Position numbers and translations under genes: made by a program. From assembly GCA_009694305.1 (NCBI GenBank), contig SHVL01000003.1, positions 1,508 to 65,507 of the forward strand: a stretch of 64,000 bases of DNA, read 5' to 3'. Numbering within the stretch: the first letter of the stretch is position 1; each line of letters begins with the position of its first letter. Below the pieces are notes generated by a model that saw nothing but the letters and a program-made list of their open reading frames with translations, did no database searches and was not told the DNA's origin. This DNA comes from Thermoleophilia bacterium (GTDB lineage Bacteria; Actinomycetota; Thermoleophilia; Gaiellales; Gaiellaceae). Shown piece after piece: positions 1 through 64,000 of this stretch.

Positions 1-257
1 GGAAGCGCGAGGAGGCCGCGGCCGAGCCCGAGGCACGTGAAGCAGATTTCGTGGAGGGGCTCTCGCCTGCCCTCCAGACTGCCCTCGCGACCCTCAGTGT
101 CGGCGAGCGCGAAGTTCTTGCTCTCCGGATCGTGATCGAGCTCGACGGCGACCAGACCGCCCGCGTGCTCGGGATCAGCCCGACCGCCGTTTCGACCCGG
201 CTCAGCCGGGCGCTCCACAAACTCGAAGAGAAGGTGAGGAACGATGACCTCCGCTGA
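1..257 (+). CDS. ECF-type sigma-70 factor, C-terminal fragment (5' end outside window)
   Basis: The reading frame is open from the window edge. The C-terminus LSVGEREVLALRIVIELDGDQTARVLGISPTAVSTRLSRALHKLEEKV looks like a sigma-70 region 4 helix-turn-helix. Confidence 0.75.
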   Translation, partial: KREEAAAEPEAREADFVEGLSPALQTALATLSVGEREVLALRIVIELDGDQTARVLGISPTAVSTRLSRALHKLEEKVRNDDLR

Positions 258-1308
258 GCTGATCACCGAGCTGCAGGCCACGAGGCCCGCTGCCGACGGC
301 GTGCTGCGGGACCGCGTCCGGGCGATCGCCGCCACCGAATCGGTACGGCGGCCGTCTCCCTTTGCCCGCCTTTCGCGCTACTCGCCACGACGATTCGCAC
401 TCGTCGTCCTCCCTGCGACAGCGGTTGTCCTTCTCGCCGTGGCCGGGATTGCAGGGCTGCTCGATTCGGGCTCGCAGCCGGGTGGGATCGAGGCGATCAA
501 CAGCGACTTCTCCTCGCGGAGCCCGGCCGTCCCGGGGAGCGCGGCCACGACCGCACAGGGGAAGATTGCTCCCAATCTCGAGAAGGGGGTAGCCGCTGCC
601 GATACCGCCGTACCCGCGCCGACATCGGGCCGGGCAGAGCGCTACTCCGCGCAGCTCACGCTCTCGGTGAACGACATCGACGCCCTCTCGGCTGCCACCC
701 AGCAGGCCCTGCGCATCACGCGCGACCTCGGCGGCTACCTCGTCACCGCTTCGTATGCGACAACCGACTCCGGCACGTCGTCCCTGACCTTGAAGGTGCC
801 GACAGCGAACGTGCAACAGGCGATCGTGCGACTCTCGGGTCTCGGCAAGATCGTGGCTCAGCAGGTGCAGATCTACGACCTGCAGGGACAGGTGGACGAG
901 CTGACGAAGCGGGAGAACGCTTTGCGTCTCCAGATCATCCGCCTGTCTGCGCGGCTCGCCACAACCGACCTCGACGCGGAGACCCGGGCCACGCTCGAAG
1001 TACGCCGCGCTGCAGCGAGTAGCGCACTTGCTCAGGTGCGGGGCGCGAGCGCCCAGGTCAACGCCGAGGCGCGCTTCGCGACGATCGCGCTGATGATGCA
1101 GACCACGCAGTCCTCCGCGGCGGTGCCCGTCCCGTCACGCTTCGACAACGCGTTCGGGCGTGCCGTCGAGATCCTTGCCGTCGAGGCGATGGTCGTCCTC
1201 TACGCTCTCGTGATCGTCGGCCCGCTGGCGCTCCTCGCGTTGCTCGGATGGCTCACGCGGCGCGCGCTCAGGCGCCATCAGGACGCGCAGTTGCTCTCGG
1301 CGCAGTAG
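244..1308 (+). CDS. Membrane protein coupled to the sigma factor (DUF4349-like, possible anti-sigma partner)
   Basis: The 354-aa ORF starts 14 nt inside the sigma gene. It has a TM segment (FALVVLPATAVVLLAVAGIAGLL), a Q/L/A-rich coiled-coil-like middle and a C-terminal hydrophobic pair. The family name is recalled from memory. Confidence 0.5.
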   Translation: MTSAELITELQATRPAADGVLRDRVRAIAATESVRRPSPFARLSRYSPRRFALVVLPATAVVLLAVAGIAGLLDSGSQPGGIEAINSDFSSRSPAVPGSAATTAQGKIAPNLEKGVAAADTAVPAPTSGRAERYSAQLTLSVNDIDALSAATQQALRITRDLGGYLVTASYATTDSGTSSLTLKVPTANVQQAIVRLSGLGKIVAQQVQIYDLQGQVDELTKRENALRLQIIRLSARLATTDLDAETRATLEVRRAAASSALAQVRGASAQVNAEARFATIALMMQTTQSSAAVPVPSRFDNAFGRAVEILAVEAMVVLYALVIVGPLALLALLGWLTRRALRRHQDAQLLSAQ

Positions 1309-1344
1309 AGAGCCGAGGGGCCTGCTCGGGCGCGTGGCCCCGCC

Positions 1345-1920
1345 CTACGGAGCTTTCACGTCGAACGTCGCGATCAATGCCTCCGCCACGACCTTGAGCG
1401 GCCGGCCCGAGATCTGGCTCGCTTTCCGCAGCCGTGCGAACGCATCCTGTTCGCTCAATCCTTCGCGCTTCATGAGCAAGCCCTTCGCCCGCTCGATCGC
1501 CTTGCGTGCGGCAAGCGCCTCGGTGAGCGAGTCGGCCTCCTCGCGGAGTGCCGCCAGCTCGTCGTGCCGGGCACGTGCAGTTGCAATCGCGGGGAGGAGA
1601 TCGGTCTCCCGAAACGGCTTCACGAGATAGCCGAAGACACCGGCCTCGACCGCCCGCGAGACGAGCTCCTGCTCACCATAGGCGGTCACCATCACGATCG
1701 GGATTGGGCGCTCCTCGAGGATGCGCCTCGCCGCCTCGATCCCGTCCAGTTTCGGCATTTTCACGTCGAGCAGAGCGAGATCGGGCTCGAGCGTGCGGGC
1801 AAGCATGACCGCCTCCTCTCCGTCCTTCGCCTCTGCGCACACGTCAAAACCGGCCTTCTCGAGCATCGCTCGCAGGTCGAGCCTGATGATCGTCTCGTCT
1901 TCAGCGATCAGGATGCGCAT
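1345..1920 (-). CDS. pdtaR: Response regulator with receiver plus ANTAR RNA-binding output domain (PdtaR-like)
   Basis: The N-terminal receiver reads MRILIAEDETIIRLDL...LLDVKMPKLDG...KP. The C-terminus AARKAIERAKGLLMKREGLSEQDAFARLRKASQISGRPLKVVAEALI is a typical ANTAR domain. Confidence 0.9.
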   Translation of the reverse strand: MRILIAEDETIIRLDLRAMLEKAGFDVCAEAKDGEEAVMLARTLEPDLALLDVKMPKLDGIEAARRILEERPIPIVMVTAYGEQELVSRAVEAGVFGYLVKPFRETDLLPAIATARARHDELAALREEADSLTEALAARKAIERAKGLLMKREGLSEQDAFARLRKASQISGRPLKVVAEALIATFDVKAP

Positions 1921-3340
1921 CGTCGTCCTTTCGCAGGCTTGCCGGGAACCGGACCTCGGCGTGCAGACCGTGGTCGTCTACGAGCGTCAGCTCTCCACCG
2001 AGCTCGTCACGCACGAGGGCGCGGACGATGGAGAGACCCGTACTGTCGGGCGCGGCCTGGATGCCGTCTCCGTCGTCGGCGATCGCAAGCACGACATCCC
2101 CGTCGCACCCCGTCAACGCGATCGAGATCGCCCCCCCGCCATGCTCGAGCGCATTACCGAACAGCTCGGTGAAGACGAGTGCGAGCGAGGTCGCCCGTTG
2201 GCCCGCGAGCGACAGTGGCTCGAGCGAGGAGCTGACGTCCTTTCCGACGACGAGCCCCTGCACGAGCATCGCGCGGAGCCGGTCGATCAGCTCGTCGAGA
2301 TCGACGTCGTCCTCCCGATGTTCGGTCAGTACCTCGTGGACGGCGGCAATCGCAAGAATCCGGTTGACCGAATCGCCGAGCGCCTTCTGGGGATCGACGT
2401 CCTCGGTACGAGCCTGCAGGCGCAGGAGCGACGCGACCGTCTGCAGGTTGTTCTTGACCCGGTGGTGGATCTCCTGAGCAAGCACCCCGCGCAGCGCCAT
2501 GCGGCCGTGTTCGAGAGCCACGGCAGCCTGGCTCGCAATCGCCTCGAGGAGCTGGCGGTCGTCGTCGGAGAACGGGATGTCGCGGTCAACGACGAGCTCC
2601 CCGATCGTGCGACCCCGCCAGCGCAGCGGCAGCCGCACTGCGTGCGTGCCGGCCCGCCCTTCCGGCCAGGCGATACGCCCGTCCTCGAGCACGATCGCGG
2701 CCCCGGTAGCGTTCATCGACTCGACCGTCGTCTGCACGATCGCCTCGAGCGACTCCTCGAGATAGAGCGACTCCGAGACGGCCTTCGAGATCCGGGCGAG
2801 CGCTTCGAGCTCGTGCACACGCCGTTGCGCCTGCGCGTAGAGCTGTGCATGCTCGATTGACTGTGCCACCTGCCCCGCAATCGTCATCAGCAGGCCGACC
2901 TCTGCCTGCGAGAAGGAACGCGGTTCACGTGTGCGGACGTTGAGCGCGCCCTCAAGCTTGTCCCGCGCCAGGATCGGGACGGCGAGGATCGATGCGTACT
3001 CGTCCTCGGGCAGGTTCGGGAACGACTTGAAGCGCGGATCGAGATGTGCGTCGGCGGCGATCATCACGGGAGCCCTGTCTGCGGCAGCCGCACCCGTGAT
3101 GCCTTCGCCGCGGCGCATCCGCGGGCTCGTCGTCGCATTCTCCACGCTCGTGCCGTGGGTCGCGCGCAGCACGAGCTCGTCGGTTCGCTCGTCGTAGAGG
3201 TAGACGTACGCGGAGTCGGTTTCGAGCGCTGCGGCTACCTCGTGCGCAATCGCCTCCATCACCTCCTGCAGGTCGAGCGAGGAGTTGACGACCTCGGTCG
3301 TGCGGGTGAGGAGCGCGAGGTGCCGGGCGGCGTCGTCCAC
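1901..3340 (-). CDS. pdtaS: GAF-domain sensor histidine kinase (HisKA_2 / PdtaS-like)
   Basis: It has N-terminal GAF-like repeats, the H-box EIHHRVKNNLQTVASLLRLQ and an HATPase region (FGNALEHG...DDGDGI). Its end overlaps the pdtaR start by 20 nt. The start codon is GTG. Confidence 0.85.
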   Translation of the reverse strand: MDDAARHLALLTRTTEVVNSSLDLQEVMEAIAHEVAAALETDSAYVYLYDERTDELVLRATHGTSVENATTSPRMRRGEGITGAAAADRAPVMIAADAHLDPRFKSFPNLPEDEYASILAVPILARDKLEGALNVRTREPRSFSQAEVGLLMTIAGQVAQSIEHAQLYAQAQRRVHELEALARISKAVSESLYLEESLEAIVQTTVESMNATGAAIVLEDGRIAWPEGRAGTHAVRLPLRWRGRTIGELVVDRDIPFSDDDRQLLEAIASQAAVALEHGRMALRGVLAQEIHHRVKNNLQTVASLLRLQARTEDVDPQKALGDSVNRILAIAAVHEVLTEHREDDVDLDELIDRLRAMLVQGLVVGKDVSSSLEPLSLAGQRATSLALVFTELFGNALEHGGGAISIALTGCDGDVVLAIADDGDGIQAAPDSTGLSIVRALVRDELGGELTLVDDHGLHAEVRFPASLRKDDDAHPDR

Positions 3341-3341
3341 G

Positions 3342-3815
3342 TCAGTCGAGATACGAGAGAGCGATCACGCCGAGGATCGGCACGGCAATCGTCAGCGAAA
3401 AGGTGAACCAGCCGACGATGATCAGCCGTCGCCGGGTCGCCGGAGCCCGAATGTCCTTCTCACGCGTCTCCCGCTGCAACCGTGGCCCGAGCTCGTAGTC
3501 GTGGATAAGCGCGCCGATGACGAGAAATACGACGAGCACGGACTTGACGATCAGCGTACGATCGAAGTCGGTAGAGAACGCAGCCGGGTCGAACGCTCCA
3601 TGGAGATGGGTGAGCCAGAGTCCCGAGAGGATTGCCACGCCCATCGCGCTCCACCCGAGCGGGCGCCAGCGGCGGCCGAGAGCCTTCAGCGCAACCGCAC
3701 GTGCCTCCCCCTCGAGTTTGCGGATCGCGGGGACGCCGACGAAGACGAGCACGATCGTGCCGCCGACCCAGACCGTGGCCGACATGAGATGGACGATGCG
3801 GAGAACGGTCAGCAT
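3342..3815 (-). CDS. Integral membrane protein, 4 predicted TM (CopD-like HLxxxxxWxGG N-terminus)
   Basis: The 157-aa hydrophobic ORF stops 1 nt before the kinase start, making it the first gene of the kinase/regulator operon. Its function is unknown. Confidence 0.5.
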   Translation of the reverse strand: MLTVLRIVHLMSATVWVGGTIVLVFVGVPAIRKLEGEARAVALKALGRRWRPLGWSAMGVAILSGLWLTHLHGAFDPAAFSTDFDRTLIVKSVLVVFLVIGALIHDYELGPRLQRETREKDIRAPATRRRLIIVGWFTFSLTIAVPILGVIALSYLD

Positions 3816-4014
3816 TGACGCAGGCTATCGACGCCGTTACCGGGTGAGAGCGAGATCGTGCCCTAACGACCACGGGCCCCTCATCGGGAACCCGCGATCG
3901 GCCGTCAGTCGCAAGCGAGCCACTCGCCTCGAAGCTCGGCTTGCACGTTCGATACTGCCCCTTTTCGCGCACGATGTCCAGTCGGATCGTTCGACATACC
4001 TGCCTGCGGACGAC

Positions 4015-5451
4015 CTACAGTGCGGCGAGGTAGCGGTCGAGCTCCCACTGCGACACCTGCATCCGGTACTCGTCCCACTCGGTCCGCTTGAGCTCGACAT
4101 ACCGTGGGAAGATGTGGTCGCCGAGCGCCTTCCGCATCAGCTCCGAGCCTGCGCACTCCTCGACGGCCTCTCCCAGCGAGCCCGGCAGCGCCTCGATGCT
4201 CTGCTCCTGGCGCTCCTCGTCGGTGAGCCGGTACAGGTTGGTCGTCATCTCGGGCGGCAGTACGTAGCCCTTCTCGATCCCCTCGAGGCCTGCATGCAGC
4301 AGGGCTGCGAAGGCGAGGTACGGGTTACAGGCCGGATCCGGGCAGCGAATCTCTGCCCGGGTTCCCTGCTCGGAGCCCGGCTTGTAGAGCGGGATCCTGA
4401 TCAGAGCCGTGCGGTTCCGCTGCGACCACGCCACGTACACCGGCGCCTCGTAGCCCGGCACGAGCCGCTTGTAGGAGTTGACCCATTGGGCCAGCACGGC
4501 CGACAACTCGCGGGCATGGATGAGGATTCCTGCGATGAACGACTTCGCCGTGTCGGACAGGTGGTTCGGGTCATTCGCGTCGAAGAACCTGTTGCGGCCA
4601 CCCTTGAACAGCGACATGTGCGTGTGCATCCCCGAGCCGTTCTCGCCAAACAGCGGCTTCGGCATGAAGGTGGCGTAGTAGCCGTGCCACGCGGCGACTT
4701 CCTTGACGACGATCCGGTAGGTCATCGTCTTGTCGGCCATCGAGAGCGCGTTGTCGTACCGCATGTCGATCTCGTGCTGGGACGGGGCGACCTCGTGATG
4801 GTGATACTCGATCTGGATCCCGACCGACTCGAGGGCGGTGATCGTGTCGTTGCGTACCTCGGTGGCCGCGTCCTGCACGGTCATCGCGAAGTAGCCACCC
4901 TCGTCGATCGTCTCGGTTCCCTTGTCGTTCTCGAACAGGAAGTACTCGAGCTCCGGCCCGACGTTGAACGTGTCGAAGCCCATCTTCTTCATCCGCTCGA
5001 GAGCGAGCTTGAGGATGTAGCGCGGGTCACCCTCGTAGGGTGTGCCGTCGGGCTTGACGATGTCGCAGATCATCCGCCCGACCTTTGCGCCCAGCTCGTG
5101 CCCGTGGTTGTCTACCGGGCGCGGCATGATCTCGAACGTCAGCGGGTCGGGGATCGCGACCATGTCCGACTCCTCGATCCGGTTGAACCCGGTAATCGAC
5201 GAGCCGTCGAAGCCCATCCCGTCGTCGAGTGCTCCCGCCATCTCGTTGGGCGTGATCGCGAACGACTTGAGGTGGCCCTCGATGTCGGTGAACCAGAAGA
5301 GGACGTGCTCGACACCCTCGTCCTTGATCCGCTTCAACACAGCGCGGCGCGCGGTGAAGCTCGATGTTGCCCTGTCCTTGCTCGTCACCTGCGCCGGTCG
5401 CTTCGCCGGTCGCTTCGCCGGTGCTGCGGCAGTGGTTCGTGGTCGCGCCAT
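4015..5451 (-). CDS. glnA: Glutamine synthetase type I with about 40-aa basic N-terminal extension
   Basis: GS motifs are present: FWFTDIEGHLKSF, NGSGMHTHMSLF and NRTALIRIP. I chose the ATG at 5451 because the SD GGGAGGAG (5458-5465) lies 6 nt upstream. The 591-aa track ORF extends further but lacks coding character. Confidence 0.9.
   Translation of the reverse strand: MARPRTTAAAPAKRPAKRPAQVTSKDRATSSFTARRAVLKRIKDEGVEHVLFWFTDIEGHLKSFAITPNEMAGALDDGMGFDGSSITGFNRIEESDMVAIPDPLTFEIMPRPVDNHGHELGAKVGRMICDIVKPDGTPYEGDPRYILKLALERMKKMGFDTFNVGPELEYFLFENDKGTETIDEGGYFAMTVQDAATEVRNDTITALESVGIQIEYHHHEVAPSQHEIDMRYDNALSMADKTMTYRIVVKEVAAWHGYYATFMPKPLFGENGSGMHTHMSLFKGGRNRFFDANDPNHLSDTAKSFIAGILIHARELSAVLAQWVNSYKRLVPGYEAPVYVAWSQRNRTALIRIPLYKPGSEQGTRAEIRCPDPACNPYLAFAALLHAGLEGIEKGYVLPPEMTTNLYRLTDEERQEQSIEALPGSLGEAVEECAGSELMRKALGDHIFPRYVELKRTEWDEYRMQVSQWELDRYLAAL
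5399..5422. repeat. Perfect 12-bp tandem duplication (cgcttcgccggt x2) inside the glnA 5' end
   Basis: Read directly from the sequence. It encodes AKRP-AKRP in the N-terminal extension. Confidence 0.9.
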
Positions 5452-5474
5452 TTCTTGCTCCTCCCGTAAGAACG

Positions 5475-5507
5475 AAAAAAGCCCCAGGCGCAAACAGCGC
5501 CTGAGGC
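5475..5507 (-). terminator. Intrinsic-terminator-like hairpin in the glnA 5' leader
   Basis: The minus strand reads GCCTCAGGCGC-TGTTT-GCGCCTGGGGC followed by TTTTTT. The stem is 11 bp including one G.U pair. It lies about 25 nt upstream of the glnA ATG, and there is no upstream same-strand gene for it to terminate. Confidence 0.7.
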
Positions 5508-5518
5508 TCCATTGCCTC
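5503..5518 (-). promoter_or_regulatory. Hexaloop hairpin overlapping the glnA leader terminator (ANTAR-substrate-like)
   Basis: The minus strand reads GAGGC-AATGGA-GCCTC. The loop has A at position 1 and G at position 4. The 3' arm is the first 5 nt of the terminator 5' arm. Confidence 0.35.
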
Positions 5519-5683
5519 GAAATCGACACACGTAGGATAGCAGGGCAGAGCGGCGGCTGCGGCGCTCCCGTTACCGCACCGCCGGAATCCCCTCGGCCGA
5601 CGCCGGACTCGACCTGCTTGCGGGACACGCCGGGCTCGGCTACGCTGTGATCTCCGGAGGGGACGACGAAGGCTTCTCCGTGT

Positions 5684-5695
5684 GGCAACGATGCC
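5684..5695 (+). promoter_or_regulatory. Hexaloop hairpin overlapping the P-II leader terminator (ANTAR-substrate-like)
   Basis: The plus strand reads GGC-AACGAT-GCC, with loop A1 and G4. The 3' arm begins the terminator 5' arm. The stem is only 3 bp. Confidence 0.3.
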
Positions 5696-5730
5696 TCAGT
5701 GCTCTCTGCGAGCCCTGGGGCTTTTTGTTG
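5693..5730 (+). terminator. Intrinsic-terminator-like hairpin in the P-II/amt 5' leader
   Basis: The plus strand reads GCCTCAG-T-GCTC-TCTGC-GAGC-C-CTGGGGC followed by TTTTTGTTG. It is followed by the SD GAGGAGG (5738-5744) and the ATG at 5753. Confidence 0.65.
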
Positions 5731-5752
5731 CTCCAACGAGGAGGCCGGGCAG

Positions 5753-6058
5753 ATGATGAAAGTCGAAGCGGTGGTTGTTCGCGACCGCATCGAGACGGTG
5801 ATCGAGGCAGTGGGTCACGGACGCGAGAAAGGGATTACCCACGAGTACCGGGGTCGCGTGTTCGAGTCGCGCTTCCTGCCGAAGGCTCTGATGACCTTCG
5901 TCGTTCCCGCTGGGATTGTGGACGGCGTGATTGACGCCATCGTGGATGCTGCGCGCACCGGCCGCGCGAGTGGAGACGGCATCTGCTGGGCTTCTCCTGT
6001 AGGCCGCGTGACCCACAACCGAACAGGAGCAAGGCTGGGCGAGGTGGGCGAGGTATGA
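5753..6058 (+). CDS. P-II (GlnB/GlnK) family-like protein, shortened (101 aa)
   Basis: The sequence reads MKVEAVV..., GHGREKGITHEYRG, FLPK and GDGICW...RTG, which parallels the canonical P-II order. About 14 residues corresponding to strand beta2 are absent. Its stop overlaps the amt ATG (ATGA). Confidence 0.6.
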   Translation: MMKVEAVVVRDRIETVIEAVGHGREKGITHEYRGRVFESRFLPKALMTFVVPAGIVDGVIDAIVDAARTGRASGDGICWASPVGRVTHNRTGARLGEVGEV

Positions 6059-7381
6059 CCGTCAAGGAGCTGGGATTCGCAGCGAGCACGATCTGGGTCG
6101 TCCTCGCGGCCATCCTCGTGATCTTCATGCAGGCGGGGTTCGCGCTCCTCGAGGCGGGCCTGACCCGGATGAAGAACGTCGGTCACATAGCGGCGAAGAA
6201 CGTCCTCATCCTCGCCATCGTCTCGATCGTCTACTACCTCGTCGGCTTTGGAATCGCTTTCGGCGACGGGGGCAACGGCTTCGCCGGTGGCTCCGGCTCC
6301 TTCCCGTCGGTCGATGATCTCCTCTCGATCGGCCAGGCTCCGTTCTCGTGGTTCAGCGCCATCCCCGGTGCGGCGGGCTACCTGTTCGAGGTGGCCTTCG
6401 CCGCCGTCTCGCTTACGATCGTCTGGGGCGCTATGGCAGAACGGACAAAGCTCTGGGTCTACTTCGCGTTCGGCGCCGTCTTCACGCTGATCTATTCCCT
6501 CGTCTCGCACTGGATCTGGAGCCCCGAGGGGTGGCTGTTCTCGCGGGGATGCAGGACTTCGCCGGCTCGACCGTCGTCCACTATCAGGGCGCACCCGCAG
6601 GACTCGCAGGGGCGATCCTGCTCGGGCCGAGGCTCGGAGTTCGGCTCCGACGGCAAGCCCAACACGATCCCGGGGCACAACATGGCGTTCACGACGCTCG
6701 GCGTGCTGATCCTCTGGTTCGGCTGGTTCGGCTGGTTCGGCTTCAGCCCGGGCTCGACGCTCTCGGTTGACTTCGGCGGCGTCGGCTTCTTCGCCTACGT
6801 GGCGTTGAACACGAACCTCGCCGCGGCGGCCGGTGTGCTCGGTGCGGTCGTCACGTCGTGGATCGTCGTCAAGAAGCCCGACCTCTCGATGATGCTGAAC
6901 GGCGCCGTGGGCCGCAATCGTGATCGGGTTCGCCTCGGGAATCGTCGTCGTCGGCTCGCTCTTCGTCGAGAAGATCGGGATCGACGATCCGGTCGGGGCG
7001 ATCGCGGCTCACGGCATGTCGGGTGTCCGGGGCACGCTTTCGCTCGGGTTCCTGGCGGTGCCGAAGCTGGCAGACAAGCTCGCGACGGGCAAGGGTGGCC
7101 TGTTCTACGGCGGCGGCTTCCACCAACTCGGGACCCAGGCCGTCGGCCTCCTCGCGGTCGGCGCGTTCACGTTCACGCTTTCGTTCGGCATCCTGCTGCT
7201 CTTCAAGGTGACGGTCGGGATCAGGACGGATCCGGAGCACGAGCAGATGGGCCTCGACGTCTCCGAGCACGGCATGTGGGGCTGTCCCGAGTTCTACATC
7301 CCCGTACCGGGTGGCTACGGCACCGAGCATGGACACCTCGTGACACAGCAGGTCAGAGTCCCGGCGGCCGGTCTCGAGTAG
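6055..7381 (+). pseudogene. amt: Ammonium transporter (Amt) gene with multiple frame disruptions
   Basis: Amt homology starts in frame 1 (to about 6548). It moves to frame 3 (MQDFAGSTVVHYQGAPAGLAGAILLGPRLG, 6549-6638), returns to frame 1 (FGSDGKPNTIPGHNMAF...WFGWFGWFGF...MLNGAVG), then moves to frame 2 from about 6902 (APWAAIVIGFASG...DDPVGAIAAHGMSG...) until the stop at 7381. Confidence 0.7.
6714..6740. repeat. Three perfect tandem copies of ctggttcgg inside amt
   Basis: Read directly from the sequence. It encodes WFG-WFG-WFG where the Amt signature normally has WFGWFGF, so there is one extra unit. Confidence 0.85.
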
Positions 7382-7410
7382 GCCGCCGGGACGCTCTCTT
7401 CGACTCGTTT

Positions 7411-8109
7411 CTAGACGAGCGCGAACGTGACGGTGATCGCCGCCCTCGTCTCCTGCGTTCCCGGCTCGACCGGGGTGCCGATGTCGGAGACGGCCGACTT
7501 CTCGTACATCGGTACGGGAGCGGAGCCGCCGCCCTCGATCACCGACGTTACCCTGCCGAGCGACCGGCCCGACGCGGTGGCGAGGACTTCAGCGGACTCA
7601 CGTGCGTCCGCGACAGCTTCCTTCAGGGCCTCGCGGTAGAGCTTCCCCTGGTCGGCAAAGCCGAGAGTGGGGCCATTCACCTGGTTGGCACCCGCCTCGA
7701 CAGCGGCGTCGATCACCGCGCCTACCCGGTCGAGATCGATCGTTGCCGAGACGGTGTTCGACGCGGCGAATCCCGCGGGCTCGTTGTTCGGGCCGAGCAC
7801 CTGCGAAAGCGACACCGACTGTGTGGCTACGCGCCTGCCGCCTGCTGCCTTGACTGCAACGATCACGAGTCGCATCTCGCGTGCGTTAGCCGCGAGCGCC
7901 GTGCGGGCCGTCGCGGCTCGGGAGTCCACGCCGAACGAGAACACGGCAGTCGTCGGTACAACCGACACGGAGCCGTTGCCGGCGACGGTGATCGAGTCTC
8001 CTGCTTGCGGCGCACCGTCCACGGCGTGCGCGCCCTCGGGACGGGCAACGCCGCCAATGGCAGCAACGAGAACAACGAGCAGGACGGCGGCAAGGGCAAG
8101 GCGTTTCAT
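7411..8109 (-). CDS. SIMPL/DUF541-family secreted protein
   Basis: It has a signal-like N-terminus (MKRLALAAVLLVVLVAAIGG). The overall pattern (ITVAGNGSVSVVP..., GPTLGFADQGKLYREALKEAVADARESAEVLA) matches what I recall of the 26-kDa periplasmic immunogenic protein family. Confidence 0.7.
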   Translation of the reverse strand: MKRLALAAVLLVVLVAAIGGVARPEGAHAVDGAPQAGDSITVAGNGSVSVVPTTAVFSFGVDSRAATARTALAANAREMRLVIVAVKAAGGRRVATQSVSLSQVLGPNNEPAGFAASNTVSATIDLDRVGAVIDAAVEAGANQVNGPTLGFADQGKLYREALKEAVADARESAEVLATASGRSLGRVTSVIEGGGSAPVPMYEKSAVSDIGTPVEPGTQETRAAITVTFALV

Positions 8110-8504
8110 TATTCTCCTTCAGATATCGTGGTGGTGGCGGTGTCCACACAGTCAGGCGTTTCCGGGGCGCACGCGCCGAGCAACGTCGGGGGCTCGGTTC
8201 CCGTTTCGGGTTCCACGGGTTTGCCCTCGCTCTGTGTGGGCGTCTCGGGTGTGTCGTCGCAGTTGGTTCCGACCAGGCAACTGTCTGCGGCCCCCCCTCC
8301 CTGCGCGTCAGGATCGCCGGTCACGTCTCCGTCCTGCCCGCCGATCCGGGCGAGGCAGTTCGGGTCGTCGGCACGGCACTTGAGTAGGCCGATGGGCGGT
8401 ACTCCGGCCTTCGGTGTGTCGTCGTCTCCTGTGGTCGCTGCGTAGGCTCCGAAGCCTGCCGCGATGGCGATCACGAGGATCGCTCCGAGAGCTACACGTT
8501 TCAT
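8109..8504 (-). CDS. Small secreted Cys/Asp/Thr-rich protein, unknown function
   Basis: I chose the start at MKRVALGAILVIAIAAGFGAYA (signal/TM). The mature part has 6 Cys and acidic low-complexity sequence. Its stop abuts the downstream SIMPL gene start. Confidence 0.45.
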   Translation of the reverse strand: MKRVALGAILVIAIAAGFGAYAATTGDDDTPKAGVPPIGLLKCRADDPNCLARIGGQDGDVTGDPDAQGGGAADSCLVGTNCDDTPETPTQSEGKPVEPETGTEPPTLLGACAPETPDCVDTATTTISEGE

Positions 8505-8651
8505 GGATCTCCGCTGGCTGTCAGGAGTGCCCATGTCCCTTCTACGCCGCTGCCCCCGGCCCACGTCACAGCCGCCCGCACCGCAGGGCACAGACCTCGC
8601 AAGAAGGGTGCGAGCCGGCCTTTGCAGGCCCGCTGGCGGGCCTCTTCAGGA

Positions 8652-9887
8652 TTACGTGAAGCGTGCCCGCGCCTCGGCGAGTGCGTTGCGCACGCCACCG
8701 GGGCCGGGTGCACCTCGTGCGGCGATGCTCTCTGCAGCCGTCCCGGTCGGGACGAACGAGCCGTCACGCACACGCGCAGCGACCTGCTCGTGGGCCTCAC
8801 GGAACGGGACTTCTTCGCGGACGAGTGCTTCGGCGGCATCCGTCGCGAGCACGAGCGGGTCGGACGCAGCGAGGGCCATCCGCTCTCGATCGACCTCGAG
8901 GCCGGCAGTCAAGGCGGCGAGGGCCTGCAGTCCTAGGCGCGTGTCGAGGCGTGCGGCAAACACGGGGGCCTTGTCCTCCTGCAGATCGCGGTCATAGGCA
9001 AGGGGGAGGCCCTTCACCGTGGCGAGCAGACCGGTCAGCCTGCCGATCGCCGTTCCGGCCTTGCCGCGCGCGAGCTCGGCGACATCGGGATTCAGCTTCT
9101 GCGGCATCATCGACGAGCCCGTCGCCGCGTTCTCGGGCAGCTTCACGAAGCCGAACTCAGCGGACGACCAGAGCACGATCTCCTCGCCGACCCGAGACAG
9201 GTGCGTGTACAGGACAGCCACCGCGTACAGGTAATCGAGCGCGAAGTCGCGGTCGGCAACGGCGTCGATCGAGTTCCGCATCTGGCCGGGTGCACCGGGC
9301 AGGCCGAGCGTCGAACCGGCGAGCGCGCCCGCACCGAGAGGGCTCTCGGCGGCAGCGGTGGCGGCGGAGGCAAAGCGCGAGCGGTCGCGGTCGAGCATCT
9401 CGACCCAGGCGAGGAGATGGTGGCCGAGCGTGACCGGTTGACCGCGCTGGAGATGGGTGTACCCCGGTAGGAGCGTGTCGGCCTCGGCCTCTGCGACGGA
9501 GAGCACGACCAGGGCGAACGCGCCGATCTCCTTGCTCGCCTCGGCACACGCGTCGAGCACGTAGAGCCGAAACGCCGCCGCGACCTGGTCGTTGCGTGAC
9601 CTGCCGGCATGGATCTTGCGCCCGAGGTCACCGAGCTGCCGCTCGATTGCGCTGTGCACGTCTTCGTCCTCGGCGAGATATCCAGCCGGGTCATGGGCGA
9701 TCTCGGCGAGTCGCGTTCGTGCATCGGCAAGCTCCGTGTCCGAGAGAAGTCCCGCACCGTGAAGCCGTTGCGCGTGCTGGACGCTTGCTTCGCAGTCGTA
9801 CGGGAGCAGCTCTGCATCCTCGGCATGTAGGAACGCCCATACCGCGGGATCGAGGGAGCCGCCGACGCGGCCAGACCAGAGCGTCAT
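8652..9887 (-). CDS. argH: Argininosuccinate lyase
   Basis: It has the fumarate-lyase signature GSSMMPQKLNPD plus SRNDQV and TLLPGYTHLQRGQPVT. At 411 aa it is on the short side. Confidence 0.9.
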   Translation of the reverse strand: MTLWSGRVGGSLDPAVWAFLHAEDAELLPYDCEASVQHAQRLHGAGLLSDTELADARTRLAEIAHDPAGYLAEDEDVHSAIERQLGDLGRKIHAGRSRNDQVAAAFRLYVLDACAEASKEIGAFALVVLSVAEAEADTLLPGYTHLQRGQPVTLGHHLLAWVEMLDRDRSRFASAATAAAESPLGAGALAGSTLGLPGAPGQMRNSIDAVADRDFALDYLYAVAVLYTHLSRVGEEIVLWSSAEFGFVKLPENAATGSSMMPQKLNPDVAELARGKAGTAIGRLTGLLATVKGLPLAYDRDLQEDKAPVFAARLDTRLGLQALAALTAGLEVDRERMALAASDPLVLATDAAEALVREEVPFREAHEQVAARVRDGSFVPTGTAAESIAARGAPGPGGVRNALAEARARFT

Positions 9888-10354
9888 TCTGTCTCTCCGT
9901 CGGCGAGATACGCAGCGAGAGCTGCCTCCAGCTCGTGGGCTGTTGTCCCGTCCCTTGCTGCAACGAAGATCGTGTTGTCGCCTGCAAGCGTGCCGGCGAT
10001 GGAGGGATGACCGCCTTCGTCGATCGACTGCGCGAGGGCGCTCGCGTAGCCGGAGGGGGTCGTGACGATCACGAGACCACCGGTTGCCGCCTCGACGCCC
10101 GTGGCGTATCGCCGCATCGCGACACCGATTGCGCGGAGCCGGTCGAGGTCGCTGCTGCCGGATGTCGCGTAGACGAGCCTGCCGCTCGGAGCACGCACCT
10201 TGACGAGCCCCATCTCGGCGATATCGCGGGAAACACTCGTCTGCACGACGTCGTGCCCCTCGTCCCGCAGGGCCTGGACGAGCTCGGCCTGAGTGGAGAT
10301 CGCTCCGTCACGGACGAGCCGGAGGATCGCTGCCTGGCGGTCGCGGCGGTTCAC
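9884..10354 (-). CDS. argR: Arginine repressor
   Basis: The winged-helix N-terminus reads RQAAILRLVRDGAISTQAELVQALRDEGHDVVQTSVSRDIAEMGLVK. The C-terminal oligomerisation domain contains GTLAGDNTIFV. The GTG start overlaps the argD stop (GTGA). The 512-aa track ORF is a GC artefact. Confidence 0.85.
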   Translation of the reverse strand: MNRRDRQAAILRLVRDGAISTQAELVQALRDEGHDVVQTSVSRDIAEMGLVKVRAPSGRLVYATSGSSDLDRLRAIGVAMRRYATGVEAATGGLVIVTTPSGYASALAQSIDEGGHPSIAGTLAGDNTIFVAARDGTTAHELEAALAAYLADGETE

Positions 10355-11526
10355 GAGGCGAGCACGCCTTCGATGATCCGGAGTGCCTGCGCAACCTCGT
10401 CCGCGCTGACGACGAGTGGCGGAGTCAGACGCAGCACGTCCGGGCCCGCCGAGAGAACGAGCAGCCCCTGGCCACGACAGGCATCGACGACCGGGCCGAC
10501 GGGCCGGTCGAGCTCTGCGCCGAGGAGCAGGCCGCGACCTCGCACCGAGCGCACACCGGGCAGCACCTCGAGGCCGGTGGCGAGTTGCGTGCCGCGCTCC
10601 GTAACCTGTGCGAGTAGATCGCCGTCGATCGCCTCGACGACCGCGCACGCTGCGGCAGCGACGACGGGGTTGCCGCCAAACGTCGAGCCGTGATCGCCGG
10701 GCACGAACCCCGGGGCGGCCCGCTCGCCTGCGAGAAGTGCTCCCATCGGCAGGCCGTTGGCAAGACCCTTCGCGAGGGTCACGAGATCGGGGCGGATCCC
10801 GAGTGGCTCGTAGGCGAAGAACGTCCCCGTGCGTCCCATCCCTGCCTGCACCTCGTCGAGACAGAGGAGCGCCCCGACCTCGAGCGCAAGCTCGGACGCG
10901 GCCTGTGCGAAGGCGGGCTCGAGCGGGATCACACCACCTTCTCCGAGAATGGGCTCGAGAAGGAGCAGCGCCGTGTCGGACGCAGGTGCGAGGGCGGCCT
11001 CGAGGGACTCGATGTCGTTTGGCCGGGCGAAGGAGACTCCGGGGACGAGCGGCCCGAACCCCTCCCACTTCGAGGGCTGTCCCGTGGCCGAGAGCGCGCC
11101 GAGCGTCCGCCCGTGGAAGCCGCCGTCGAGCGCCACGATCCGCGTCCTGCCCGTGGCCTTGCGGGCAATCTTGATCGCCGCCTCGTTTGCCTCGGCACCG
11201 GAGTTGCAGAAGAACGCCTTCCCGCCCTCGAACCGCTCCCCGAGAAGTGTCGCGAGTCGGAGCATCGGCTCCGTCCAGTACAGGTTCGATGCGTGCCAGA
11301 GTCGGTCGAGTTGCTCCCGCGCCGCCGCGAGCGGCCCCGGCGCACAATGGCCTAGACCAACAACGGCGATCCCTGCGACGAAATCGAGATAGGCGCGACC
11401 CGTGTCGTCCCACACCTGGCATCCTTCCCCGCGCACGACGGTGATGTCGGCTCGCGCGTAGGTCGGAAGCACCGACGCGCGCGCTGCTGACAACGACTCC
11501 GGGGCGGAGATATGAAGGGGTGTCAT
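10351..11526 (-). CDS. argD: Acetylornithine aminotransferase
   Basis: This is a class-III aminotransferase with motifs FCNSGAEANEAAIK, LDEVQAGMGRTG and TLAKGLANGLP. It sits within the arg operon. Confidence 0.9.
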   Translation of the reverse strand: MTPLHISAPESLSAARASVLPTYARADITVVRGEGCQVWDDTGRAYLDFVAGIAVVGLGHCAPGPLAAAREQLDRLWHASNLYWTEPMLRLATLLGERFEGGKAFFCNSGAEANEAAIKIARKATGRTRIVALDGGFHGRTLGALSATGQPSKWEGFGPLVPGVSFARPNDIESLEAALAPASDTALLLLEPILGEGGVIPLEPAFAQAASELALEVGALLCLDEVQAGMGRTGTFFAYEPLGIRPDLVTLAKGLANGLPMGALLAGERAAPGFVPGDHGSTFGGNPVVAAAACAVVEAIDGDLLAQVTERGTQLATGLEVLPGVRSVRGRGLLLGAELDRPVGPVVDACRGQGLLVLSAGPDVLRLTPPLVVSADEVAQALRIIEGVLAS

Positions 11527-12191
11527 GCGGTCACCTCGGTGGCCCCGATCGCGGCGTGGACGCCACCGCGCGTTGCAATGATCGCCGCCTCGAGCTTCGG
11601 GACGATCCCACCCTCGAACGTTCCGTCGCCGAGCATCCGTTCGGCAGCGTCGGCGTCGAGGTGCTCCACGACCGCGCCGTCGAGCAAGACCCCGGGCACG
11701 TCACTGAGAAAGACGATTCGCTCGGCACCGAGACCAACCGCAAGAGCCGCTGCCGCCTCGTCGGCGTTGACGTTGAGCGGTCCTTCTGCGAGCGCTGCGA
11801 CGACAGGGATGAGCCCGGCGGCGAGGGCCTCCTCGATCGCAGACGGAGCGGAGGGGACGGGTTGACCGACGAGCCCGAGCTCCTCGAGTCGGTGCGCCTG
11901 CAGCCCGATCTCGTCGCCAAAGAGCGACACCGCAGCGGGGCCGATCGCGGCACAGACCTCGCTGTTCACCTCTGCGAACGCGAGACGGACGACATCGAGC
12001 ACCTCTGTGGTCGTCACGCGCCGCCCGTGGACGAAGGTGGGGGTGATCCCCCGGCGCTCCATCTCGGCGGTGATCTGCGGTCCCGCTCCGTGAACGACGA
12101 CGACGTCGTGGCCGGCCGCCCGCAACGCGAACGCCTCGGTCGCGGCGGTCGCGGCAACCCTGCCACCGAGCTTCAGCACGATTCTGCTCAT
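11523..12191 (-). CDS. argB: Acetylglutamate kinase (short form, 222 aa)
   Basis: It has amino-acid kinase motifs (VLKLGG, VVVHGAGPQI, NVNADEAAAALA) and lies between argJ and argD with ATGA overlaps. Confidence 0.8.
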   Translation of the reverse strand: MSRIVLKLGGRVAATAATEAFALRAAGHDVVVVHGAGPQITAEMERRGITPTFVHGRRVTTTEVLDVVRLAFAEVNSEVCAAIGPAAVSLFGDEIGLQAHRLEELGLVGQPVPSAPSAIEEALAAGLIPVVAALAEGPLNVNADEAAAALAVGLGAERIVFLSDVPGVLLDGAVVEHLDADAAERMLGDGTFEGGIVPKLEAAIIATRGGVHAAIGATEVTA

Positions 12192-13345
12192 GTCGTGTAC
12201 TCGGCGTTGATACGCACGTAGTCGTAGGTGAGATCGGATGCGAGGTATCCGGCAGCGCCGTCGCCGAGCCCGAGATCCAGATCGATCCGGCAGACGGTCC
12301 CCGAGGAGTCCGGCACCGCTCCGGTCGGCGCGCCGGCGGCGAACACCGCGACACCACCGAAGGCGACTGTGAGCCGCCCGGTCTCGAGACGAGCGAACCC
12401 GTCGTCATAGGGGGCTGAACCCGCGGCAGCGAGGACCCGTCCCCAGTTGGGATCGTGGCCGAAAGCTGCAGTCTTGACGAGGGGGGATGTCGCGATCCGC
12501 CGGGCAATCGCCTCGGCCTCGGCCCCCGACGCGGCCCCGGTGACGCCGATCTCGAGCACGACCGTGGCGCCTTCGCCGTCGGCGACGATCTGCCGGGCGA
12601 GGTCGGTGCAGACCTCACCGAGTGCGTCGGCGAACACCGCGTCGTCGCGTGCGGCCGCGCTCGCGCCGTTTGCGAGCAGCACGACCGCGTCGTTTGTCGA
12701 GCAGTCTCCGTCCACGGAGATCCGGTTGAATGTCTGCGCGACAGCCGGCCGGAGGAACACGCCGGCCTCGCCGGCCGCGAGTGGATAGTCGGTGGTGATC
12801 ACGACGAGCATCGTCGCAAGCCGGGGGTGGATCATTCCTGCACCCTTCGCCATCCCGCCCACCGTGAAGCCGCCCGAGGCGACAACTGCGACCTTGGGGC
12901 CGGAGTCCGTGGTCAGGATTGCGCTTGCAGCAGCAGCGCCACCGTCGGGTGAGAGTTGAGCGGCGGCGGCGCGACCCCCTGCGAGCACCTTGTCCACCGG
13001 AAGGCGCACGCCGATCACGCCGGTGGAGAGCACGAGGATCTCCTCGGTCTCGAGTCCGAGCTCCTGCGCGAGGGCCTCTGCCGACGCGACCGCATCCGCT
13101 TCACCCTGGTCGCCGGTGGCGGCATTTGCGACGCCCGCGTTGATCAACACCGCCTGCGGCTCCGCGACCGCAAGATGCCGCTTCGAGACCGTCACCGGAG
13201 CCGCCTCGACACGGTTCGTCGTCCACAGCGCGGCACCCACCGCCCGGGGCAGGGATCGCACCACCGCAACGTCGGGCTTCCCGGAGGGACGGATCCCCGC
13301 GGTCACGCCACTCGCCACGAACCCCTGTGCCGCCGTGACCGACAT
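12188..13345 (-). CDS. argJ: Bifunctional ornithine acetyltransferase / N-acetylglutamate synthase
   Basis: It carries the autoprocessing-site context MIHPRLATMLVVITTD and the typical ArgJ C-terminus YVRINAEYTT. Confidence 0.9.
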   Translation of the reverse strand: MSVTAAQGFVASGVTAGIRPSGKPDVAVVRSLPRAVGAALWTTNRVEAAPVTVSKRHLAVAEPQAVLINAGVANAATGDQGEADAVASAEALAQELGLETEEILVLSTGVIGVRLPVDKVLAGGRAAAAQLSPDGGAAAASAILTTDSGPKVAVVASGGFTVGGMAKGAGMIHPRLATMLVVITTDYPLAAGEAGVFLRPAVAQTFNRISVDGDCSTNDAVVLLANGASAAARDDAVFADALGEVCTDLARQIVADGEGATVVLEIGVTGAASGAEAEAIARRIATSPLVKTAAFGHDPNWGRVLAAAGSAPYDDGFARLETGRLTVAFGGVAVFAAGAPTGAVPDSSGTVCRIDLDLGLGDGAAGYLASDLTYDYVRINAEYTT

Positions 13346-13371
13346 CTACCGCTCCCTGTTTGACCGGTTCA

Positions 13372-14355
13372 TCAGACGAGGACACCGGCGAGCCTGAGCC
13401 CGGTCGTGTCGGCGAAACCGAGGGCGCGATTGACGTTCTGGATCGCCTGCCCCGCTGCGCCCTTGCCGAGATTGTCCTCGGCGCAGATGACGATCGTCCG
13501 ATCGGTGAACCGGTCGGGAAAGATGCCGATCTCGGCCCTGTCGGTTGACTGGACGCGCGCGAGGTCGGGCGCGATTCCCTCCGGCAGCACCGTAACGACG
13601 GCGCTCGACGCGTAGGCGTCCTCGAGCAACGACCGCAGGCCGGGGCCGGTTGAGCGGACGTTGCACGTGGCGATCAACCCGCGCCGGACGGGGAGGAGAT
13701 GCGGTGTGAACGAGACGGGGAAGCCGAGCAACTGCGCGATCTCCGGCACGTGCTGGTGGTTGCCGATGCGGTACGGCGAGACGTTCTCGAGCACCGAGCC
13801 GGCGTGGGAGGAGGCTTTCAGGGTGCGTCCTGCGCCCGTCATCCCGGACAGGCCGGTGACGACGACGGAGTCGGGTTCGATCGCTTTGGCGAGCGGAGCC
13901 AGGGCAAGAAGCGTCGCCGTCGCATAGCAGCCGGGGTTTGCGATCAGGCGGCCGGCCGCCGGCACGAGCTCGGGCAGGCCATAGGCCCAGTCGCCGAGTT
14001 CGTCGGGATGAGGATGTGTGAATCCGTACCAGGTGGCGTAGCTCGCAGCGTCCCTCAGACGGTGTGCGCCCGAGAGATCGACGACCACGCCGGCCGGCGG
14101 AACGGCAATCGCAGCGGCAGCCTCGTGTGAGAGGCAGATGACCGTGACGTCGGCTTCGTGGCGGAGAGCCGCATCGTTCGAGACGAACGGGGGCACCGCG
14201 GTCTGCGCGAGACGTGGGTCGAGTGCGCTCGCGGGCTGCCCGGCCAGCGAGTCGGAGCCGACCGCAACGAGGTCGAGCTCGGGGTGCCCGAGAACGCGGT
14301 CGAGCGTCTCCTGTCCGGTGTAGCCGGCCGCACCGGCGATGCTGACACTCTTCAT
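13372..14355 (-). CDS. argC: N-acetyl-gamma-glutamyl-phosphate reductase
   Basis: Motifs include SIAGAAGYTGQE and NPGCYATA (active-site Cys). I preferred the start at 14355 (MKSVSIAG) because the 20 upstream codons are AT-rich at the third position, unlike the rest of the genome. Confidence 0.85.
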   Translation of the reverse strand: MKSVSIAGAAGYTGQETLDRVLGHPELDLVAVGSDSLAGQPASALDPRLAQTAVPPFVSNDAALRHEADVTVICLSHEAAAAIAVPPAGVVVDLSGAHRLRDAASYATWYGFTHPHPDELGDWAYGLPELVPAAGRLIANPGCYATATLLALAPLAKAIEPDSVVVTGLSGMTGAGRTLKASSHAGSVLENVSPYRIGNHQHVPEIAQLLGFPVSFTPHLLPVRRGLIATCNVRSTGPGLRSLLEDAYASSAVVTVLPEGIAPDLARVQSTDRAEIGIFPDRFTDRTIVICAEDNLGKGAAGQAIQNVNRALGFADTTGLRLAGVLV

Positions 14356-14356
14356 A

Positions 14357-14392
14357 ACTGCATAGTATGCACTAGAATAAGCTTCTATGCAG
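14357..14392. promoter_or_regulatory. Putative ArgR operator (ARG-box-like palindromes) overlapping the argC promoter
   Basis: This is an AT-rich island. It contains TGCATAGTATGCA (14359-14371, perfect 6-1-6 palindrome), TAGAA-TAAGC-TTCTA, and a second TATGCA (14386-14391). A minus-strand TACTAT lies 6 nt before the argC ATG and no SD is present. Confidence 0.5.
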
Positions 14393-14673
14393 GGAGAAGA
14401 TGTGAGCGGCGTCACTTCCTGCTTGCAGCCTCAGCCGATTTCAGGCATCATTCGGAGCCGATGCTTTGCCTCGCCGTACCCGCGCCCGACAGCGATCCGC
14501 GACCTGCGGTATCCCGCGGCGTAGGCATCGAGCTCATCGACATTCTCCCGCGCTAGGGAGAGGTCGCTCGCGCACAGATCGCAAACCGGTGCAGCGGGCG
14601 ACGAGGACAGGGCCGTTCGCCTACCCCGGCGAACAGAGGAGGGACGGAGCACCGTGAGACTGAAGGACAGCAG

Positions 14674-16392
14674 ATGAAAATGAATGGAGCCGACGCGATT
14701 CTCCGCTCACTCGAGGCCGAAGGCGTCGAGGTGATGTTCGGGATTCCCGGAGGGGCGATCATGCCTACCTACGACGCGATGGCACGCGGAACGACCGTCC
14801 GCCACGTTCTCGCCCGTCACGAGCAGGGCGCGGGGCACATGGCGCAGGGGTATGCGCGAGCGTCCGGCAAGGTCGGGGTGGCGATTGCGACCTCCGGCCC
14901 CGGCGCCACGAATCTCGTCACACCGATTGCAGACGCCTGGGTGGACTCGACCCCGCTCGTGTGCATCACCGGGCAGGTTCGCACCACGCTGATCGGCACC
15001 GACGCCTTCCAGGAATGCGACATCGTCGGAATTACGATGCCGGTCGTGAAGCACTCCTGGCTCGTCCTGGACGTGAACGAGATCCCGGCCGTGATGAAGG
15101 CGGCGTTCCACGTAGCGCGTACCGGCCGCTGCGGGCCCGTTCTCGTGGACGTGCCCCGGGACATCCAGGAGGCGGAGCTCGACTTCAGCTATCCCGAGAC
15201 CGTTGACCTGCCCGGCTGGCGTCCGCCGCACAAAGTGCACCCTCTGCAGATCCGCAATGCCGCCGACCGGATAGCCCGGGCCGAGAAGCCGGTGCTGTAC
15301 GTGGGTGGCGGCACGATCAACGGTGACGCGTGTGACGCGGTACGCGAGCTGGCCGAGGTCGGGGGCCTCCCCGTGATCACGACCCTCATGGGCAAGGGCG
15401 CGTTCCCCGAGACGCACCCGCTGTTCTTCGGGTGGCCCGGCATGCACGGTACGAAGTGGTCGAACATTGCGATGAACACCTGCGATGTGCTCGTTGCGGT
15501 CGGCTCCCGTTTCGACGACCGCGTGACCGGCAAGCTCTCGGCGTTCGCGCCCGGGGCCACCGTCGTCCACCTCGACATCGACCCGGCCGAGATCTCGAAG
15601 CTGCGCGATGCGGACATTCCTGTGGTCGGGCCGCTGAAGCTCGCGGTCGCAGAGCTCGCAACCGCGGTCGCCGCGCACCGCGACGCAGGCATCCCCGCAC
15701 CCGAGGCCTGGGTGCACAGGCTCGAGGAGCTGCGAGCCGAGTTCCCTCTTCGCTACGGCTCGGGCGGCGACTGGCTCAAGCCGCAGAAGGTGATGGAGAC
15801 GCTGCAGGAGTTGACGGCAGGCGAAGACGTCATCTTCACGACCGGCGTCGGTCAGCATCAGATGTGGGCGATGCAATATCTCCTCACCGAGCGCCCTCGC
15901 AACTTCATCACCTCGGGTGGGCTCGGGACGATGGGGTACGGCATCCCGGCAGCCGTCGGCGCGAAGGCCGCCCGGCCGGAGGCGACGGTCATCTGTGTGG
16001 ACGGCGACGGCTGCTTCCAGATGACAGCGCAGGAGCTCGTGACCGCGGTGCTCGACGATCTCCCGATCATCGTCGTCCTCGTGAACAACGGCTTTCTGGG
16101 AATGGTCACGCAGTGGCAGGACATGTTCTTCGACGGCCGCCGGTCGCACGTCGGCCTCGGTGCCGAGGTCCCCGACTACGTCAAGCTTGCGGAGGCCTAC
16201 GGCGGGGTCGGGATACTCGTGCAGACCGAGGCAGAGGTCGAGCCTGCCCTTCGGGCAGCCCTGGCACTCGGGCGCACCGTGGTGATCGACTGTCGCGTGG
16301 ATCCCTCGGAACATTGCTTCCCGATGATTCCTGCAGGTGCTGCGGCGATCGACATGGTCGAGTACGCGGACCCGGCCGAGGCGACGCCGTGA
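14674..16392 (+). CDS. ilvB: Acetolactate synthase large subunit
   Basis: It is a ThDP enzyme with motifs GIPGGAI, GPGATN and GLGTMGYGIPAAVGA. A small-subunit gene follows. Confidence 0.92.
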   Translation: MKMNGADAILRSLEAEGVEVMFGIPGGAIMPTYDAMARGTTVRHVLARHEQGAGHMAQGYARASGKVGVAIATSGPGATNLVTPIADAWVDSTPLVCITGQVRTTLIGTDAFQECDIVGITMPVVKHSWLVLDVNEIPAVMKAAFHVARTGRCGPVLVDVPRDIQEAELDFSYPETVDLPGWRPPHKVHPLQIRNAADRIARAEKPVLYVGGGTINGDACDAVRELAEVGGLPVITTLMGKGAFPETHPLFFGWPGMHGTKWSNIAMNTCDVLVAVGSRFDDRVTGKLSAFAPGATVVHLDIDPAEISKLRDADIPVVGPLKLAVAELATAVAAHRDAGIPAPEAWVHRLEELRAEFPLRYGSGGDWLKPQKVMETLQELTAGEDVIFTTGVGQHQMWAMQYLLTERPRNFITSGGLGTMGYGIPAAVGAKAARPEATVICVDGDGCFQMTAQELVTAVLDDLPIIVVLVNNGFLGMVTQWQDMFFDGRRSHVGLGAEVPDYVKLAEAYGGVGILVQTEAEVEPALRAALALGRTVVIDCRVDPSEHCFPMIPAGAAAIDMVEYADPAEATP

Positions 16393-16898
16393 GGCACACC
16401 ATCTCGGTTCTCGTCGAGGACAAGCCGGGCGCACTCGCGCGGATCGCGACGATGATTGCCCGCCGCGGGTTCAACATCGAGTCGCTCGCCGTCGGCCCGA
16501 CCGAGCGCGAGGGCGTGTCCTGCATCACGCTCCGTGTGGACTGTGAGCGCCACTCCCGTGAGCAGATCGAGAAGCAGATCCACAAGCTCGTCAACGTGCT
16601 CCGCGTCACCGAGCTCGCTCCCGGCGAAGCGGTCGAGCGCGAACTGCTCCTGCTCACGGTCAGCGCAGACCCGGAGCGCCGTGCCGAACTGGTCTCGACC
16701 GCCGAGGCCTTCAAGGCGCGCGTCGTAGACCTCGGCCCGGACTCGGTCACCTTCGAGTTGACCGGCACGCCCGAGGAGCTCAACGCCTTCCAGGAGCTTG
16801 CCCGGCCATATGGCATCAAGGAGCTCGTCCGCACGGGGCGTGTCGGGATTGCACGGGCATCCGCGCGGAAAGCCCGCCGGCTCTCGGCGATCAACTGA
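16389..16898 (+). CDS. ilvN: Acetolactate synthase small (regulatory) subunit
   Basis: The ACT domain reads HTISVLVEDKPGALARIATMIARRGFNIESLAVGPTE. The GTG start overlaps the ilvB stop (GTGA). Confidence 0.9.
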   Translation: MRHTISVLVEDKPGALARIATMIARRGFNIESLAVGPTEREGVSCITLRVDCERHSREQIEKQIHKLVNVLRVTELAPGEAVERELLLLTVSADPERRAELVSTAEAFKARVVDLGPDSVTFELTGTPEELNAFQELARPYGIKELVRTGRVGIARASARKARRLSAIN

Positions 16899-16943
16899 CC
16901 ATCAGAACTGCTTTACCGACAACGACGAAGGGACGAACAGGAC

Positions 16944-17933
16944 ATGACGGCAACAATCCTCCACGACGGTGACCTCGGACTGCTCAACGGCAAGACTGCG
17001 GTCATTGGCTACGGGAGCCAGGGTCACGCACACGCGCTCAACCTTCGCGACTCGGGCATCGAGGTCGAAGTAGGGCTGCGCGAAGGCTCCGCCTCGTGGG
17101 GCGAGGCCGAGGCGACAGGCCTGACCGTCCGGACGATCGCCGAGGCCGTCACGGGCGCACAGCTCGTGGCGCTCCTGCTCCCGGATCAGGTGCAGCCGCA
17201 GGTCTTCTCCGAGCACATCGAGGCGAACCTCGCGCCGGATGCGGCCGTCCTCTTCGCCCATGGCTTCAACGTGCTCTACGAGCGCATTGCCCCGAGCGCC
17301 GCCCATGACGTGATCATGGTCGCCCCCAAGGGCCCCGGTCACGTCGTGCGCCGGCTCTTCACGGAGGGATACGGAACGCCGGCGCTCATCGCAGTCGAGC
17401 AGGACGCCTCCGGCAACGCCCGCGATCTTGCTCTCGCGTATGCCGTCGGCATCGGCGCGGGCCGGGCCGGCATCCTCGAGACGACGTTCAAGGAGGAGAC
17501 GGAGACGGATCTCTTCGGCGAGCAGGCGGTTCTCTGCGGCGGTACCTCGGAGCTCGTTCGCGCAGGGTTCGAGACGCTCGTCGAGGCGGGATACGCACCC
17601 GAGATCGCCTACTACGAGTGCCTCCACGAGCTGAAGCTGATCGTTGACCTGATGTGGGAGAACGGGCTCGCCGGGATGCGGTACTCCATCTCGGACACCG
17701 CCGAGTTCGGTGACTACACCCGTGGCAAGCGTGTGATCGACGGGCGCGTCCGCGAGCAGATGAAGGGAATCCTGACGGACATCCAGTCGGGCGAGTTCGC
17801 CCGCGAATGGGTGGAGGACATGGACAACAACGAGGTGCGCCTCAAGGCGATGCGGGCCGAAGCTGCACAGTCGCAGCTCGAGACGGTCGGCAAGGAGCTC
17901 CGCGGTTTGATGCACCGTGCGGGCGACCGCTAG
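16944..17933 (+). CDS. ilvC: Ketol-acid reductoisomerase
   Basis: Motifs include [23 protein letters not shown] and [14 protein letters not shown]. Confidence 0.93.
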
Positions 17934-17937
17934 AGGT

Positions 17938-19245
17938 ATGGCCGCTGTTGACGTACCGGTCGCGCTGCTCGGGTACGGCACCGTCGGCGCTGCCGTGCAT
18001 CGGCTGCTCGAAGAGTCCGCAGACGAGATAGAGCGAGCCACCGGGCACCGCCTGCGGGTGACGCGCGCGCTCGTGCGGGACACGGGTAAGGATCGTGGAT
18101 TCTCGCCCGGGCCGGGGGTGCTCACCGACGACATCCAGGTCATCCTCGGTGATCCGTCGATCCAGGTCGTGGCCGAGGTGATGGGCGGTGTAGAACCGGC
18201 CGGGAGCCACGTGCTGGAGCTCCTCCGCTCGGGACGACCCGTCGTGACGGCGAACAAGCAGCTCGTCGCACGGCGCGGCACCGAGCTCTTCGAGGCTGCC
18301 GCTGCCGGTGGAGTGCAGCTGCGGTTCGAGGCGTCGGTCTGTGCCGCGATCCCGGTGATCAAGGTGCTGCGCGAGTCCCTGATCGTCACGAACGTGCACC
18401 GCGTGCTCGGCATCGTCAACGGGACGACGAACTTCATCCTCTCGGCGATGGAGGAGGGCCGCTCGTACGACGACGCTCTTGCCGAGGCCCAACGCCTCGG
18501 GTTCGCCGAGGCCGACCCGACAGAGGATGTCGGAGGGCTGGATGCGGCGGCCAAGACGGCGATCCTCGCGACGGTTGCCTTCGGCTCTCGCGTGCCGCTC
18601 GAGTGGGTCGAGGTCGAGGGCATAGAGGGAGTCACGCTCGACCACGTCGCAGCGGCACGGGCTCTCGACATGCACGTCAAGCTCATCGGCAGGGCGACGC
18701 TCGTGGGTGACCGCGTAGACGTGCGCGTCGGCCCGGCGTTCGTGGACGGACACCATCCGCTCGCAGCAGTAGAGGGCGCCTTCAACGCCGTCATGCTGCA
18801 CGGCGACGCGATTCGTGAGATCACTCTCGAGGGACCCGGTGCCGGTGGGATCGAGACGGCGTCGGCGGTCGTGGCCGACATGGTCTCGGTCGTCGGTACG
18901 ACCGGGACGGGGTTCCTCCAGAACGACCCCGTCTGGCGGCACCTCGAGAGGCTTCCGCCCGGCGATCTCACCTCGCCGTTCTACCTCCGGCTCGAGGTGG
19001 AGGATCGCGCGGGCGTGCTCGCTCGTATCGCGCAGGAACTTGCGGCGGAGAGCGTCTCGGTCGCGCAACTCGTACAGCAGACCGCCGACGACCGCGCAGT
19101 GCTTCATATCGTCACCCACGATGCGGCAGCGGGACGGGTCAACGCCGCTCTCACCGCGATCCGGGCTCTGCCCGAGGCTCGCGGTGAGGCAACCGCCATT
19201 CCCGTCATCTCCAGCCGAGGTGTTGCAGAGCTGGGCTGGGCGTGA
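17938..19245 (+). CDS. hom: Homoserine dehydrogenase
   Basis: It has VALLGYGTVG, NGTTNFIL and a C-terminal ACT domain. I chose the ATG at 17938 just after the ilvC stop. Confidence 0.88.
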   Translation: MAAVDVPVALLGYGTVGAAVHRLLEESADEIERATGHRLRVTRALVRDTGKDRGFSPGPGVLTDDIQVILGDPSIQVVAEVMGGVEPAGSHVLELLRSGRPVVTANKQLVARRGTELFEAAAAGGVQLRFEASVCAAIPVIKVLRESLIVTNVHRVLGIVNGTTNFILSAMEEGRSYDDALAEAQRLGFAEADPTEDVGGLDAAAKTAILATVAFGSRVPLEWVEVEGIEGVTLDHVAAARALDMHVKLIGRATLVGDRVDVRVGPAFVDGHHPLAAVEGAFNAVMLHGDAIREITLEGPGAGGIETASAVVADMVSVVGTTGTGFLQNDPVWRHLERLPPGDLTSPFYLRLEVEDRAGVLARIAQELAAESVSVAQLVQQTADDRAVLHIVTHDAAAGRVNAALTAIRALPEARGEATAIPVISSRGVAELGWA

Positions 19246-20216
19246 CGATCGCCCTGATCGACAGGTATCGCGGGGCCCTACCCGTCAGCGAGGCAACACC
19301 CGTTATCTCGCTCGGCGAAGGATCCACGCCGCTCCTGCGCGCCCCGCGTCTCTCCGAGCGGCTGGGGGTCGAGATCCTGCTCAAGTGGGAAGCGTCGAAC
19401 CCGACGGGCTCCTACAAGGATCGTGGGATGACCGTCGCTGTCTCGAAGGCGGCAGAGGCCGGCGCCGAGGCCGTCATCTGCGCCTCTACCGGCAACACCG
19501 CGGCCTCGGCGGCGGCCTACGCGGCGCGGGCCGGCATCCCGGCCGTCGTGCTCACCCCGGCGGGTGCCGTGGCGGGTGCGAAGGTCTCGCAGACACGGAT
19601 GCTCGGCGCAACGGTGCTCGAGGTGCGCGGCGACTTCGACGAGGCGCTTGCCGCCGCCCAGGAGCTCTCGCGGCGCGGCACTCACGTGCTCGTCAACTCC
19701 GTCAATCCGCACCGTCGCGAGGGGCAGAAGACAGCGGTCTTCGAGATCGTCGAGGAACTGGGTGCAGCCCCCGATGCGTTCGTGATCCCGTACGGCGGTG
19801 GCGGTAATACCTCCGCCTACGCCGCAGGAATCTCCGAGCTCGGAATCGCGACCCCGATCTACTCGGTCGAGGCCGAGAATCGGCCGGCGACCCTCGCCTC
19901 GGCGATCCGGATCGGTGCCCCTGTCCACGCCGCAGCCGTACGCGCCTCGGGGGCCACGATCGTGACGGTGTCCGACGAGGAGATCGTCGCCGCCTGGCTC
20001 GAGCTCGCGACGGTCGAAGGTCTCTTCTGCGAGCCGTCGTCGGCGGCCGGCCTCGCCGCGATTCGTCGTGGCGCCGTTCCCGGGGAACGGCTCGTCGTCA
20101 CGATCACGGGCCACGGTCTGAAGGACACCGAGAACGCAGACCGGTACGCGCCGCCACTTCAGCAGATAGACGCCGATCCCGACGCGATCGCCGCTGCAGC
20201 CCAGAGCAAGCGATGA
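19242..20216 (+). CDS. thrC: Threonine synthase (short type, 324 aa)
   Basis: The PLP-lysine motif NPTGSYKDRG is present. It lies between hom and thrB, with GTGA and ATGA overlaps. Confidence 0.88.
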   Translation: MTIALIDRYRGALPVSEATPVISLGEGSTPLLRAPRLSERLGVEILLKWEASNPTGSYKDRGMTVAVSKAAEAGAEAVICASTGNTAASAAAYAARAGIPAVVLTPAGAVAGAKVSQTRMLGATVLEVRGDFDEALAAAQELSRRGTHVLVNSVNPHRREGQKTAVFEIVEELGAAPDAFVIPYGGGGNTSAYAAGISELGIATPIYSVEAENRPATLASAIRIGAPVHAAAVRASGATIVTVSDEEIVAAWLELATVEGLFCEPSSAAGLAAIRRGAVPGERLVVTITGHGLKDTENADRYAPPLQQIDADPDAIAAAAQSKR

Positions 20217-21025
20217 TCGTTCGGGCTCCTGCGACCTCCGCGAACATCGGATCTGGATTCGACACGGCCGCCGTGGCGTTCGACCTCTGGAACGAGCTCG
20301 AGGTGAGCGACGGCTCCGGCGTTGTCATCGAGGGAGAGGGAGCCTCCGAGCTCGTTGCGAATAGCGACAACCTTGCCGTGCGCGCCTTTGCGCTCCTCGC
20401 CGACCCGGCCGGAAAGCACTTTCGTTTCCGCAACCGCATCCCGCTCGAACGCGGCCTTGGCTCGTCCGCGGCGGCAATCGCGCTCGGGCTCGTGGCTGCG
20501 GCCCCCGATGCTATGCCCGGGGATCTGCTGGCGGCGGGGCTGACCCTGGAGCCGCACGCAGACAATCTGGGGGCTGCACTCCTCGGTGGCCTGACTCTTG
20601 CCTGGGACGGAAGGATCGCCCGGATTGCCGAGAGCCTGCCGCTCGACGCGATCGCAGTCATCCCGAGTGCGCGAACCTCGACGGCAGCCTCGCGGGGCAC
20701 GTTGCCGGCGACCGTCCCCCATGCCGAGGCGGCAGCGAGTGCAGGACGTGCAGCCCTTCTCGGCGCAGGGGCCGCGAGTGGTGACGCCACCCTCTTTGCC
20801 GCGGCACTCGGCGACTGGCTCCACGAGCCGTATCGTCCCTCCGCCGTGCTCGAAGCTGTACGTGAGAGCCCCCCTCGCGGCTGTGCCGGAGCAACGCTTT
20901 CCGGATCGGGACCGACCGTGATCGTGTGGGCCTCCGACCGGAAGGCCTGCGCCGACGACCTCCGCGCGCGATTCTCCGAGTGTCGCATTCTCGAGCTCGC
21001 TGTCGTGCCGCGGGGCGCTCTGTGA
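20213..21025 (+). CDS. thrB: Homoserine kinase
   Basis: It carries the GHMP kinase motif PLERGLGSSAAA and begins APATSANIGSGFD. Confidence 0.88.
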   Translation: MIVRAPATSANIGSGFDTAAVAFDLWNELEVSDGSGVVIEGEGASELVANSDNLAVRAFALLADPAGKHFRFRNRIPLERGLGSSAAAIALGLVAAAPDAMPGDLLAAGLTLEPHADNLGAALLGGLTLAWDGRIARIAESLPLDAIAVIPSARTSTAASRGTLPATVPHAEAAASAGRAALLGAGAASGDATLFAAALGDWLHEPYRPSAVLEAVRESPPRGCAGATLSGSGPTVIVWASDRKACADDLRARFSECRILELAVVPRGAL

Positions 21026-21729
21026 GCCTCCTGCTCGCTGACGTTCGTCCGCGCGCAGCGTACGACGCAGGGCATCTGCCGGGAGCCGTTCACCTCGACC
21101 CGGAGGCCGACCTGTCGGCGGTCGGCCCGGATCCCGCCAACGGTGGGCGCCATCCGTTACCGGACGATTCCCGGCTCGAGGACGTGTTCGCGCGCGCAGG
21201 CATCGGGGCGACCTCGTTCGTCCTTGCGCTCGACGACGGCTCGGGCTGGGCCGCACGCTGCTGGTGGCTGTTACGCCATCTCGGGCACGATGCTGCCGGA
21301 ACACTCGACGTCCGTGGCTATCTCGGCCCGCTCTCGACCGTCGAGGCAGAGAATCCGCAGGCCGCCTTCCAGGCGAGGCCGCGCTCGGACGACTGCATCT
21401 CGGCCGAGGAGATCCTCGGCCGTCTCGACGATCCAGCTCTCGTGCTCTACGACGCTCGCAGCCGTGTGCGCTGGCTTGGCGAGGCCGAGCCGCTCGATCC
21501 GGTCGCCGGTCGGATTCCGGGCGCGCTCAATGCGTATTTCGAAGACCAACTGCCCGCCGGAGCCACCGGGCACGCGGAGATCGTGGCGTACTGCGGCTCC
21601 GGCGTGACGGCCTGCGTCGTCGCCCAGAAACTCGTTCTCGCCGGCCGCGAGGACGTCCGCCTATATGCTGGCTCGTTCAGCGAGTGGTGCCGTCGTGAGA
21701 GCTACCCCATCGAGAAAGGAACCCCTTGA
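21022..21729 (+). CDS. Two-domain rhodanese (thiosulfate/3-mercaptopyruvate sulfurtransferase-like)
   Basis: The second domain has the active-site loop YCGSGVTA. The GTG start overlaps the thrB stop, and its own stop overlaps the ilvD TTG start. Confidence 0.75.
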
Positions 21730-23438
21730 CTACACCGTACGATCGTCCTTCCGATCCCGCCAAGCGCATCAGCGCTGCCCTCACCGACGGCCCCGACCGG
21801 GCGGGAGCTCGCTCGATGCTGAAGGCGACAGGCTTCACCGACGAGGACCTCGCGAAGCCGATCGTCGGTGTCGGCACGACCTGGATCGAGACGATGCCGT
21901 GCAACCTCAACCAGCGCGACCTCGCGGTGCATGTCAAGCGCGGTGTTCGCGACGCAGGCGGTACGCCGATGGAGTTCAACACGATCGCGGTCTCGGACGG
22001 CGTCTCGATGGGGACGTCCGGCATGCGCGCCTCGCTCGTCTCGCGCGAGGTGATCGCCGACTCGATCGAGCTCGTCGCACGCGGGCATCTCTTTGACGGG
22101 CTCGTTCAGCTCGTCGCGTGCGACAAGACGAACCCCGGCGGCGCGATGGCCGTTGGGCGGCTCGACATCCCGTCCGTCCTCTACTACTCCGGCTCGATCG
22201 CGCCCGGGCTCTACCGGCAGCGCGAGGTCTCGATCGGTGATGTCTACGAGGGTATCGGCGCCCACGCGGCCGGCAAGATCACCGACGAGGATCTCCACGA
22301 GCTCGAATCGGCGGCGTGTCCCGGTGCGGGAGCCTGCGGTGGCCAGTTCACGGCCAACACGATGTCAACGATCCTCGACTTCCTCGGGCTGTCCCCGTTC
22401 GGGGCAAACGGAATCCCTGCGATGCATCGAGGCAAGGAACAGGCAGCCTACGAGGCGGGAGTCCTTGCCGTCCAGCTCGTGCGCGACAACGTAACGCCAC
22501 GATCGCTCGTCACGAGAGAGTCGTTCGAGAACGCCGTCGCCTCGGTTGCTGCAACCGGCGGTTCGACGAACGCCGTGCTCCACCTCGCCGCTATTGCGCG
22601 CGACTTCGGGATCGAGTTCACGATCGACGACTTCGAGCGTATCTCGGCCCGAACGCCGATCATCGCCGACATGAAGCCCTGGGGGCGCTGGCATGCAAGC
22701 GACATGTACAACGCCGGAGGTGTCGGCCTCGTCGCGCGTGAGTTGAAAAAGGCGGGCCTGCTGCACGAGCATGCGAGGACGATCGACGGACGGACGATCG
22801 GTGAGATCGCCGATGCGGCAGTGGAGAAGGACGGCCAGACGGTCGTCGTTCCGATCGAGACCCCCTTGAAGCCGCGCGGCGGCGTGGCAGTCCTGTACGG
22901 CAACCTTGCGCCCGAGGGGTGTGCCGTCAAGCTCGCCGGGCACGACCGCACGCTTCATCGCGGGCCTGCGCGTGTCTTCGACTCGGAGGAGGACACCTTT
23001 GCTGCGGTCAAGGCCGGCAAGATCGTGGCGGGCGACGTGGTCGTCATTCGCTACGAGGGCCCGCACGGCGGCCCCGGGATGCGAGAGATGCTGCACGTCA
23101 CGGGAGCCATTGTCGGCGAAGGCCTCTCGGATTCGGTCGCACTCGTCACCGACGGGCGGTTCTCCGGCGCGACTCACGGCTTCATGATCGGCCATGTTGC
23201 TCCCGAGGCGTCGAGAGGCGGCCCGCTGGCAGCAGTGCGCGAAGGCGACATCGTCGTCGTGGACGTCGAGAATCACGAGCTCAACGTCGAGCTCACGGCT
23301 GCCGAGATCATCGCGCGCCTGGCCGACTGGGTCGAGCCGGAACCACGCTACCGCCGGGGCGTGCTCGCGAACTACGCGACTCTCGTCTCGTCTGCCTCAC
23401 TCGGCGCGGTCACGCTCTCGCGGTACGAGACCGCATGA
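21726..23438 (+). CDS. ilvD: Dihydroxy-acid dehydratase
   Basis: Motifs include [22 protein letters not shown] and RFSGATHG. Confidence 0.93.
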
Positions 23439-23454
23439 CTCGACGTATATTGCT

Positions 23455-23470
23455 TTACTTCTTGAAGTAA
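23455..23470. promoter_or_regulatory. AT-rich perfect palindrome TTACTTC-TT-GAAGTAA upstream of peroxiredoxin
   Basis: Read directly from the sequence. It is an isolated AT-rich inverted repeat in a 70% GC background, about 90 bp before the prx ATG. The 2-nt spacer makes an RNA hairpin unlikely, so it may be a protein operator. Confidence 0.35.
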
Positions 23471-23555
23471 TGCTTTTGGACAGGCTCTAGCCAACAGAGG
23501 TTGGCGTGCCGTAGGCGCATCGCGCGCATCCGTACGAGAAACCAGGAGGACGAAA

Positions 23556-24215
23556 ATGGCACTGCATCTTGGCGACATTGCGCCTGATTTTCGGGCCGAG
23601 ACCACCGAAGGCCCGATCGGCTTCCACGACTGGATCGGCGACGCCTGGGCGGTTTTGTTCTCGCATCCGAAGGACTTCACCCCGATCTGCACCACGGAGC
23701 TCGGCTACATGGCGAGGATCAAGCCCGACTTCGACAGCCGCGGGGTGAAGATCATCGGTCTCTCGGTTGACCCGGTGGACAGGCATGCGGCCTGGGCGGC
23801 AGACATCGAGGAGACGCAGGGGTATGCGCCGAACTTCCCGATGATCGCAGACGTCGATTTCAACGTCTCCAAGCTCTACGGGATGCTCGGCGCCGATGTC
23901 TCGGGCGATCCCGCCGACCGCACGGCAGCCGACAACCAGACGGTGCGCAACGTGTTCGTGATCGGTCCTGACAAGAAGGTCAAGCTGGTTCTCGTCTACC
24001 CGATGACGACCGGCCGTAACTTCGACGAGGTACTCCGGGTGATCGACTCGCTGCAGCTGACGGCGAAGCACAAGGTCTCGACACCGGTCAACTGGAAGCC
24101 CGGCGAGAACGTCGTCATCGCCGGCTCGGTGACCGACGAGCAGGCCCGCGAGATCTGGCCCGACGGCTGGGAGTCACCGAAGCCCTACATCAGGATCGTG
24201 CAGCAGCCGAGCTGA
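23556..24215 (+). CDS. 1-Cys peroxiredoxin (Prx6-like)
   Basis: The N-terminus LGDIAPDFRAETTEGPIGFHDWIGDAWAVLFSHPKDFTPICTTELG carries the peroxidatic Cys motif. The SD AGGAGG lies upstream. Confidence 0.88.
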   Translation: MALHLGDIAPDFRAETTEGPIGFHDWIGDAWAVLFSHPKDFTPICTTELGYMARIKPDFDSRGVKIIGLSVDPVDRHAAWAADIEETQGYAPNFPMIADVDFNVSKLYGMLGADVSGDPADRTAADNQTVRNVFVIGPDKKVKLVLVYPMTTGRNFDEVLRVIDSLQLTAKHKVSTPVNWKPGENVVIAGSVTDEQAREIWPDGWESPKPYIRIVQQPS

Positions 24216-24270
24216 CCGGCGGGGAGAGTTGCCGCCAGGGTGGGGAGTACATGAACGGCCCACCTGCACG

Positions 24271-25050
24271 TCAGTAGGTCTTCGCAATCAGGCCCCCGTC
24301 AACCACGAGGGACGTGCCGCTGACGAACGATGCCTCGTCGGAGGCGAGATAGACGACGGCTGCGGCAACCTCGCGCGGGTGGGCTATCCGCTTGCCCGGA
24401 TAGGCGGACTCCATCTCGTCCCGGGCCGCCGCCGCATCCTCGGTGCCGGCGAAGTACTCCTCGATCATCGGTGTCTCCATGTCCCCCGGGCAGACGCAGT
24501 TGCAGCGGATCCCGTCGGCCGCGTAGTCGATTGCGATTGCCTTCGTGAGCCCGAGAATCCCCGACTTCATCGCCGTGTAGGCCGCCAGGTATCCGTCTCC
24601 CGTGAACGACAGGATCGAGCCGACGTTGACGATCGCGCCCGGTCGGCCGGCGGCGCGCATCGCCGTGACCGCGTGCTTGCAGCCCCAGAACGTGCCGGTC
24701 ATGTGGACGGCGAGCAACTGATTCCACTGCTCGTTCGACGTTTCGTGCAGCCGGCCCTCGCCGAGAATCCCGGCATTGTTGACGAGCACGTCGAGGCTTC
24801 CGAACTCTGCCTCGCAGCGGGCGATCGCACGCACGATGTCGGCCTCGCACGTCACGTCGCCCTGCTCGAACACCGCGACCCCACCGGCAGCGGTTGCCTC
24901 GGCCGCGACCGCTGCTCCAGCCTCTGCATTCCGCGAGAGGGCGACGACCCGGGCGCCTTCGCGGGTAAACGCGAGGACGATCTCGCGACCGAGACCCCTC
25001 GAGGTTCCCGTCACGACTGCTGTTTTTCCGGCAAGACGCGTCATTCCCAA
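24271..25050 (-). CDS. Short-chain dehydrogenase/reductase
   Basis: It has TGTSRGLG, NNAG and YxxxK (YTAMKSG). Confidence 0.85.
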   Translation of the reverse strand: MGMTRLAGKTAVVTGTSRGLGREIVLAFTREGARVVALSRNAEAGAAVAAEATAAGGVAVFEQGDVTCEADIVRAIARCEAEFGSLDVLVNNAGILGEGRLHETSNEQWNQLLAVHMTGTFWGCKHAVTAMRAAGRPGAIVNVGSILSFTGDGYLAAYTAMKSGILGLTKAIAIDYAADGIRCNCVCPGDMETPMIEEYFAGTEDAAAARDEMESAYPGKRIAHPREVAAAVVYLASDEASFVSGTSLVVDGGLIAKTY

Positions 25051-25123
25051 CCTCCTCTGGAGCTATGCCGACCCTCTGCCTGCCGGCCGGCTTCACCCGG
25101 ACAGGGTGCCCACGTGTCCGACC

Positions 25124-25396
25124 TTACGACCCGGCGTCTTCCCGCGTTATGTCGTCCAGCAACTCCCCGGCGGAAAGGACTTTGAGCGTCCAGTGATCAT
25201 GCATCCACGCGAGATGCGAGTGTCGTGCTGCGACGATCCTGATGGTGTCCCAGTTCGGGAACTCCTGCTGGCTGAGGTGGTCGGTCATGAGCTTCGGGTC
25301 AACCTCGAAGATATGCTCGAAGCGCATGATCGCCACGTCCGATACCTGCACCGGGTCGGGCGGGGTCGTCTCGTCGGCATAGCGGTAGGCGGTCAT
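25124..25396 (-). CDS. 90-aa protein of unknown function, translationally coupled to the FAD oxidase
   Basis: The ATG overlaps the upstream stop (ATGA), and the SD GAGGAGGTGGA is embedded in the oxidase 3' end. I recognise no motif. Confidence 0.55.
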   Translation of the reverse strand: MTAYRYADETTPPDPVQVSDVAIMRFEHIFEVDPKLMTDHLSQQEFPNWDTIRIVAARHSHLAWMHDHWTLKVLSAGELLDDITREDAGS

Positions 25397-26901
25397 TCCA
25401 CCTCCTCGTAGGCGCGGTCGAGAAGGTACTTGCCGGGATTCATGATGTTCCCCGGATCGAGGGCGCGCTTGATGGTGAGCATCACGTCGAAGACTCCACC
25501 GAGCTCGGTCGGCACGAGATCTACCTCGCCCTCGCGGCATGATCCGTGACAGGCGCTGATCGAGCCGCCGTGCGCGATCGCGACCGCGGAGAACTCGCGC
25601 TTGGCATTCACCCACAGCTGCCAGGCCTCGTCGTCGAGCTCCTGCTCCCAGATGCCCACGTCGATCTCGACCAGGTAGTCGGCGCCGGTGGGTCCGTTCG
25701 TGTACGCGAAGATCCCCCAGTCGTCGAAGATCTCCGACGCGCGACAGAGCCGCGCCATGATCTCGTGCCACTCTTTCCGAACTGCGGGAACGGCGGTGTA
25801 GTTGATCGACGCGTCCTCACAGTGCCAGCCCATCGGCACGACCTGGCCCGCGCGCGTGCGCCCGTGCAGTGGAGTCGCGTAACGGTCGTGACGCGCGGCC
25901 CAGTCGCCCTGCGAGATCTCGTCACCGAGATAGGTTCCCCCGTGATCGCGCGCGATGCGCATCAGCCGCCGGCCGCCGGCCTCCACCTCCTCCTCGTTGC
26001 CGTAGAGAGCAGCACAGACGAGCGCGCGGACACTCTCGGGCTGCGGAATGTAGGCCTCGTCGTCGCGACGCAGGTAGGCGACCTTCTCGGGATCGAAGAT
26101 CACGGCGCCCGCGAAGGTGGCGCAGTTCGCGCGCACGATCAATCCGACAGCGCGATAGGCCTCCTCGTAGCTCTCGAAGGCCCAGAAGGGAGACAGCTCG
26201 GCCTCCGGCTTGTCGTACAGCTTCAACGTCGCTTCGGTCGCGACACCAAGCGTCCCTTGATGGCCCATGAAGAGCTGTTTGAGGCTGTAGCCGGACGAGC
26301 TCTTCGAGAGCTTTGCACCGCCGCCGTCACCGACCTGGATCACTTGCCCCGAGGGAAGCACGTGGGTGAAGCTCAGAACGAGATCCCGGGTATGGCCGTA
26401 CCGGCTGCCGATGAGCGACCAGCCGCTCGTGCCGATCCGGCCGCCCACGAGCGAGCATGGATACGAGGCGGGGTCGTCCGGGTAGATGAGGCCGTGCTTG
26501 CCGAGCACCTCGTTGAGCTTCAGCATGTTGACGCCGGCGCCGACCCGGCAGGTGCGGTTCTCGAGGTCGATCTCGTGGATCTCGTCGAGCCGCTTGAGGT
26601 CGAGCAGGATACCTCCCCGCAACGGGACTGCGCCGTCGGTCAGGCCGGTTCCACCGGAGCGAGGTACCACCGGAACCCCGAAGCGGTTCGCGATGACGAC
26701 GATGGCAGCGACCTCTGCCGTCGTGCCCGGCAACACGACGATACCCGGCACGTGCTCGGCCCAGCGATGAACCGGAAACGGTGCCGGGACGCGTGCCCGG
26801 TGGAAACGTGCCGCGCGATCGGCGATCACGTGAGCGTCACCGATCGCAGCACGTAACGCCTCGGCTACCTCCGGGTCGATCTCGGTGAGAACGGTACTCA
26901 T
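25393..26901 (-). CDS. FAD-linked oxidase (GlcD / D-lactate dehydrogenase-like)
   Basis: The FAD_binding_4 pattern VVPRSGGTGLTDGAVP is present, and the C-terminus ALDPGNIMNPGK is typical. The start MSTVLTE overlaps the upstream stop (ATGA). Confidence 0.85.
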   Translation of the reverse strand: MSTVLTEIDPEVAEALRAAIGDAHVIADRAARFHRARVPAPFPVHRWAEHVPGIVVLPGTTAEVAAIVVIANRFGVPVVPRSGGTGLTDGAVPLRGGILLDLKRLDEIHEIDLENRTCRVGAGVNMLKLNEVLGKHGLIYPDDPASYPCSLVGGRIGTSGWSLIGSRYGHTRDLVLSFTHVLPSGQVIQVGDGGGAKLSKSSSGYSLKQLFMGHQGTLGVATEATLKLYDKPEAELSPFWAFESYEEAYRAVGLIVRANCATFAGAVIFDPEKVAYLRRDDEAYIPQPESVRALVCAALYGNEEEVEAGGRRLMRIARDHGGTYLGDEISQGDWAARHDRYATPLHGRTRAGQVVPMGWHCEDASINYTAVPAVRKEWHEIMARLCRASEIFDDWGIFAYTNGPTGADYLVEIDVGIWEQELDDEAWQLWVNAKREFSAVAIAHGGSISACHGSCREGEVDLVPTELGGVFDVMLTIKRALDPGNIMNPGKYLLDRAYEEVE

Positions 26902-28178
26902 GCCCCGCGGCTCCCGCCTACCTCGATCCCGAGCGATTCGGCCAGCAGCTCGTGAATGTCCATCACCTCGATCGCCAGGGACTCCCCGGCGGCACCGAGC
27001 GGCCGCTCCGACCAGGGGCAGGCGCTGACGAGGGTGTCTACCTCGAGCTCCGCGGCCTGGCCCATCCGGCGTTCGCTGATCGCCGCTGTCAGCTCCGGCT
27101 TCGCGATCGAAAGCCCGCCACCGGCACCCGAACAGTACGACCACTGGGTGACATGGTCCACGTCCTTGAAGATCAGTCCCGGGATCGCGCGCAGAATCTC
27201 GCGCGGCTCCTTCCAGACGCCCTTTCGCTTGTTCAGGCGGCACGGATCGTGGTAGGTGATGGTGCGGTCGATCGAGACCGACGGCGTCAGCCTGCCGTCA
27301 CGGATCAGTTCGGCGAGTACCTCGATAGCAAGAACGATCTCGATTCCCGCGAATTCGTCACCGAAGTACCGCGGATAATCCTCGGTGAACGTGATGTAGT
27401 CGTGCGGGTCGAGAACGATGACTCGCTCCACTCCGCTCGCACGCCAGTCGTCGAGATTGTGTCGGGCAAAGCGTTTTGCCTGATCGACGTACCCCATCTC
27501 GGCTGCCGGCCCACCACAGCACCACTGCTCACGCATCAGGCCGAACTCGACCCCGGCGAGCCCGAGGATCTGCGCCACCGCTCGCGGCACGGACGTCCGG
27601 TAGAACGCCGCCTCACAGTCCACGAACAGGATCGTTGCGCCTCCGGTCGGCAGATCGAGGTCGTCTGCCCAGTCGCGCACTCTGTCCTGGCCCACCGGAG
27701 CACCGTCCGCTGCCTCTCCGAGCACGGGCTCGTGACGACGCTCGTCTGTGAGCAGGTTCCAGCGGGCATAGCTCGGCTGGTCGAGGCCGGCGTCAACCGT
27801 GAGGGCGCGCATCGACCTGACGAGATCTACCGTGCGCGTGCGGAAGCGATAGAAGTCGCCGGTGAACAGCGTGTTCGGGCACCGCAGCTCACACGCGCCA
27901 CACTGGGTGCAGTTGACGTAGTCCTCCGCAACATCGGCCAGTTCGAGCTCGCCCTTCTCCATCGCGACGACGTTGGCGTGGAAGGCCGTCGGCGTCCACG
28001 ACTCGTTCCGCGTGACCTGCATGACCGGGCACACCTCACGACAGAACTTGTGGCCCGAGCTGTAACAGTTGTACGCGGCGTCCCGCCACTCGGCGACGAA
28101 CTCCGAGGCAAGGCCCTCGACACCCGCCGGGTCGTCCGGCCTGGCCCGTCCCGGTGCGGCGCCCGGTTCAGCGCTCAT
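26898..28178 (-). CDS. (Fe-S)-binding protein with two CCG domains (GlcF/HdrD-like)
   Basis: It has the ferredoxin-type CTQCGACELRCP plus the cysteine-rich motifs CCGGPAAEMG, HDPCRL, YCSGAGGG and SACPW. Confidence 0.85.
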   Translation of the reverse strand: MSAEPGAAPGRARPDDPAGVEGLASEFVAEWRDAAYNCYSSGHKFCREVCPVMQVTRNESWTPTAFHANVVAMEKGELELADVAEDYVNCTQCGACELRCPNTLFTGDFYRFRTRTVDLVRSMRALTVDAGLDQPSYARWNLLTDERRHEPVLGEAADGAPVGQDRVRDWADDLDLPTGGATILFVDCEAAFYRTSVPRAVAQILGLAGVEFGLMREQWCCGGPAAEMGYVDQAKRFARHNLDDWRASGVERVIVLDPHDYITFTEDYPRYFGDEFAGIEIVLAIEVLAELIRDGRLTPSVSIDRTITYHDPCRLNKRKGVWKEPREILRAIPGLIFKDVDHVTQWSYCSGAGGGLSIAKPELTAAISERRMGQAAELEVDTLVSACPWSERPLGAAGESLAIEVMDIHELLAESLGIEVGGSRGA

Positions 28179-28353
28179 AGCGACCTCGACTCGAGTGCGG
28201 CACGCATGATGCTGCGTAGCTTAGGAGGGCGGGATCTCGTGTGTCAAGCGGACAGACGGAGGGAGCGAGGGGGATCACAGGAGAGCCAGCGCCTCTGCCG
28301 GCGCACTCTCGATGGGTCCGCTACCCTTGCGGGTCGGTGCGGGACCCGTTCCG

Positions 28354-28449
28354 CTCCACATCAAGAGAGGCTGAGGGACCGGCCCTGTGAAGCCTCGGCA
28401 ACCTGCCCCACATATCGGGCGACGGTGCCAATCCCGGACGGATGTCGAG
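28354..28449 (+). promoter_or_regulatory. SAM-I (S-box) class riboswitch aptamer
   Basis: The element CTCCACATCAAGAGAGGCTGAGGGACCGGCCCTGTGAAGCCTCGGCAACC...GGTGCCAATCCCGGACGGATGTCGAG matches the remembered consensus AUCAAGAGAGG-GAGGGAC-GGCCC-GAAGCC-GGCAACC...GGUGCCAAUUCC. P1 pairs CUCCACAUC with GAUGUCGAG. P4 is very short. The SD at 28458-28463 and the ATG at 28473 follow directly, with no terminator. Confidence 0.85.
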
Positions 28450-28472
28450 CGACGACCAGGAGGTTCTGTCCC

Positions 28473-29690
28473 ATGCCCGCTGTTTCCCTTAGCTGCCGTA
28501 TCTGCTCGATCGAGCACCCGCTCGTAGCGACCGGCTCGTGTAGTCGCTGCTTCGGCCCTCTCGACCCGACCTACGACTGGGACGCACTCCGCGCCCGGGT
28601 CAGCCGTGCCTCGATCGAGGCGGGCCCGGCGTCGATCTGGCGCTACGCCGACCTGCTCCCGGTTGCGGCACCCTCGGACGCGAGGCTCGCGCCGGGGATG
28701 ACGCCGCTGCACCCGGCTCCCCGGCTTGCCGCGGAGCTCGGGATCGGGGAGCTGTGGCTCAAGCTCGACACGGCCAACCCGACCCACTCCTTCAAGGATC
28801 GCGTGGTGGCCGTGGCCGCGCGCAAGGCGCAGGAACTCGGGTTGGAGACACTCTCGTGCTCGTCCACCGGGAACCTCGCGGGAGCCGTGGCAGCGCGCGC
28901 GGCGGCCGAGGGCCTCGAGGCAGTGGTCTTTGTCCCGAGCGACCTCGAACCCGAGAAACTCGCTGCCGCCGCCGTCTACGGCCCGCGCATCTTTGCGGTC
29001 GCAGGGACGTACGACCACTGCTCACGGCTGTCGGTCGAGTTGTCGTTCGAGCTGCCATGGGGGTTCGTCAACGTCAACCTGCGCTCGTACTACGCCGAGG
29101 GGTCGAAGACGATTGCCTACGAGATCGCGGAGCAACTCGGCTGGCAGACGCCGGACGCCGTCGTCATCCCGATTGCCTCCGGCGCCCTCTTCCACAAGGT
29201 CGGACAGGGATTCAATGAGCTCGCGACGCTCGGCCTCGTGGACGGCTCCGCGCCGTCTCTCTTTGGCGGACAGGCAGCCGGGTGCGAGCCCGTTGCGGTG
29301 GCTTTCCGCGAAGGGGCACGCGTGGTGCCCGTGCGGCCCGCGAGCATCGCCCGCTCGCTCGCGATCGGCAACCCTGCCGACGGCGATTTCGCAGTCGCAA
29401 CGGCACGGGCGACAGGTGGAGCGATTCATACCGTCGCCGAGGACGAGATCGGCCCCAACATGGAGCATCTAGCCGCAACGACAGGCGTTTTCGGTGAGAC
29501 GGCGACCGGTGTCACGCTCGGTGCGTTGAAGGCCGCAGTCGCCGCCGGGCAGGTCGGACGACAGGCGCGCGTCGTCCTTCTCGTCACCGGAGACGGGTTG
29601 AAGACACCCGGACCGGTCTCGAACACCTACGATCCGATCATGATCGAAGCCGACGCAGACGCTTTCCTCGAGCAGGTGCTCGTCACCTGA
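28473..29690 (+). CDS. Threonine-synthase-family PLP enzyme with N-terminal zinc ribbon (second ThrC paralogue)
   Basis: [23 protein letters not shown] gives a CxxC...CxxC pattern, and [10 protein letters not shown] is the PLP-lysine motif. It is 405 aa. The SAM riboswitch lies immediately upstream, and its stop overlaps the leuC ATG. Confidence 0.8.
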
Positions 29691-31105
29691 TGCCGGGTCA
29701 AAGCCTGTTCGACAAGGTATGGGACCGGCACATCGTTCGCCAAGAGCCGGACGGACCAACGCTGCTCTACATCGACCTGCACCTCGTGCACGAGGTCACC
29801 TCACCCCAGGCGTTCGAGGGGCTGCGGCTCGCCGGACGGCGCGTGCGCCGACCCGACCTGACGGTCGCCACGATGGACCACAACGTTCCGACGTTGCCGG
29901 GACCGATCACCGACCCGATGGCGAAGGCACAGCTCGATGCACTCCGCTCGAACTGCGAGGAGTTCGGCGTCGAACTGCATGGCACCGGTTCGGGCAGCGA
30001 GGGGATCGTGCATGTCATCGGCCCGGAGCTCGGGCTCACGCAGCCGGGAAAGACGATCGTCTGCGGCGACAGCCACACGTCCACGCACGGCGCGTTCGGG
30101 GCCCTCGCGTTCGGCATCGGCACCTCCGAGGTCGAGCACGTCCTTGCGACTCAGACGCTCAACCAGAAACGGCCGAAGACGATGCTCCTCGAGTTTGTCG
30201 GCACACTTCCGCCCGGACTCACGGCCAAGGACATGATTCTCGGTGCGATCGGCCAGGTCGGTGTAGACGGCGGTGTCGGCTACGTCGTGGAGTACGCGGG
30301 AGACGCCATTCGCAAGCTGACGATGGAGCAGCGGATGACGGTCTGCAACATGACGATCGAGTGGGGTGCCCGTGCCGGCCTGATCGCACCCGACGCCACC
30401 ACCTTCGACTACCTCGCAGGCCGTCCTCAGGCGCCCCGGGGAGCAGACTGGGAGCGGGCCGTGGCCGACTGGAGCTCTCTCCCGTCCGATCCGGACGCCA
30501 CCTACGACGCCCACGTCGTCGTCGATGTGTCGGAGCTCGCGCCACAGGTGACGTGGGGCACGAACCCGGGCATGGTCGTTCCCGTCACGAGCACCGTTCC
30601 CGACCCCACGGCATTCTCCGATCCCGATGATCGAGCCGCCTGCGAACGGGCGCTCGCCTACATGGGGCTTCGGCCCGGCCAGGCGATCGAGGAGATCCCG
30701 GTCGATCGCGTGTTCATCGGCTCGTGCACGAACTCACGGATCGAGGATCTCCGGGCTGCGGCCGAGATCGTCCGAGGGCACGTGGTCGATGCGCGCGTGA
30801 CCGCGCTCGTCGTGCCCGGGTCTGCCGCCGTGCGGCGCCAGGCGGAGGAGGAGGGACTCGACCGCATATTCCTCGACGCGGGCTTCGAGTGGCGCCTCGC
30901 GGGCTGCTCGATGTGCCTCGGGATGAACCCGGACATCGTCGCACCAGGAGAACGATGCGCCTCGACGTCGAATCGCAACTTCGAGGGACGCCAGGGCCAC
31001 GGTAGCCGGACACATCTCGTCAGCCCGCAGATGGCTGCGGCGGCGGCGATCTACGGCCACTTCGTGGACGTCCGCGCACTCGCAGCCGAGCCGGTGCCGG
31101 CGTGA
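29690..31105 (+). CDS. leuC: 3-isopropylmalate dehydratase large subunit
   Basis: It has the aconitase-family motifs [32 protein letters not shown] and CSMCLGMN. Confidence 0.93.
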
Positions 31106-31692
31106 AGGCGATCTCGCTGGTCTCGGCCCGCGTGGCGGTTCTCGACCGCCCCGACGTAGACACCGACCAGATAATCCCGAAGCAGTTCCTCAAGCGCATC
31201 GAGCGCACCGGGTACGGGAAGTACGTTTTCTTCGACTGGCGCCTCGACGAGGACGGCAACGAGCGGCCCGGTTTCGAGCTCAACCAGCCCCAGTTCGCCG
31301 GGGCGAAGATTCTCCTGGCGGGACGCAACTTCGGCTGCGGCTCATCGCGTGAGCACGCTGCGTGGGCGCTACAGGACTACGGGTTCGACGTCGTCATTGC
31401 ACCCTCTTTCGGAGACATCTTCCGCTCGAACGCCGCCAAGGTCGGCATGATCATCGTCGAACTCCCCGATGAACAGGTGAAGGAGCTGATGGAGGGGGTA
31501 GACCTCGACCGCGGCTCGGATCTCACCGTAGACCTCGACGCGCAGACCGTGACGACCCCCGACGGCAAGGTTCTGCCGTTTGCCTTTGACCCGTCCACGC
31601 GATACCGACTGTTGAACGGCATCGACGATATCGGCCTGACCCTCCAGTACGAGGCCGAGATCAGCGCCTACGAGCACGCCCGAGCGACGTGA
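31102..31692 (+). CDS. leuD: 3-isopropylmalate dehydratase small subunit
   Basis: It has [12 protein letters not shown] and [13 protein letters not shown]. It overlaps leuC (GTGA). Confidence 0.92.
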
Positions 31693-31744
31693 TGGCCGCT
31701 ACCTCTCCGCCCAACCGGCAGGCCAGCGAGATCCCTGTGACAGA

Positions 31745-32761
31745 GTGTCACACGGGAGTGGTGTTGCTTTGAGCGATGTTGCGGTATTGCCCGGTGACGG
31801 GATCGGACCGGAGGTCACGGCCGAGGCCGTGCGCGTGCTCGATGCCTTCGGGGTCGGACACACGGAGCATCCTTTCGGGGGCAACGCGATCCTCGCCCAG
31901 GGGACGCCGCTACCGTCCGAGACACTCGCAGCCTGCCGTGAGGCCGATGCGGTCCTGCTCGCCGCGATCGGGCTCCCGGAGCTCGAGGGGAAGCCGGTGC
32001 GGCCCGAACAGGGGCTCCTCGCTCTCCGCAAGGAGCTCGGGGTGTACGCAAACCTGCGGCCGGCCCGGGCGGACGGGATCGACATCATGATCGTCCGCGA
32101 GCTCGTCGGGGGCCTCTACTTCGGCGAAAAGGGCATCCGCGAAGACGGAACGTGGTTCGACACCTGTGAGTACTCGCGCCCCGAGGTCGAGCGGATTGCA
32201 CGTCGTGGCTTCGAGATTGCCGGCGTCCGCGGCGGTCGTCTTACCTCGGTAGACAAGGTCAACGTCATGCACACGTCGCGGCTCTGGCGCGATGTCCTCA
32301 CCGAGATGGGGACGAGCCTTTACCCCGGGGTCGCACTCGATCACGCGCTCGTAGACTCGTTTGCGATGACGATCGTCCAGGCCCCCGAGACGATCGACAC
32401 CGTCGTGACCGAGAACATGTTCGGCGACATCCTCTCCGACATCGCTGCAGCCGTGACCGGAGGGCTCGGTCTTGCCGCTTCTGCGTCGCTCGGTGACGAC
32501 GGGCCCGGGGTCTTCGAGCCGGTTCACGGTTCTGCGCCACTGATTGCCGGCCGTGGGATAGCGAATCCGGCGGCCATGCTCCGTTCGGTTGCACTGTTGC
32601 TTCTGCACGGCCTCGGCCGTGCAGATGACGCTGCCGCCCTCGAGCGCGCAGTTGACGAGGCGCTCGTGCACGCACCGACCCCCGACCTCGGCGGCACCAG
32701 CACGACGAGCGACGTCGGCGACGCGGTGTTGCGCGCCCTCGAATCTGCGCCTACCCTGTGA
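31745..32761 (+). CDS. leuB: 3-isopropylmalate dehydrogenase
   Basis: It has LPGDGIGPEV and NMFGDILSD. The start is uncertain. The TTG at 31769, with GGGAG 10 nt upstream, gives a more typical N-terminus. Confidence 0.88.
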   Translation: MSHGSGVALSDVAVLPGDGIGPEVTAEAVRVLDAFGVGHTEHPFGGNAILAQGTPLPSETLAACREADAVLLAAIGLPELEGKPVRPEQGLLALRKELGVYANLRPARADGIDIMIVRELVGGLYFGEKGIREDGTWFDTCEYSRPEVERIARRGFEIAGVRGGRLTSVDKVNVMHTSRLWRDVLTEMGTSLYPGVALDHALVDSFAMTIVQAPETIDTVVTENMFGDILSDIAAAVTGGLGLAASASLGDDGPGVFEPVHGSAPLIAGRGIANPAAMLRSVALLLLHGLGRADDAAALERAVDEALVHAPTPDLGGTSTTSDVGDAVLRALESAPTL

Positions 32762-32916
32762 GGACGATGCGTCGCATACCCACCGACTGCTGTTGCCTCC
32801 GTGCGCCTTCTGGCTTCGCCTTTACCGGCTAGCCGGCGCCCTCGACCCTCGCCTCGCGCCGTCTAGCACCGCTCTTCCCGGCGAACCGATCTCCAGCGAA
32901 AGGTGCTCCAACCACC

Positions 32917-33777
32917 ATGGCCTCCACCGAACTCACCGTTGCCTACCCTGGCCGCGAAGGCGCCCATTCGGCGGCAGCGTGCGACCGGCTCTTCCCGGCG
33001 GCGCGCCTCGTTCCGCTGCCAACGTTCTCCGACGTGATCGACGCGGTTGCCTCGGGACGTGTGGCTTTCGGTGTTCTCCCGATCGAGAGCTCGCTCGTCG
33101 GACCCGTGGCCGAGACGCACGACCTTCTCTACGAGTCGCCACTCTCGATCGTCGCGGAGGCGATCATCGCCGTGAACCATTGCCTCGTCGGCCCCGGGCC
33201 TGTCGATCTCGCAGATGTCCGCGAGGTTCACTCTCATCCCGTTGCCCTCGACCAGTGCCGGAAGCTCCTCGCATTGCTTCCGGCCGCGGTCGCGGTCGCT
33301 GCACCAACGACCGCGGATGCGGCCTCGATCGTGGCCGGACTGGCCGATCCGACGATCGTTGCGATTGCCAGCGACCGTGCGGCCGCGATAAACGGACTGA
33401 AGATCCTCGACGGGAACGTGGGTGACCACCCCGAGGCGTACACGAGGTTCGTCTCGGTTGCTCCCTACACCCGCCTGGATCGCCGAGACGGGCCGTGGCG
33501 CACCGCGTTCTCGTTCACGACAGACCATCGTCCCGGTGCGCTGTTCCACGCACTCGAACCGCTGGCCCGCCACGGGGTCGATCTCAACCTGCTCGTCTCG
33601 CGTCCGATCCCCTCACGCCCGTTCAACTATCGCTTCGACGCCGTGCTCGGCGGGCACCCGCTCGACCCCGACATCTCGGCGACCCTGCGGGAGATGCGAA
33701 GCCTGACGGTACAACTCCGCGTGTTCGGCTCGTATCGCGCCGACCACGCGGGTGGGGTCGCCGCGCAGTCCGCCTAG
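32917..33777 (+). CDS. pheA: Prephenate dehydratase
   Basis: The PDT domain includes AYPGREGAHS, PIESSLVG and TRFV. A C-terminal ACT domain with the ESRP-like VSRPIPSRP follows. Confidence 0.88.
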   Translation: MASTELTVAYPGREGAHSAAACDRLFPAARLVPLPTFSDVIDAVASGRVAFGVLPIESSLVGPVAETHDLLYESPLSIVAEAIIAVNHCLVGPGPVDLADVREVHSHPVALDQCRKLLALLPAAVAVAAPTTADAASIVAGLADPTIVAIASDRAAAINGLKILDGNVGDHPEAYTRFVSVAPYTRLDRRDGPWRTAFSFTTDHRPGALFHALEPLARHGVDLNLLVSRPIPSRPFNYRFDAVLGGHPLDPDISATLREMRSLTVQLRVFGSYRADHAGGVAAQSA

Positions 33778-33784
33778 AGGCTCG

Positions 33785-34309
33785 TCAGGCGGCTGCGTGC
33801 TCGAACTGCTCGAGTGACGGCAGGTACTGATGCCAGCTCTCCGGCACTCGCCGTGCCGCGAGACGGATGAAGAGCACCGGGGCCGGTGCGCGCGGCTGCC
33901 GTGGAAGCGTCATCGAGATCTCCTCGAGCAGCCGGTCGCCCTTGCGAAGGTTGCACGGCGCACACGCTGTGACGACGTTCTCCCAGATGGAGTCGCCACC
34001 CCGGGAACGCGGGATCACGTGGTCGAGTGTCAGCCGCCCCGCTGCGGTGCCGCAGTAGACGCACTTCCAGCCGTCCCGGGCAAACAGAGCTCGGCGTGAG
34101 ATGCGCCGCTTCATGGCACGCGGAACCCGCACGTACTGGAGGAGGCGAATCACATGCGGGCGGACGAACGACCTCTCTGCCGAGCGCAGCGGATGTGCGT
34201 GCTGCTCGATGATCTCCGCCTTGCCCTTCCACACGAGGACGTGCGCGCGCCGATCAGAGCACACGTTGAGTGGCTCGTAGCTCGCGTTCAGAACAAGGAC
34301 CTGATGCAC
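33785..34309 (-). CDS. HNH endonuclease family protein
   Basis: The sequence CVYCG...LTLDHVIPRSRGGDSIWENVVTACAPCNLRKG is a canonical HNH motif. Confidence 0.85.
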   Translation of the reverse strand: MHQVLVLNASYEPLNVCSDRRAHVLVWKGKAEIIEQHAHPLRSAERSFVRPHVIRLLQYVRVPRAMKRRISRRALFARDGWKCVYCGTAAGRLTLDHVIPRSRGGDSIWENVVTACAPCNLRKGDRLLEEISMTLPRQPRAPAPVLFIRLAARRVPESWHQYLPSLEQFEHAAA

Positions 34310-34394
34310 CTGAGCGAGCGTACCAGCGGAAGATGTGTCGAAAGAGTGGAATCAGCCGGGGCCGCTGCCGCGCTCCCCCGCGAGTGCCGCGCGG

Positions 34395-34865
34395 TCAGCG
34401 CCCCATGGCCCGCTCGACGGCGGTCTGCTCCTCGGGTGACAGCGCCACCGATGCTGTCCCCCGCTCGACGTCCTTCACGTAGATGCGTGCGTAGTCGCGA
34501 CCCTGGATCGCCGTGACCACGGTGCCGGTGCGCGTGGAGTCGAGAAAGGCGAACGAGGCCGACTGCTTCCCGCCCGTGTTCTCGTAGGCGTCGTAGCGCA
34601 CGACGGCGGTGTTCGTGATCGCGCCGTCGATACGACGGTCAACGCGCGAGAGTCCCGCCGCGACCTCGTCCACCGCACGGTTGAGGTCGTCGATCCGCCC
34701 CTGCAGCGAGACGGCGAAGTCCACCATGTCGTGCGAGGTGCCCCCGAGAACAGCTCTCTGTGACCCCTGGAGCCTCCTCAGGCGCTGGACGAGCACGAGG
34801 GACACGATCAACGCGAGGGCGGCGACGAGGCACGCCGCCACCGCGACGGCAAGGGCCGATTCCAT
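34395..34865 (-). CDS. DUF4446-like membrane-anchored protein
   Basis: It has an N-terminal TM, then AVVRYDAYENTGGKQSASFAFLDSTRTGTVVTAIQGRDYARIYVK. The family name is recalled from memory. Confidence 0.6.
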   Translation of the reverse strand: MESALAVAVAACLVAALALIVSLVLVQRLRRLQGSQRAVLGGTSHDMVDFAVSLQGRIDDLNRAVDEVAAGLSRVDRRIDGAITNTAVVRYDAYENTGGKQSASFAFLDSTRTGTVVTAIQGRDYARIYVKDVERGTASVALSPEEQTAVERAMGR

Positions 34866-36070
34866 TACTCGAGCGAGAAGATGACGGGATACTCGGCGCT
34901 GTTGTTCGCGGTATTGGACTCGGCCTGAACCGGTTTCACGCTTATCTGCACCGACGTCTTCTCACCGAACGGCGGGTCGGGGAAGTCCTTGAACGTGACA
35001 GTCTTGATCTCTGCGATATCGAGCAGGTTGATCGTCTGCTTCTTCACGATCGGCGTCGTGCCCTTGGGAATCGTCAGCGTCACCTCGACACCGACCTCCT
35101 GGTTGTCACCGGTGTTCTTCACGAAGACCTCGAAGGCGAGGTCGGTCGATGCCTTGATCGTCGTCTCTGAATCGGGGGAGAGCTGGATGTCACCCGGTTG
35201 GACGAGCACCTTGTCGAGCCCGGTGCCGTGCACGCCGGACGGGGTACCGCCCGTAGACGCACCGTGGACACGCAGCCAGATCGACGTCATAGAGCGCGTC
35301 GTGTAGAGCTCGACATTCTCGACGAACACGGATGCCGGAGCCTTGATGTCGCCGAACCCGGCGTCCTCGAGCGTCGCCTGAGCCTGCAGCTGGAAGAGGA
35401 TGCGCCACACGATGTCACTCGCATCGAGTTGCCGAGCCTGGGCGGCGAGCTTCTCTCCGGCCACGGTCGCGTTCGTCGAATCGTCGGCCTTCGTTGCCTT
35501 GAACGTGGCGAGCAGCCCCTGCATTCCGCTGACGCGCAGCCGGAGCGCTTCAACCGCATGGGCTGTCGCCGGCAGCAACGGACCCGGGATATCGAGCGCC
35601 AGGGCACCCTCGACGCCCTGCTGCTGCCTTCCGATCAGGCCACCGAGCTTCGTCTCGAGCTCGGCCTGCTTGAGCCCGGGCGTCGTCAGGAGCTCTGCGA
35701 GATCGTTCCCGATCTTCGCCGAGCTCGAGCCGATCGTTCCGAGGCCCGTCATGGCGTCCTCGTAACTCGCCCGCTTCTTGTTACTCGAGCAGCCCTGGCC
35801 CCAGACGATCAGGAGGACGACGACGAGAATCGCGAACGCGACGAATCCGACGAGGCGCAGGATCGGGGCGAGTCCGTGCGGTGCGTGCAACGACGGCCGT
35901 CGCGGCCCACTGCCTCCACCGCCACCCGAAGTATCTGCCGGCGCTGCACGACGCCCACCGCTGCCTGCGGTGCTGGACGCACGGGTTGCGTCGTCTTCGA
36001 AGAAGTCGAAGTCGAGAATATCGTCGTCGTCGTGCGAGCTCACTGAGATGCTCCCTGCAGGGGACGACAC
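34865..36070 (-). CDS. Single-pass membrane protein with disordered N-terminus and C-terminal CARDB-like beta domain
   Basis: It has a TM (ILRLVGFVAFAILVVVLLIVW). The C-terminus ...VEVTLTIPKGT...VKPVQAESNTANNSAEYPV resembles CARDB repeats. Its function is unknown. Confidence 0.5.
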   Translation of the reverse strand: MSSPAGSISVSSHDDDDILDFDFFEDDATRASSTAGSGGRRAAPADTSGGGGGSGPRRPSLHAPHGLAPILRLVGFVAFAILVVVLLIVWGQGCSSNKKRASYEDAMTGLGTIGSSSAKIGNDLAELLTTPGLKQAELETKLGGLIGRQQQGVEGALALDIPGPLLPATAHAVEALRLRVSGMQGLLATFKATKADDSTNATVAGEKLAAQARQLDASDIVWRILFQLQAQATLEDAGFGDIKAPASVFVENVELYTTRSMTSIWLRVHGASTGGTPSGVHGTGLDKVLVQPGDIQLSPDSETTIKASTDLAFEVFVKNTGDNQEVGVEVTLTIPKGTTPIVKKQTINLLDIAEIKTVTFKDFPDPPFGEKTSVQISVKPVQAESNTANNSAEYPVIFSLE

Positions 36071-36132
36071 GAGTGTATGCCATCCCCGGGCCTGGCAGGG
36101 AGGTCTTCCGCCACGGCGAAGAGTCGATCACA

Positions 36133-37806
36133 GTGTCGAGTGCCGCGTACGCCCTTCCAGCCCCCGATCTCGTCCTCGACCGCTACCGCCCCCTGCGGCC
36201 GCTCGGACGAGGGGGCTCGGGCTCCGTCTGGCTCGCGAGAGACGAGCGTACGGGCCGCGAAGTCGCGCTCAAGATCGTGCCCCGGGAGGGCAAGCGCGCA
36301 TCGCGCGCGGCCCGAGAGATGGAGGCGGCCTCGCGGCTCCGTCATGAACGATGCGTCCGCGCCTACGACTTCGGCGGGGACAGTGGCCACGTCTACATCG
36401 CCTACGAGTACGTTCAGGGACAGACGATGCGGGAAGCGCTCCGCGGCGGGACGCTCAGCGACCGCGATGCCATCGAGGCAGCGGCACAGATTCTCGACGC
36501 CCTCGCACACGCCCACCACCTGGGAATCGTCCATCGGGACGTGAAGCCGTCGAACGTCCTCGTGGAAGAGGGGTCGGTGATCTCGATCCGCCTCCTCGAC
36601 TTCGGGCTTGCACAGTTCGACGAGGCAGACACCCTGACGGCGGTCGGGGACGTTCCCGGCACACTCGCCTACATCGCTCCCGAACGTCTCGGTGGAAGCG
36701 ACGCCAGCACCGCGAGTGACATCTGGTCTGTGGGCGTCGTACTCTGGGAGTCACTCGCTGGCCAGCACCCGTTCTGGGGCGTGCCACTGCCTCAGGTCGC
36801 AGCGGCAATCGAGGCGGGCGCTGCTCCGATCGGTGAGACCCGACGCGATCTCCCGTCCGCTCTCGCCGCCGCTGTCTCGTCTGCGCTCGCGATCGACCCG
36901 GCGCGACGTCCTTCGGCCAGGGCTCTGGCCCGAGACCTCCGGGAGGCTCTGGACGAACCAGCGGTTGATCGGACGGGCCGTACACGACACCGGAAGGCAG
37001 CACCTGCGCCGAAAGCGGCGACCGCAGCGCTTCCGATCGAGCGTCGTCTCGTGCCGGCCTGCATCGCCGTCGTCACGGTCGTGATCGGAGCAACATTGCT
37101 CCCGTTCTGGCCAGCCGCCCTCGTACTATTCCTCGCACTAGCGGCAGGGCTCGCGATGCTCCGGGCTCCCCGTGTCGGACTCGCAGTTACGCTCTTTGTC
37201 CCCGTTTTCCCACTCGGCAATGTTGCGCAGGCGGCGGCCGTCGTGTACGCCGCCCTCGCCATAGCCTGGCTCGCCCTCTGGTGGCGCGACGCACGCGCCG
37301 GCCTCCTGTTCGTCGCAGGCCCCGTGCTCGCCTCGATCGGTGCTCTTGCGCTCCTGCCTCTCGCAGTTGCGCCCGTGCGTGGGTGGGCCCGCCGTGCACT
37401 GCTCGCATTCATGGGTGTGCTCACTGCGGTCGCGGTCGCCGGCCTCCGGGGAAGCCCGCTCCCGCTCACGGGCGTTTCCGTGCCAGATCTCGGGGTCGCT
37501 GGCTCGACGAGCGCCGTAGCGGTTCTCCGTCCCCTGGCGGCGCTGCTGCAGAGCAACGTCGGACTGGTCTCCGTCGCACTCGTGCTGGCCCTCTCGGCAG
37601 CCCTTCTGCCCGGCGCTCGCAAACGAGGGCTCCTCGGTGTCGGTCTCCTCGGTGTCGGTCAGGCCGGTCTGATTCTCCTCCTCGCACCGACCCTGAAGAC
37701 TCTCTCCCTCGTGCTCGGAACGTGCATCCTGTGCGGAATTCTCGCGGCTCTCCCGCTCCTTGCTGGTCGCTATCCTTGGCCGACAAGTCGGCGACTTCCG
37801 TCATGA
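36133..37806 (+). CDS. Ser/Thr protein kinase with polytopic C-terminal membrane domain
   Basis: Kinase motifs are GRGGSGSVWLA, VALKIV, HRDVKPSNVLV, DFGLA and APE. The C-terminal roughly 270 aa is almost entirely hydrophobic, with about 8 TM. The start is uncertain: GTG at 36133 was chosen and GTG at 36073 is possible. Confidence 0.8.
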   Translation: MSSAAYALPAPDLVLDRYRPLRPLGRGGSGSVWLARDERTGREVALKIVPREGKRASRAAREMEAASRLRHERCVRAYDFGGDSGHVYIAYEYVQGQTMREALRGGTLSDRDAIEAAAQILDALAHAHHLGIVHRDVKPSNVLVEEGSVISIRLLDFGLAQFDEADTLTAVGDVPGTLAYIAPERLGGSDASTASDIWSVGVVLWESLAGQHPFWGVPLPQVAAAIEAGAAPIGETRRDLPSALAAAVSSALAIDPARRPSARALARDLREALDEPAVDRTGRTRHRKAAPAPKAATAALPIERRLVPACIAVVTVVIGATLLPFWPAALVLFLALAAGLAMLRAPRVGLAVTLFVPVFPLGNVAQAAAVVYAALAIAWLALWWRDARAGLLFVAGPVLASIGALALLPLAVAPVRGWARRALLAFMGVLTAVAVAGLRGSPLPLTGVSVPDLGVAGSTSAVAVLRPLAALLQSNVGLVSVALVLALSAALLPGARKRGLLGVGLLGVGQAGLILLLAPTLKTLSLVLGTCILCGILAALPLLAGRYPWPTSRRLPS

Positions 37807-38600
37807 GCGTGCTGCGCACCATCGAAAGCAAGATCGAGGGCCTTTTCGAGGGCCTCTTCGGGCGCGCTTTCAGAACACACGTCCAGCCCGTCGAGTTGGC
37901 CCGGAAGCTTGCCAAGGAGATGGACGAGCACCGCTCGGTCTCGATCTCACGGGTCTACGTTCCCAACGAGTACACGATCTACCTCTCGAGCGCCGACCGG
38001 CAGGAGTTCGCCTCGTACGAGGGCTCGCTCATCGGTGAACTGCAGGAGTATCTGACCGAGCACGCCCGACGTGAGGCGTACGCGTTGTTGACGCCGCCTC
38101 GCGTGCGTTTCGCAACCGACGACGACCTTGCCGTCGGTGAGTTCGGGATTGCAACGCGCGTGGCTCAGCCCCAGGAAGGTGTCCCCGCCCCCCCCGCGCT
38201 CCCCGCGCTGACGCCGGTAGTGCCGCCGCCGCTGGCTGCAACGACCACCATGATCTACAGGCAGGGTGAGCAGGAAGCAGTTGCACCCGTCGTGCCGCCC
38301 GTTCGCGCGCCCGAACCCGAGATCGTCACCCTCACCGTGGAGGGACGGTCGCACCCGGTCACGCCCACCGGGTTCGTCGTCGGGCGTTCCCGCGAGTGCG
38401 ACCTTTGCGTCAGCGACGGCAACGCGTCACGCCGTCACGCCGAGGTGGTGCTCGAGGGCACGTCGTACTTCGTCGTCGATCTGGGCTCCACGAACGGCAC
38501 CGAGTTGAACGGCCGGAGGATCATGCGAGAGGCGCTGGCCGACGGTGACCGCATCACTATCGGTGCGACCGACCTCGTCTTCGGTCGCGCGCTTCCGTAG
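37803..38600 (+). CDS. fhaA: FhaA-like protein (DUF3662 N-domain plus C-terminal FHA)
   Basis: The N-terminus is MSVLRTIESKIEGLFEGLFGRAF. The C-terminal FHA reads GRSRECDLCVSDGNASRRHAEV...VDLGSTNGTELNG. ATGA overlap with the kinase. Confidence 0.85.
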   Translation: MSVLRTIESKIEGLFEGLFGRAFRTHVQPVELARKLAKEMDEHRSVSISRVYVPNEYTIYLSSADRQEFASYEGSLIGELQEYLTEHARREAYALLTPPRVRFATDDDLAVGEFGIATRVAQPQEGVPAPPALPALTPVVPPPLAATTTMIYRQGEQEAVAPVVPPVRAPEPEIVTLTVEGRSHPVTPTGFVVGRSRECDLCVSDGNASRRHAEVVLEGTSYFVVDLGSTNGTELNGRRIMREALADGDRITIGATDLVFGRALP

Positions 38601-38601
38601 C

Positions 38602-39093
38602 GTGACGACGGCCCTCGATACCGAGCAGACGCTGCTCGTGCTGAAGATCGCGTTTCTCGTGCTCCTGTACCTCTTCATCTGGGCCGTCGTGCGATCCGTC
38701 ACCCGGGATCTCCGGTCGGTGCCGCAGGAGTCGATCGTACTCAGCGCCAAGGAGGCGAACGAGCTCAGGGCACGCTACGAGCCGGTTGTGCCCACGCCTT
38801 TCGCCCGCATCCTCGTACTCGAAAGCCCGACGCTGCAGCCCGGTAGCACGATCGAGCTGCGGGAGCCGACCCGGGTCGGTCGTGGCGGTGAAAACACCAT
38901 CCGGCTCGACGGCGACGACTTCGCGTCAACACGGCATGCCATGCTCGAACCGCGCCCGGACGGTCTCTGGGTCGAGGACATCGGTTCGACGAACGGCACG
39001 CTCGTCAACGGCGCTCGCGTCACGACCGCCCGGCTGCTCGTACCGGGCGACGTCGTCCGAATCGGCAAGACGGATCTGCAGGTGGAGACGTGA
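38602..39093 (+). CDS. fhaB: FhaB/FipA-like TM plus FHA protein
   Basis: It has an N-terminal TM and the FHA region VGRGGENTIRLDGDDFASTRHAML...IGSTNGTLVNG. Confidence 0.82.
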   Translation: MTTALDTEQTLLVLKIAFLVLLYLFIWAVVRSVTRDLRSVPQESIVLSAKEANELRARYEPVVPTPFARILVLESPTLQPGSTIELREPTRVGRGGENTIRLDGDDFASTRHAMLEPRPDGLWVEDIGSTNGTLVNGARVTTARLLVPGDVVRIGKTDLQVET

Positions 39094-40007
39094 GAACCGG
39101 CCGCGGGAGCGCGCTCACCGACACCGGTCGTCGGCGGCTGCACAACGAGGACACCTTCGTCTGCGAACCACCGCTCTTTGCGGTGGCCGACGGTGTGGGC
39201 GGTGCCCAGGCAGGCGAGGTCGCCTCTCTCCTCGCCGCAGCGACGCTCGAAGAACGGGCAGCGGGCGCCCTTGGTGAGGAGACGCTCACGACGCTGATCG
39301 TCGAGGCAAACAACCGGATCTACGCCCGTGCGTTCGATGATCCGGCTGCCGCCGGGATGGGAACGGTCGTCACCGCCCTGCTCGTGGACGAGACCGCCGG
39401 CACGGTTTCGATCGGCCACGTCGGTGACTCCCGGGCATACCGCCTCCGGGACGGAGCCCTCGAGCAACTGACGCCCGACCACTCGCTGGTCGGCGAGCTG
39501 GTTCGCTCCGGGCGCCTTTCGATCGAGGAGGCAGAACAGCACCCGCACCGATCCGTGATCACGCGCGCGGTCGGCACCGAGCCCCTCGTCGAAGTCCACA
39601 CCGACACGCTCCCGGCCCTGCCCGGTGATCTCTATCTGATCTGCTCCGACGGGCTCACCGACATGGTCAAGGACACGCTGATCGTCGAGTTGATCGTCGC
39701 AGCCGACCTCGACCCGGACAGGGCGGCCGAGGCGCTCGTTGACGCCGCAAACGCTGCGGGTGGAATCGACAACATCACGGTCCTCCTCTTCGAGATCCTG
39801 GCTGGAGACCCGGTCTCGGGCCCGACACCGGCAGTCCCTGCCCCCGTCAGTGAGGTGGAGATAGAGATGGAGGTGGAGGTCGCGGCACCTGCCGCACCGG
39901 TGCACCGCCACGGTGCGGGGGCGGGCGGCCGTTGGGTGGCTCTCCTGACGATCCTCCTGGCAATCGCAATCGCCGCGTTCGTCATCTGGTGGAGCCTCAA
40001 GCGGTGA
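39090..40007 (+). CDS. pstP: PP2C Ser/Thr phosphatase with C-terminal TM (PstP-like)
   Basis: Motifs include NEDTF, VADGVGG and CSDGLTD, with a C-terminal TM WVALLTILLAIAIAAFVIWW. Confidence 0.88.
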   Translation: MRTGRGSALTDTGRRRLHNEDTFVCEPPLFAVADGVGGAQAGEVASLLAAATLEERAAGALGEETLTTLIVEANNRIYARAFDDPAAAGMGTVVTALLVDETAGTVSIGHVGDSRAYRLRDGALEQLTPDHSLVGELVRSGRLSIEEAEQHPHRSVITRAVGTEPLVEVHTDTLPALPGDLYLICSDGLTDMVKDTLIVELIVAADLDPDRAAEALVDAANAAGGIDNITVLLFEILAGDPVSGPTPAVPAPVSEVEIEMEVEVAAPAAPVHRHGAGAGGRWVALLTILLAIAIAAFVIWWSLKR

Positions 40008-41314
40008 GCGCGCGGAACAGGGAGCTCCTCAACCTCGGTTTCGCTGCTCTCGTTGCCTCGGCTGCGTTCGCCAGCGTCTCCATCGTCGGTACCGGGCTCG
40101 TGACGACGCACTGGCTCGGGTACGTCGGAGTGATCTTCGGTCTCTACCTCGTTGCACACGTGGTTGGCCGCTTCGCGGTTCCCTACGCCGACCCGACGCT
40201 CCTCCCGATCGTTGGCCTCCTCACGGCGATAGGGCTCACGGTTATCTACCGGCTCGGCCCCGAGGATGCGCGCCGACAGGCTGTCTGGATAGCCATCGGG
40301 ATCGGGATTCTCTGCGCAACGCTCTTCTGGCTGCGCTTCGACTACCGCGTGCTCGAGCGCTACAAGTACCTCTTCGGGATCTCCGCGATCGTTCTGCTGA
40401 TGCTGCCGTCTATCCCCGGCCTCGGCCACCGGGTCAACGGTGCCAATCTCTGGATCAAGGTCGGCGCGATGCAGTTCCAGCCGGGAGAGCTCGCAAAGAT
40501 CTTCATGATCATCTTCCTCGCCGGCTACCTGCGCGACAAGCGAGAGGCCCTGGCGCAGGGTCGGCTCAAGGATCTCGGGCCTCTGCTCCTGATCTGGGGG
40601 GCCGCGATGCTCGTGCTCGTGCAGACGAGCGATCTGGGCTCGGCGCTGCTCAACTTCGGCATCTTCCTGGCAATGGTCTATGCCGCTACCGGACGGCTCG
40701 TGTACGTGGGTGCCGGGATCGCACTCTTTCTTGCAGGCTCCGCCGCGCTCTACAACGCCCTCGACCGCGTGCAACAGCGCGTTACCGTCTGGCTGCACCC
40801 GTGGACTGACGACAAGGTGTTCTGCGCGATCAACGGGAAGCTCGAATACCGGCAGAACTGCGACTCCTACCAGCTCGTCAAGAGCCTGTACTCGATCGCG
40901 AACGGCGGCTTCGGCGGCACCGGACTCGGTAAGGGGACGTTCACGACGGTTGACGGAGTCCAGCTGATCCCGTACCTCAACACCGACTTCATCTACTCAG
41001 CGATCGCACAGGAGGCCGGTCTGATCGGGGCCGCCGCCGTGCTGCTCCTCGTGATGGTGTTGGTGGCGAGGGGCATGCGGATCGCCCTGATCGCCCAGGA
41101 CGGTTTCTCGAAGCTCCTCGTGACCGGCCTCACGTTCGGGCTTGCCCTGCAGACGTTCATCATCGTCGGTGGCGTGCTCCGCGTCGTGCCGTTGACGGGA
41201 ATCACGCTGCCGTTCATCTCCTACGGCGGCTCCTCGATCCTTGCGAACTTCGTCATGCTCGCGCTGCTGCTTCTCGTCTCGAATCGGGCGACCGCAACGG
41301 CAGTCAACCGGTGA
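40004..41314 (+). CDS. rodA: FtsW/RodA/SpoVE family peptidoglycan polymerase
   Basis: This polytopic protein has QPGELAKI, NGGFGGTGLGKG and PFISYGGSS. The GTG start overlaps the pstP stop. Confidence 0.88.
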   Translation: MSARNRELLNLGFAALVASAAFASVSIVGTGLVTTHWLGYVGVIFGLYLVAHVVGRFAVPYADPTLLPIVGLLTAIGLTVIYRLGPEDARRQAVWIAIGIGILCATLFWLRFDYRVLERYKYLFGISAIVLLMLPSIPGLGHRVNGANLWIKVGAMQFQPGELAKIFMIIFLAGYLRDKREALAQGRLKDLGPLLLIWGAAMLVLVQTSDLGSALLNFGIFLAMVYAATGRLVYVGAGIALFLAGSAALYNALDRVQQRVTVWLHPWTDDKVFCAINGKLEYRQNCDSYQLVKSLYSIANGGFGGTGLGKGTFTTVDGVQLIPYLNTDFIYSAIAQEAGLIGAAAVLLLVMVLVARGMRIALIAQDGFSKLLVTGLTFGLALQTFIIVGGVLRVVPLTGITLPFISYGGSSILANFVMLALLLLVSNRATATAVNR

Positions 41315-42789
41315 ACCGTCAGATCTCCCGTGTCGCCGGCCTCGCCATGGGCCTGATGATCGTCCTGATCGTCGTGACAACGTACTGGCAGACATGGGCG
41401 CGCCCTTCCCTCGCGGAGCGGCAGGACAACGCGATCCAGCGGGTCGCCCAGTTCGAGATACGACGTGGCCCGATCCTCTCTCCGTCACGTGTGCTGGCAC
41501 GGAACCGGGAGCGCCATGTCGGAGAGCGGACCTTCTATCTCAGGCGGTACCCGCAGGGGCAATTCACCGCACACGTCGTCGGCTACTCCACGGTCGCCCG
41601 GGCACGAACCGGTCTGGAGCGGTCACTCAACTCGATCTTGACAGGGGCGGATCACAGCCTCTCCTCCCTCGTTGACCAGTCTCTCGACCGCCTCAATGGG
41701 AGGCCTATCGTCGGCGACACCGTCGTGACGACACTCGACGTGAACGGCCAGCGTGTGGCCCTCGAGGCTCTCGGCTCCCGCTGCGGCGCCGTCGTAGCGC
41801 TCGATCCGCAAACGGGCCGCGTGCGCGTCATGGTGTCGTCTCCGAGCTACAACCCGAACGATGTCGAGGACAACTTCGGCCGTATCGAGAAGATCCGTGC
41901 CGACTGCACTCCAGCCTCTCCCCTCCTCAACCGGGCGAGTCAGGGCCTCTACCCACCGGGCTCGACGTTCAAGGTCGTGACGGCCTCGGCGGCACTCGAC
42001 TCGCGGAAGTTCACGACGGCCTCCACCTTCGTCGATCCGGGGTACTGCACGGTCTACGGCAAGAGGGTGAACAACTTCGACACGAGCCGCCCCTTTGGCA
42101 GAGTGACGCTCGCTACGGCCCTGCAGTACTCGGTCAACTCGGTGTTCTGCAACATCGGGCTCGCCCTCGGTGCGAAGGCGATCCTCAGGCAGGCAAAGGC
42201 CTTCGGATTCTACGAGCGGCCACCTCTCGAGACACCCGAGAGCGAGCGGCTGCCGAGCGGCCTCTACCGTGGCCGCGAGCTCTACGATCCACGTCGTGAC
42301 CGTGATGTGGATCCCGGTCGGATGGCGTTCGGCCAGGAGCGGCTGCTCGTCACCCCCCTGCAGATGGCGATGGTCGTGGGCGCGATCGGCAACGACGGCA
42401 TCCTTATGCGCCCGTTTGTCGTCGAAAAGACCGTGACCCCGAACGGCAAGACCAGCTTCCGTACCCGCCCAACGAAGATTCGCCGGGCGGTCACCCCTGC
42501 GACCGCCCGGGACGTCGGCGACATGATGGTGCGGGCCGTCCAGGCGGGAACGGGCACCGCCGCGCAGATCTCCGGCCTGCGGATCGGCGGCAAGACCGGT
42601 ACGGCGGAAACCGGAATAACCGGGAGCAACACCACCTGGTTCATCGCGTTCGCCGGCGCAGAGGGCCAGAAGCCGAGACTCGCAATTGCCGTCGTCCTCC
42701 AGAATCAGTCACTGACAGGCGGCGCAACGGCTGCCCCCATCGCACGACAGGTAATGCAGGCACTCTTGACACCGACGGCGAAGAACTAG
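41311..42789 (+). CDS. pbpA: Class B penicillin-binding protein (PbpA-like transpeptidase)
   Basis: It carries SxxK (PPGSTFK), SxN (YSVNS) and KTG (GKTGTA). Confidence 0.88.
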   Translation: MNRQISRVAGLAMGLMIVLIVVTTYWQTWARPSLAERQDNAIQRVAQFEIRRGPILSPSRVLARNRERHVGERTFYLRRYPQGQFTAHVVGYSTVARARTGLERSLNSILTGADHSLSSLVDQSLDRLNGRPIVGDTVVTTLDVNGQRVALEALGSRCGAVVALDPQTGRVRVMVSSPSYNPNDVEDNFGRIEKIRADCTPASPLLNRASQGLYPPGSTFKVVTASAALDSRKFTTASTFVDPGYCTVYGKRVNNFDTSRPFGRVTLATALQYSVNSVFCNIGLALGAKAILRQAKAFGFYERPPLETPESERLPSGLYRGRELYDPRRDRDVDPGRMAFGQERLLVTPLQMAMVVGAIGNDGILMRPFVVEKTVTPNGKTSFRTRPTKIRRAVTPATARDVGDMMVRAVQAGTGTAAQISGLRIGGKTGTAETGITGSNTTWFIAFAGAEGQKPRLAIAVVLQNQSLTGGATAAPIARQVMQALLTPTAKN

Positions 42790-42801
42790 ACGACCCGTTT
42801 T

Positions 42802-44772
42802 ATGGCGCACAACGACCTCACCGGCACCCTCTTCGCAGACCGCTACCGCATCGAGCGCAAGCTTGGCTCGGGTGGGATGGCCGACGTCTGGCTCGCGGAG
42901 GATCAGGAGCTCGGTCGTCGCGTCGCGGTGAAGATCCTCCACGAGCGCTACGCGACGGACGAGCAGTTCGTCGAGCGCTTCCGCCGCGAAGCGACGCACG
43001 CTGCGGGCCTCTCTCACCCGAACATCGTCTCGATCTTCGACCGTGGCGTTGCCGACGGCTCCTACTACATCGTGATGGAGTACATCGAGGGCCGCACGCT
43101 CAAGGAGCTCGTCGTCACGCGTGGGCCATGCCCGGTGCCGGTCGCGATCTCCTACACGCGCCAGATCGTCGCTGCACTGCGGTACGCGCACAAGAACGGG
43201 ATCATCCACCGGGATATCAAGCCGCACAACGTGCTGGTAGACCGCGAGGGGCGCGTCAAGGTCGCAGACTTCGGCATCGCTCGCGCCGGGGCAAGCGAGA
43301 TGACCGAGCCAGGGTCGATCGTGGGAACGGCGCAGTACCTCTCGCCCGAGCAGGCCCGTGGCGCTCCGGTGGACGAGAGCTCCGACCTGTACTCGACGGG
43401 AATCGTCCTCTACGAGCTGCTGACCGGGACGGTGCCGTTCACGGGAGAGACGCCTGTCGAGATCGCCATGAAGCATCTCTCCCAGGCGCCGGAGCCACCG
43501 TCTGCCCGTCGGCCAGAGATTCCGCACGACCTCGATCTCGTCGTCCTCCGAGCACTTGCGAAGGAGCCGGGCGAGCGCTACCGGTCGGCCTCCGACTTCG
43601 ACCACGATCTCGAACTCGTCGCCCGTGGTGACGCGGTCGGGTCGGAGACGGCGGCCGCGGCAACGATGGTCCTTGCCGGTGCCGGTGCCGGTGCAATGGG
43701 TGCGACGGCCGTGACACGGGTTGGCGCAACCCTCCCGCCGGCGGCGGGGGCATCCTCCGCGGGTGACGAGCGCTACCGGGCGTACGACGCTGCGGTGGTT
43801 CGCAGACGAAGCCCCTGGCCCTGGATATTCCTGGTCATCGCGCTCCTTGCGCTGGGAGTGGGAGGATGGTTCCTGTACGGCAACGTGCAGGAACAGATCG
43901 AGAGCAACAAGCCGCTCGTCGTCGAGCAGTACACGGGCATTCTCGAGGTGCGCGCAGTCGATCTGATCATCAGTGACGGCTTCGAGCCGAATGTCCGCCG
44001 CGTCCCGAACGGCGATCAGCCTGCGGGCATCGTGTTCAACCAGTCACCGGTCGAGGGGACGGCGCTCCCGCGTGGCAGCATCGTGACGATCCTCGTCTCC
44101 ACGGGAAAGAAGAGCGTGAGGGTGCCCTCTGTCGTCGGCTCCCAGGTGACCGATGCGGTCGCCACCCTTACGAGGGCAGGCCTCGTGGCGAAGAGCGTCG
44201 GTGTTCCGTCCGACAAGCCGGCGGGCACGGTCACCGCCCAGGATCCGGCAGCGGGCACCTCGCTCGTCGAGGGGGCGACGGTTCGGATCAACTACTCGTC
44301 GGGGCCCAAACAGGTCGCCGTACCCCCCGTCGTGGGGCTCGACTACTCGGCCGCGCTCCAGCAACTCCAGGCAGCCGGCTTTGCCGTCGCCCGCACCGAC
44401 GTCGAAAGCGAGCAGCCTGCGGGCGTCGTCGTGAGCCAGGTGCCCACGGGCTCGTCTACCGCGACAAAGGGCTCGACGATCACGCTCTCGGTGTCGAATG
44501 GCCCGCAGACAACGCCTGTCCCGGACGTCACCGGCCTCACGGCAGCCGCCGCGAAGACGACGTTGGCCGATGCCGGCTTCAAGGTCATCGTGACCGATCA
44601 GGAGACCGACATCGAGACCTTCGACGGCGTCGTCATCTCGCAGGACCCGCTGGGCAACACCCAGCAGGACCCAAACACGGTGATCACGCTGTTCGTCGGC
44701 GTATACGTCCCCGTAGTGACAACCCCGGCCGATACGACAACCACGGTCATCGCGCCGCCGACAACGCCATGA
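42802..44772 (+). CDS. pknB: Ser/Thr kinase PknB with TM and four PASTA repeats
   Basis: The kinase domain has GSGGMADVWLA, HRDIKPHNVLV and DFGIA. It has a single TM, then four repeats of about 65 aa of the form VP.V.G......A...L...GF. Confidence 0.92.
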   Translation: MAHNDLTGTLFADRYRIERKLGSGGMADVWLAEDQELGRRVAVKILHERYATDEQFVERFRREATHAAGLSHPNIVSIFDRGVADGSYYIVMEYIEGRTLKELVVTRGPCPVPVAISYTRQIVAALRYAHKNGIIHRDIKPHNVLVDREGRVKVADFGIARAGASEMTEPGSIVGTAQYLSPEQARGAPVDESSDLYSTGIVLYELLTGTVPFTGETPVEIAMKHLSQAPEPPSARRPEIPHDLDLVVLRALAKEPGERYRSASDFDHDLELVARGDAVGSETAAAATMVLAGAGAGAMGATAVTRVGATLPPAAGASSAGDERYRAYDAAVVRRRSPWPWIFLVIALLALGVGGWFLYGNVQEQIESNKPLVVEQYTGILEVRAVDLIISDGFEPNVRRVPNGDQPAGIVFNQSPVEGTALPRGSIVTILVSTGKKSVRVPSVVGSQVTDAVATLTRAGLVAKSVGVPSDKPAGTVTAQDPAAGTSLVEGATVRINYSSGPKQVAVPPVVGLDYSAALQQLQAAGFAVARTDVESEQPAGVVVSQVPTGSSTATKGSTITLSVSNGPQTTPVPDVTGLTAAAAKTTLADAGFKVIVTDQETDIETFDGVVISQDPLGNTQQDPNTVITLFVGVYVPVVTTPADTTTTVIAPPTTP

Positions 44773-45785
44773 GCGCGCGACTCCGCGTTGCCGTGCTCGC
44801 GGGTGGGCGCTCGAGCGAGCACGATATCTCACTCGCCTCCGCACGATCGGTCGTGGAGGCGCTCGACCCCGCCCGCTACGAGACGAAGACGATCGAGATA
44901 GGCCGTGACGGCGTCTGGGCCCTGTCTCCGACCCCGGGGCCGGCAGGCCTGCCGGCAGCAGCGCACGAGAGCCTGCCAATCCCGACGTCGGCCGCTCCAC
45001 GGGCGCTTGGCGGCGTCGATATCGTCCTGCCCATTCTTCACGGGCCTTTCGGCGAGGACGGCACGGTGCAGGGCCTGCTCGAGCTTGCCGACATTCCGTA
45101 TGTCGGTGCGGGAGTGACGGCGTCCGCCCTCTGCATGGACAAGGACCTCTTCAAGGCCGTGCTCCGTGACCGCGGCATCCCCGTTGCCGCGAGTGTCACG
45201 CTCCGCACCGGCGACGCGGTGGAGAACCCCTTTGGCTATCCCGTCTTCGTCAAGCCGGCACGTCTCGGTTCCTCTGTCGGGATCTCGAAAGCCCGCACGG
45301 CAACCGAGCTCGACGAGGCGGTCGAACTGGCACGACGGCACGACGACAAGGTGCTCGTGGAGGAGTTTCAACCGGGTGTCGAGGTGGAGGTCGGTGTGCT
45401 CGGGAACCGCGAGCCGGTCGCTTCCGTCGTCGGGGAGATCGTCGCGCACGCGGACTGGTACGACTTCGAGGCGAAGTATGCGGAGGGCGGCATGGATCTG
45501 ATCGTCCCCGCACGTCTGCCCGACGAGACGACCGCGGAGGTGCGCCGGCTTGCCGTCGAGGCATTCATCGCAACCGATTGCGAGGGGATGGCACGGGTGG
45601 ACTTCTTCGTTCGCCCCGATGGGCAGGTCATCGTCAACGAGCTCAACACGATCCCGGGGTTCACCGCGACGAGCGTCTACGCACGCCTGTTCGCCGAGAG
45701 CGGTATCTCATACCCTGCCCTACTCGACCGCCTCGTCGAGTTTGCGCTCGAGCGGTACGAGCAGCGGCGGGCGCTTGCGTATTGA
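44769..45785 (+). CDS. ddl: D-alanine--D-alanine ligase
   Basis: It has LHGPFGEDGTVQGLLE, the ATP-grasp core and a C-terminal NELNTIPGFT. The ATG overlaps the pknB stop (ATGA). Confidence 0.92.
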   Translation: MSARLRVAVLAGGRSSEHDISLASARSVVEALDPARYETKTIEIGRDGVWALSPTPGPAGLPAAAHESLPIPTSAAPRALGGVDIVLPILHGPFGEDGTVQGLLELADIPYVGAGVTASALCMDKDLFKAVLRDRGIPVAASVTLRTGDAVENPFGYPVFVKPARLGSSVGISKARTATELDEAVELARRHDDKVLVEEFQPGVEVEVGVLGNREPVASVVGEIVAHADWYDFEAKYAEGGMDLIVPARLPDETTAEVRRLAVEAFIATDCEGMARVDFFVRPDGQVIVNELNTIPGFTATSVYARLFAESGISYPALLDRLVEFALERYEQRRALAY

Positions 45786-45815
45786 GGGCGGGCGCGGGCG
45801 GGACAGGTCGCGCCC

Positions 45816-47141
45816 CTACGGGGCGAGGACGCTCTCGAGCGCTTCTTCCCAGACGGCGAGAGCCTCGTCGAGAACTGCGTCCTCGATCGTGAGCGGGCAG
45901 AGAACCCGGATGCAGTTGCCGGAGATCCCGGCCCGCAGGAGAATCAATCCTCGCTCGAGAGCCGCGTCGATCACGGCAGTGGCAAGCTCGGGCGCCTGAT
46001 CCTTCGCTGCCGGGTCGTTGACGAGCTCGATCGCGAGCATTGCCCCCAGCCCACGCACGTCGCCGATCTGCGGCCAGCGTGCCTGCCAGGCAAGCATGCG
46101 CTCGCGCATCAGCGTCCCGATCACGTTGGCACGCCCGACGAGGCCCTCTTCCGCAAAGATGTCAACGACAGCGAGGGCCGCTGCGAGAGCGACGGGGTTC
46201 CCGATGTACGTCCCTCCGATCGCACCGGCATGCGGCGCGTCCATGACGGCCGCTTTCCCGATCACGCCCGACAGCGGCAGGCCTGCCGCGATCGACTTGG
46301 CGACACACATGAGGTCGGCCTCGACCGCATAGTGCTCCATCGCGAACATCTTTCCGGTACGGCCGAACCCGGTCTGTACCTCGTCCGCGACCATGATGAT
46401 CCCCTCCCGGTCGCAGATCCGGCGCAGGCCTTCGACGAACGCAGGGGGTGCCGGCAGGAAACCTCCTTCACCAAGCTGTGGCTCGAAGACGATCGCCGCG
46501 ACCTGGGAGGGTGCGACGTGCGAGGCAAACATCTGCTCGAGTCCGGCGAGCGCCTCGGTGGCCGAGGGGCCTCGATACGTGTTCGGGAACGGAGCCCTGT
46601 AGACCTCGGGCGCGAAGGGGCCCATTCCGGCTTTGTACGGTTGCACCTTCGACGTCATCGTCATCGCGAGCAGCGTCCTGCCGTGGAATCCTGCCTCGAA
46701 CGCGATCACGGCCGGCCGGCCCGTCGCGAGCCGTGCGATCTTGACGGCGTTCTCGACGGCCTCGGCTCCTGAGTTGAAGAACGCGGCCCGCGTCGGCCCC
46801 GCAAACGGAGCGAGATCTCCGAGTCGCTCTGCAAGCTCGATGTAGGACGCATAGGGCACCACCGTGAAGTCCGTGTGCACGAACCGGGCCGACTGCTCCT
46901 GGATCGCATCGACCACCTTCGGGTGACAGTGTCCGACGTTGACCACCCCGACGCCCCCCGCAAAGTCGATGAACGTGTTGCCGTCCACATCCGTGATCGT
47001 CGCGTTCAGCGCCTCGGCAACGAAGACGGGTAGGTACACGTGCAGCGGCTTTGCGATCGCGGTTTCGCCGCGCGCGAGGAGATCGCGCGAGCACGGGCCC
47101 GGGATCTCCGTGCGAATCTCGATCGATCTCGTCGTTGCCAC
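45816..47141 (-). CDS. gabT: 4-aminobutyrate aminotransferase-like class-III aminotransferase
   Basis: Motifs include FFNSGAEAVENAVKIAR, ADEVQTGFGRTG and CVAKSIAAGLPLS. Confidence 0.8.
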   Translation of the reverse strand: MATTRSIEIRTEIPGPCSRDLLARGETAIAKPLHVYLPVFVAEALNATITDVDGNTFIDFAGGVGVVNVGHCHPKVVDAIQEQSARFVHTDFTVVPYASYIELAERLGDLAPFAGPTRAAFFNSGAEAVENAVKIARLATGRPAVIAFEAGFHGRTLLAMTMTSKVQPYKAGMGPFAPEVYRAPFPNTYRGPSATEALAGLEQMFASHVAPSQVAAIVFEPQLGEGGFLPAPPAFVEGLRRICDREGIIMVADEVQTGFGRTGKMFAMEHYAVEADLMCVAKSIAAGLPLSGVIGKAAVMDAPHAGAIGGTYIGNPVALAAALAVVDIFAEEGLVGRANVIGTLMRERMLAWQARWPQIGDVRGLGAMLAIELVNDPAAKDQAPELATAVIDAALERGLILLRAGISGNCIRVLCPLTIEDAVLDEALAVWEEALESVLAP

Positions 47142-47183
47142 AGGAGGATCCTAGCGGAGCATTGCATCGCTACTCTCGTCCGA

Positions 47184-47780
47184 ATGGATCTCGTAGACCT
47201 CTTGCCGGATCCGCATGCCCAGTTCGACAGGTGGTTCGACGAGGCAACGGCGGCCGGCGTGCCCGACCCCGAGCAGATGGCTCTCTCGACCGCAACGCGC
47301 GATGGCGTACCCTCGGTCAGGATGGTGCTGCTCAAGGGGCACGATCCGCGCGGTTTCGTGTTCTACACGAATCGTGGTAGTCGGAAGGGCTCCGAGCTCC
47401 AGACAAATCCGAGAGCGGCCGGGGTGCTGCACTGGAAGCCGCAGGAGCGGCAGGTGCGACTCGAAGGTACGGTCGAGGTGGTGGCCGACGACGAGGCTGC
47501 GGCGTACTTCCGCACGAGGCCCCGCAACAGTCAGATCGGCGCCTGGGCCTCGCCGCAGTCGCAGCCGGTCACGAGCCGGGCCGACCTCGAGCATCGGGTC
47601 GCCGAGATCGAGCGAAGGTTTGCCGGAGAGGAAGAGGTGCCGCTCCCGACGTTCTGGGGTGGGTTCCGCATCGTCGCGACCGTGATCGAGTTCTGGCAGG
47701 GTCAGCCGGGGCGGCTCCACGACCGGATTCGGTACGAGCCGGGTTCGGGCGGCTGGGACAGGCAGCGGCTGGCGCCGTAG
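47184..47780 (+). CDS. pdxH: Pyridoxamine 5'-phosphate oxidase
   Basis: It has RMVLLKG, FVFYTN..SRK and the C-terminal EFWQGQPGRLHDR. Confidence 0.9.
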   Translation: MDLVDLLPDPHAQFDRWFDEATAAGVPDPEQMALSTATRDGVPSVRMVLLKGHDPRGFVFYTNRGSRKGSELQTNPRAAGVLHWKPQERQVRLEGTVEVVADDEAAAYFRTRPRNSQIGAWASPQSQPVTSRADLEHRVAEIERRFAGEEEVPLPTFWGGFRIVATVIEFWQGQPGRLHDRIRYEPGSGGWDRQRLAP

Positions 47781-47789
47781 CCCCTCGGC

Positions 47790-49031
47790 TCACCCTGCAG
47801 ACGCTGTGCCATCCGGCGCGAGTGCAGCCTTTGTGTACAGCCCGGAGGCGTTCCAGAGGAGATAACCCTTCGTCCCCTGGAGTCGCGCTGCCGCGATCTG
47901 CGCGAGAACCTGATCGGGAGCGTAGCCCCAGTCCTGGATCCAGGGAACGAGCTGGGCTCCCGAGCCCCTGGTCTGCAACCGGAAGTCGGTGAGCGTCCTG
48001 AAGACCGTTTCTCCCGGCTCCGCAACGGGATGTTCCAGCCCTAGCTCGCCGCTGCCGTAGAGCGCCGGGTAGGACATCGGCGACACACTGTCAGCGTGGT
48101 CGGAAATCCAGCGAGGCACCTGTCCGATCCCGAGATCACGGGTCGCCGCCAATCCGAACAGGGCGGCCGAAATCCTCGTGCCGTGCGGCGCGAGCCGTTC
48201 CTTCGCGTGGCCCATGAAGTCCGCGATCAGGCGTCCTCTCGAAATGCTCGTGTGACCCGGGTAGACCGCACTCTCGACGTCACCGTCGGACGGAAAGCGC
48301 ACGTAGTCGAACATGATCTCGTCGAATCCGGCCTCCGCGGCCGCCTCGGCAACCGAGGAACAGTAGTCCCAGACTCGACGGTCATAGGGGTTGACCCAGC
48401 CGCTGCCGGCCGTCGTCGTCCAGGTGCTGCCGTCGGGCCGTTGAACCGCCAGATCGGGCCTGGCACTCGCGAGGATCGGATCCTGGAAGCACACGACACG
48501 CCCGATCATGTAGATGCCGTGGCGGTGTGCCAGCGCGACGAGCGCCTTCGGATTGTAGTACTGACGCGTGGCTCCGGCAGTGCGCGCGAGCGGGACGCCC
48601 TCCGGGTCGAACCCGATCTCTCCGCGCTCGTCCTTGACGTCGAGCTCTATCGTGTTCAGGCCGTAGCTCGCGTAGCCGAGGTACTCACGAAACTTGCCGG
48701 GGAGCGAGGCCAGGGCCGCGGTAACATGGACGCCGCGGATCTCGACCGGTAGCGGCCTGAAGCTGCCTGCGGTGGCGGCCGGAACGGGCGCCGGAGATGC
48801 GTCAGCACTCGCTTCGCGCGCCGGGGAGGACGTGTCACCGACGAAGCGGGCACCCATGGCGACGACGATGAGGACAACCAGGAGCAGCGCCAGGACCGCG
48901 GCTCGCCTGCGCCGCTTCGTTCGACGCGTCTGACCCCGCCGAGCGCGGAACCGCTCGTTCGGGTCGATTGGTCCGTAGAGCATGGGCACCGGACGACTGA
49001 GCGTACCGCATTCCAGCCTCCGCGCGGCCAT
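47790..49031 (-). CDS. Membrane-anchored TIM-barrel glycoside-hydrolase-like protein (GHL/DUF4015-type)
   Basis: It has a basic N-terminus plus TM (AAVLALLLVVLIVVAMG), then ...NTIELDVKDERGEIGF..., GFDEIMFDYVRFP and SPMSYP. The start is uncertain (49031 or 48983). The family is recalled from memory. Confidence 0.5.
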   Translation of the reverse strand: MAARRLECGTLSRPVPMLYGPIDPNERFRARRGQTRRTKRRRRAAVLALLLVVLIVVAMGARFVGDTSSPAREASADASPAPVPAATAGSFRPLPVEIRGVHVTAALASLPGKFREYLGYASYGLNTIELDVKDERGEIGFDPEGVPLARTAGATRQYYNPKALVALAHRHGIYMIGRVVCFQDPILASARPDLAVQRPDGSTWTTTAGSGWVNPYDRRVWDYCSSVAEAAAEAGFDEIMFDYVRFPSDGDVESAVYPGHTSISRGRLIADFMGHAKERLAPHGTRISAALFGLAATRDLGIGQVPRWISDHADSVSPMSYPALYGSGELGLEHPVAEPGETVFRTLTDFRLQTRGSGAQLVPWIQDWGYAPDQVLAQIAAARLQGTKGYLLWNASGLYTKAALAPDGTASAG

Positions 49032-49055
49032 ATTGTCTCCGGCTAGGATCGAAAC

Positions 49056-49628
49056 ATGGTTCTCTCGGACACGTCCATTCGGCGGCTCATCGGCGAAGGA
49101 AGGATCGTCGTCGATCCATACGACGACGCGCTGATGCAACCGGCGAGCCTCGATGTTCGCGTAGACCGGCTGTTTCGGGTCTTCAGGAACTCGCGACATC
49201 CCTACATCGACGTCAAGCTCGAGCTCGAGGGCCTGACGGAGCTCGTCGAGATCGAAGGAGACGAGCCGTTCATCCTCCACCCCGGCGAGTTCGTACTCGG
49301 CTCTACGCTCGAACGCATCGCGCTTCCCGACGACCTCGTCGCCCGCCTGGAAGGAAAGAGCTCACTTGGCCGGCTGGGGTTGCTCATCCACTCGACGGCC
49401 GGGTTCATCGACCCGGGCTGGGACGGGCACGTGACGCTGGAGCTGTCGAACGTTGCGAATCTCCCGATCACGATCTACCCGGAGATGAAGATCGGCCAGG
49501 TGTCGTTCGTCCAGTTGCTGGAACCGGCGGAGCATCCGTATGGATCGAGCGGCCTCGGCTCGAAGTACCAGGGCCAGCGGGGGCCGACTCCGAGCCGGTA
49601 CTGGAAGAACTTTGAGGCGTCGCCGTGA
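49056..49628 (+). CDS. dcd: dCTP deaminase
   Basis: The sequence begins [12 protein letters not shown] and contains [21 protein letters not shown] and [13 protein letters not shown]. Confidence 0.92.
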
Positions 49629-50521
49629 TCCTCGTCACCGGTGCAACCGGGTTTGTCGGGGGCCACGTCGTACGCATGCTTGCGAAGGCCGGTGAGCGGG
49701 TCAGGGCCCTCGTCCGCGACGCGAGCGGGGCCGAAGCGCTCGACGGCGTCGAGTGCGAGCTCGTTCGCGGGGATGTCACCGATCCGGCGAGCCTCCGCGC
49801 GGCCGTCGAGGGGTGCACGGCCGTTGTACATCTCGTGGCCATCCTGACCGGCAAGTCCGACGACTTCGAGCGTGTGATGATCGGGGGCACCCGGAATCTC
49901 CTCGACGCTGCCGGTACGGCCGGCGTGCGCCGTTTCGTCCAGATGAGCGCTCTGGGAACGAGCGAGGAGACGAAGGACACCGTTCCGTACTACCGTGCCA
50001 AGTGGGCGATCGAAGAGGCTGTCCGTGACTCGGGCCTCGGGTACGCGATTCTGAGGCCCAGCTTCGTCTTCGCGGGCGACGGCGGCGCGTTGGCGCAATT
50101 CACACGGATCGCGAAGCTGGCACCGGTCACTCCGGTGATCGGGAGCGGCAAGCAGCGACTGCAGCCGATCTGGGCCGACGACCTGGCCCGCGCCGTGGCG
50201 CTTGCGCTCCGCAGCAGCGATGACCTGCTCGTCGAGCTCGGGGGCCCTGACGTTGTTGACTGGAACGAGTTCTGGTCGCAGCTGAAGACGGCACTCGGCA
50301 CGCGCCGCCCTTCCCTCCATGTGCCATTCTGGCTCATGCGCTCCCAGGCGGTACTCCTCGAACGGCTCCCACGTCCCCCCGTGACCCGTGACCAGCTACG
50401 CATGCTCGAACTCGGAGACAACGTCGTCTCCGACGGGGGGGCCGGCATGGTGGCACTCGGACTCGACGACTGCCTGCCGCTCGCCGAGCAGCTCCGGCTC
50501 GCCGTCGGCCGCCCCGACTAG
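49625..50521 (+). CDS. Atypical SDR / NAD(P)-binding protein (NmrA or NDUFA9-like)
   Basis: The N-terminus [15 protein letters not shown] is a Rossmann motif. GTGA overlap with dcd. Confidence 0.75.
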
Positions 50522-50541
50522 CGTCGGCCCCGAGAAAAGAT

Positions 50542-50565
50542 GAGGGCCGCCTCTCGGCGGCCCTC
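50542..50565 (-). terminator. Perfect 10-bp GC hairpin with U-tract on the minus strand only
   Basis: The plus strand reads GAGGGCCGCC-TCTC-GGCGGCCCTC. On the minus strand it is followed by ATCTTTTCTC. It lies 20 nt after the plus-strand stop at 50521 and about 290 nt after the minus-strand Rieske stop. Confidence 0.65.
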
Positions 50566-50853
50566 GATCCCGGTATCCAGCGTTGATGTGGCAGAGGCGC
50601 TTCCTGCCTGCCCGCTCACCCTGAGGCGAGACGGGCGGCGGCGCGGAATGCGCGTCCCCTACGCGTGGCTATGGCGATTCCCCGATGGGTCTCGGGAACA
50701 CGCCTCTACCCGCTGGTACCTCCACTGCCGGTACTGCTCGAATCTGTCACGTCCGGACCACCTCCTTTCCGCGGTTACCCGAATGTATACCGGCCGCGGT
50801 GGACGATGGCAACCCCTCCGCTGAGTTGCGTATGCCGCGCGGCGCGTCAGGCG

Positions 50854-51171
50854 TCAGACGTCAACGACGACAACGCCGTCGTCTCGAACCCGCACCGGAA
50901 ACGTGGCAACGGCGATGTAGGCGGGCAGCGTCAGAGCACGCCCGGTCTCGATGTCGAACCGAGCGCCGTGGCGGGGACAGATGACGACCCGTTCGCCACA
51001 GTCGAACTCTCCCTCACACAGGGGGCCCTCGTCGTGGGTGCATCTGTCCTCGATCGCGAACAGCTTGCCGTCACAGTTGTAGACCCCGATCGAGAGGAGC
51101 GGACGAGCCTCCACGATCCGTACCGACCCGGGAGGCAGGTCGGTGAGTGGGCAGACGTCGAGTTCGGACAC
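50854..51171 (-). CDS. Rieske [2Fe-2S] ferredoxin-like protein
   Basis: It has CTHDEGPL...CPRHGARF (CxH...CxxH). It is the last gene after sufS-sufU. Confidence 0.85.
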   Translation of the reverse strand: MSELDVCPLTDLPPGSVRIVEARPLLSIGVYNCDGKLFAIEDRCTHDEGPLCEGEFDCGERVVICPRHGARFDIETGRALTLPAYIAVATFPVRVRDDGVVVVDV

Positions 51172-51181
51172 CAGCAGGCTT

Positions 51182-51616
51182 CTAGTTGACCGAGATCTCG
51201 CCGCTCGAGGTACCCCACTCCTCCGGAAGCGGTGTACCTCTGGAGCGATGAAGCGCCACCTTGAGCACTCCCATCCCGAGGAGAGCGCATTTGAGCCGGA
51301 CGGGGCTCAGCGGGATCCCGATCTCGTCGAGCAGCTCCTCCTTGCGCATCACCGCGATCTCCTGCGCCGACCGACCCTTCACGAGGTCGGTCAGCATCGA
51401 GGTCGCAGCCTGGCTGATTGCACAACCGCGGCCCTCGAACCCGACGCTCTCGATGATGTCGCCTTCGCCGAACCGCACAGAGACCGTCACCTCGTCGCCA
51501 CAGAGGGGGTTCTGACCCTCTGCGACGGCGTCGTTCGGGTCGAGGATGCCGTGATTTCTGGGCATCTTGTAGTGATCGAGAATGACTTCGCGGTACATCT
51601 GCTCGAACTCGCTCAT
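51182..51616 (-). CDS. sufU: SufU/IscU-type Fe-S cluster scaffold / sulfur acceptor
   Basis: Motifs include YREVILDHYKMPRN, NPLCGDEV, GCAISQA and RLKCALL. ATGA overlap with sufS. Confidence 0.88.
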   Translation of the reverse strand: MSEFEQMYREVILDHYKMPRNHGILDPNDAVAEGQNPLCGDEVTVSVRFGEGDIIESVGFEGRGCAISQAATSMLTDLVKGRSAQEIAVMRKEELLDEIGIPLSPVRLKCALLGMGVLKVALHRSRGTPLPEEWGTSSGEISVN

Positions 51617-52857
51617 CCGAGGCTCTCCTTCACCTTGTGCAGTCCGGCTACGAGGCGGTCTACCTCCTCGGCAATCGAGTACACATAGAAGCTGGCCCGG
51701 GTGGTCGCAGCGACGCCGAGTCGGGTCATCAGCGGTTGCGTGCAGTGGTGGCCGGCACGCACCGCTACACCTTCCCAGTCGAGGATCTGGGCAACATCGT
51801 GCGGGTGAACGCCGGCGACCTCGAACGAGACGATTCCGGCCCGACGCTCGAGGGGAGGCCCGAACACCCTCACCCAGTCGAGTTCGTCGAGACGGGCCAT
51901 GGCGTACCGGGTGAGCTCGTGCTCGTGCTCCTCGATCGCGGAAAGGCCGATACCGGTGATGTAGTCGATCGCTGCTCCGAACCCGACCGCCTCCGCAATC
52001 GCCGGCGTTCCCGCCTCGAACTTGTACGGCAGCTCGTTGAAGGTCGTCTTGTCGAGGCCAACCGACCGGATCATCTCGCCGCCGAGGTTGAACGGCGCCA
52101 TCTCCTCGAGCAGCTCCCGCCGGCCCCAGAGTGCGCCGATCCCGGTCGGGCCGCACAGCTTGTGGGAGGAGAGGGCGAGAAAGTCACAGCCGAGTGCCTG
52201 CACGTCGATCGACCGGTGTGGTGCTGCCTGGGCGGCATCGACGACGATGATCGCCCCCTGCTCGTGCGCCCACGCAGCGATCTGCTCGACCGGATTGATC
52301 GTGCCGAGCGAGTTCGAGACCAGCCCGACCCCGACGACCTTGATCGAGTTGTCGCGCGCAAGACCATCGAGGGCATCGAGCTGAAGCTCGCCGGCGTCGT
52401 CGATCGGGATGTGCCTGAAGGCTGCCCCCGTTCGGCTCGCTATGAACTGCCAGGGTACGAAGTTCGCGTGATGCTCGAGCTCGGTGATGAGGACGGTGTC
52501 GCCGGGCCCGAGATGCTGCAGGCCCCAGGCATAGGCGACCAGGTTGATCGCCTCGGTGGTGCTCCGCGTGAAGATGACCTCGCGCTCCGAGGGCGCGTTG
52601 ACAAAGGTCGCGACCGTGTGCCGCGCGCTCTCGTATCCCTCGGTCGCCCGCTCGGCGAGCCGGTACACACCACGATGGACGTTGGCGTACTCGTGCTCGT
52701 AAAACGCGCGCATCCGATCGAGAACCTGGCGTGGCTTCTGGGTAGACGAGGCCGAGTCGAGGTACGCAAGCGGACGGCCACCGGCGAGTTCCTCGAGGTA
52801 CGGGAAATCTGCACGGAGAACGGCCGAGTCGAGCGGGCTCGCTGTGTTCATGACCAT
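51613..52857 (-). CDS. sufS: Cysteine desulfurase, SufS type
   Basis: It has HRGVY, SSHKLCGPTGIG (PLP Lys) and RAGHHCTQPL (active-site Cys). Confidence 0.9.
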   Translation of the reverse strand: MVMNTASPLDSAVLRADFPYLEELAGGRPLAYLDSASSTQKPRQVLDRMRAFYEHEYANVHRGVYRLAERATEGYESARHTVATFVNAPSEREVIFTRSTTEAINLVAYAWGLQHLGPGDTVLITELEHHANFVPWQFIASRTGAAFRHIPIDDAGELQLDALDGLARDNSIKVVGVGLVSNSLGTINPVEQIAAWAHEQGAIIVVDAAQAAPHRSIDVQALGCDFLALSSHKLCGPTGIGALWGRRELLEEMAPFNLGGEMIRSVGLDKTTFNELPYKFEAGTPAIAEAVGFGAAIDYITGIGLSAIEEHEHELTRYAMARLDELDWVRVFGPPLERRAGIVSFEVAGVHPHDVAQILDWEGVAVRAGHHCTQPLMTRLGVAATTRASFYVYSIAEEVDRLVAGLHKVKESLG

Positions 52858-52963
52858 TGTCCTATGGTAGCCGGGCTGCTCTTCCGCAGCCGACCGCAGC
52901 CAGCATCACGACGAGCGCAGCCTCCGTCCCGGTCAGGCCCGAGGCCAGACGGGTGATCCAGGC

Positions 52964-54232
52964 TCAGACGAGGAGCGGATCGACGGCGGCCGCGACGAAG
53001 AGCAGTGCCAGATAGGCGAGCGAGTAGTGGAACAGCACGACGGCGCGACGGCGCGAGGTGTCGCGGCGGAGTTGCCAGGCGAGGAGCAGGAAGTAGGCGC
53101 CGAGAAGAACGGCGGCGACGGTGTAGACGGGCCCGAACCAGTAGCCGACGCCGACCGTGAAGGCGACGAGCACGAGCGAGTAGAGCAGGATCTGCCGTGT
53201 CGTCTCACGGTCGCCCTTCGTGCCGGGCAGCATCGGGACGTTCGCGGCCGCGTAGTGCTCCTTGATCATCAATGCGAGCGCCCAGAAGTGGGGTGGTGTC
53301 CAGAGGAAGACGATCAGGAACAGCCACAGCGCGGGAAGCGTGAGGTTCCCCGTTGCCGCGGCGTAGCCGACGAGTGGCGGCACTGCTCCGGCTGCTCCAC
53401 CGATGACGATGTTCTGGTCGGTTGACCGCTTCAGGTAGCCGGTGTAGACGACGACGTAGAAAAGGCCGCCGACAAGAGCGAGCAGGGCGGTGAGAACGTT
53501 CACGGTCGTTGCGAGCAGTGCGAACGAGAGCGCCATCAGGACGACGCCGAACTCGAGCGCCCGGGGTGCAGCGACGCGCCCCGATGCAACCGGGCGCGCA
53601 GCGGTGCGCTCGCCCATGAGCCTGTCGATGTCGGCATCCATCACGTGGTTGAGCGCACTCGAGCCACCACAGGCGAGCGCGAGTCCGACCATCATCGCGA
53701 GGAACTCCGGGCCGTTCGGCCAGCCACCGGCCCCGACGAACATTCCAGCCGCACCGGTGAGCAGCAGGAGCGACATGATGCGCGGCTTGGTCAGCGTGAT
53801 GTAGTCGCGCCAGGGGCCGGCCGGGAGCGGATCTCCACGGTACGAGAGAACGAGCACGACGAGCGAGGCGGCAAGCGACGCTCCGGCGGCCGCGACGTGA
53901 GCGAACACGGCCCAGCGCGCATCGTCGCTCCACGCCACGAGGCCGCCTGTGGCAACCGCGACGAGCAGGAGGGCAAGCGCCGCAGTCGCGGCGCCGACCA
54001 GGCGTGGGTAGGCGGCGCGGGCGATGACAACGGCGGCGACGAGCAGCGGGATGGCGACGAGCGCCGCAGCCCAGTGGCCTCGACCCGATTCGAGTGCGGC
54101 GCTCACGACGATTGCAGCGGTTGCCGCAGCTGCTGCAACGACGGCGCCATGCAGGAACGGCCCGGGGGCGGCGTGAGACGTGCGATCGGGACCGGGCGTG
54201 CTCGGGATCCCCGGCAGGTCGCTAGAGCGCAT
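52964..54232 (-). CDS. ctaB: Heme O synthase (protoheme IX farnesyltransferase) with about 125-aa N-terminal 4-TM extension
   Basis: The CtaB core runs from WRDYITLTKPRIM and includes NHVMDADIDRLMGERTAARP and WTPPHFWALA. I chose the ATG at 54232 (MRSSDLPG), which overlaps the end of the upstream oxidase-like gene by 11 nt. Confidence 0.8.
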   Translation of the reverse strand: MRSSDLPGIPSTPGPDRTSHAAPGPFLHGAVVAAAAATAAIVVSAALESGRGHWAAALVAIPLLVAAVVIARAAYPRLVGAATAALALLLVAVATGGLVAWSDDARWAVFAHVAAAGASLAASLVVLVLSYRGDPLPAGPWRDYITLTKPRIMSLLLLTGAAGMFVGAGGWPNGPEFLAMMVGLALACGGSSALNHVMDADIDRLMGERTAARPVASGRVAAPRALEFGVVLMALSFALLATTVNVLTALLALVGGLFYVVVYTGYLKRSTDQNIVIGGAAGAVPPLVGYAAATGNLTLPALWLFLIVFLWTPPHFWALALMIKEHYAAANVPMLPGTKGDRETTRQILLYSLVLVAFTVGVGYWFGPVYTVAAVLLGAYFLLLAWQLRRDTSRRRAVVLFHYSLAYLALLFVAAAVDPLLV

Positions 54233-55847
54233 TGCGCTTCTCCAACGCCTCGCGAAGGTCGGCGAGCGGCCTTGCGCTCGCGACCCGGGGCACGGAATCG
54301 AAGTTGTGCGGCGGCGGCGGCGAGGTCGTGTACCACTCGAGCGTGTCCGCGAGCCAGGGGTCGTTACCCGCACGCGTACCGTTGTGGGCGCGGACGACCG
54401 CGAGCAGGAAGACCAGGACGCCGAAAGCGGTCACGAATGCCCCGACGGTCGAGATCAGGTTGTAGGCCGCCGTGCTGCCGTGGGCGCTGAAGCTCGCCGC
54501 GCCGCGCGGCTGACCCTGATCACCGAGCAGGAACCCGACGAAGAACGTGCAGTTGAATCCGACGAAGAGCGCGACGGCAGCGGCACGGGTGAGGCCGGTG
54601 TCGAGGAGCCGTCCGAAGATCTTGGGCCACCAGTAGACGATGCCGCCGAGCAGTGCGAGGAGCGCTGTGCCCCAGAGGAGATAGTGCGCGTGCGCAACGC
54701 CGAACGCTGTTCCGCGTAGGCCTCGATCGTTGCCGAAGACCGCGAGCACGAGGGCTGAGAGGATGCCGATTGCAAACAGGACGAGTGCGCCGCCCGCAAA
54801 GAGCAGCGGCGCCGTCCAGCGCAGCGACGACCGTGCCCTCCACAACGTGGTCTTGAGGAGCCCGAGCGCAACGACCGAGGGGACGGCGGCGAGGACGGCA
54901 AGGAGCAGCAGCAGCACGCTCGGCTTCTTGCCGACCCCGGTCGAGTACGCGTGATAGAGCACGAGCAGGACCGTCAGGCCGCCGATGCCGACAAGTGACT
55001 GCGCGAGCACGCGGGCATTCGCGATCGCCCTTCCTGCAAAGACGGCGACAATCTCCGCCAGGATGCCGAAAACCGGCACGAGTGCCGCATAGGCAAACGA
55101 CTGCCCGAAGAGCCAGATCACCTTCGGTTCGACCGCCCCGCCGTCGAGGAAGAAGTCGAACGAGCCGGCGAACTTTCGCTCGAGCAGGACAAGAACGAGT
55201 CCGACCGCTGCGACGGGTACGAGCACGAGTGTCAGCCACGACCAGACGTAGACGGCCCAGGTGAACATCGGCGTGTTCGGCCACCCCATTTCCTCGGCGC
55301 GCAGGGAACGAATCGTCGCGATCAGGTTCACCGCGGTAAGGACGAGCGAGAGGGCAAGGAGCAGTAACCCGATCAGCCAGAGGTCGGTGCCGCTGCCTTC
55401 CTGGGTGAGTGCGAGCGGTGGAAACGCTGTCCAACCGGCCTGTGATGCGCCGCCTCCGGCGAAGGCCGAGAGAACGACGGCGACACCGCCGAACACAAAC
55501 AGCCAGAGCCCGGTCGCGGCGGCACCCGGCATCGCAATGCGTCGGGCTCCGATCATCAGGGGGACGAGGTAGGTGGCGAGCCCCGTGACGGCCGGGAGGA
55601 GAACGAAGAAGACGAGCAGGGTGCCGTGCATGGTGAGAACGCCGCGGTACGTTCCACTCCCGAGGATCGAGGTGTCGGGGCGCGTGACCTGCAGTCGCAT
55701 GAGGAGCGTCAGGACGCCTGCGATCAGAAAGAAGACCCCCGCCCAGCCCAGGTACAGCGCGCCGATCCGTTTGTGATCGACCGATACCAGCCAGCTCACG
55801 ACGCGGCCGCGGTGCCACTCGGCTACCGGCTGGGTCTTGCTGCTCAT
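54222..55847 (-). CDS. Heme-copper oxidase subunit I family protein, divergent (CuB and channel residues substituted)
   Basis: It is collinear with CtaD as I recall it: WLVSVDHKRIG, TMHGTLLVFF, VAHAHYLLWG and the C-terminal PPPPHNFD. However, GHPEVY reads GQSFAY, WAHHMF reads LYHAYS, and PTGxK reads PSVVA. Confidence 0.75.
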   Translation of the reverse strand: MSSKTQPVAEWHRGRVVSWLVSVDHKRIGALYLGWAGVFFLIAGVLTLLMRLQVTRPDTSILGSGTYRGVLTMHGTLLVFFVLLPAVTGLATYLVPLMIGARRIAMPGAAATGLWLFVFGGVAVVLSAFAGGGASQAGWTAFPPLALTQEGSGTDLWLIGLLLLALSLVLTAVNLIATIRSLRAEEMGWPNTPMFTWAVYVWSWLTLVLVPVAAVGLVLVLLERKFAGSFDFFLDGGAVEPKVIWLFGQSFAYAALVPVFGILAEIVAVFAGRAIANARVLAQSLVGIGGLTVLLVLYHAYSTGVGKKPSVLLLLLAVLAAVPSVVALGLLKTTLWRARSSLRWTAPLLFAGGALVLFAIGILSALVLAVFGNDRGLRGTAFGVAHAHYLLWGTALLALLGGIVYWWPKIFGRLLDTGLTRAAAVALFVGFNCTFFVGFLLGDQGQPRGAASFSAHGSTAAYNLISTVGAFVTAFGVLVFLLAVVRAHNGTRAGNDPWLADTLEWYTTSPPPPHNFDSVPRVASARPLADLREALEKRNAL

Positions 55848-55902
55848 CGGAAGCTCCTCGTTGTCTCGCGGTCGAAATGCACTGAGGTGTCATTCTACGG
55901 GC

Positions 55903-56202
55903 ATGAGTGAGAACACCCGACAGCGAACCCGTGTTCACCTCCCCGCCGATGTGACCCGTCCCTTCGAGGTGTTCGTCAACGGCGTGCCCCAGAAGGAGGG
56001 ATCGGACTACGTCGTCCGCGACGGCTCACTCGTCTTCGAGCGGCCGATGAAGGAGGAAGGCAAGCTCGGGCTGATGCGGTGGACGGCAATCGCACTCGGT
56101 ATCGCAGGCTCGTACAGGCAGAACGACTCGGTTGACGTGGCCTACGAGCGGGACGGCCGTAAGGTCGTTGCGGCGAAGTTGCCCGTCGAGAACTGCGATT
56201 GA
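55903..56202 (+). CDS. 99-aa hypothetical protein
   Basis: The ORF has genome-typical codon bias. I chose the ATG at 55903. I recognise no motif. Confidence 0.4.
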   Translation: MSENTRQRTRVHLPADVTRPFEVFVNGVPQKEGSDYVVRDGSLVFERPMKEEGKLGLMRWTAIALGIAGSYRQNDSVDVAYERDGRKVVAAKLPVENCD

Positions 56203-56242
56203 CCTGACCCGGATCGGTGCCTCCGGCAGTAGGCTGACCGTC

Positions 56243-57220
56243 GTGGCCCGGGACAACAGCATCGTCGTCGAGAAGCTCGTACGGGAGTTCAGGAAGGGGC
56301 CGCGAGCGGTAGACGGGATCGACCTTCACGTGGCGCCCGGCGAGATCTACGGCTTCCTCGGCCCGAACGGGGCGGGCAAGTCCACCACCGTCCTGATGCT
56401 GACGACGCTGCTTCCGGCGACCACGGGTAGCGCCCGCGTGGGCGGATACGACATCCGTACCGAGGGGCCGAAGGTTCGCTCCGTGATCGGTGCGGCGCTG
56501 CAGGAGGCCGCTCTCGATCCCCTGTTGACGGGTCGTGACCACCTGAAGCTCCAGACGATGCTGCAGGCCGTCCCGAAGGCCGAGCGCAAGCCACGACAGA
56601 ACGAGCTTCTCGATCGGGTCGGCCTCACCGAGGCAGCCGACCGCAAGGTGCGCGGCTACTCGGGTGGCATGAAGCGCCGCCTCGACCTTGCACTCGCGCT
56701 CGTGCACCGGCCGAGCATCCTGTTCCTCGACGAGCCGACCACGGGCCTCGACCCACAGAGTCGCACCGCCCTCTGGGAAGAGGTCGCACGTCTCGCGCGC
56801 GAGGACAACGTGACCGTGTTCCTGACGACGCAGTACCTCGAGGAGGCAGACGTGCTCGCCGACCGGGTCGGGATCATCGACAACGGCCGGATCGTCGCGG
56901 AGGGAACCCCGGCGGCGTTGAAGGCGGAGATCGGCCGACCGTCGATTCACGTCACCCCCGTCCGTGACGACGACAGGTCAGTGATCACGGAGCTGCTCGG
57001 GCGCTTCGGTGAACCGCTCGGGAGCGAGCGCGACCTCGCTGTACGCCTGCGGGAGGGGTCAGGTCTCGTGGACGTGATCAGGGCCATGGACGCCGACGGG
57101 GTCGTCGTGGACGACATCGAGTTGCGTGCGCCAACACTCGACGACGTCTTTCTCGCCAAGACGGGGCGGACGCTCGAAGGAGCCGCGGCCGAGAAAACGG
57201 TCGCGCCGTCGGTTCGATGA
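56243..57220 (+). CDS. ABC transporter ATP-binding protein (DrrA/ABC-2 exporter type)
   Basis: It has Walker A GPNGAGKST, the signature YSGGMKRRL and Walker B ILFLDEPTTGLD. I chose the GTG start at 56243. Confidence 0.88.
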   Translation: MARDNSIVVEKLVREFRKGPRAVDGIDLHVAPGEIYGFLGPNGAGKSTTVLMLTTLLPATTGSARVGGYDIRTEGPKVRSVIGAALQEAALDPLLTGRDHLKLQTMLQAVPKAERKPRQNELLDRVGLTEAADRKVRGYSGGMKRRLDLALALVHRPSILFLDEPTTGLDPQSRTALWEEVARLAREDNVTVFLTTQYLEEADVLADRVGIIDNGRIVAEGTPAALKAEIGRPSIHVTPVRDDDRSVITELLGRFGEPLGSERDLAVRLREGSGLVDVIRAMDADGVVVDDIELRAPTLDDVFLAKTGRTLEGAAAEKTVAPSVR

Positions 57221-57996
57221 GCTCCCCCTTGTTGACGCAGGTCGGCGCACTCGCACAGCGCTCCGTCGTGCGGACCGCGCGTCAACCTGCAAGCGCGATC
57301 CCGCCGCTCGTCTTCCCGGTCTTGCTCCTGCTCGTGAACTCGGGGGGCCTCAAGGCCTCGACGTTGCTGCCGGGGTTTCCGACCGATTCGTTCCTTGCCT
57401 TCGCGCTCGCTGTCCCCTTCATCCAGGGTGCGCTCTTCTCCATGGTGAATGCCGGTACCGACCTCGCACGCGATATCCAGACCGGGTTCTTCTCGCGGCT
57501 CTCGCTGACGCCCGTGCGCGGATCGGCTCTGCTTGCAGGGCAGATAACCGGCATCGTCGTGCTCGGCATCGTGCAGGCGGTGTTCTACATCTCCGTCGGG
57601 CTTGTCCTCGGCGTCCGGTTCGCCGCAGGCCCGGCAGGCATCGCCCTCCTGCTCGTCTACGCAGCGCTCGTAGCCATCGCTTTCGGCGGGCTTGGCTCTT
57701 TCCTCGCCCTCCGTCTCGGCTCGTCGGAGTCGATCCAGGGGCTCTTTCCCGCGCTGTTCGTCTTCCTGTTCATCTCCTCGATGAACACGCCTCGCGACCT
57801 GATCGCCGTCTCCTGGTTCCGGTTTCTCGCCACGATCAACCCCGTCTCCTACCTGATCGAATGTGTCCGCAGCCTCATCATCACCGGCTGGGACACGAGG
57901 GCGCTCGTGCTCGGCTTTGGCTTCGCGACCCTGATCGCGATCGCGTCGCTCGGTGCTGCGAGCTGGGCCCTCGGACGCAGGATGGAGCGCACATGA
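57217..57996 (+). CDS. ABC-2 type transporter permease
   Basis: This is a six-TM hydrophobic protein. ATGA overlap with the ATPase gene. Confidence 0.8.
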   Translation: MSSPLLTQVGALAQRSVVRTARQPASAIPPLVFPVLLLLVNSGGLKASTLLPGFPTDSFLAFALAVPFIQGALFSMVNAGTDLARDIQTGFFSRLSLTPVRGSALLAGQITGIVVLGIVQAVFYISVGLVLGVRFAAGPAGIALLLVYAALVAIAFGGLGSFLALRLGSSESIQGLFPALFVFLFISSMNTPRDLIAVSWFRFLATINPVSYLIECVRSLIITGWDTRALVLGFGFATLIAIASLGAASWALGRRMERT

Positions 57997-58760
57997 GGCT
58001 CCGGGGCGTGATCGCGGGTGTTGCCTGGCGGATGCTGAAGAACGTGGTCACGACGCCGTCGATCCTCCTGCCGTCGTTGCTGTTCCCGCTCCTCTTCTTC
58101 GTCGCCTTCGCGGGTGGGCTCTCCCAGGTACAGAACGTGCCGGGCTTCGACTACCCGAACGGCTACACGGCCTTCCAGTTCGTCTTCGTCCTGCTGCAGG
58201 CAGCGGCTTTCGGAGGCGTCTTCACGGGCTTCGCTATCGCACGTGACTTCGAGGGCGGCTTCGGCCGCCGGCTGATGCTCGCGTCGCCGAACCGGCTCGG
58301 CATCGTGCTCGGGTACGGCGTCGCGGCGGTTTTTCGCTGGGTCATCACGGCGATGCTCTTGACGGTCGTGGCCCTCGCCTTCGGGATGCAGGTCGGGGGC
58401 GGCCCCGTTGACCTCGTTGCGCTCTACACGCTCGCGTTGATCATCAACGTCTGCGGTTTTCTCTGGTCGGCCGGGATCGCCATGCGGATACGGACGATGC
58501 AGGCGGCGCCGCTGATGCAGATGCCCGTTTTCCTTCTTCTCTTCCTTGCCCCGGTCTACGTGCCGCTGTCGCTTCTCGGAGGGACGTTGCACGCCGTTGC
58601 GAGATTCAACCCCGTCACCTACGCCCTCGGGACAGGCAGAGGCCTCCTGGCCGGTGACGCGACCCAGGTCGGACTGAGCTTCGGCCTGGCGCTCGTCCTC
58701 GTAGTTGTCTTCTCGGTCTGGGCGCTGCGTGGGCTGCGCTCTGCCGAGGCCGCCGGGTAG
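57993..58760 (+). CDS. ABC-2 type transporter permease (second)
   Basis: It is hydrophobic, paralogous in layout to the preceding permease, and joined by an ATGA overlap. Confidence 0.8.
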   Translation: MRLRGVIAGVAWRMLKNVVTTPSILLPSLLFPLLFFVAFAGGLSQVQNVPGFDYPNGYTAFQFVFVLLQAAAFGGVFTGFAIARDFEGGFGRRLMLASPNRLGIVLGYGVAAVFRWVITAMLLTVVALAFGMQVGGGPVDLVALYTLALIINVCGFLWSAGIAMRIRTMQAAPLMQMPVFLLLFLAPVYVPLSLLGGTLHAVARFNPVTYALGTGRGLLAGDATQVGLSFGLALVLVVVFSVWALRGLRSAEAAG

Positions 58761-58780
58761 GGGGCCGACCCAGGTAGGAG

Positions 58781-59827
58781 ATGTCGGCGGGGGCGTCGAA
58801 TCCTCCATCCATGAGGTGCAGGGTCTTTCTCGTGCTCGTGGCATGCGCCCTGGTCATTCCCGGCACCGCAGGTGCAGGCGTCCGGGTCTGGTTCGCAAGC
58901 GGTGGGAAGCCGTTCTCCGTCGTCCGAAGTGGGGCGACGATCGAAGCCGCCGTCCGGCAGTTGCTTGCCGGCCCGACACCGCTCGAGCAGGGCCGCGGCC
59001 TGCGCTCGGCCATCCCGCGGAGCACCACCCTTCTTGGCGTCAAGAGCGTGCGGCGCGTCGTTACCGTCGATCTCGGGGCGCGGTTTGCCGCGGGCCGCGA
59101 TCAGGAGGCGCTCCGGGGCCGCATAGACCAGCTCGTCCGCACGGTACGCAGCATTCCCGGTGTTGTCTCCGTCCGGGTGCTCGTCGAGGGAGGGGTTCCC
59201 GTCGGGATCTTCCCGGGCTACGACCTCCGCCGTCCGCTGACGGCTCCTCTCGAGAGGAGGGTTACGCCCCCACCGACGGCGCGCGAGTTGCAGCAGCGGC
59301 TCTGGGATCTCGGTTTCATGACGCCCGCGGGGCTGACCGGCGTCGTTGACGTCCAGACATCTACCGCACTCATCGGCTTCCAGAAGTGGTCGAATCTGGA
59401 GAGGGACGGCGCGCTCGGCGCGACAACGGTCGAGGCGCTCCTGCGGGCGACCAGGCCCGTGCCTGCACTGCGGGCTCCGGGTAAGCGAATCGAGGTACAG
59501 GTGCGTCGCCAGGTGGCGCTCCTGATCGAGAACAACCGGGTCGTCCGGGTAGTGCACATCTCATCGGGGGCAGGCGGGAAGACGCCTCTCGGCTCGTTCC
59601 ACATCGCCCGCAAGGAACGGTACTCGTGGTCGGTGCCGTTCAGCGTCTGGCTTCCCTGGGCGAGCTACTTCACCGGTGGTATCGCGTTCCACGAGTACCC
59701 GTCCGTCCCCACCTACGCTGCATCGCACGGCTGCGTCAGGGTGAACCACTACGACGCTCCTACGTTGTTCGAGTTCGCCGAGATGGGCACGCGTGTCGAT
59801 GTCTTAGACGAGGCGGGTGCCGCGTGA
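58781..59827 (+). CDS. L,D-transpeptidase with GerMN-like and peptidoglycan-binding domains
   Basis: It has a signal peptide, a GerMN-like region (AVRQLLAGPTPLEQGRGLRSAIP), a PG_binding_1-like region (LQQRLWDLGF...LERDGALG) and the YkuD catalytic motif SHGCVRV. The start is uncertain (58781 or 58811). Confidence 0.8.
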   Translation: MSAGASNPPSMRCRVFLVLVACALVIPGTAGAGVRVWFASGGKPFSVVRSGATIEAAVRQLLAGPTPLEQGRGLRSAIPRSTTLLGVKSVRRVVTVDLGARFAAGRDQEALRGRIDQLVRTVRSIPGVVSVRVLVEGGVPVGIFPGYDLRRPLTAPLERRVTPPPTARELQQRLWDLGFMTPAGLTGVVDVQTSTALIGFQKWSNLERDGALGATTVEALLRATRPVPALRAPGKRIEVQVRRQVALLIENNRVVRVVHISSGAGGKTPLGSFHIARKERYSWSVPFSVWLPWASYFTGGIAFHEYPSVPTYAASHGCVRVNHYDAPTLFEFAEMGTRVDVLDEAGAA

Positions 59828-60702
59828 CCCCTCGTTCGGCAGCCGGCGCGTTTGCCGCAGCATTCGGCATCGTCGCAGGACTCGTCGGAACGGTGACGGT
59901 GGCGGCGGCCGTCCTCGTTGCGCTCGGGCTTCCGTCACAGAGCCGCGCCGACGACGTGCTTCCGGTCTTGGCTCCTCTTCCTCGCCCCGGTACCCTGGTG
60001 GTTGCGCTCGATCTGCGCGACCCCGTCCGGCAGGCCGGGGTCGTGCGAGACGGTGAGGTGATCCTCGCGCGTGGACTCGAGGTGGACATTGCACGCGAGA
60101 TCGCCAGACGGGTTGGTGTGCCGCGCGTCCGCTTCGTCTATGTCAGACCGGCCTCCCGCCTCCTCGCTGCCAGGGTTCCCCCGTGGAACATCGTGATCGG
60201 GTCGATCCGTGCCACGAGGGAGTCGTCGAGGACTGCCGATCTCAGCGATCCCTATCTCTCGACCGACCAGGGCGTCGTGCTGCGGCGCAGCCTGCCACCC
60301 CTCCAGACGCTCGAGGAGCTGAGGACGTATAGGACGTGCGCTCTCCGTGGTAGTGATGGCTCAGGAGCGCTCGCAGCCGTCGTGCAGCCGGTTCTGCGCC
60401 CGATCCTGACCTCCTCTACCACGCGCCTCTTTCAGCTCGTTCAGACCGGGGTCTGCGATGCGGCCCTCGTCGATGCCGACGGTATCGGACGCTTTGCCGC
60501 AGGCCGTGGAGGCCTGCTCGGCCCCATCGCGGCACGGGTCGAGTTCGGCACCGGATACGTGGTTGCCGTGACTCGGGGCGGCCCGATCGCAGTCGAGGAG
60601 GTCGGGCGGGCACTCCGCATGATGCAGGCAGACGGAACGATGCACCGACTCACGCAGGCGTGGCTGCAGATCGATCCTGCGCGCCTCCACGTCCTTCGTT
60701 GA
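59824..60702 (+). CDS. Family-3 solute-binding protein-like (amino-acid ABC type) lipoprotein/secreted protein
   Basis: It has an N-terminal TM/signal, then SBP_bac_3-like segments (LVVALDL.., DIAREIARRVG, DLSDPY, DAALVD). The GTG start overlaps the upstream stop. Confidence 0.6.
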   Translation: MTPRSAAGAFAAAFGIVAGLVGTVTVAAAVLVALGLPSQSRADDVLPVLAPLPRPGTLVVALDLRDPVRQAGVVRDGEVILARGLEVDIAREIARRVGVPRVRFVYVRPASRLLAARVPPWNIVIGSIRATRESSRTADLSDPYLSTDQGVVLRRSLPPLQTLEELRTYRTCALRGSDGSGALAAVVQPVLRPILTSSTTRLFQLVQTGVCDAALVDADGIGRFAAGRGGLLGPIAARVEFGTGYVVAVTRGGPIAVEEVGRALRMMQADGTMHRLTQAWLQIDPARLHVLR

Positions 60703-60747
60703 GTCGATTCTCGACGCGCGCAGCGATCGCGCCAGCGAGGGACATCA

Positions 60748-61362
60748 TCAGCCTTCGCCGGTGACGGTGATCTCGTTCACGGCGGCGGCGCCTCCGGGCG
60801 GCATGGAGGTGATCCACACCATCAGGTAGCGGGCAGGCCGGGGGCGCAGGACGAATATCGTCCGCTCCCTCGTCACCTGTGTCTTCGAGACCGCGACGAA
60901 GGGCCCGGCCGGCGAGTCCCCGACGCGAATCTCCGCGTCGTACCCCGGGGTCTCGGAGCTGACGACCGCACGCGACGCCTTCACGGGCTTGCCGGCGTCT
61001 ACGACGAGGCCGACCCCCGTCTTGCTGAAGGTGCCCCGGTACCGCTCGCTCTTCCAGGCGGTTGCCGGCTTTCCGTCGGTTGCGAGCACCGCCTCGCCGT
61101 CGTTCTCGGATCGGTCTCCGTCAGGGTCGTAGGCACCGACGCCGGTCACGGCGATGCGGACGCGGGGGGCGGGGGCCGGAGTCGGGCCGGGCGTCGTCTC
61201 GGTCGTGGCCAGCGGCACCGTCTGGACCCGGATGCCATTCCCCCGGCTGCCCGAGAGCACGATCACCGAGAGGCCGCCGAGAAACGCGATCAGCGCACCC
61301 GCGGCGACGAGCCGTGTGGTCATGGATCGGTGCGGGCGGGCGCTTGTCTCGGAGCGGGGCAT
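60748..61362 (-). CDS. Membrane-anchored protein with C-terminal discoidin/F5-8-type-C-like domain
   Basis: It has a TM (LVAAGALIAFLGGLSVIVL), a Pro/Thr linker, then AYDPDGDRSENDGEAVLATDGKPATAW...YLMVWITS...NEITVTG. The start is uncertain (61362 or 61323). Confidence 0.45.
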   Translation of the reverse strand: MPRSETSARPHRSMTTRLVAAGALIAFLGGLSVIVLSGSRGNGIRVQTVPLATTETTPGPTPAPAPRVRIAVTGVGAYDPDGDRSENDGEAVLATDGKPATAWKSERYRGTFSKTGVGLVVDAGKPVKASRAVVSSETPGYDAEIRVGDSPAGPFVAVSKTQVTRERTIFVLRPRPARYLMVWITSMPPGGAAAVNEITVTGEG

Positions 61363-61417
61363 GGCCCTATCTTTACACCCGCAGCGGGTGTGCCACTCTT
61401 CACGGCTGTAGTGTCGT

Positions 61418-63463
61418 GTGATCGCCGCATCGGTTTCCGATCTCCTGGTTCGCACAACCTGCCCTCGTGACTGTTACGACGCGTGCGGTGTGCTCGTCGC
61501 CGTGCGCGACGGCGAGATCCGCCACGTGCGTGGTGATCCAGACCATCACGTCAGCCGGGGAAAGCTCTGCACGAAATGTTCGATCGCCTACAACGGGGTG
61601 CTCCGTGACAGTGAGGCGCGGCTGACGCAACCGCTGCGTCGGGTGGGGCCGAAGGGGTCAGGGCGGTTCGAGCCGGTCTCCTGGGACGAGGCTCTCGGCG
61701 AGATAGCTGCCAGGCTCGGCGGCATCGTGGCCGGCCCGGGGCCGGCCACGATCCTGAATACCCATTACACGGGTACCTGCGCGCTTCTCGGCATGACGTT
61801 TCCGCAGCGATTCTTCAACCGGCTCGGCGCCACAGAGGTCGATCCCGACACGATCTGCAACAAGGCAGGGTACGAGGCGCTCTCCTATCTCTACGGGGAA
61901 TCGGATGAGGGGTTCGACCCCGAGACGGCGAACGCTGCACACTGCATTCTCGTCTGGGGTGCCAACCCGTCGGCGTCGGCGCCCCACCAGCACGAGCACT
62001 GGCTCGCGGATGCGCCGGGAACGGTTGTCGTCGTTGATCCGATCCGAACACCGACCGCGGCGGCAGCCGATCTTCACCTGCAGCCATTCCCGGGCTCGGA
62101 CGCGGCGCTCGCCTTTGCGTTTGCCCACGTCCTGCGGCGCGACGGCCTTGTCGATCGCGATTTCGTCGCCGCACACACATCTGGCTTCGACGAGCTCGAG
62201 CCGCTTCTCGAGCCGTGCACGCCGGAGTGGGGGGAGGAGACGACGGGTGTGCCGGCTGCGTTGATCGAGCGTGCGGCGCAGGCGTACGGAGCCGGGCCGT
62301 CACTCCTGTGGCTCGGCCAGGGGTTCCAGCGCCAACCACGCGGTGGCAACGCGTTGCGGGCCGTCGCGACGCTGCCCGCGTTGACCGGGAATCTCGGACG
62401 ACCCGGGTCGGGCTGGGCGTACGTCACCGGATCCGGGTCGCGCAGGATTGACGACGCGTATCTGGCTGCAGGCCATCTGCTCACCGACGCCCCGCCGTCG
62501 GTGAGTCAGATGGACCTTGCAGACGTGCTCACCGACCCCACGCGGGCGCAGGCGATCTTCTGCTGGAACATCAATATCGCGGCATCAAATCCCCGCCTCG
62601 GTGACCTCCGACGTGCGCTCGAGCGAGACGATCTACTCACGGTCGTGATCGACCTGTTCCAGACCGACACCGCCGATCTCGCCGACTACGTGCTCCCGGC
62701 ATCGAGCTTCCTCGAGTCGGACGACCTCGTCTGCTCGTACTTTCACCACACGTTGTCGGCACAGGTCAAGGCGGCCGAACCACCGGGCGAGGGCCTCCCG
62801 AACAGCGAGATCTTCCGTCGCCTTGCGGCGTGCATGGGATATGTGGAGCCGGAGCTGTACGAGAGAGACCGCGACGTCATCGACGGGTTGCTGCAGCGAA
62901 CGGGCTTTGGCATCGGCTGGGACGACCTCAAGCGCTCCGGCACCGTGCGGCTCTATCCCGAGCCGAGGCTGCAGTTTGCCGACCTCGCCTTCGCCACGCC
63001 GAGCGGCCGCATCGAGATCGCCTCCGAGGTAGCCGTGGCTGCAGGCCAGCCGCGGGTCGCGGAACCGTGGCATGACGAGCTTCCCGCCCGGGGTCGCTTG
63101 CGTCTTCTCTCCCCGGCCTCCCCGTGGGCGCTCAACTCGAGCTTTGCGAACGACCCTCGAATCGCCAGAAAGCTCGGGCCGCCGACTGTGACCCTGCACC
63201 CGGACGATGCTTCGGCCCGCGGCCTCGCCGACGGCGATCGCGCCGCTCTTGAGACCCCGACCGGCCGCCTGTGTGCCCGTGTCGTCACCGATCCACTCTC
63301 TCTCAGAGGCGTCGCCTACTGTCCCAAGGGGCACTGGCCCAAGCTCACAGCCGACAACGCGAACGTCAACACCCTCAATCCCGGCGACGCAGCGGACATG
63401 GCCCGTTCGACTGCCGTGCACGGGGTGGAGGTGACGGTTGCTCCGTTTGTCGAGCGCCCGTGA
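61418..63463 (+). CDS. Molybdopterin (bis-MGD) oxidoreductase, MopB superfamily
   Basis: The N-terminal CPRDCYDACGVLV...KLCTKC is a 4Fe-4S motif. A molybdopterin domain and a C-terminal MopB_CT-like beta barrel follow. The substrate is unknown. Confidence 0.85.
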   Translation: MIAASVSDLLVRTTCPRDCYDACGVLVAVRDGEIRHVRGDPDHHVSRGKLCTKCSIAYNGVLRDSEARLTQPLRRVGPKGSGRFEPVSWDEALGEIAARLGGIVAGPGPATILNTHYTGTCALLGMTFPQRFFNRLGATEVDPDTICNKAGYEALSYLYGESDEGFDPETANAAHCILVWGANPSASAPHQHEHWLADAPGTVVVVDPIRTPTAAAADLHLQPFPGSDAALAFAFAHVLRRDGLVDRDFVAAHTSGFDELEPLLEPCTPEWGEETTGVPAALIERAAQAYGAGPSLLWLGQGFQRQPRGGNALRAVATLPALTGNLGRPGSGWAYVTGSGSRRIDDAYLAAGHLLTDAPPSVSQMDLADVLTDPTRAQAIFCWNINIAASNPRLGDLRRALERDDLLTVVIDLFQTDTADLADYVLPASSFLESDDLVCSYFHHTLSAQVKAAEPPGEGLPNSEIFRRLAACMGYVEPELYERDRDVIDGLLQRTGFGIGWDDLKRSGTVRLYPEPRLQFADLAFATPSGRIEIASEVAVAAGQPRVAEPWHDELPARGRLRLLSPASPWALNSSFANDPRIARKLGPPTVTLHPDDASARGLADGDRAALETPTGRLCARVVTDPLSLRGVAYCPKGHWPKLTADNANVNTLNPGDAADMARSTAVHGVEVTVAPFVERP

Positions 63464-63466
63464 TCT

Positions 63467-63940
63467 CTAACCGCGCACGAGCGCCGCATTGATCGCAGCG
63501 ATCGTCTTCGGTCCGGCGACGCCGTCGGCTGTGAGGCCACTGGCCGTCTGGAAGGCGGCCACGGCCTCGGTCGTTGCAGTGCCGTACCCGCCGTCCGCAG
63601 TTCCGGGCGCATAGCCGAGCGCAGTGAGTGCCGTTTGCAAGGCGGCCACGGAGGATGAGCCCGTCATGCCGGGACGTAGCGTCGTGTCGGCCGGGACAGC
63701 AGCCGGGTTCGTTGTCGGAGTCGTCTCGGCCGGCGTCGTCGTTGTCGTCGTCGGGGTTGTCTCGGCCGGCGTTGTGACGACGGGAGTCACCGGGACCTCG
63801 GAGACTGCGGTGACCGTCACGACGGTCGTGCTCGAGTCCTTCGTCGTGCGGCCCACGACAAAGCCGGCGAGCACGAGGAAGACGGCGACGATGACCGCGA
63901 GCACGATCCCGGCATGGCGTCGGCCGATGTCCCGTGACAC
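63467..63940 (-). CDS. Membrane-anchored peptidoglycan-binding (PG_binding_1) protein with Thr/Pro-rich linker
   Basis: It has a TM, a repeated linker (TTPAETTPTT twice) and a C-terminal VAALQTALTALGY...DGGYG..T..AV..FQ...GL..DG..G..T. The reading frame stays open upstream to the window edge, so the true start may lie beyond 64000. Confidence 0.7.
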   Translation of the reverse strand: MSRDIGRRHAGIVLAVIVAVFLVLAGFVVGRTTKDSSTTVVTVTAVSEVPVTPVVTTPAETTPTTTTTTPAETTPTTNPAAVPADTTLRPGMTGSSSVAALQTALTALGYAPGTADGGYGTATTEAVAAFQTASGLTADGVAGPKTIAAINAALVRG

Positions 63941-64000
63941 CGGATCCTCGGGCTCCCATTCGAACCCGTCTTCTCTCGGCGGGTCGGGAACCTCGGCTAC

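Follow-up and report, generated by a model that had tools for sequence, protein, structure and literature searches.

The gene at positions 54222–55847 of the window (the whole 64-kb stretch of Thermoleophilia DNA that was analysed) encodes what is, by alignment and predicted topology, a full-length, 12-helix homologue of A-family heme-copper oxidase subunit I, designated here CtaD*. It is shown to be the positional orthologue of the ctaD gene of caa3-type oxidases, in a lineage that lost ctaC. Judged from its residues, CtaD* is devoid of a canonical heme-copper centre and of proton channels and can neither reduce oxygen nor pump protons, because two of the three CuB ligands, both channels, the Mg site, and the second propionate Arg have been lost. 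The reading that we prefer, which in our judgment is evenly poised between right and wrong, is that this dead oxidase subunit would persist in the membrane as a heme-binding partner of heme O synthase (CtaB), without catalytic activity of its own.

The three CuB histidines are regarded as near-universal in the heme-copper oxidase superfamily; here, in a clade of soil and water Actinomycetota, subunit I has stayed under purifying selection after losing two of them, both channels, and subunit II, and the related lineages grade step by step into forms free of heme. Genes of the CtaD* family carry the annotation 'cbb3-type' or 'cytochrome c oxidase subunit I'; if they are taken for oxidases, the aerobic respiratory capacity of Gaiellales metagenome-assembled genomes (MAGs) would be overestimated. 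As a natural experiment, the series reveals which parts of subunit I are important beyond catalysis, namely the motifs of the cytoplasmic face. How heme O and heme A are handled during oxidase biogenesis is poorly understood, and the lasting coupling to heme O synthase may hint that subunit I contributes to this step in a non-catalytic way; should CtaD* be just a slowly decaying relic, the interest would be mainly evolutionary.

The elements of the locus are as follows.

52964..54232, minus strand: ctaB, heme O synthase, 422 aa from the ATG at 54232 (NF003349, TIGR01473)
53813..54232, minus strand: N-terminal extension of CtaB, ~140 aa, hydrophobic, with ~4 transmembrane (TM) segments by inspection
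54222..54232, minus strand: 11-nt overlap of ctaD* and ctaB (CtaD* stop codon 54224–54222, ctaB start codon 54232–54230)
54222..55847, minus strand: CtaD*, degenerate A-family oxidase subunit I, 541 aa, 12 predicted TM helices (open reading frame, Pfam/NCBIfam, and alignment)
55903..56202, plus strand: small conserved ORF, divergently transcribed, 99 aa from the ATG at 55903, homologue of Gaiella occulta Gocc_0093

Fold, ligands, and channel residues of CtaD*

The reading frame of CtaD* starts with an ATG that, as read from the sequence, is preceded by GGAG 6 nt upstream. The Pfam COX1 profile (PF00115) matches the protein from end to end (profile positions 1–436 of 436, 285 bits), and this alignment, which the earlier note had proposed as a check, restores no histidine at the lost CuB positions. 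The scores with the NCBIfam models are well below the equivalog cut-off for TIGR02891 (410 bits, cut-off 671) and far below the cut-off for the actinobacterial aa3 model NF050116 (365 bits, cut-off 880). The AF2 model, of moderate confidence (pLDDT 63.5), consists of 12 long helices and superimposes in Foldseek on aa3 subunit I with TM-scores of 0.72–0.76; the COX1 fold with its 12 TM helices is present in CtaD*. The residue changes listed below were read from the phmmer alignment of CtaD* with mycobacterial CtaD (E = 6e-89).

Helix VI: FGHPEVY becomes FGQSFAY; the CuB His is replaced by Q249 and the D-channel Glu by F251, with Y253 kept
Helix VII: WAHHMY becomes VLYHAY; the first His is replaced by Y298, and the second, H299, is kept
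K-channel: PTGIK becomes PSVVA; the Lys is replaced by A327
D-channel entrance: GAPDVAFPRLN becomes GARRIAMPGAA; the Asp is replaced by R103 and the Asn by A110
Mg site: DFHVTD becomes DRGLRG; the His is replaced by G376 and the Asp by G379
Propionate Arg pair: MPRR becomes QPRG; the second Arg is gone
Heme ligands: TMHGT and AHxHY are the same in CtaD*; H74, H386, and H388 are kept

At the CuB sites (bovine H240, H290, and H291), CtaD* carries Q249, Y298, and H299, with one histidine of the three left. Misalignment of these positions was ruled out, as HMMER, MAFFT, and the profile all yield the same three residues and no other histidine is found nearby. The cross-linked His–Tyr cofactor of the H240–Y244 type is absent, since Y253 is present but its partner is Q249. 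Neither the D-channel residues (Asp and Asn at the entrance, Glu or the YS motif at the end) nor the K-channel Lys are found (R103, A110, F251, and A327 occupy their places), and at the Mg/Mn site of the I–II subunit interface both the His and the Asp are replaced by Gly. In turn, the ligands of both hemes are in place, with H74 and H388 provided by helices II and X for the low-spin heme, and H386 of helix X for the high-spin one. Altogether, 85 of the 221 canonically invariant positions are replaced, many of them by Ala.

Both the phmmer alignment and the profile thus confirm the claim, made in the earlier note, that the residues of CuB, the Mg site, and the proton channels are lost while the heme ligands are kept; the motif strings quoted there led to correct conclusions, although the register was off in two of them (by two residues in 'LRGTA', by one in 'LYHAYS'). 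The derivation of a protein without a canonical heme-copper centre from an A-family oxidase subunit I is likewise supported.

The overlap with ctaB and the history of the locus

The gene downstream of CtaD*, overlooked in the earlier note, is that of heme O synthase, which overlaps ctaD* by 11 nt. Its product scores above the cut-offs of both NF003349 (336 bits, cut-off 246) and TIGR01473 (316 bits, cut-off 210); the start at 54373, which would give a longer ORF, is probably unused. The UbiA domain of CtaB is 87–95% identical in all relatives (tblastn). The N-terminal extension is found in canonical and degenerate Gaiellales loci alike and has no Pfam family at threshold and no PDB relative; the possibility that it is a compact 4-TM heme A synthase was ruled out, as a COX15/CtaA signal is absent even at E ≤ 10. 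A GGAG motif precedes the ctaB ATG by 7 nt and falls within the coding sequence of CtaD*, and an identical 11-nt overlap is called in loci L001, L002, and L004, as well as in the G. occulta locus L166. This arrangement of the two genes suggests translational coupling, and the link to ctaB is the best functional clue for CtaD* at hand.

The small ORF on the other side adjoins the operon in its canonical form (ctaC-ctaD-ctaB) as well as in its degenerate one (ctaD*-ctaB). It has no match in Pfam or NCBIfam, and its sole PDB match, to a putative surface-anchored protein, is short and local (E 2.7e-5). No COX2, COX3, or COX4 gene adjoins CtaD* or is found by Pfam among 48 ORFs, which cover most, not all, of the 64-kb window, in agreement with the earlier statement that genes of subunits II, III, and IV are not adjacent. 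Accessory genes for a new activity are not found either, the neighbours of CtaD* being ctaB and housekeeping genes.

In G. occulta and other relatives, the same locus comprises the small ORF, ctaC (caa3-type), a canonical ctaD, and ctaB. The canonical ctaC-ctaD-ctaB order is seen in L004, L015, L016, L021, and L092–L103, as well as in L166 of G. occulta, where COX2 has a CuA site and a CxxCH motif and COX1 is canonical. Compared with the proteins of the window, CtaB of G. occulta is 87% identical, CtaD only 46%. COX2 is absent from all loci of the CtaD* family, whereas canonical relatives have ctaC directly upstream, and every locus without ctaC encodes a degenerate subunit I. Further heme-copper oxidase loci are present in the Gaiellales MAGs, and the genome paper of G. 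occulta describes another oxidase at Gocc_0001/2/4; with other oxidases present in the order Gaiellales, loss of the one encoded at the CtaD locus is therefore tolerable.

In the sister lineages without ctaC, the loss of ligands has taken a different course and gone further, and in the extreme form no heme ligand is left. The residues at the positions of the conserved active-site residues of CtaD* (Q249, Y298, H299, and Y253) are R/R in one of them, Q/V/D in another, and none in a third, and in one lineage all heme and copper ligands are gone while CtaB is 93% identical to that of the window. The subunit I forms were arranged in an NJ tree, in which long-branch attraction is possible. Such varied loss of ligands points to lost catalysis rather than to a newly designed active site. 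Despite these differences, the degenerate variants are 530–553 aa long, with P0247 (509 aa) as the sole exception, and every one of them, the heme-free form included, retains the N-terminal DHKRxG motif, loop II–III, the YWWPKxxGRxLD loop, and the C-terminal tail (DPWxxDTLEWYTxSPPPxxNFD...RPLxDLR). Elements of the P side are lost across the degenerate forms. Given the topology of A-type oxidases and of the UbiA family, the shared motifs would lie on the cytoplasmic face, where the active site of CtaB is also expected.

Selection on CtaD* and its possible roles

The CtaD* subfamily consists of 91 full-length orthologues with 58–93% identity, found in Gaiellales MAGs only (Gaiella/Thermoleophilia). 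The motifs G[QM]xFxY, YH, and AHAHY are present in these 91 proteins, the three heme-ligating histidines are invariant, and Q249, Y298, H299, and Y253 are 99–100% conserved. The dN/dS ratio is 0.08–0.2 for the subfamily and 0.03–0.08 for the adjacent ctaB, with NG86 dS values of 0.5–0.9 that are near saturation, and CtaD* evolves 3–4 times faster than its neighbour. This faster rate, together with the 85 replaced invariant positions, shows a strong relaxation of CtaD*. Among the segments, ω is lowest (0.13–0.16) in TM2, TM6, TM10, and loops IX–X and X–XI, and highest (0.34–0.39) in TM7–8 (0.39), TM11–12, and loop XI–XII; the weakest constraint of all (0.53) falls on the final 11 codons, at the overlap with the start region of ctaB. 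Because constraint is strongest in the heme-binding helices (II, VI, and X), binding of heme by CtaD* appears plausible, with two hemes for the subfamily; the bis-heme membrane protein postulated earlier is plausible to that extent, heme binding itself being a prediction.

A decaying pseudogene was ruled out, as the ORF is intact here and in ~90 orthologues and is under the purifying selection described above, and the question of selection or decay, raised earlier with respect to the conservation of the substitutions, is thus settled in favor of selection. Single-base insertions occur in the CtaD* copies of three long-read MAGs (L013, L014, and L017); these frameshifts are probably assembly errors and not signs of decay, because L014 and L169 carry a broken ctaB too. 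Comparison of the orthologous sequences indicates that the substitutions in CtaD* are not a matter of chance or error.

As the membrane partner of CtaB that we propose, CtaD* would still bind heme (b, o, or a), probably two molecules of it. It may serve CtaB as a scaffold or stabiliser or, alternatively, take up the reactive farnesylated heme made by CtaB, as a sink or a hand-over site, and translational coupling would ensure that the two proteins are produced in a fixed proportion. Several observations speak against this role. The link to ctaB consists of gene order and overlap only, is ancestral, and exists in canonical loci too; CtaD* is strongly relaxed and changes 3–4 times faster than its presumed partner; and close relatives, with CtaB 93% identical, keep a subunit I free of heme ligands, so a function common to the whole clade cannot need heme.

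The same ancestral overlap and operon structure would also be expected if CtaD* were a passive relic, its reading frame kept open only because expression of ctaB needs ribosomes translating through ctaD*, and the constraint on its amino acids reflecting the harmless insertion of an obligatorily made 12-TM protein. The evolutionary rate relative to ctaB, the loss of different ligands in each sister lineage (of all heme ligands in one), the drift of replacements to Ala, Gly, and Leu, and ω values of ~0.28–0.33 in the most degenerate groups agree with it. However, such a relic would be predicted to have ω near 1 and to accumulate in-frame deletions, whereas ω in the subfamily is 0.08–0.2 and, with one exception, the lengths stay within 530–553 aa. 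The soluble loops and the C-terminal tail are strongly conserved, the codons that overlap the ctaB start region are the ones under the weakest constraint (the last 11, ω 0.53), ctaB has a GGAG of its own, and the trio of heme histidines is invariant in 91 orthologues; we consider a passive relic unlikely.

We find it more doubtful still that CtaD* acts as a gas sensor or a heme enzyme of a new type, in which the high-spin heme would face a remodelled distal pocket of Gln249, Tyr298, His299, Tyr253, and Phe251, possibly with another metal in it. Putative NO dismutases derived from qNOR provide an analogy, by which CtaD* might carry out chemistry that needs neither subunit II nor channels, such as sensing or dismutation of NO, peroxide, or O2. 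The near-complete conservation of Q249, Y298, H299, and Y253 in the subfamily (99–100%), the position of TM6 and TM10 among the most constrained segments, and the retention of both heme sites would fit such an activity, and the loss of the electron-input subunit would be compatible with an electron-neutral reaction. Yet the sister lineages have quite different residues at the pocket positions of the same locus, relaxation is strongest in TM7–8 (ω 0.39), where Y298 and H299 reside, the changes of His to Gln and of His to Tyr are single-nucleotide ones, as expected from drift, and the gene is surrounded by ctaB and housekeeping genes with no accessory genes. The new kind of enzyme implied by the earlier note is weakened by the loss of ctaC, the 3–4 times faster rate, and the varied ligand losses of the sisters. 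We attach a similarly low probability to a broader formulation, in which CtaD* would be a new kind of oxidase-fold heme protein that either uses its Gln/Tyr/His/Tyr pocket, possibly with a metal other than CuB, for chemistry without electron input or for sensing (NO, O2, or peroxide), or serves as a carrier of heme O/A fed by CtaB. Finally, the kept heme ligands and Tyr, along with the other oxidase loci of Gaiellales, might suggest a working terminal oxidase in which CtaD* pairs with subunits II and III encoded elsewhere in the genome. This is extremely improbable and already close to refuted, considering that CtaD* has only one CuB ligand left of three, that it is missing the Glu, Asp, and Asn of the D-channel, the Lys of the K-channel, the Mg site shared with subunit II, and the second Arg of the propionate pair, that the scores are far under the equivalog cut-offs, and that ctaC is adjacent in every canonical relative.

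Comparison with known systems

In the literature on copper-less or degenerate subunit I and on Gaiellales oxidases, only PMC11214002 and the G. occulta genome paper were found relevant, and the searches yielded no publication on a pseudo-subunit I among the heme-copper oxidases. Compared with the subunits I of caa3 and aa3 oxidases (ctaD of G. occulta; mycobacterial CtaD, PDB 6ADQ and 7RH6), CtaD* has the same fold, length, and 12 TM helices, the axial histidines of the low-spin and high-spin hemes, the active-site Tyr, the N-terminal DHKRIG, and the C-terminal PPPxHNFD...RPLxDLR tail. With ctaD of G. occulta, which lies beside Gocc_0093, it also shares the genomic position and the 11-nt overlap with ctaB. 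Unlike them, CtaD* has no adjacent ctaC, carries the substitutions His240 to Gln, His290 to Tyr, and Glu242 to Phe, as well as Asp to Arg, Asn to Ala, and Lys to Ala in the channels, and lacks the Mg site and the second propionate Arg.

The NO reductase families, and with them the putative NO dismutase derived from qNOR, are likewise members of the superfamily that depart from the pattern of three His and a Tyr, some of them without proton channels. The NO reductases are defined by a non-heme metal site made up of a Glu and either three His or two His plus an Asp, by the absence of the active-site Tyr, and by B- or C-family ancestry (PMC11214002). Membership of CtaD* in this group (cNOR, qNOR, gNOR, and others) was rejected, as CtaD* has one His, keeps the Tyr, and is nearest to A-family caa3. 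The gNOR family is described as the first heme-copper oxidase family in which even one active-site histidine is replaced (PMC11214002), in accord with the remark in the earlier note that NOR-type relatives have all three of these histidines or replace a single one. Whereas the NORs are of B- or C-type descent, have no active-site Tyr, and contain at least two His and an acidic metal ligand, CtaD* is derived from the A family and has the Tyr and a single His. Each NOR family has a partner subunit or a quinol site and one fixed set of ligands; in contrast, CtaD* has no partner, and the loss of ligands varies among its sister lineages.

The delivery of heme a and heme o and the assembly of the oxidases involve the CtaA–CtaB complex and Surf1/Shy1. 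Like these factors, CtaD* is proposed to bind or pass on the farnesylated heme of CtaB, and its gene is coupled to ctaB; unlike them, it is not homologous to any of the group, and there is no CtaA signal in either CtaD* or the CtaB extension. We infer this delivery-like role, which CtaD* may have, from gene order and the retained heme ligands. Pseudoenzymes are catalytically dead paralogues retained as scaffolds or regulators, and CtaD* resembles them in that its catalytic residues are lost while the fold, purifying selection, and the closest partner gene are kept.

Residues and fold of CtaD*

The degenerate A-family oxidase subunit I, CtaD*, and the genes adjoining it are arranged as follows.

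54222-55847 (-): CtaD*, 541 aa; ATG start, GGAG 6 nt upstream
ATG at 54232 (-): ctaB, heme O synthase, downstream of CtaD* (NF003349, 336 bits versus a cut-off of 246)
53813-54232 (-): N-terminal extension of CtaB, ~140 aa, which looks hydrophobic, with ~4 TM segments by inspection
55903-56202 (+): small ORF, ~99 aa, upstream of CtaD* and divergent; homologue of Gaiella occulta Gocc_0093

CtaD* covers the entire Pfam COX1 profile (1-436/436, 285 bits). Among the NCBIfam models, TIGR02891 CtaD_CoxA gives 410 bits versus a cut-off of 671, and the actinobacterial aa3 model 365 versus 880, far below equivalog level. Among solved structures, mycobacterial CtaD chains match best (E ~6e-89), and the alignment with them contains every substitution listed in the earlier note, two of whose motif strings were off register by 1-2 residues, leaving the conclusions drawn from them unaffected. 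FGHPEVY is replaced by FGQSFAY, WAHHMY by VLYHAY, PTGIK by PSVVA, GAPDVAFPRLN by GARRIAMPGAA, DFHVTD of the Mg site by DRGLRG, and the propionate-binding MPRR by QPRG. TMHGT in helix II, AHxHY in helix X, and the helix VI Tyr are kept. The AF2 model, of moderate confidence (pLDDT 63.5, pTM 0.69), consists of 12 long helices and matches aa3 subunit I with a TM-score of 0.72-0.76. CtaD* can neither reduce oxygen as a heme-copper enzyme nor pump protons.

The CtaD* family and its relation to caa3 loci

More than 90 full-length orthologues (~541 aa, 58-93% identity) were found in a search of 5.8 billion proteins, with G[QM]xFxY, YH, and AHAHY present in 91 of them; in species-representative genomes the family is found in 11 MAGs, every one Gaiella or Thermoleophilia. 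Orthologue pairs are characterized by dN/dS of 0.08-0.2 at dS 0.05-0.7, and the adjoining ctaB by 0.03-0.08 (both Nei-Gojobori). The earlier note had held that conservation of the substitutions among orthologues would indicate selection rather than decay; they are indeed conserved family-wide at these dN/dS values, and CtaD* is neither an accident nor a pseudogene. CtaD* is maintained by selection and is co-encoded with ctaB. In three MAG copies (loci L013, L014, and L017), from MAGs that we take to be the output of a long-read project, the CtaD-like ORF is interrupted by single-base insertions. Since ctaB is likewise split in two MAG loci (L014 and L169), these insertions are probably assembly errors, the alternative being real pseudogenisation in single lineages.

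The ATG of ctaB overlaps the CtaD* stop codon by 11 nt and is preceded by GGAG 7 nt upstream. The trio of small ORF, CtaD-like gene, and CtaB is found in every family locus, and COX2 (ctaC) is absent from every one examined, as the earlier note had remarked of the genes adjacent to CtaD*. The small ORF (49-88% identical) faces away from the ctaD*/ctaC promoter region in all loci examined; it has one short hydrophobic segment and no family assignment, and may be an oxidase-related factor. The CtaB extension carries conserved His-containing motifs (E..GRGHW and W.V..HVAAA), with no match in Pfam, NCBIfam, or the PDB and no CtaA signal. It occurs in both canonical and degenerate Gaiellales loci (CtaB of 391-422 aa); in the L168-type locus, the second ctaB (300 aa) is without it.

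In syntenic relatives, subunit I is 44-46% identical to CtaD* and canonical throughout (H, E, Y, HH, K, D, N, RR), within the order small ORF, COX2 bearing a cytochrome c domain, COX1, CtaB. Canonical and CtaD* loci agree in their flanks (glycogen and pentose-phosphate genes) and in the 11-nt overlap. These relatives include the cultured type species Gaiella occulta, where Gocc_0093 lies beside COX2 (334 aa, with the CuA-type motif HSWWIPALGG...CAELCG..H.RM and CAKCH), a canonical COX1 (546 aa), and CtaB (408 aa). The UbiA domain of CtaB is 87% identical between the window and G. occulta, subunit I only 46%. Whereas the G. occulta caa3 locus has COX2 before COX1, the CtaD* locus has none. By this synteny, CtaD* is the positional orthologue of caa3 ctaD, ctaC having been lost in its lineage; this bears out its earlier proposed derivation from an oxidase.

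The remaining features of the window are listed below.

51613-52857 (-): SufS-type cysteine desulfurase, directly downstream of ctaB
about 51182-51640 (-): SufU/NifU-N scaffold
50854-51171 (-): small Rieske-type ferredoxin
56132-58760 (+): ABC-2 type exporter (DrrA-like ATPase and two permeases), abutting the small ORF
4015-5790: glutamine synthetase with a long N-terminal extension
6920-7381 (+), near the glutamine synthetase: ORF whose match to the ammonium transporter profile is confined to the C-terminal third (280-396 of 399)
38545-45785 (+): FHA, PP2C phosphatase, FtsW/RodA, PBP transpeptidase, PknB-type kinase with PASTA, Ddl

The adjacency of the Suf and ferredoxin genes (50854-52857) to ctaB is probably incidental, because relatives have other genes there. 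In relatives, the glycogen/maltose genes glgE-glgB-malQ lie between the same transporter and the small ORF; they are missing in the window, which points to a local deletion or rearrangement. The ORF at 6920-7381 may represent an amt gene that is truncated or carries a frameshift, or else it may be an artefact that a crude ORF filter let through. The cluster at 38545-45785, the classic actinobacterial cell-wall/division signalling cluster, fits an Actinomycetota (Gaiellales) origin.

Graded degeneration and remaining constraint

In canonical loci, CtaD (66-73% identity) and CtaB (68-77%) diverge at an equal pace, whereas within the family CtaD-like proteins are 58-83% identical versus 87-95% for CtaB. 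Canonical relatives share 221 positions of at least 95% invariance; CtaD* keeps 111 of them, and at 85 the residue is replaced, often aromatic by Ala. In a neighbor-joining tree all ctaC-less forms make up a single clade whose sister is the canonical syntenic one, although long-branch attraction is possible. Asp369 to Gly is common to the ctaC-less forms, and their sublineages differ in the residues lost.

CtaD* family: CuB positions Q, Y, H; no heme His lost
Loci L020 and L027: CuB positions R, H, R; in L027 the heme a3 His is missing too
Protein P0108 (locus L085): lacks the His of helix II, two CuB His, and one His of helix X
Protein P0246 (L086-L090, metagenome contigs): no heme or copper ligand, no active-site Tyr

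P0246 is the extreme end of this series, with an intact ORF of 534 aa (dN/dS 0.28) and an adjoining CtaB 93% identical to that of the window. A profile search of 1.8 billion representatives gave, among the best 30 matches listed, at least about a dozen further degenerate subunit I clusters (50% identity). Assorted losses of CuB or heme ligands are seen in the P0241-P0273 range of cluster representatives (among them P0247, P0248, P0249, P0251, P0258, P0261, P0267, P0271, and P0273).

Four elements are conserved in all degenerate forms: the N-terminal segment W..G.V..W..DHKRxG, PLxxGAR in loop II-III, the loop YWWPKxxGRxLD after helix X, and the C-terminal tail RxGxDPWxxDTLEWYTxSPPPxxNFDxxPxVxSxRPLxDLR. 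From the known topology of A-type subunit I, we take these to lie on the cytoplasmic side; the periplasmic elements facing subunit II are gone. In the CtaD* subfamily, omega is lowest (0.13-0.16) in TM2, TM6, TM10, and loops IX-X and X-XI, and highest (0.34-0.39) in TM7-8, TM11-12, and loop XI-XII; constraint is weakest of all (0.53) in the last 11 codons, which overlap the start region of ctaB. Selection therefore persists on the heme-binding helices, but not on the helices that once formed the CuB site and K-channel, nor on what was the propionate loop. Evolution of CtaD* is relaxed but not free.

CtaD* beside heme O synthase

We infer that CtaD* is a heme-binding, non-catalytic partner of heme O synthase. 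It would still bind heme and act with this enzyme non-catalytically, as a scaffold or stabiliser or as an acceptor of heme O/A. A passive relic, its ORF held open for translation of ctaB, is an unlikely reading in view of the low omega, conserved loops, and conserved length of CtaD*. A new heme enzyme or sensor is somewhat more doubtful still, as sister lineages lost different ligands and TM7-8 is relaxed, and a working oxidase is effectively excluded.

Because ctaB is very strongly conserved even beside a subunit I free of heme ligands, heme O must, we infer, serve some other enzyme. Further oxidase loci do occur in Gaiellales, and an oxidase at Gocc_0001/2/4 is listed in the genome paper of G. 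occulta. Locus L168 (ERZ25039594 contig_5381), from a Gaiellales MAG, carries two additional COX1 genes along with a second ctaB, in two heme-copper oxidase sets placed back to back.

L168, set 1: COX2-COX1-UbiA, the UbiA being the 300-aa ctaB
L168, set 2 (divergent): COX2-COX1 (807 aa)-COX3

Several oxidases and a pair of ctaB paralogues are thus typical of the order.

In databases, proteins of the family are named 'cytochrome c oxidase subunit I' or 'cbb3-type cytochrome c oxidase subunit I', and we found in the literature no description of a conserved subunit I without copper and without subunit II. We class CtaD* as a pseudo-oxidase subunit I, of interest mainly for the graded natural series to which it belongs and for its persistent tie to heme O synthase; according to PMC11214002, gNOR is the first family of heme-copper oxidases in which one active-site histidine is replaced.
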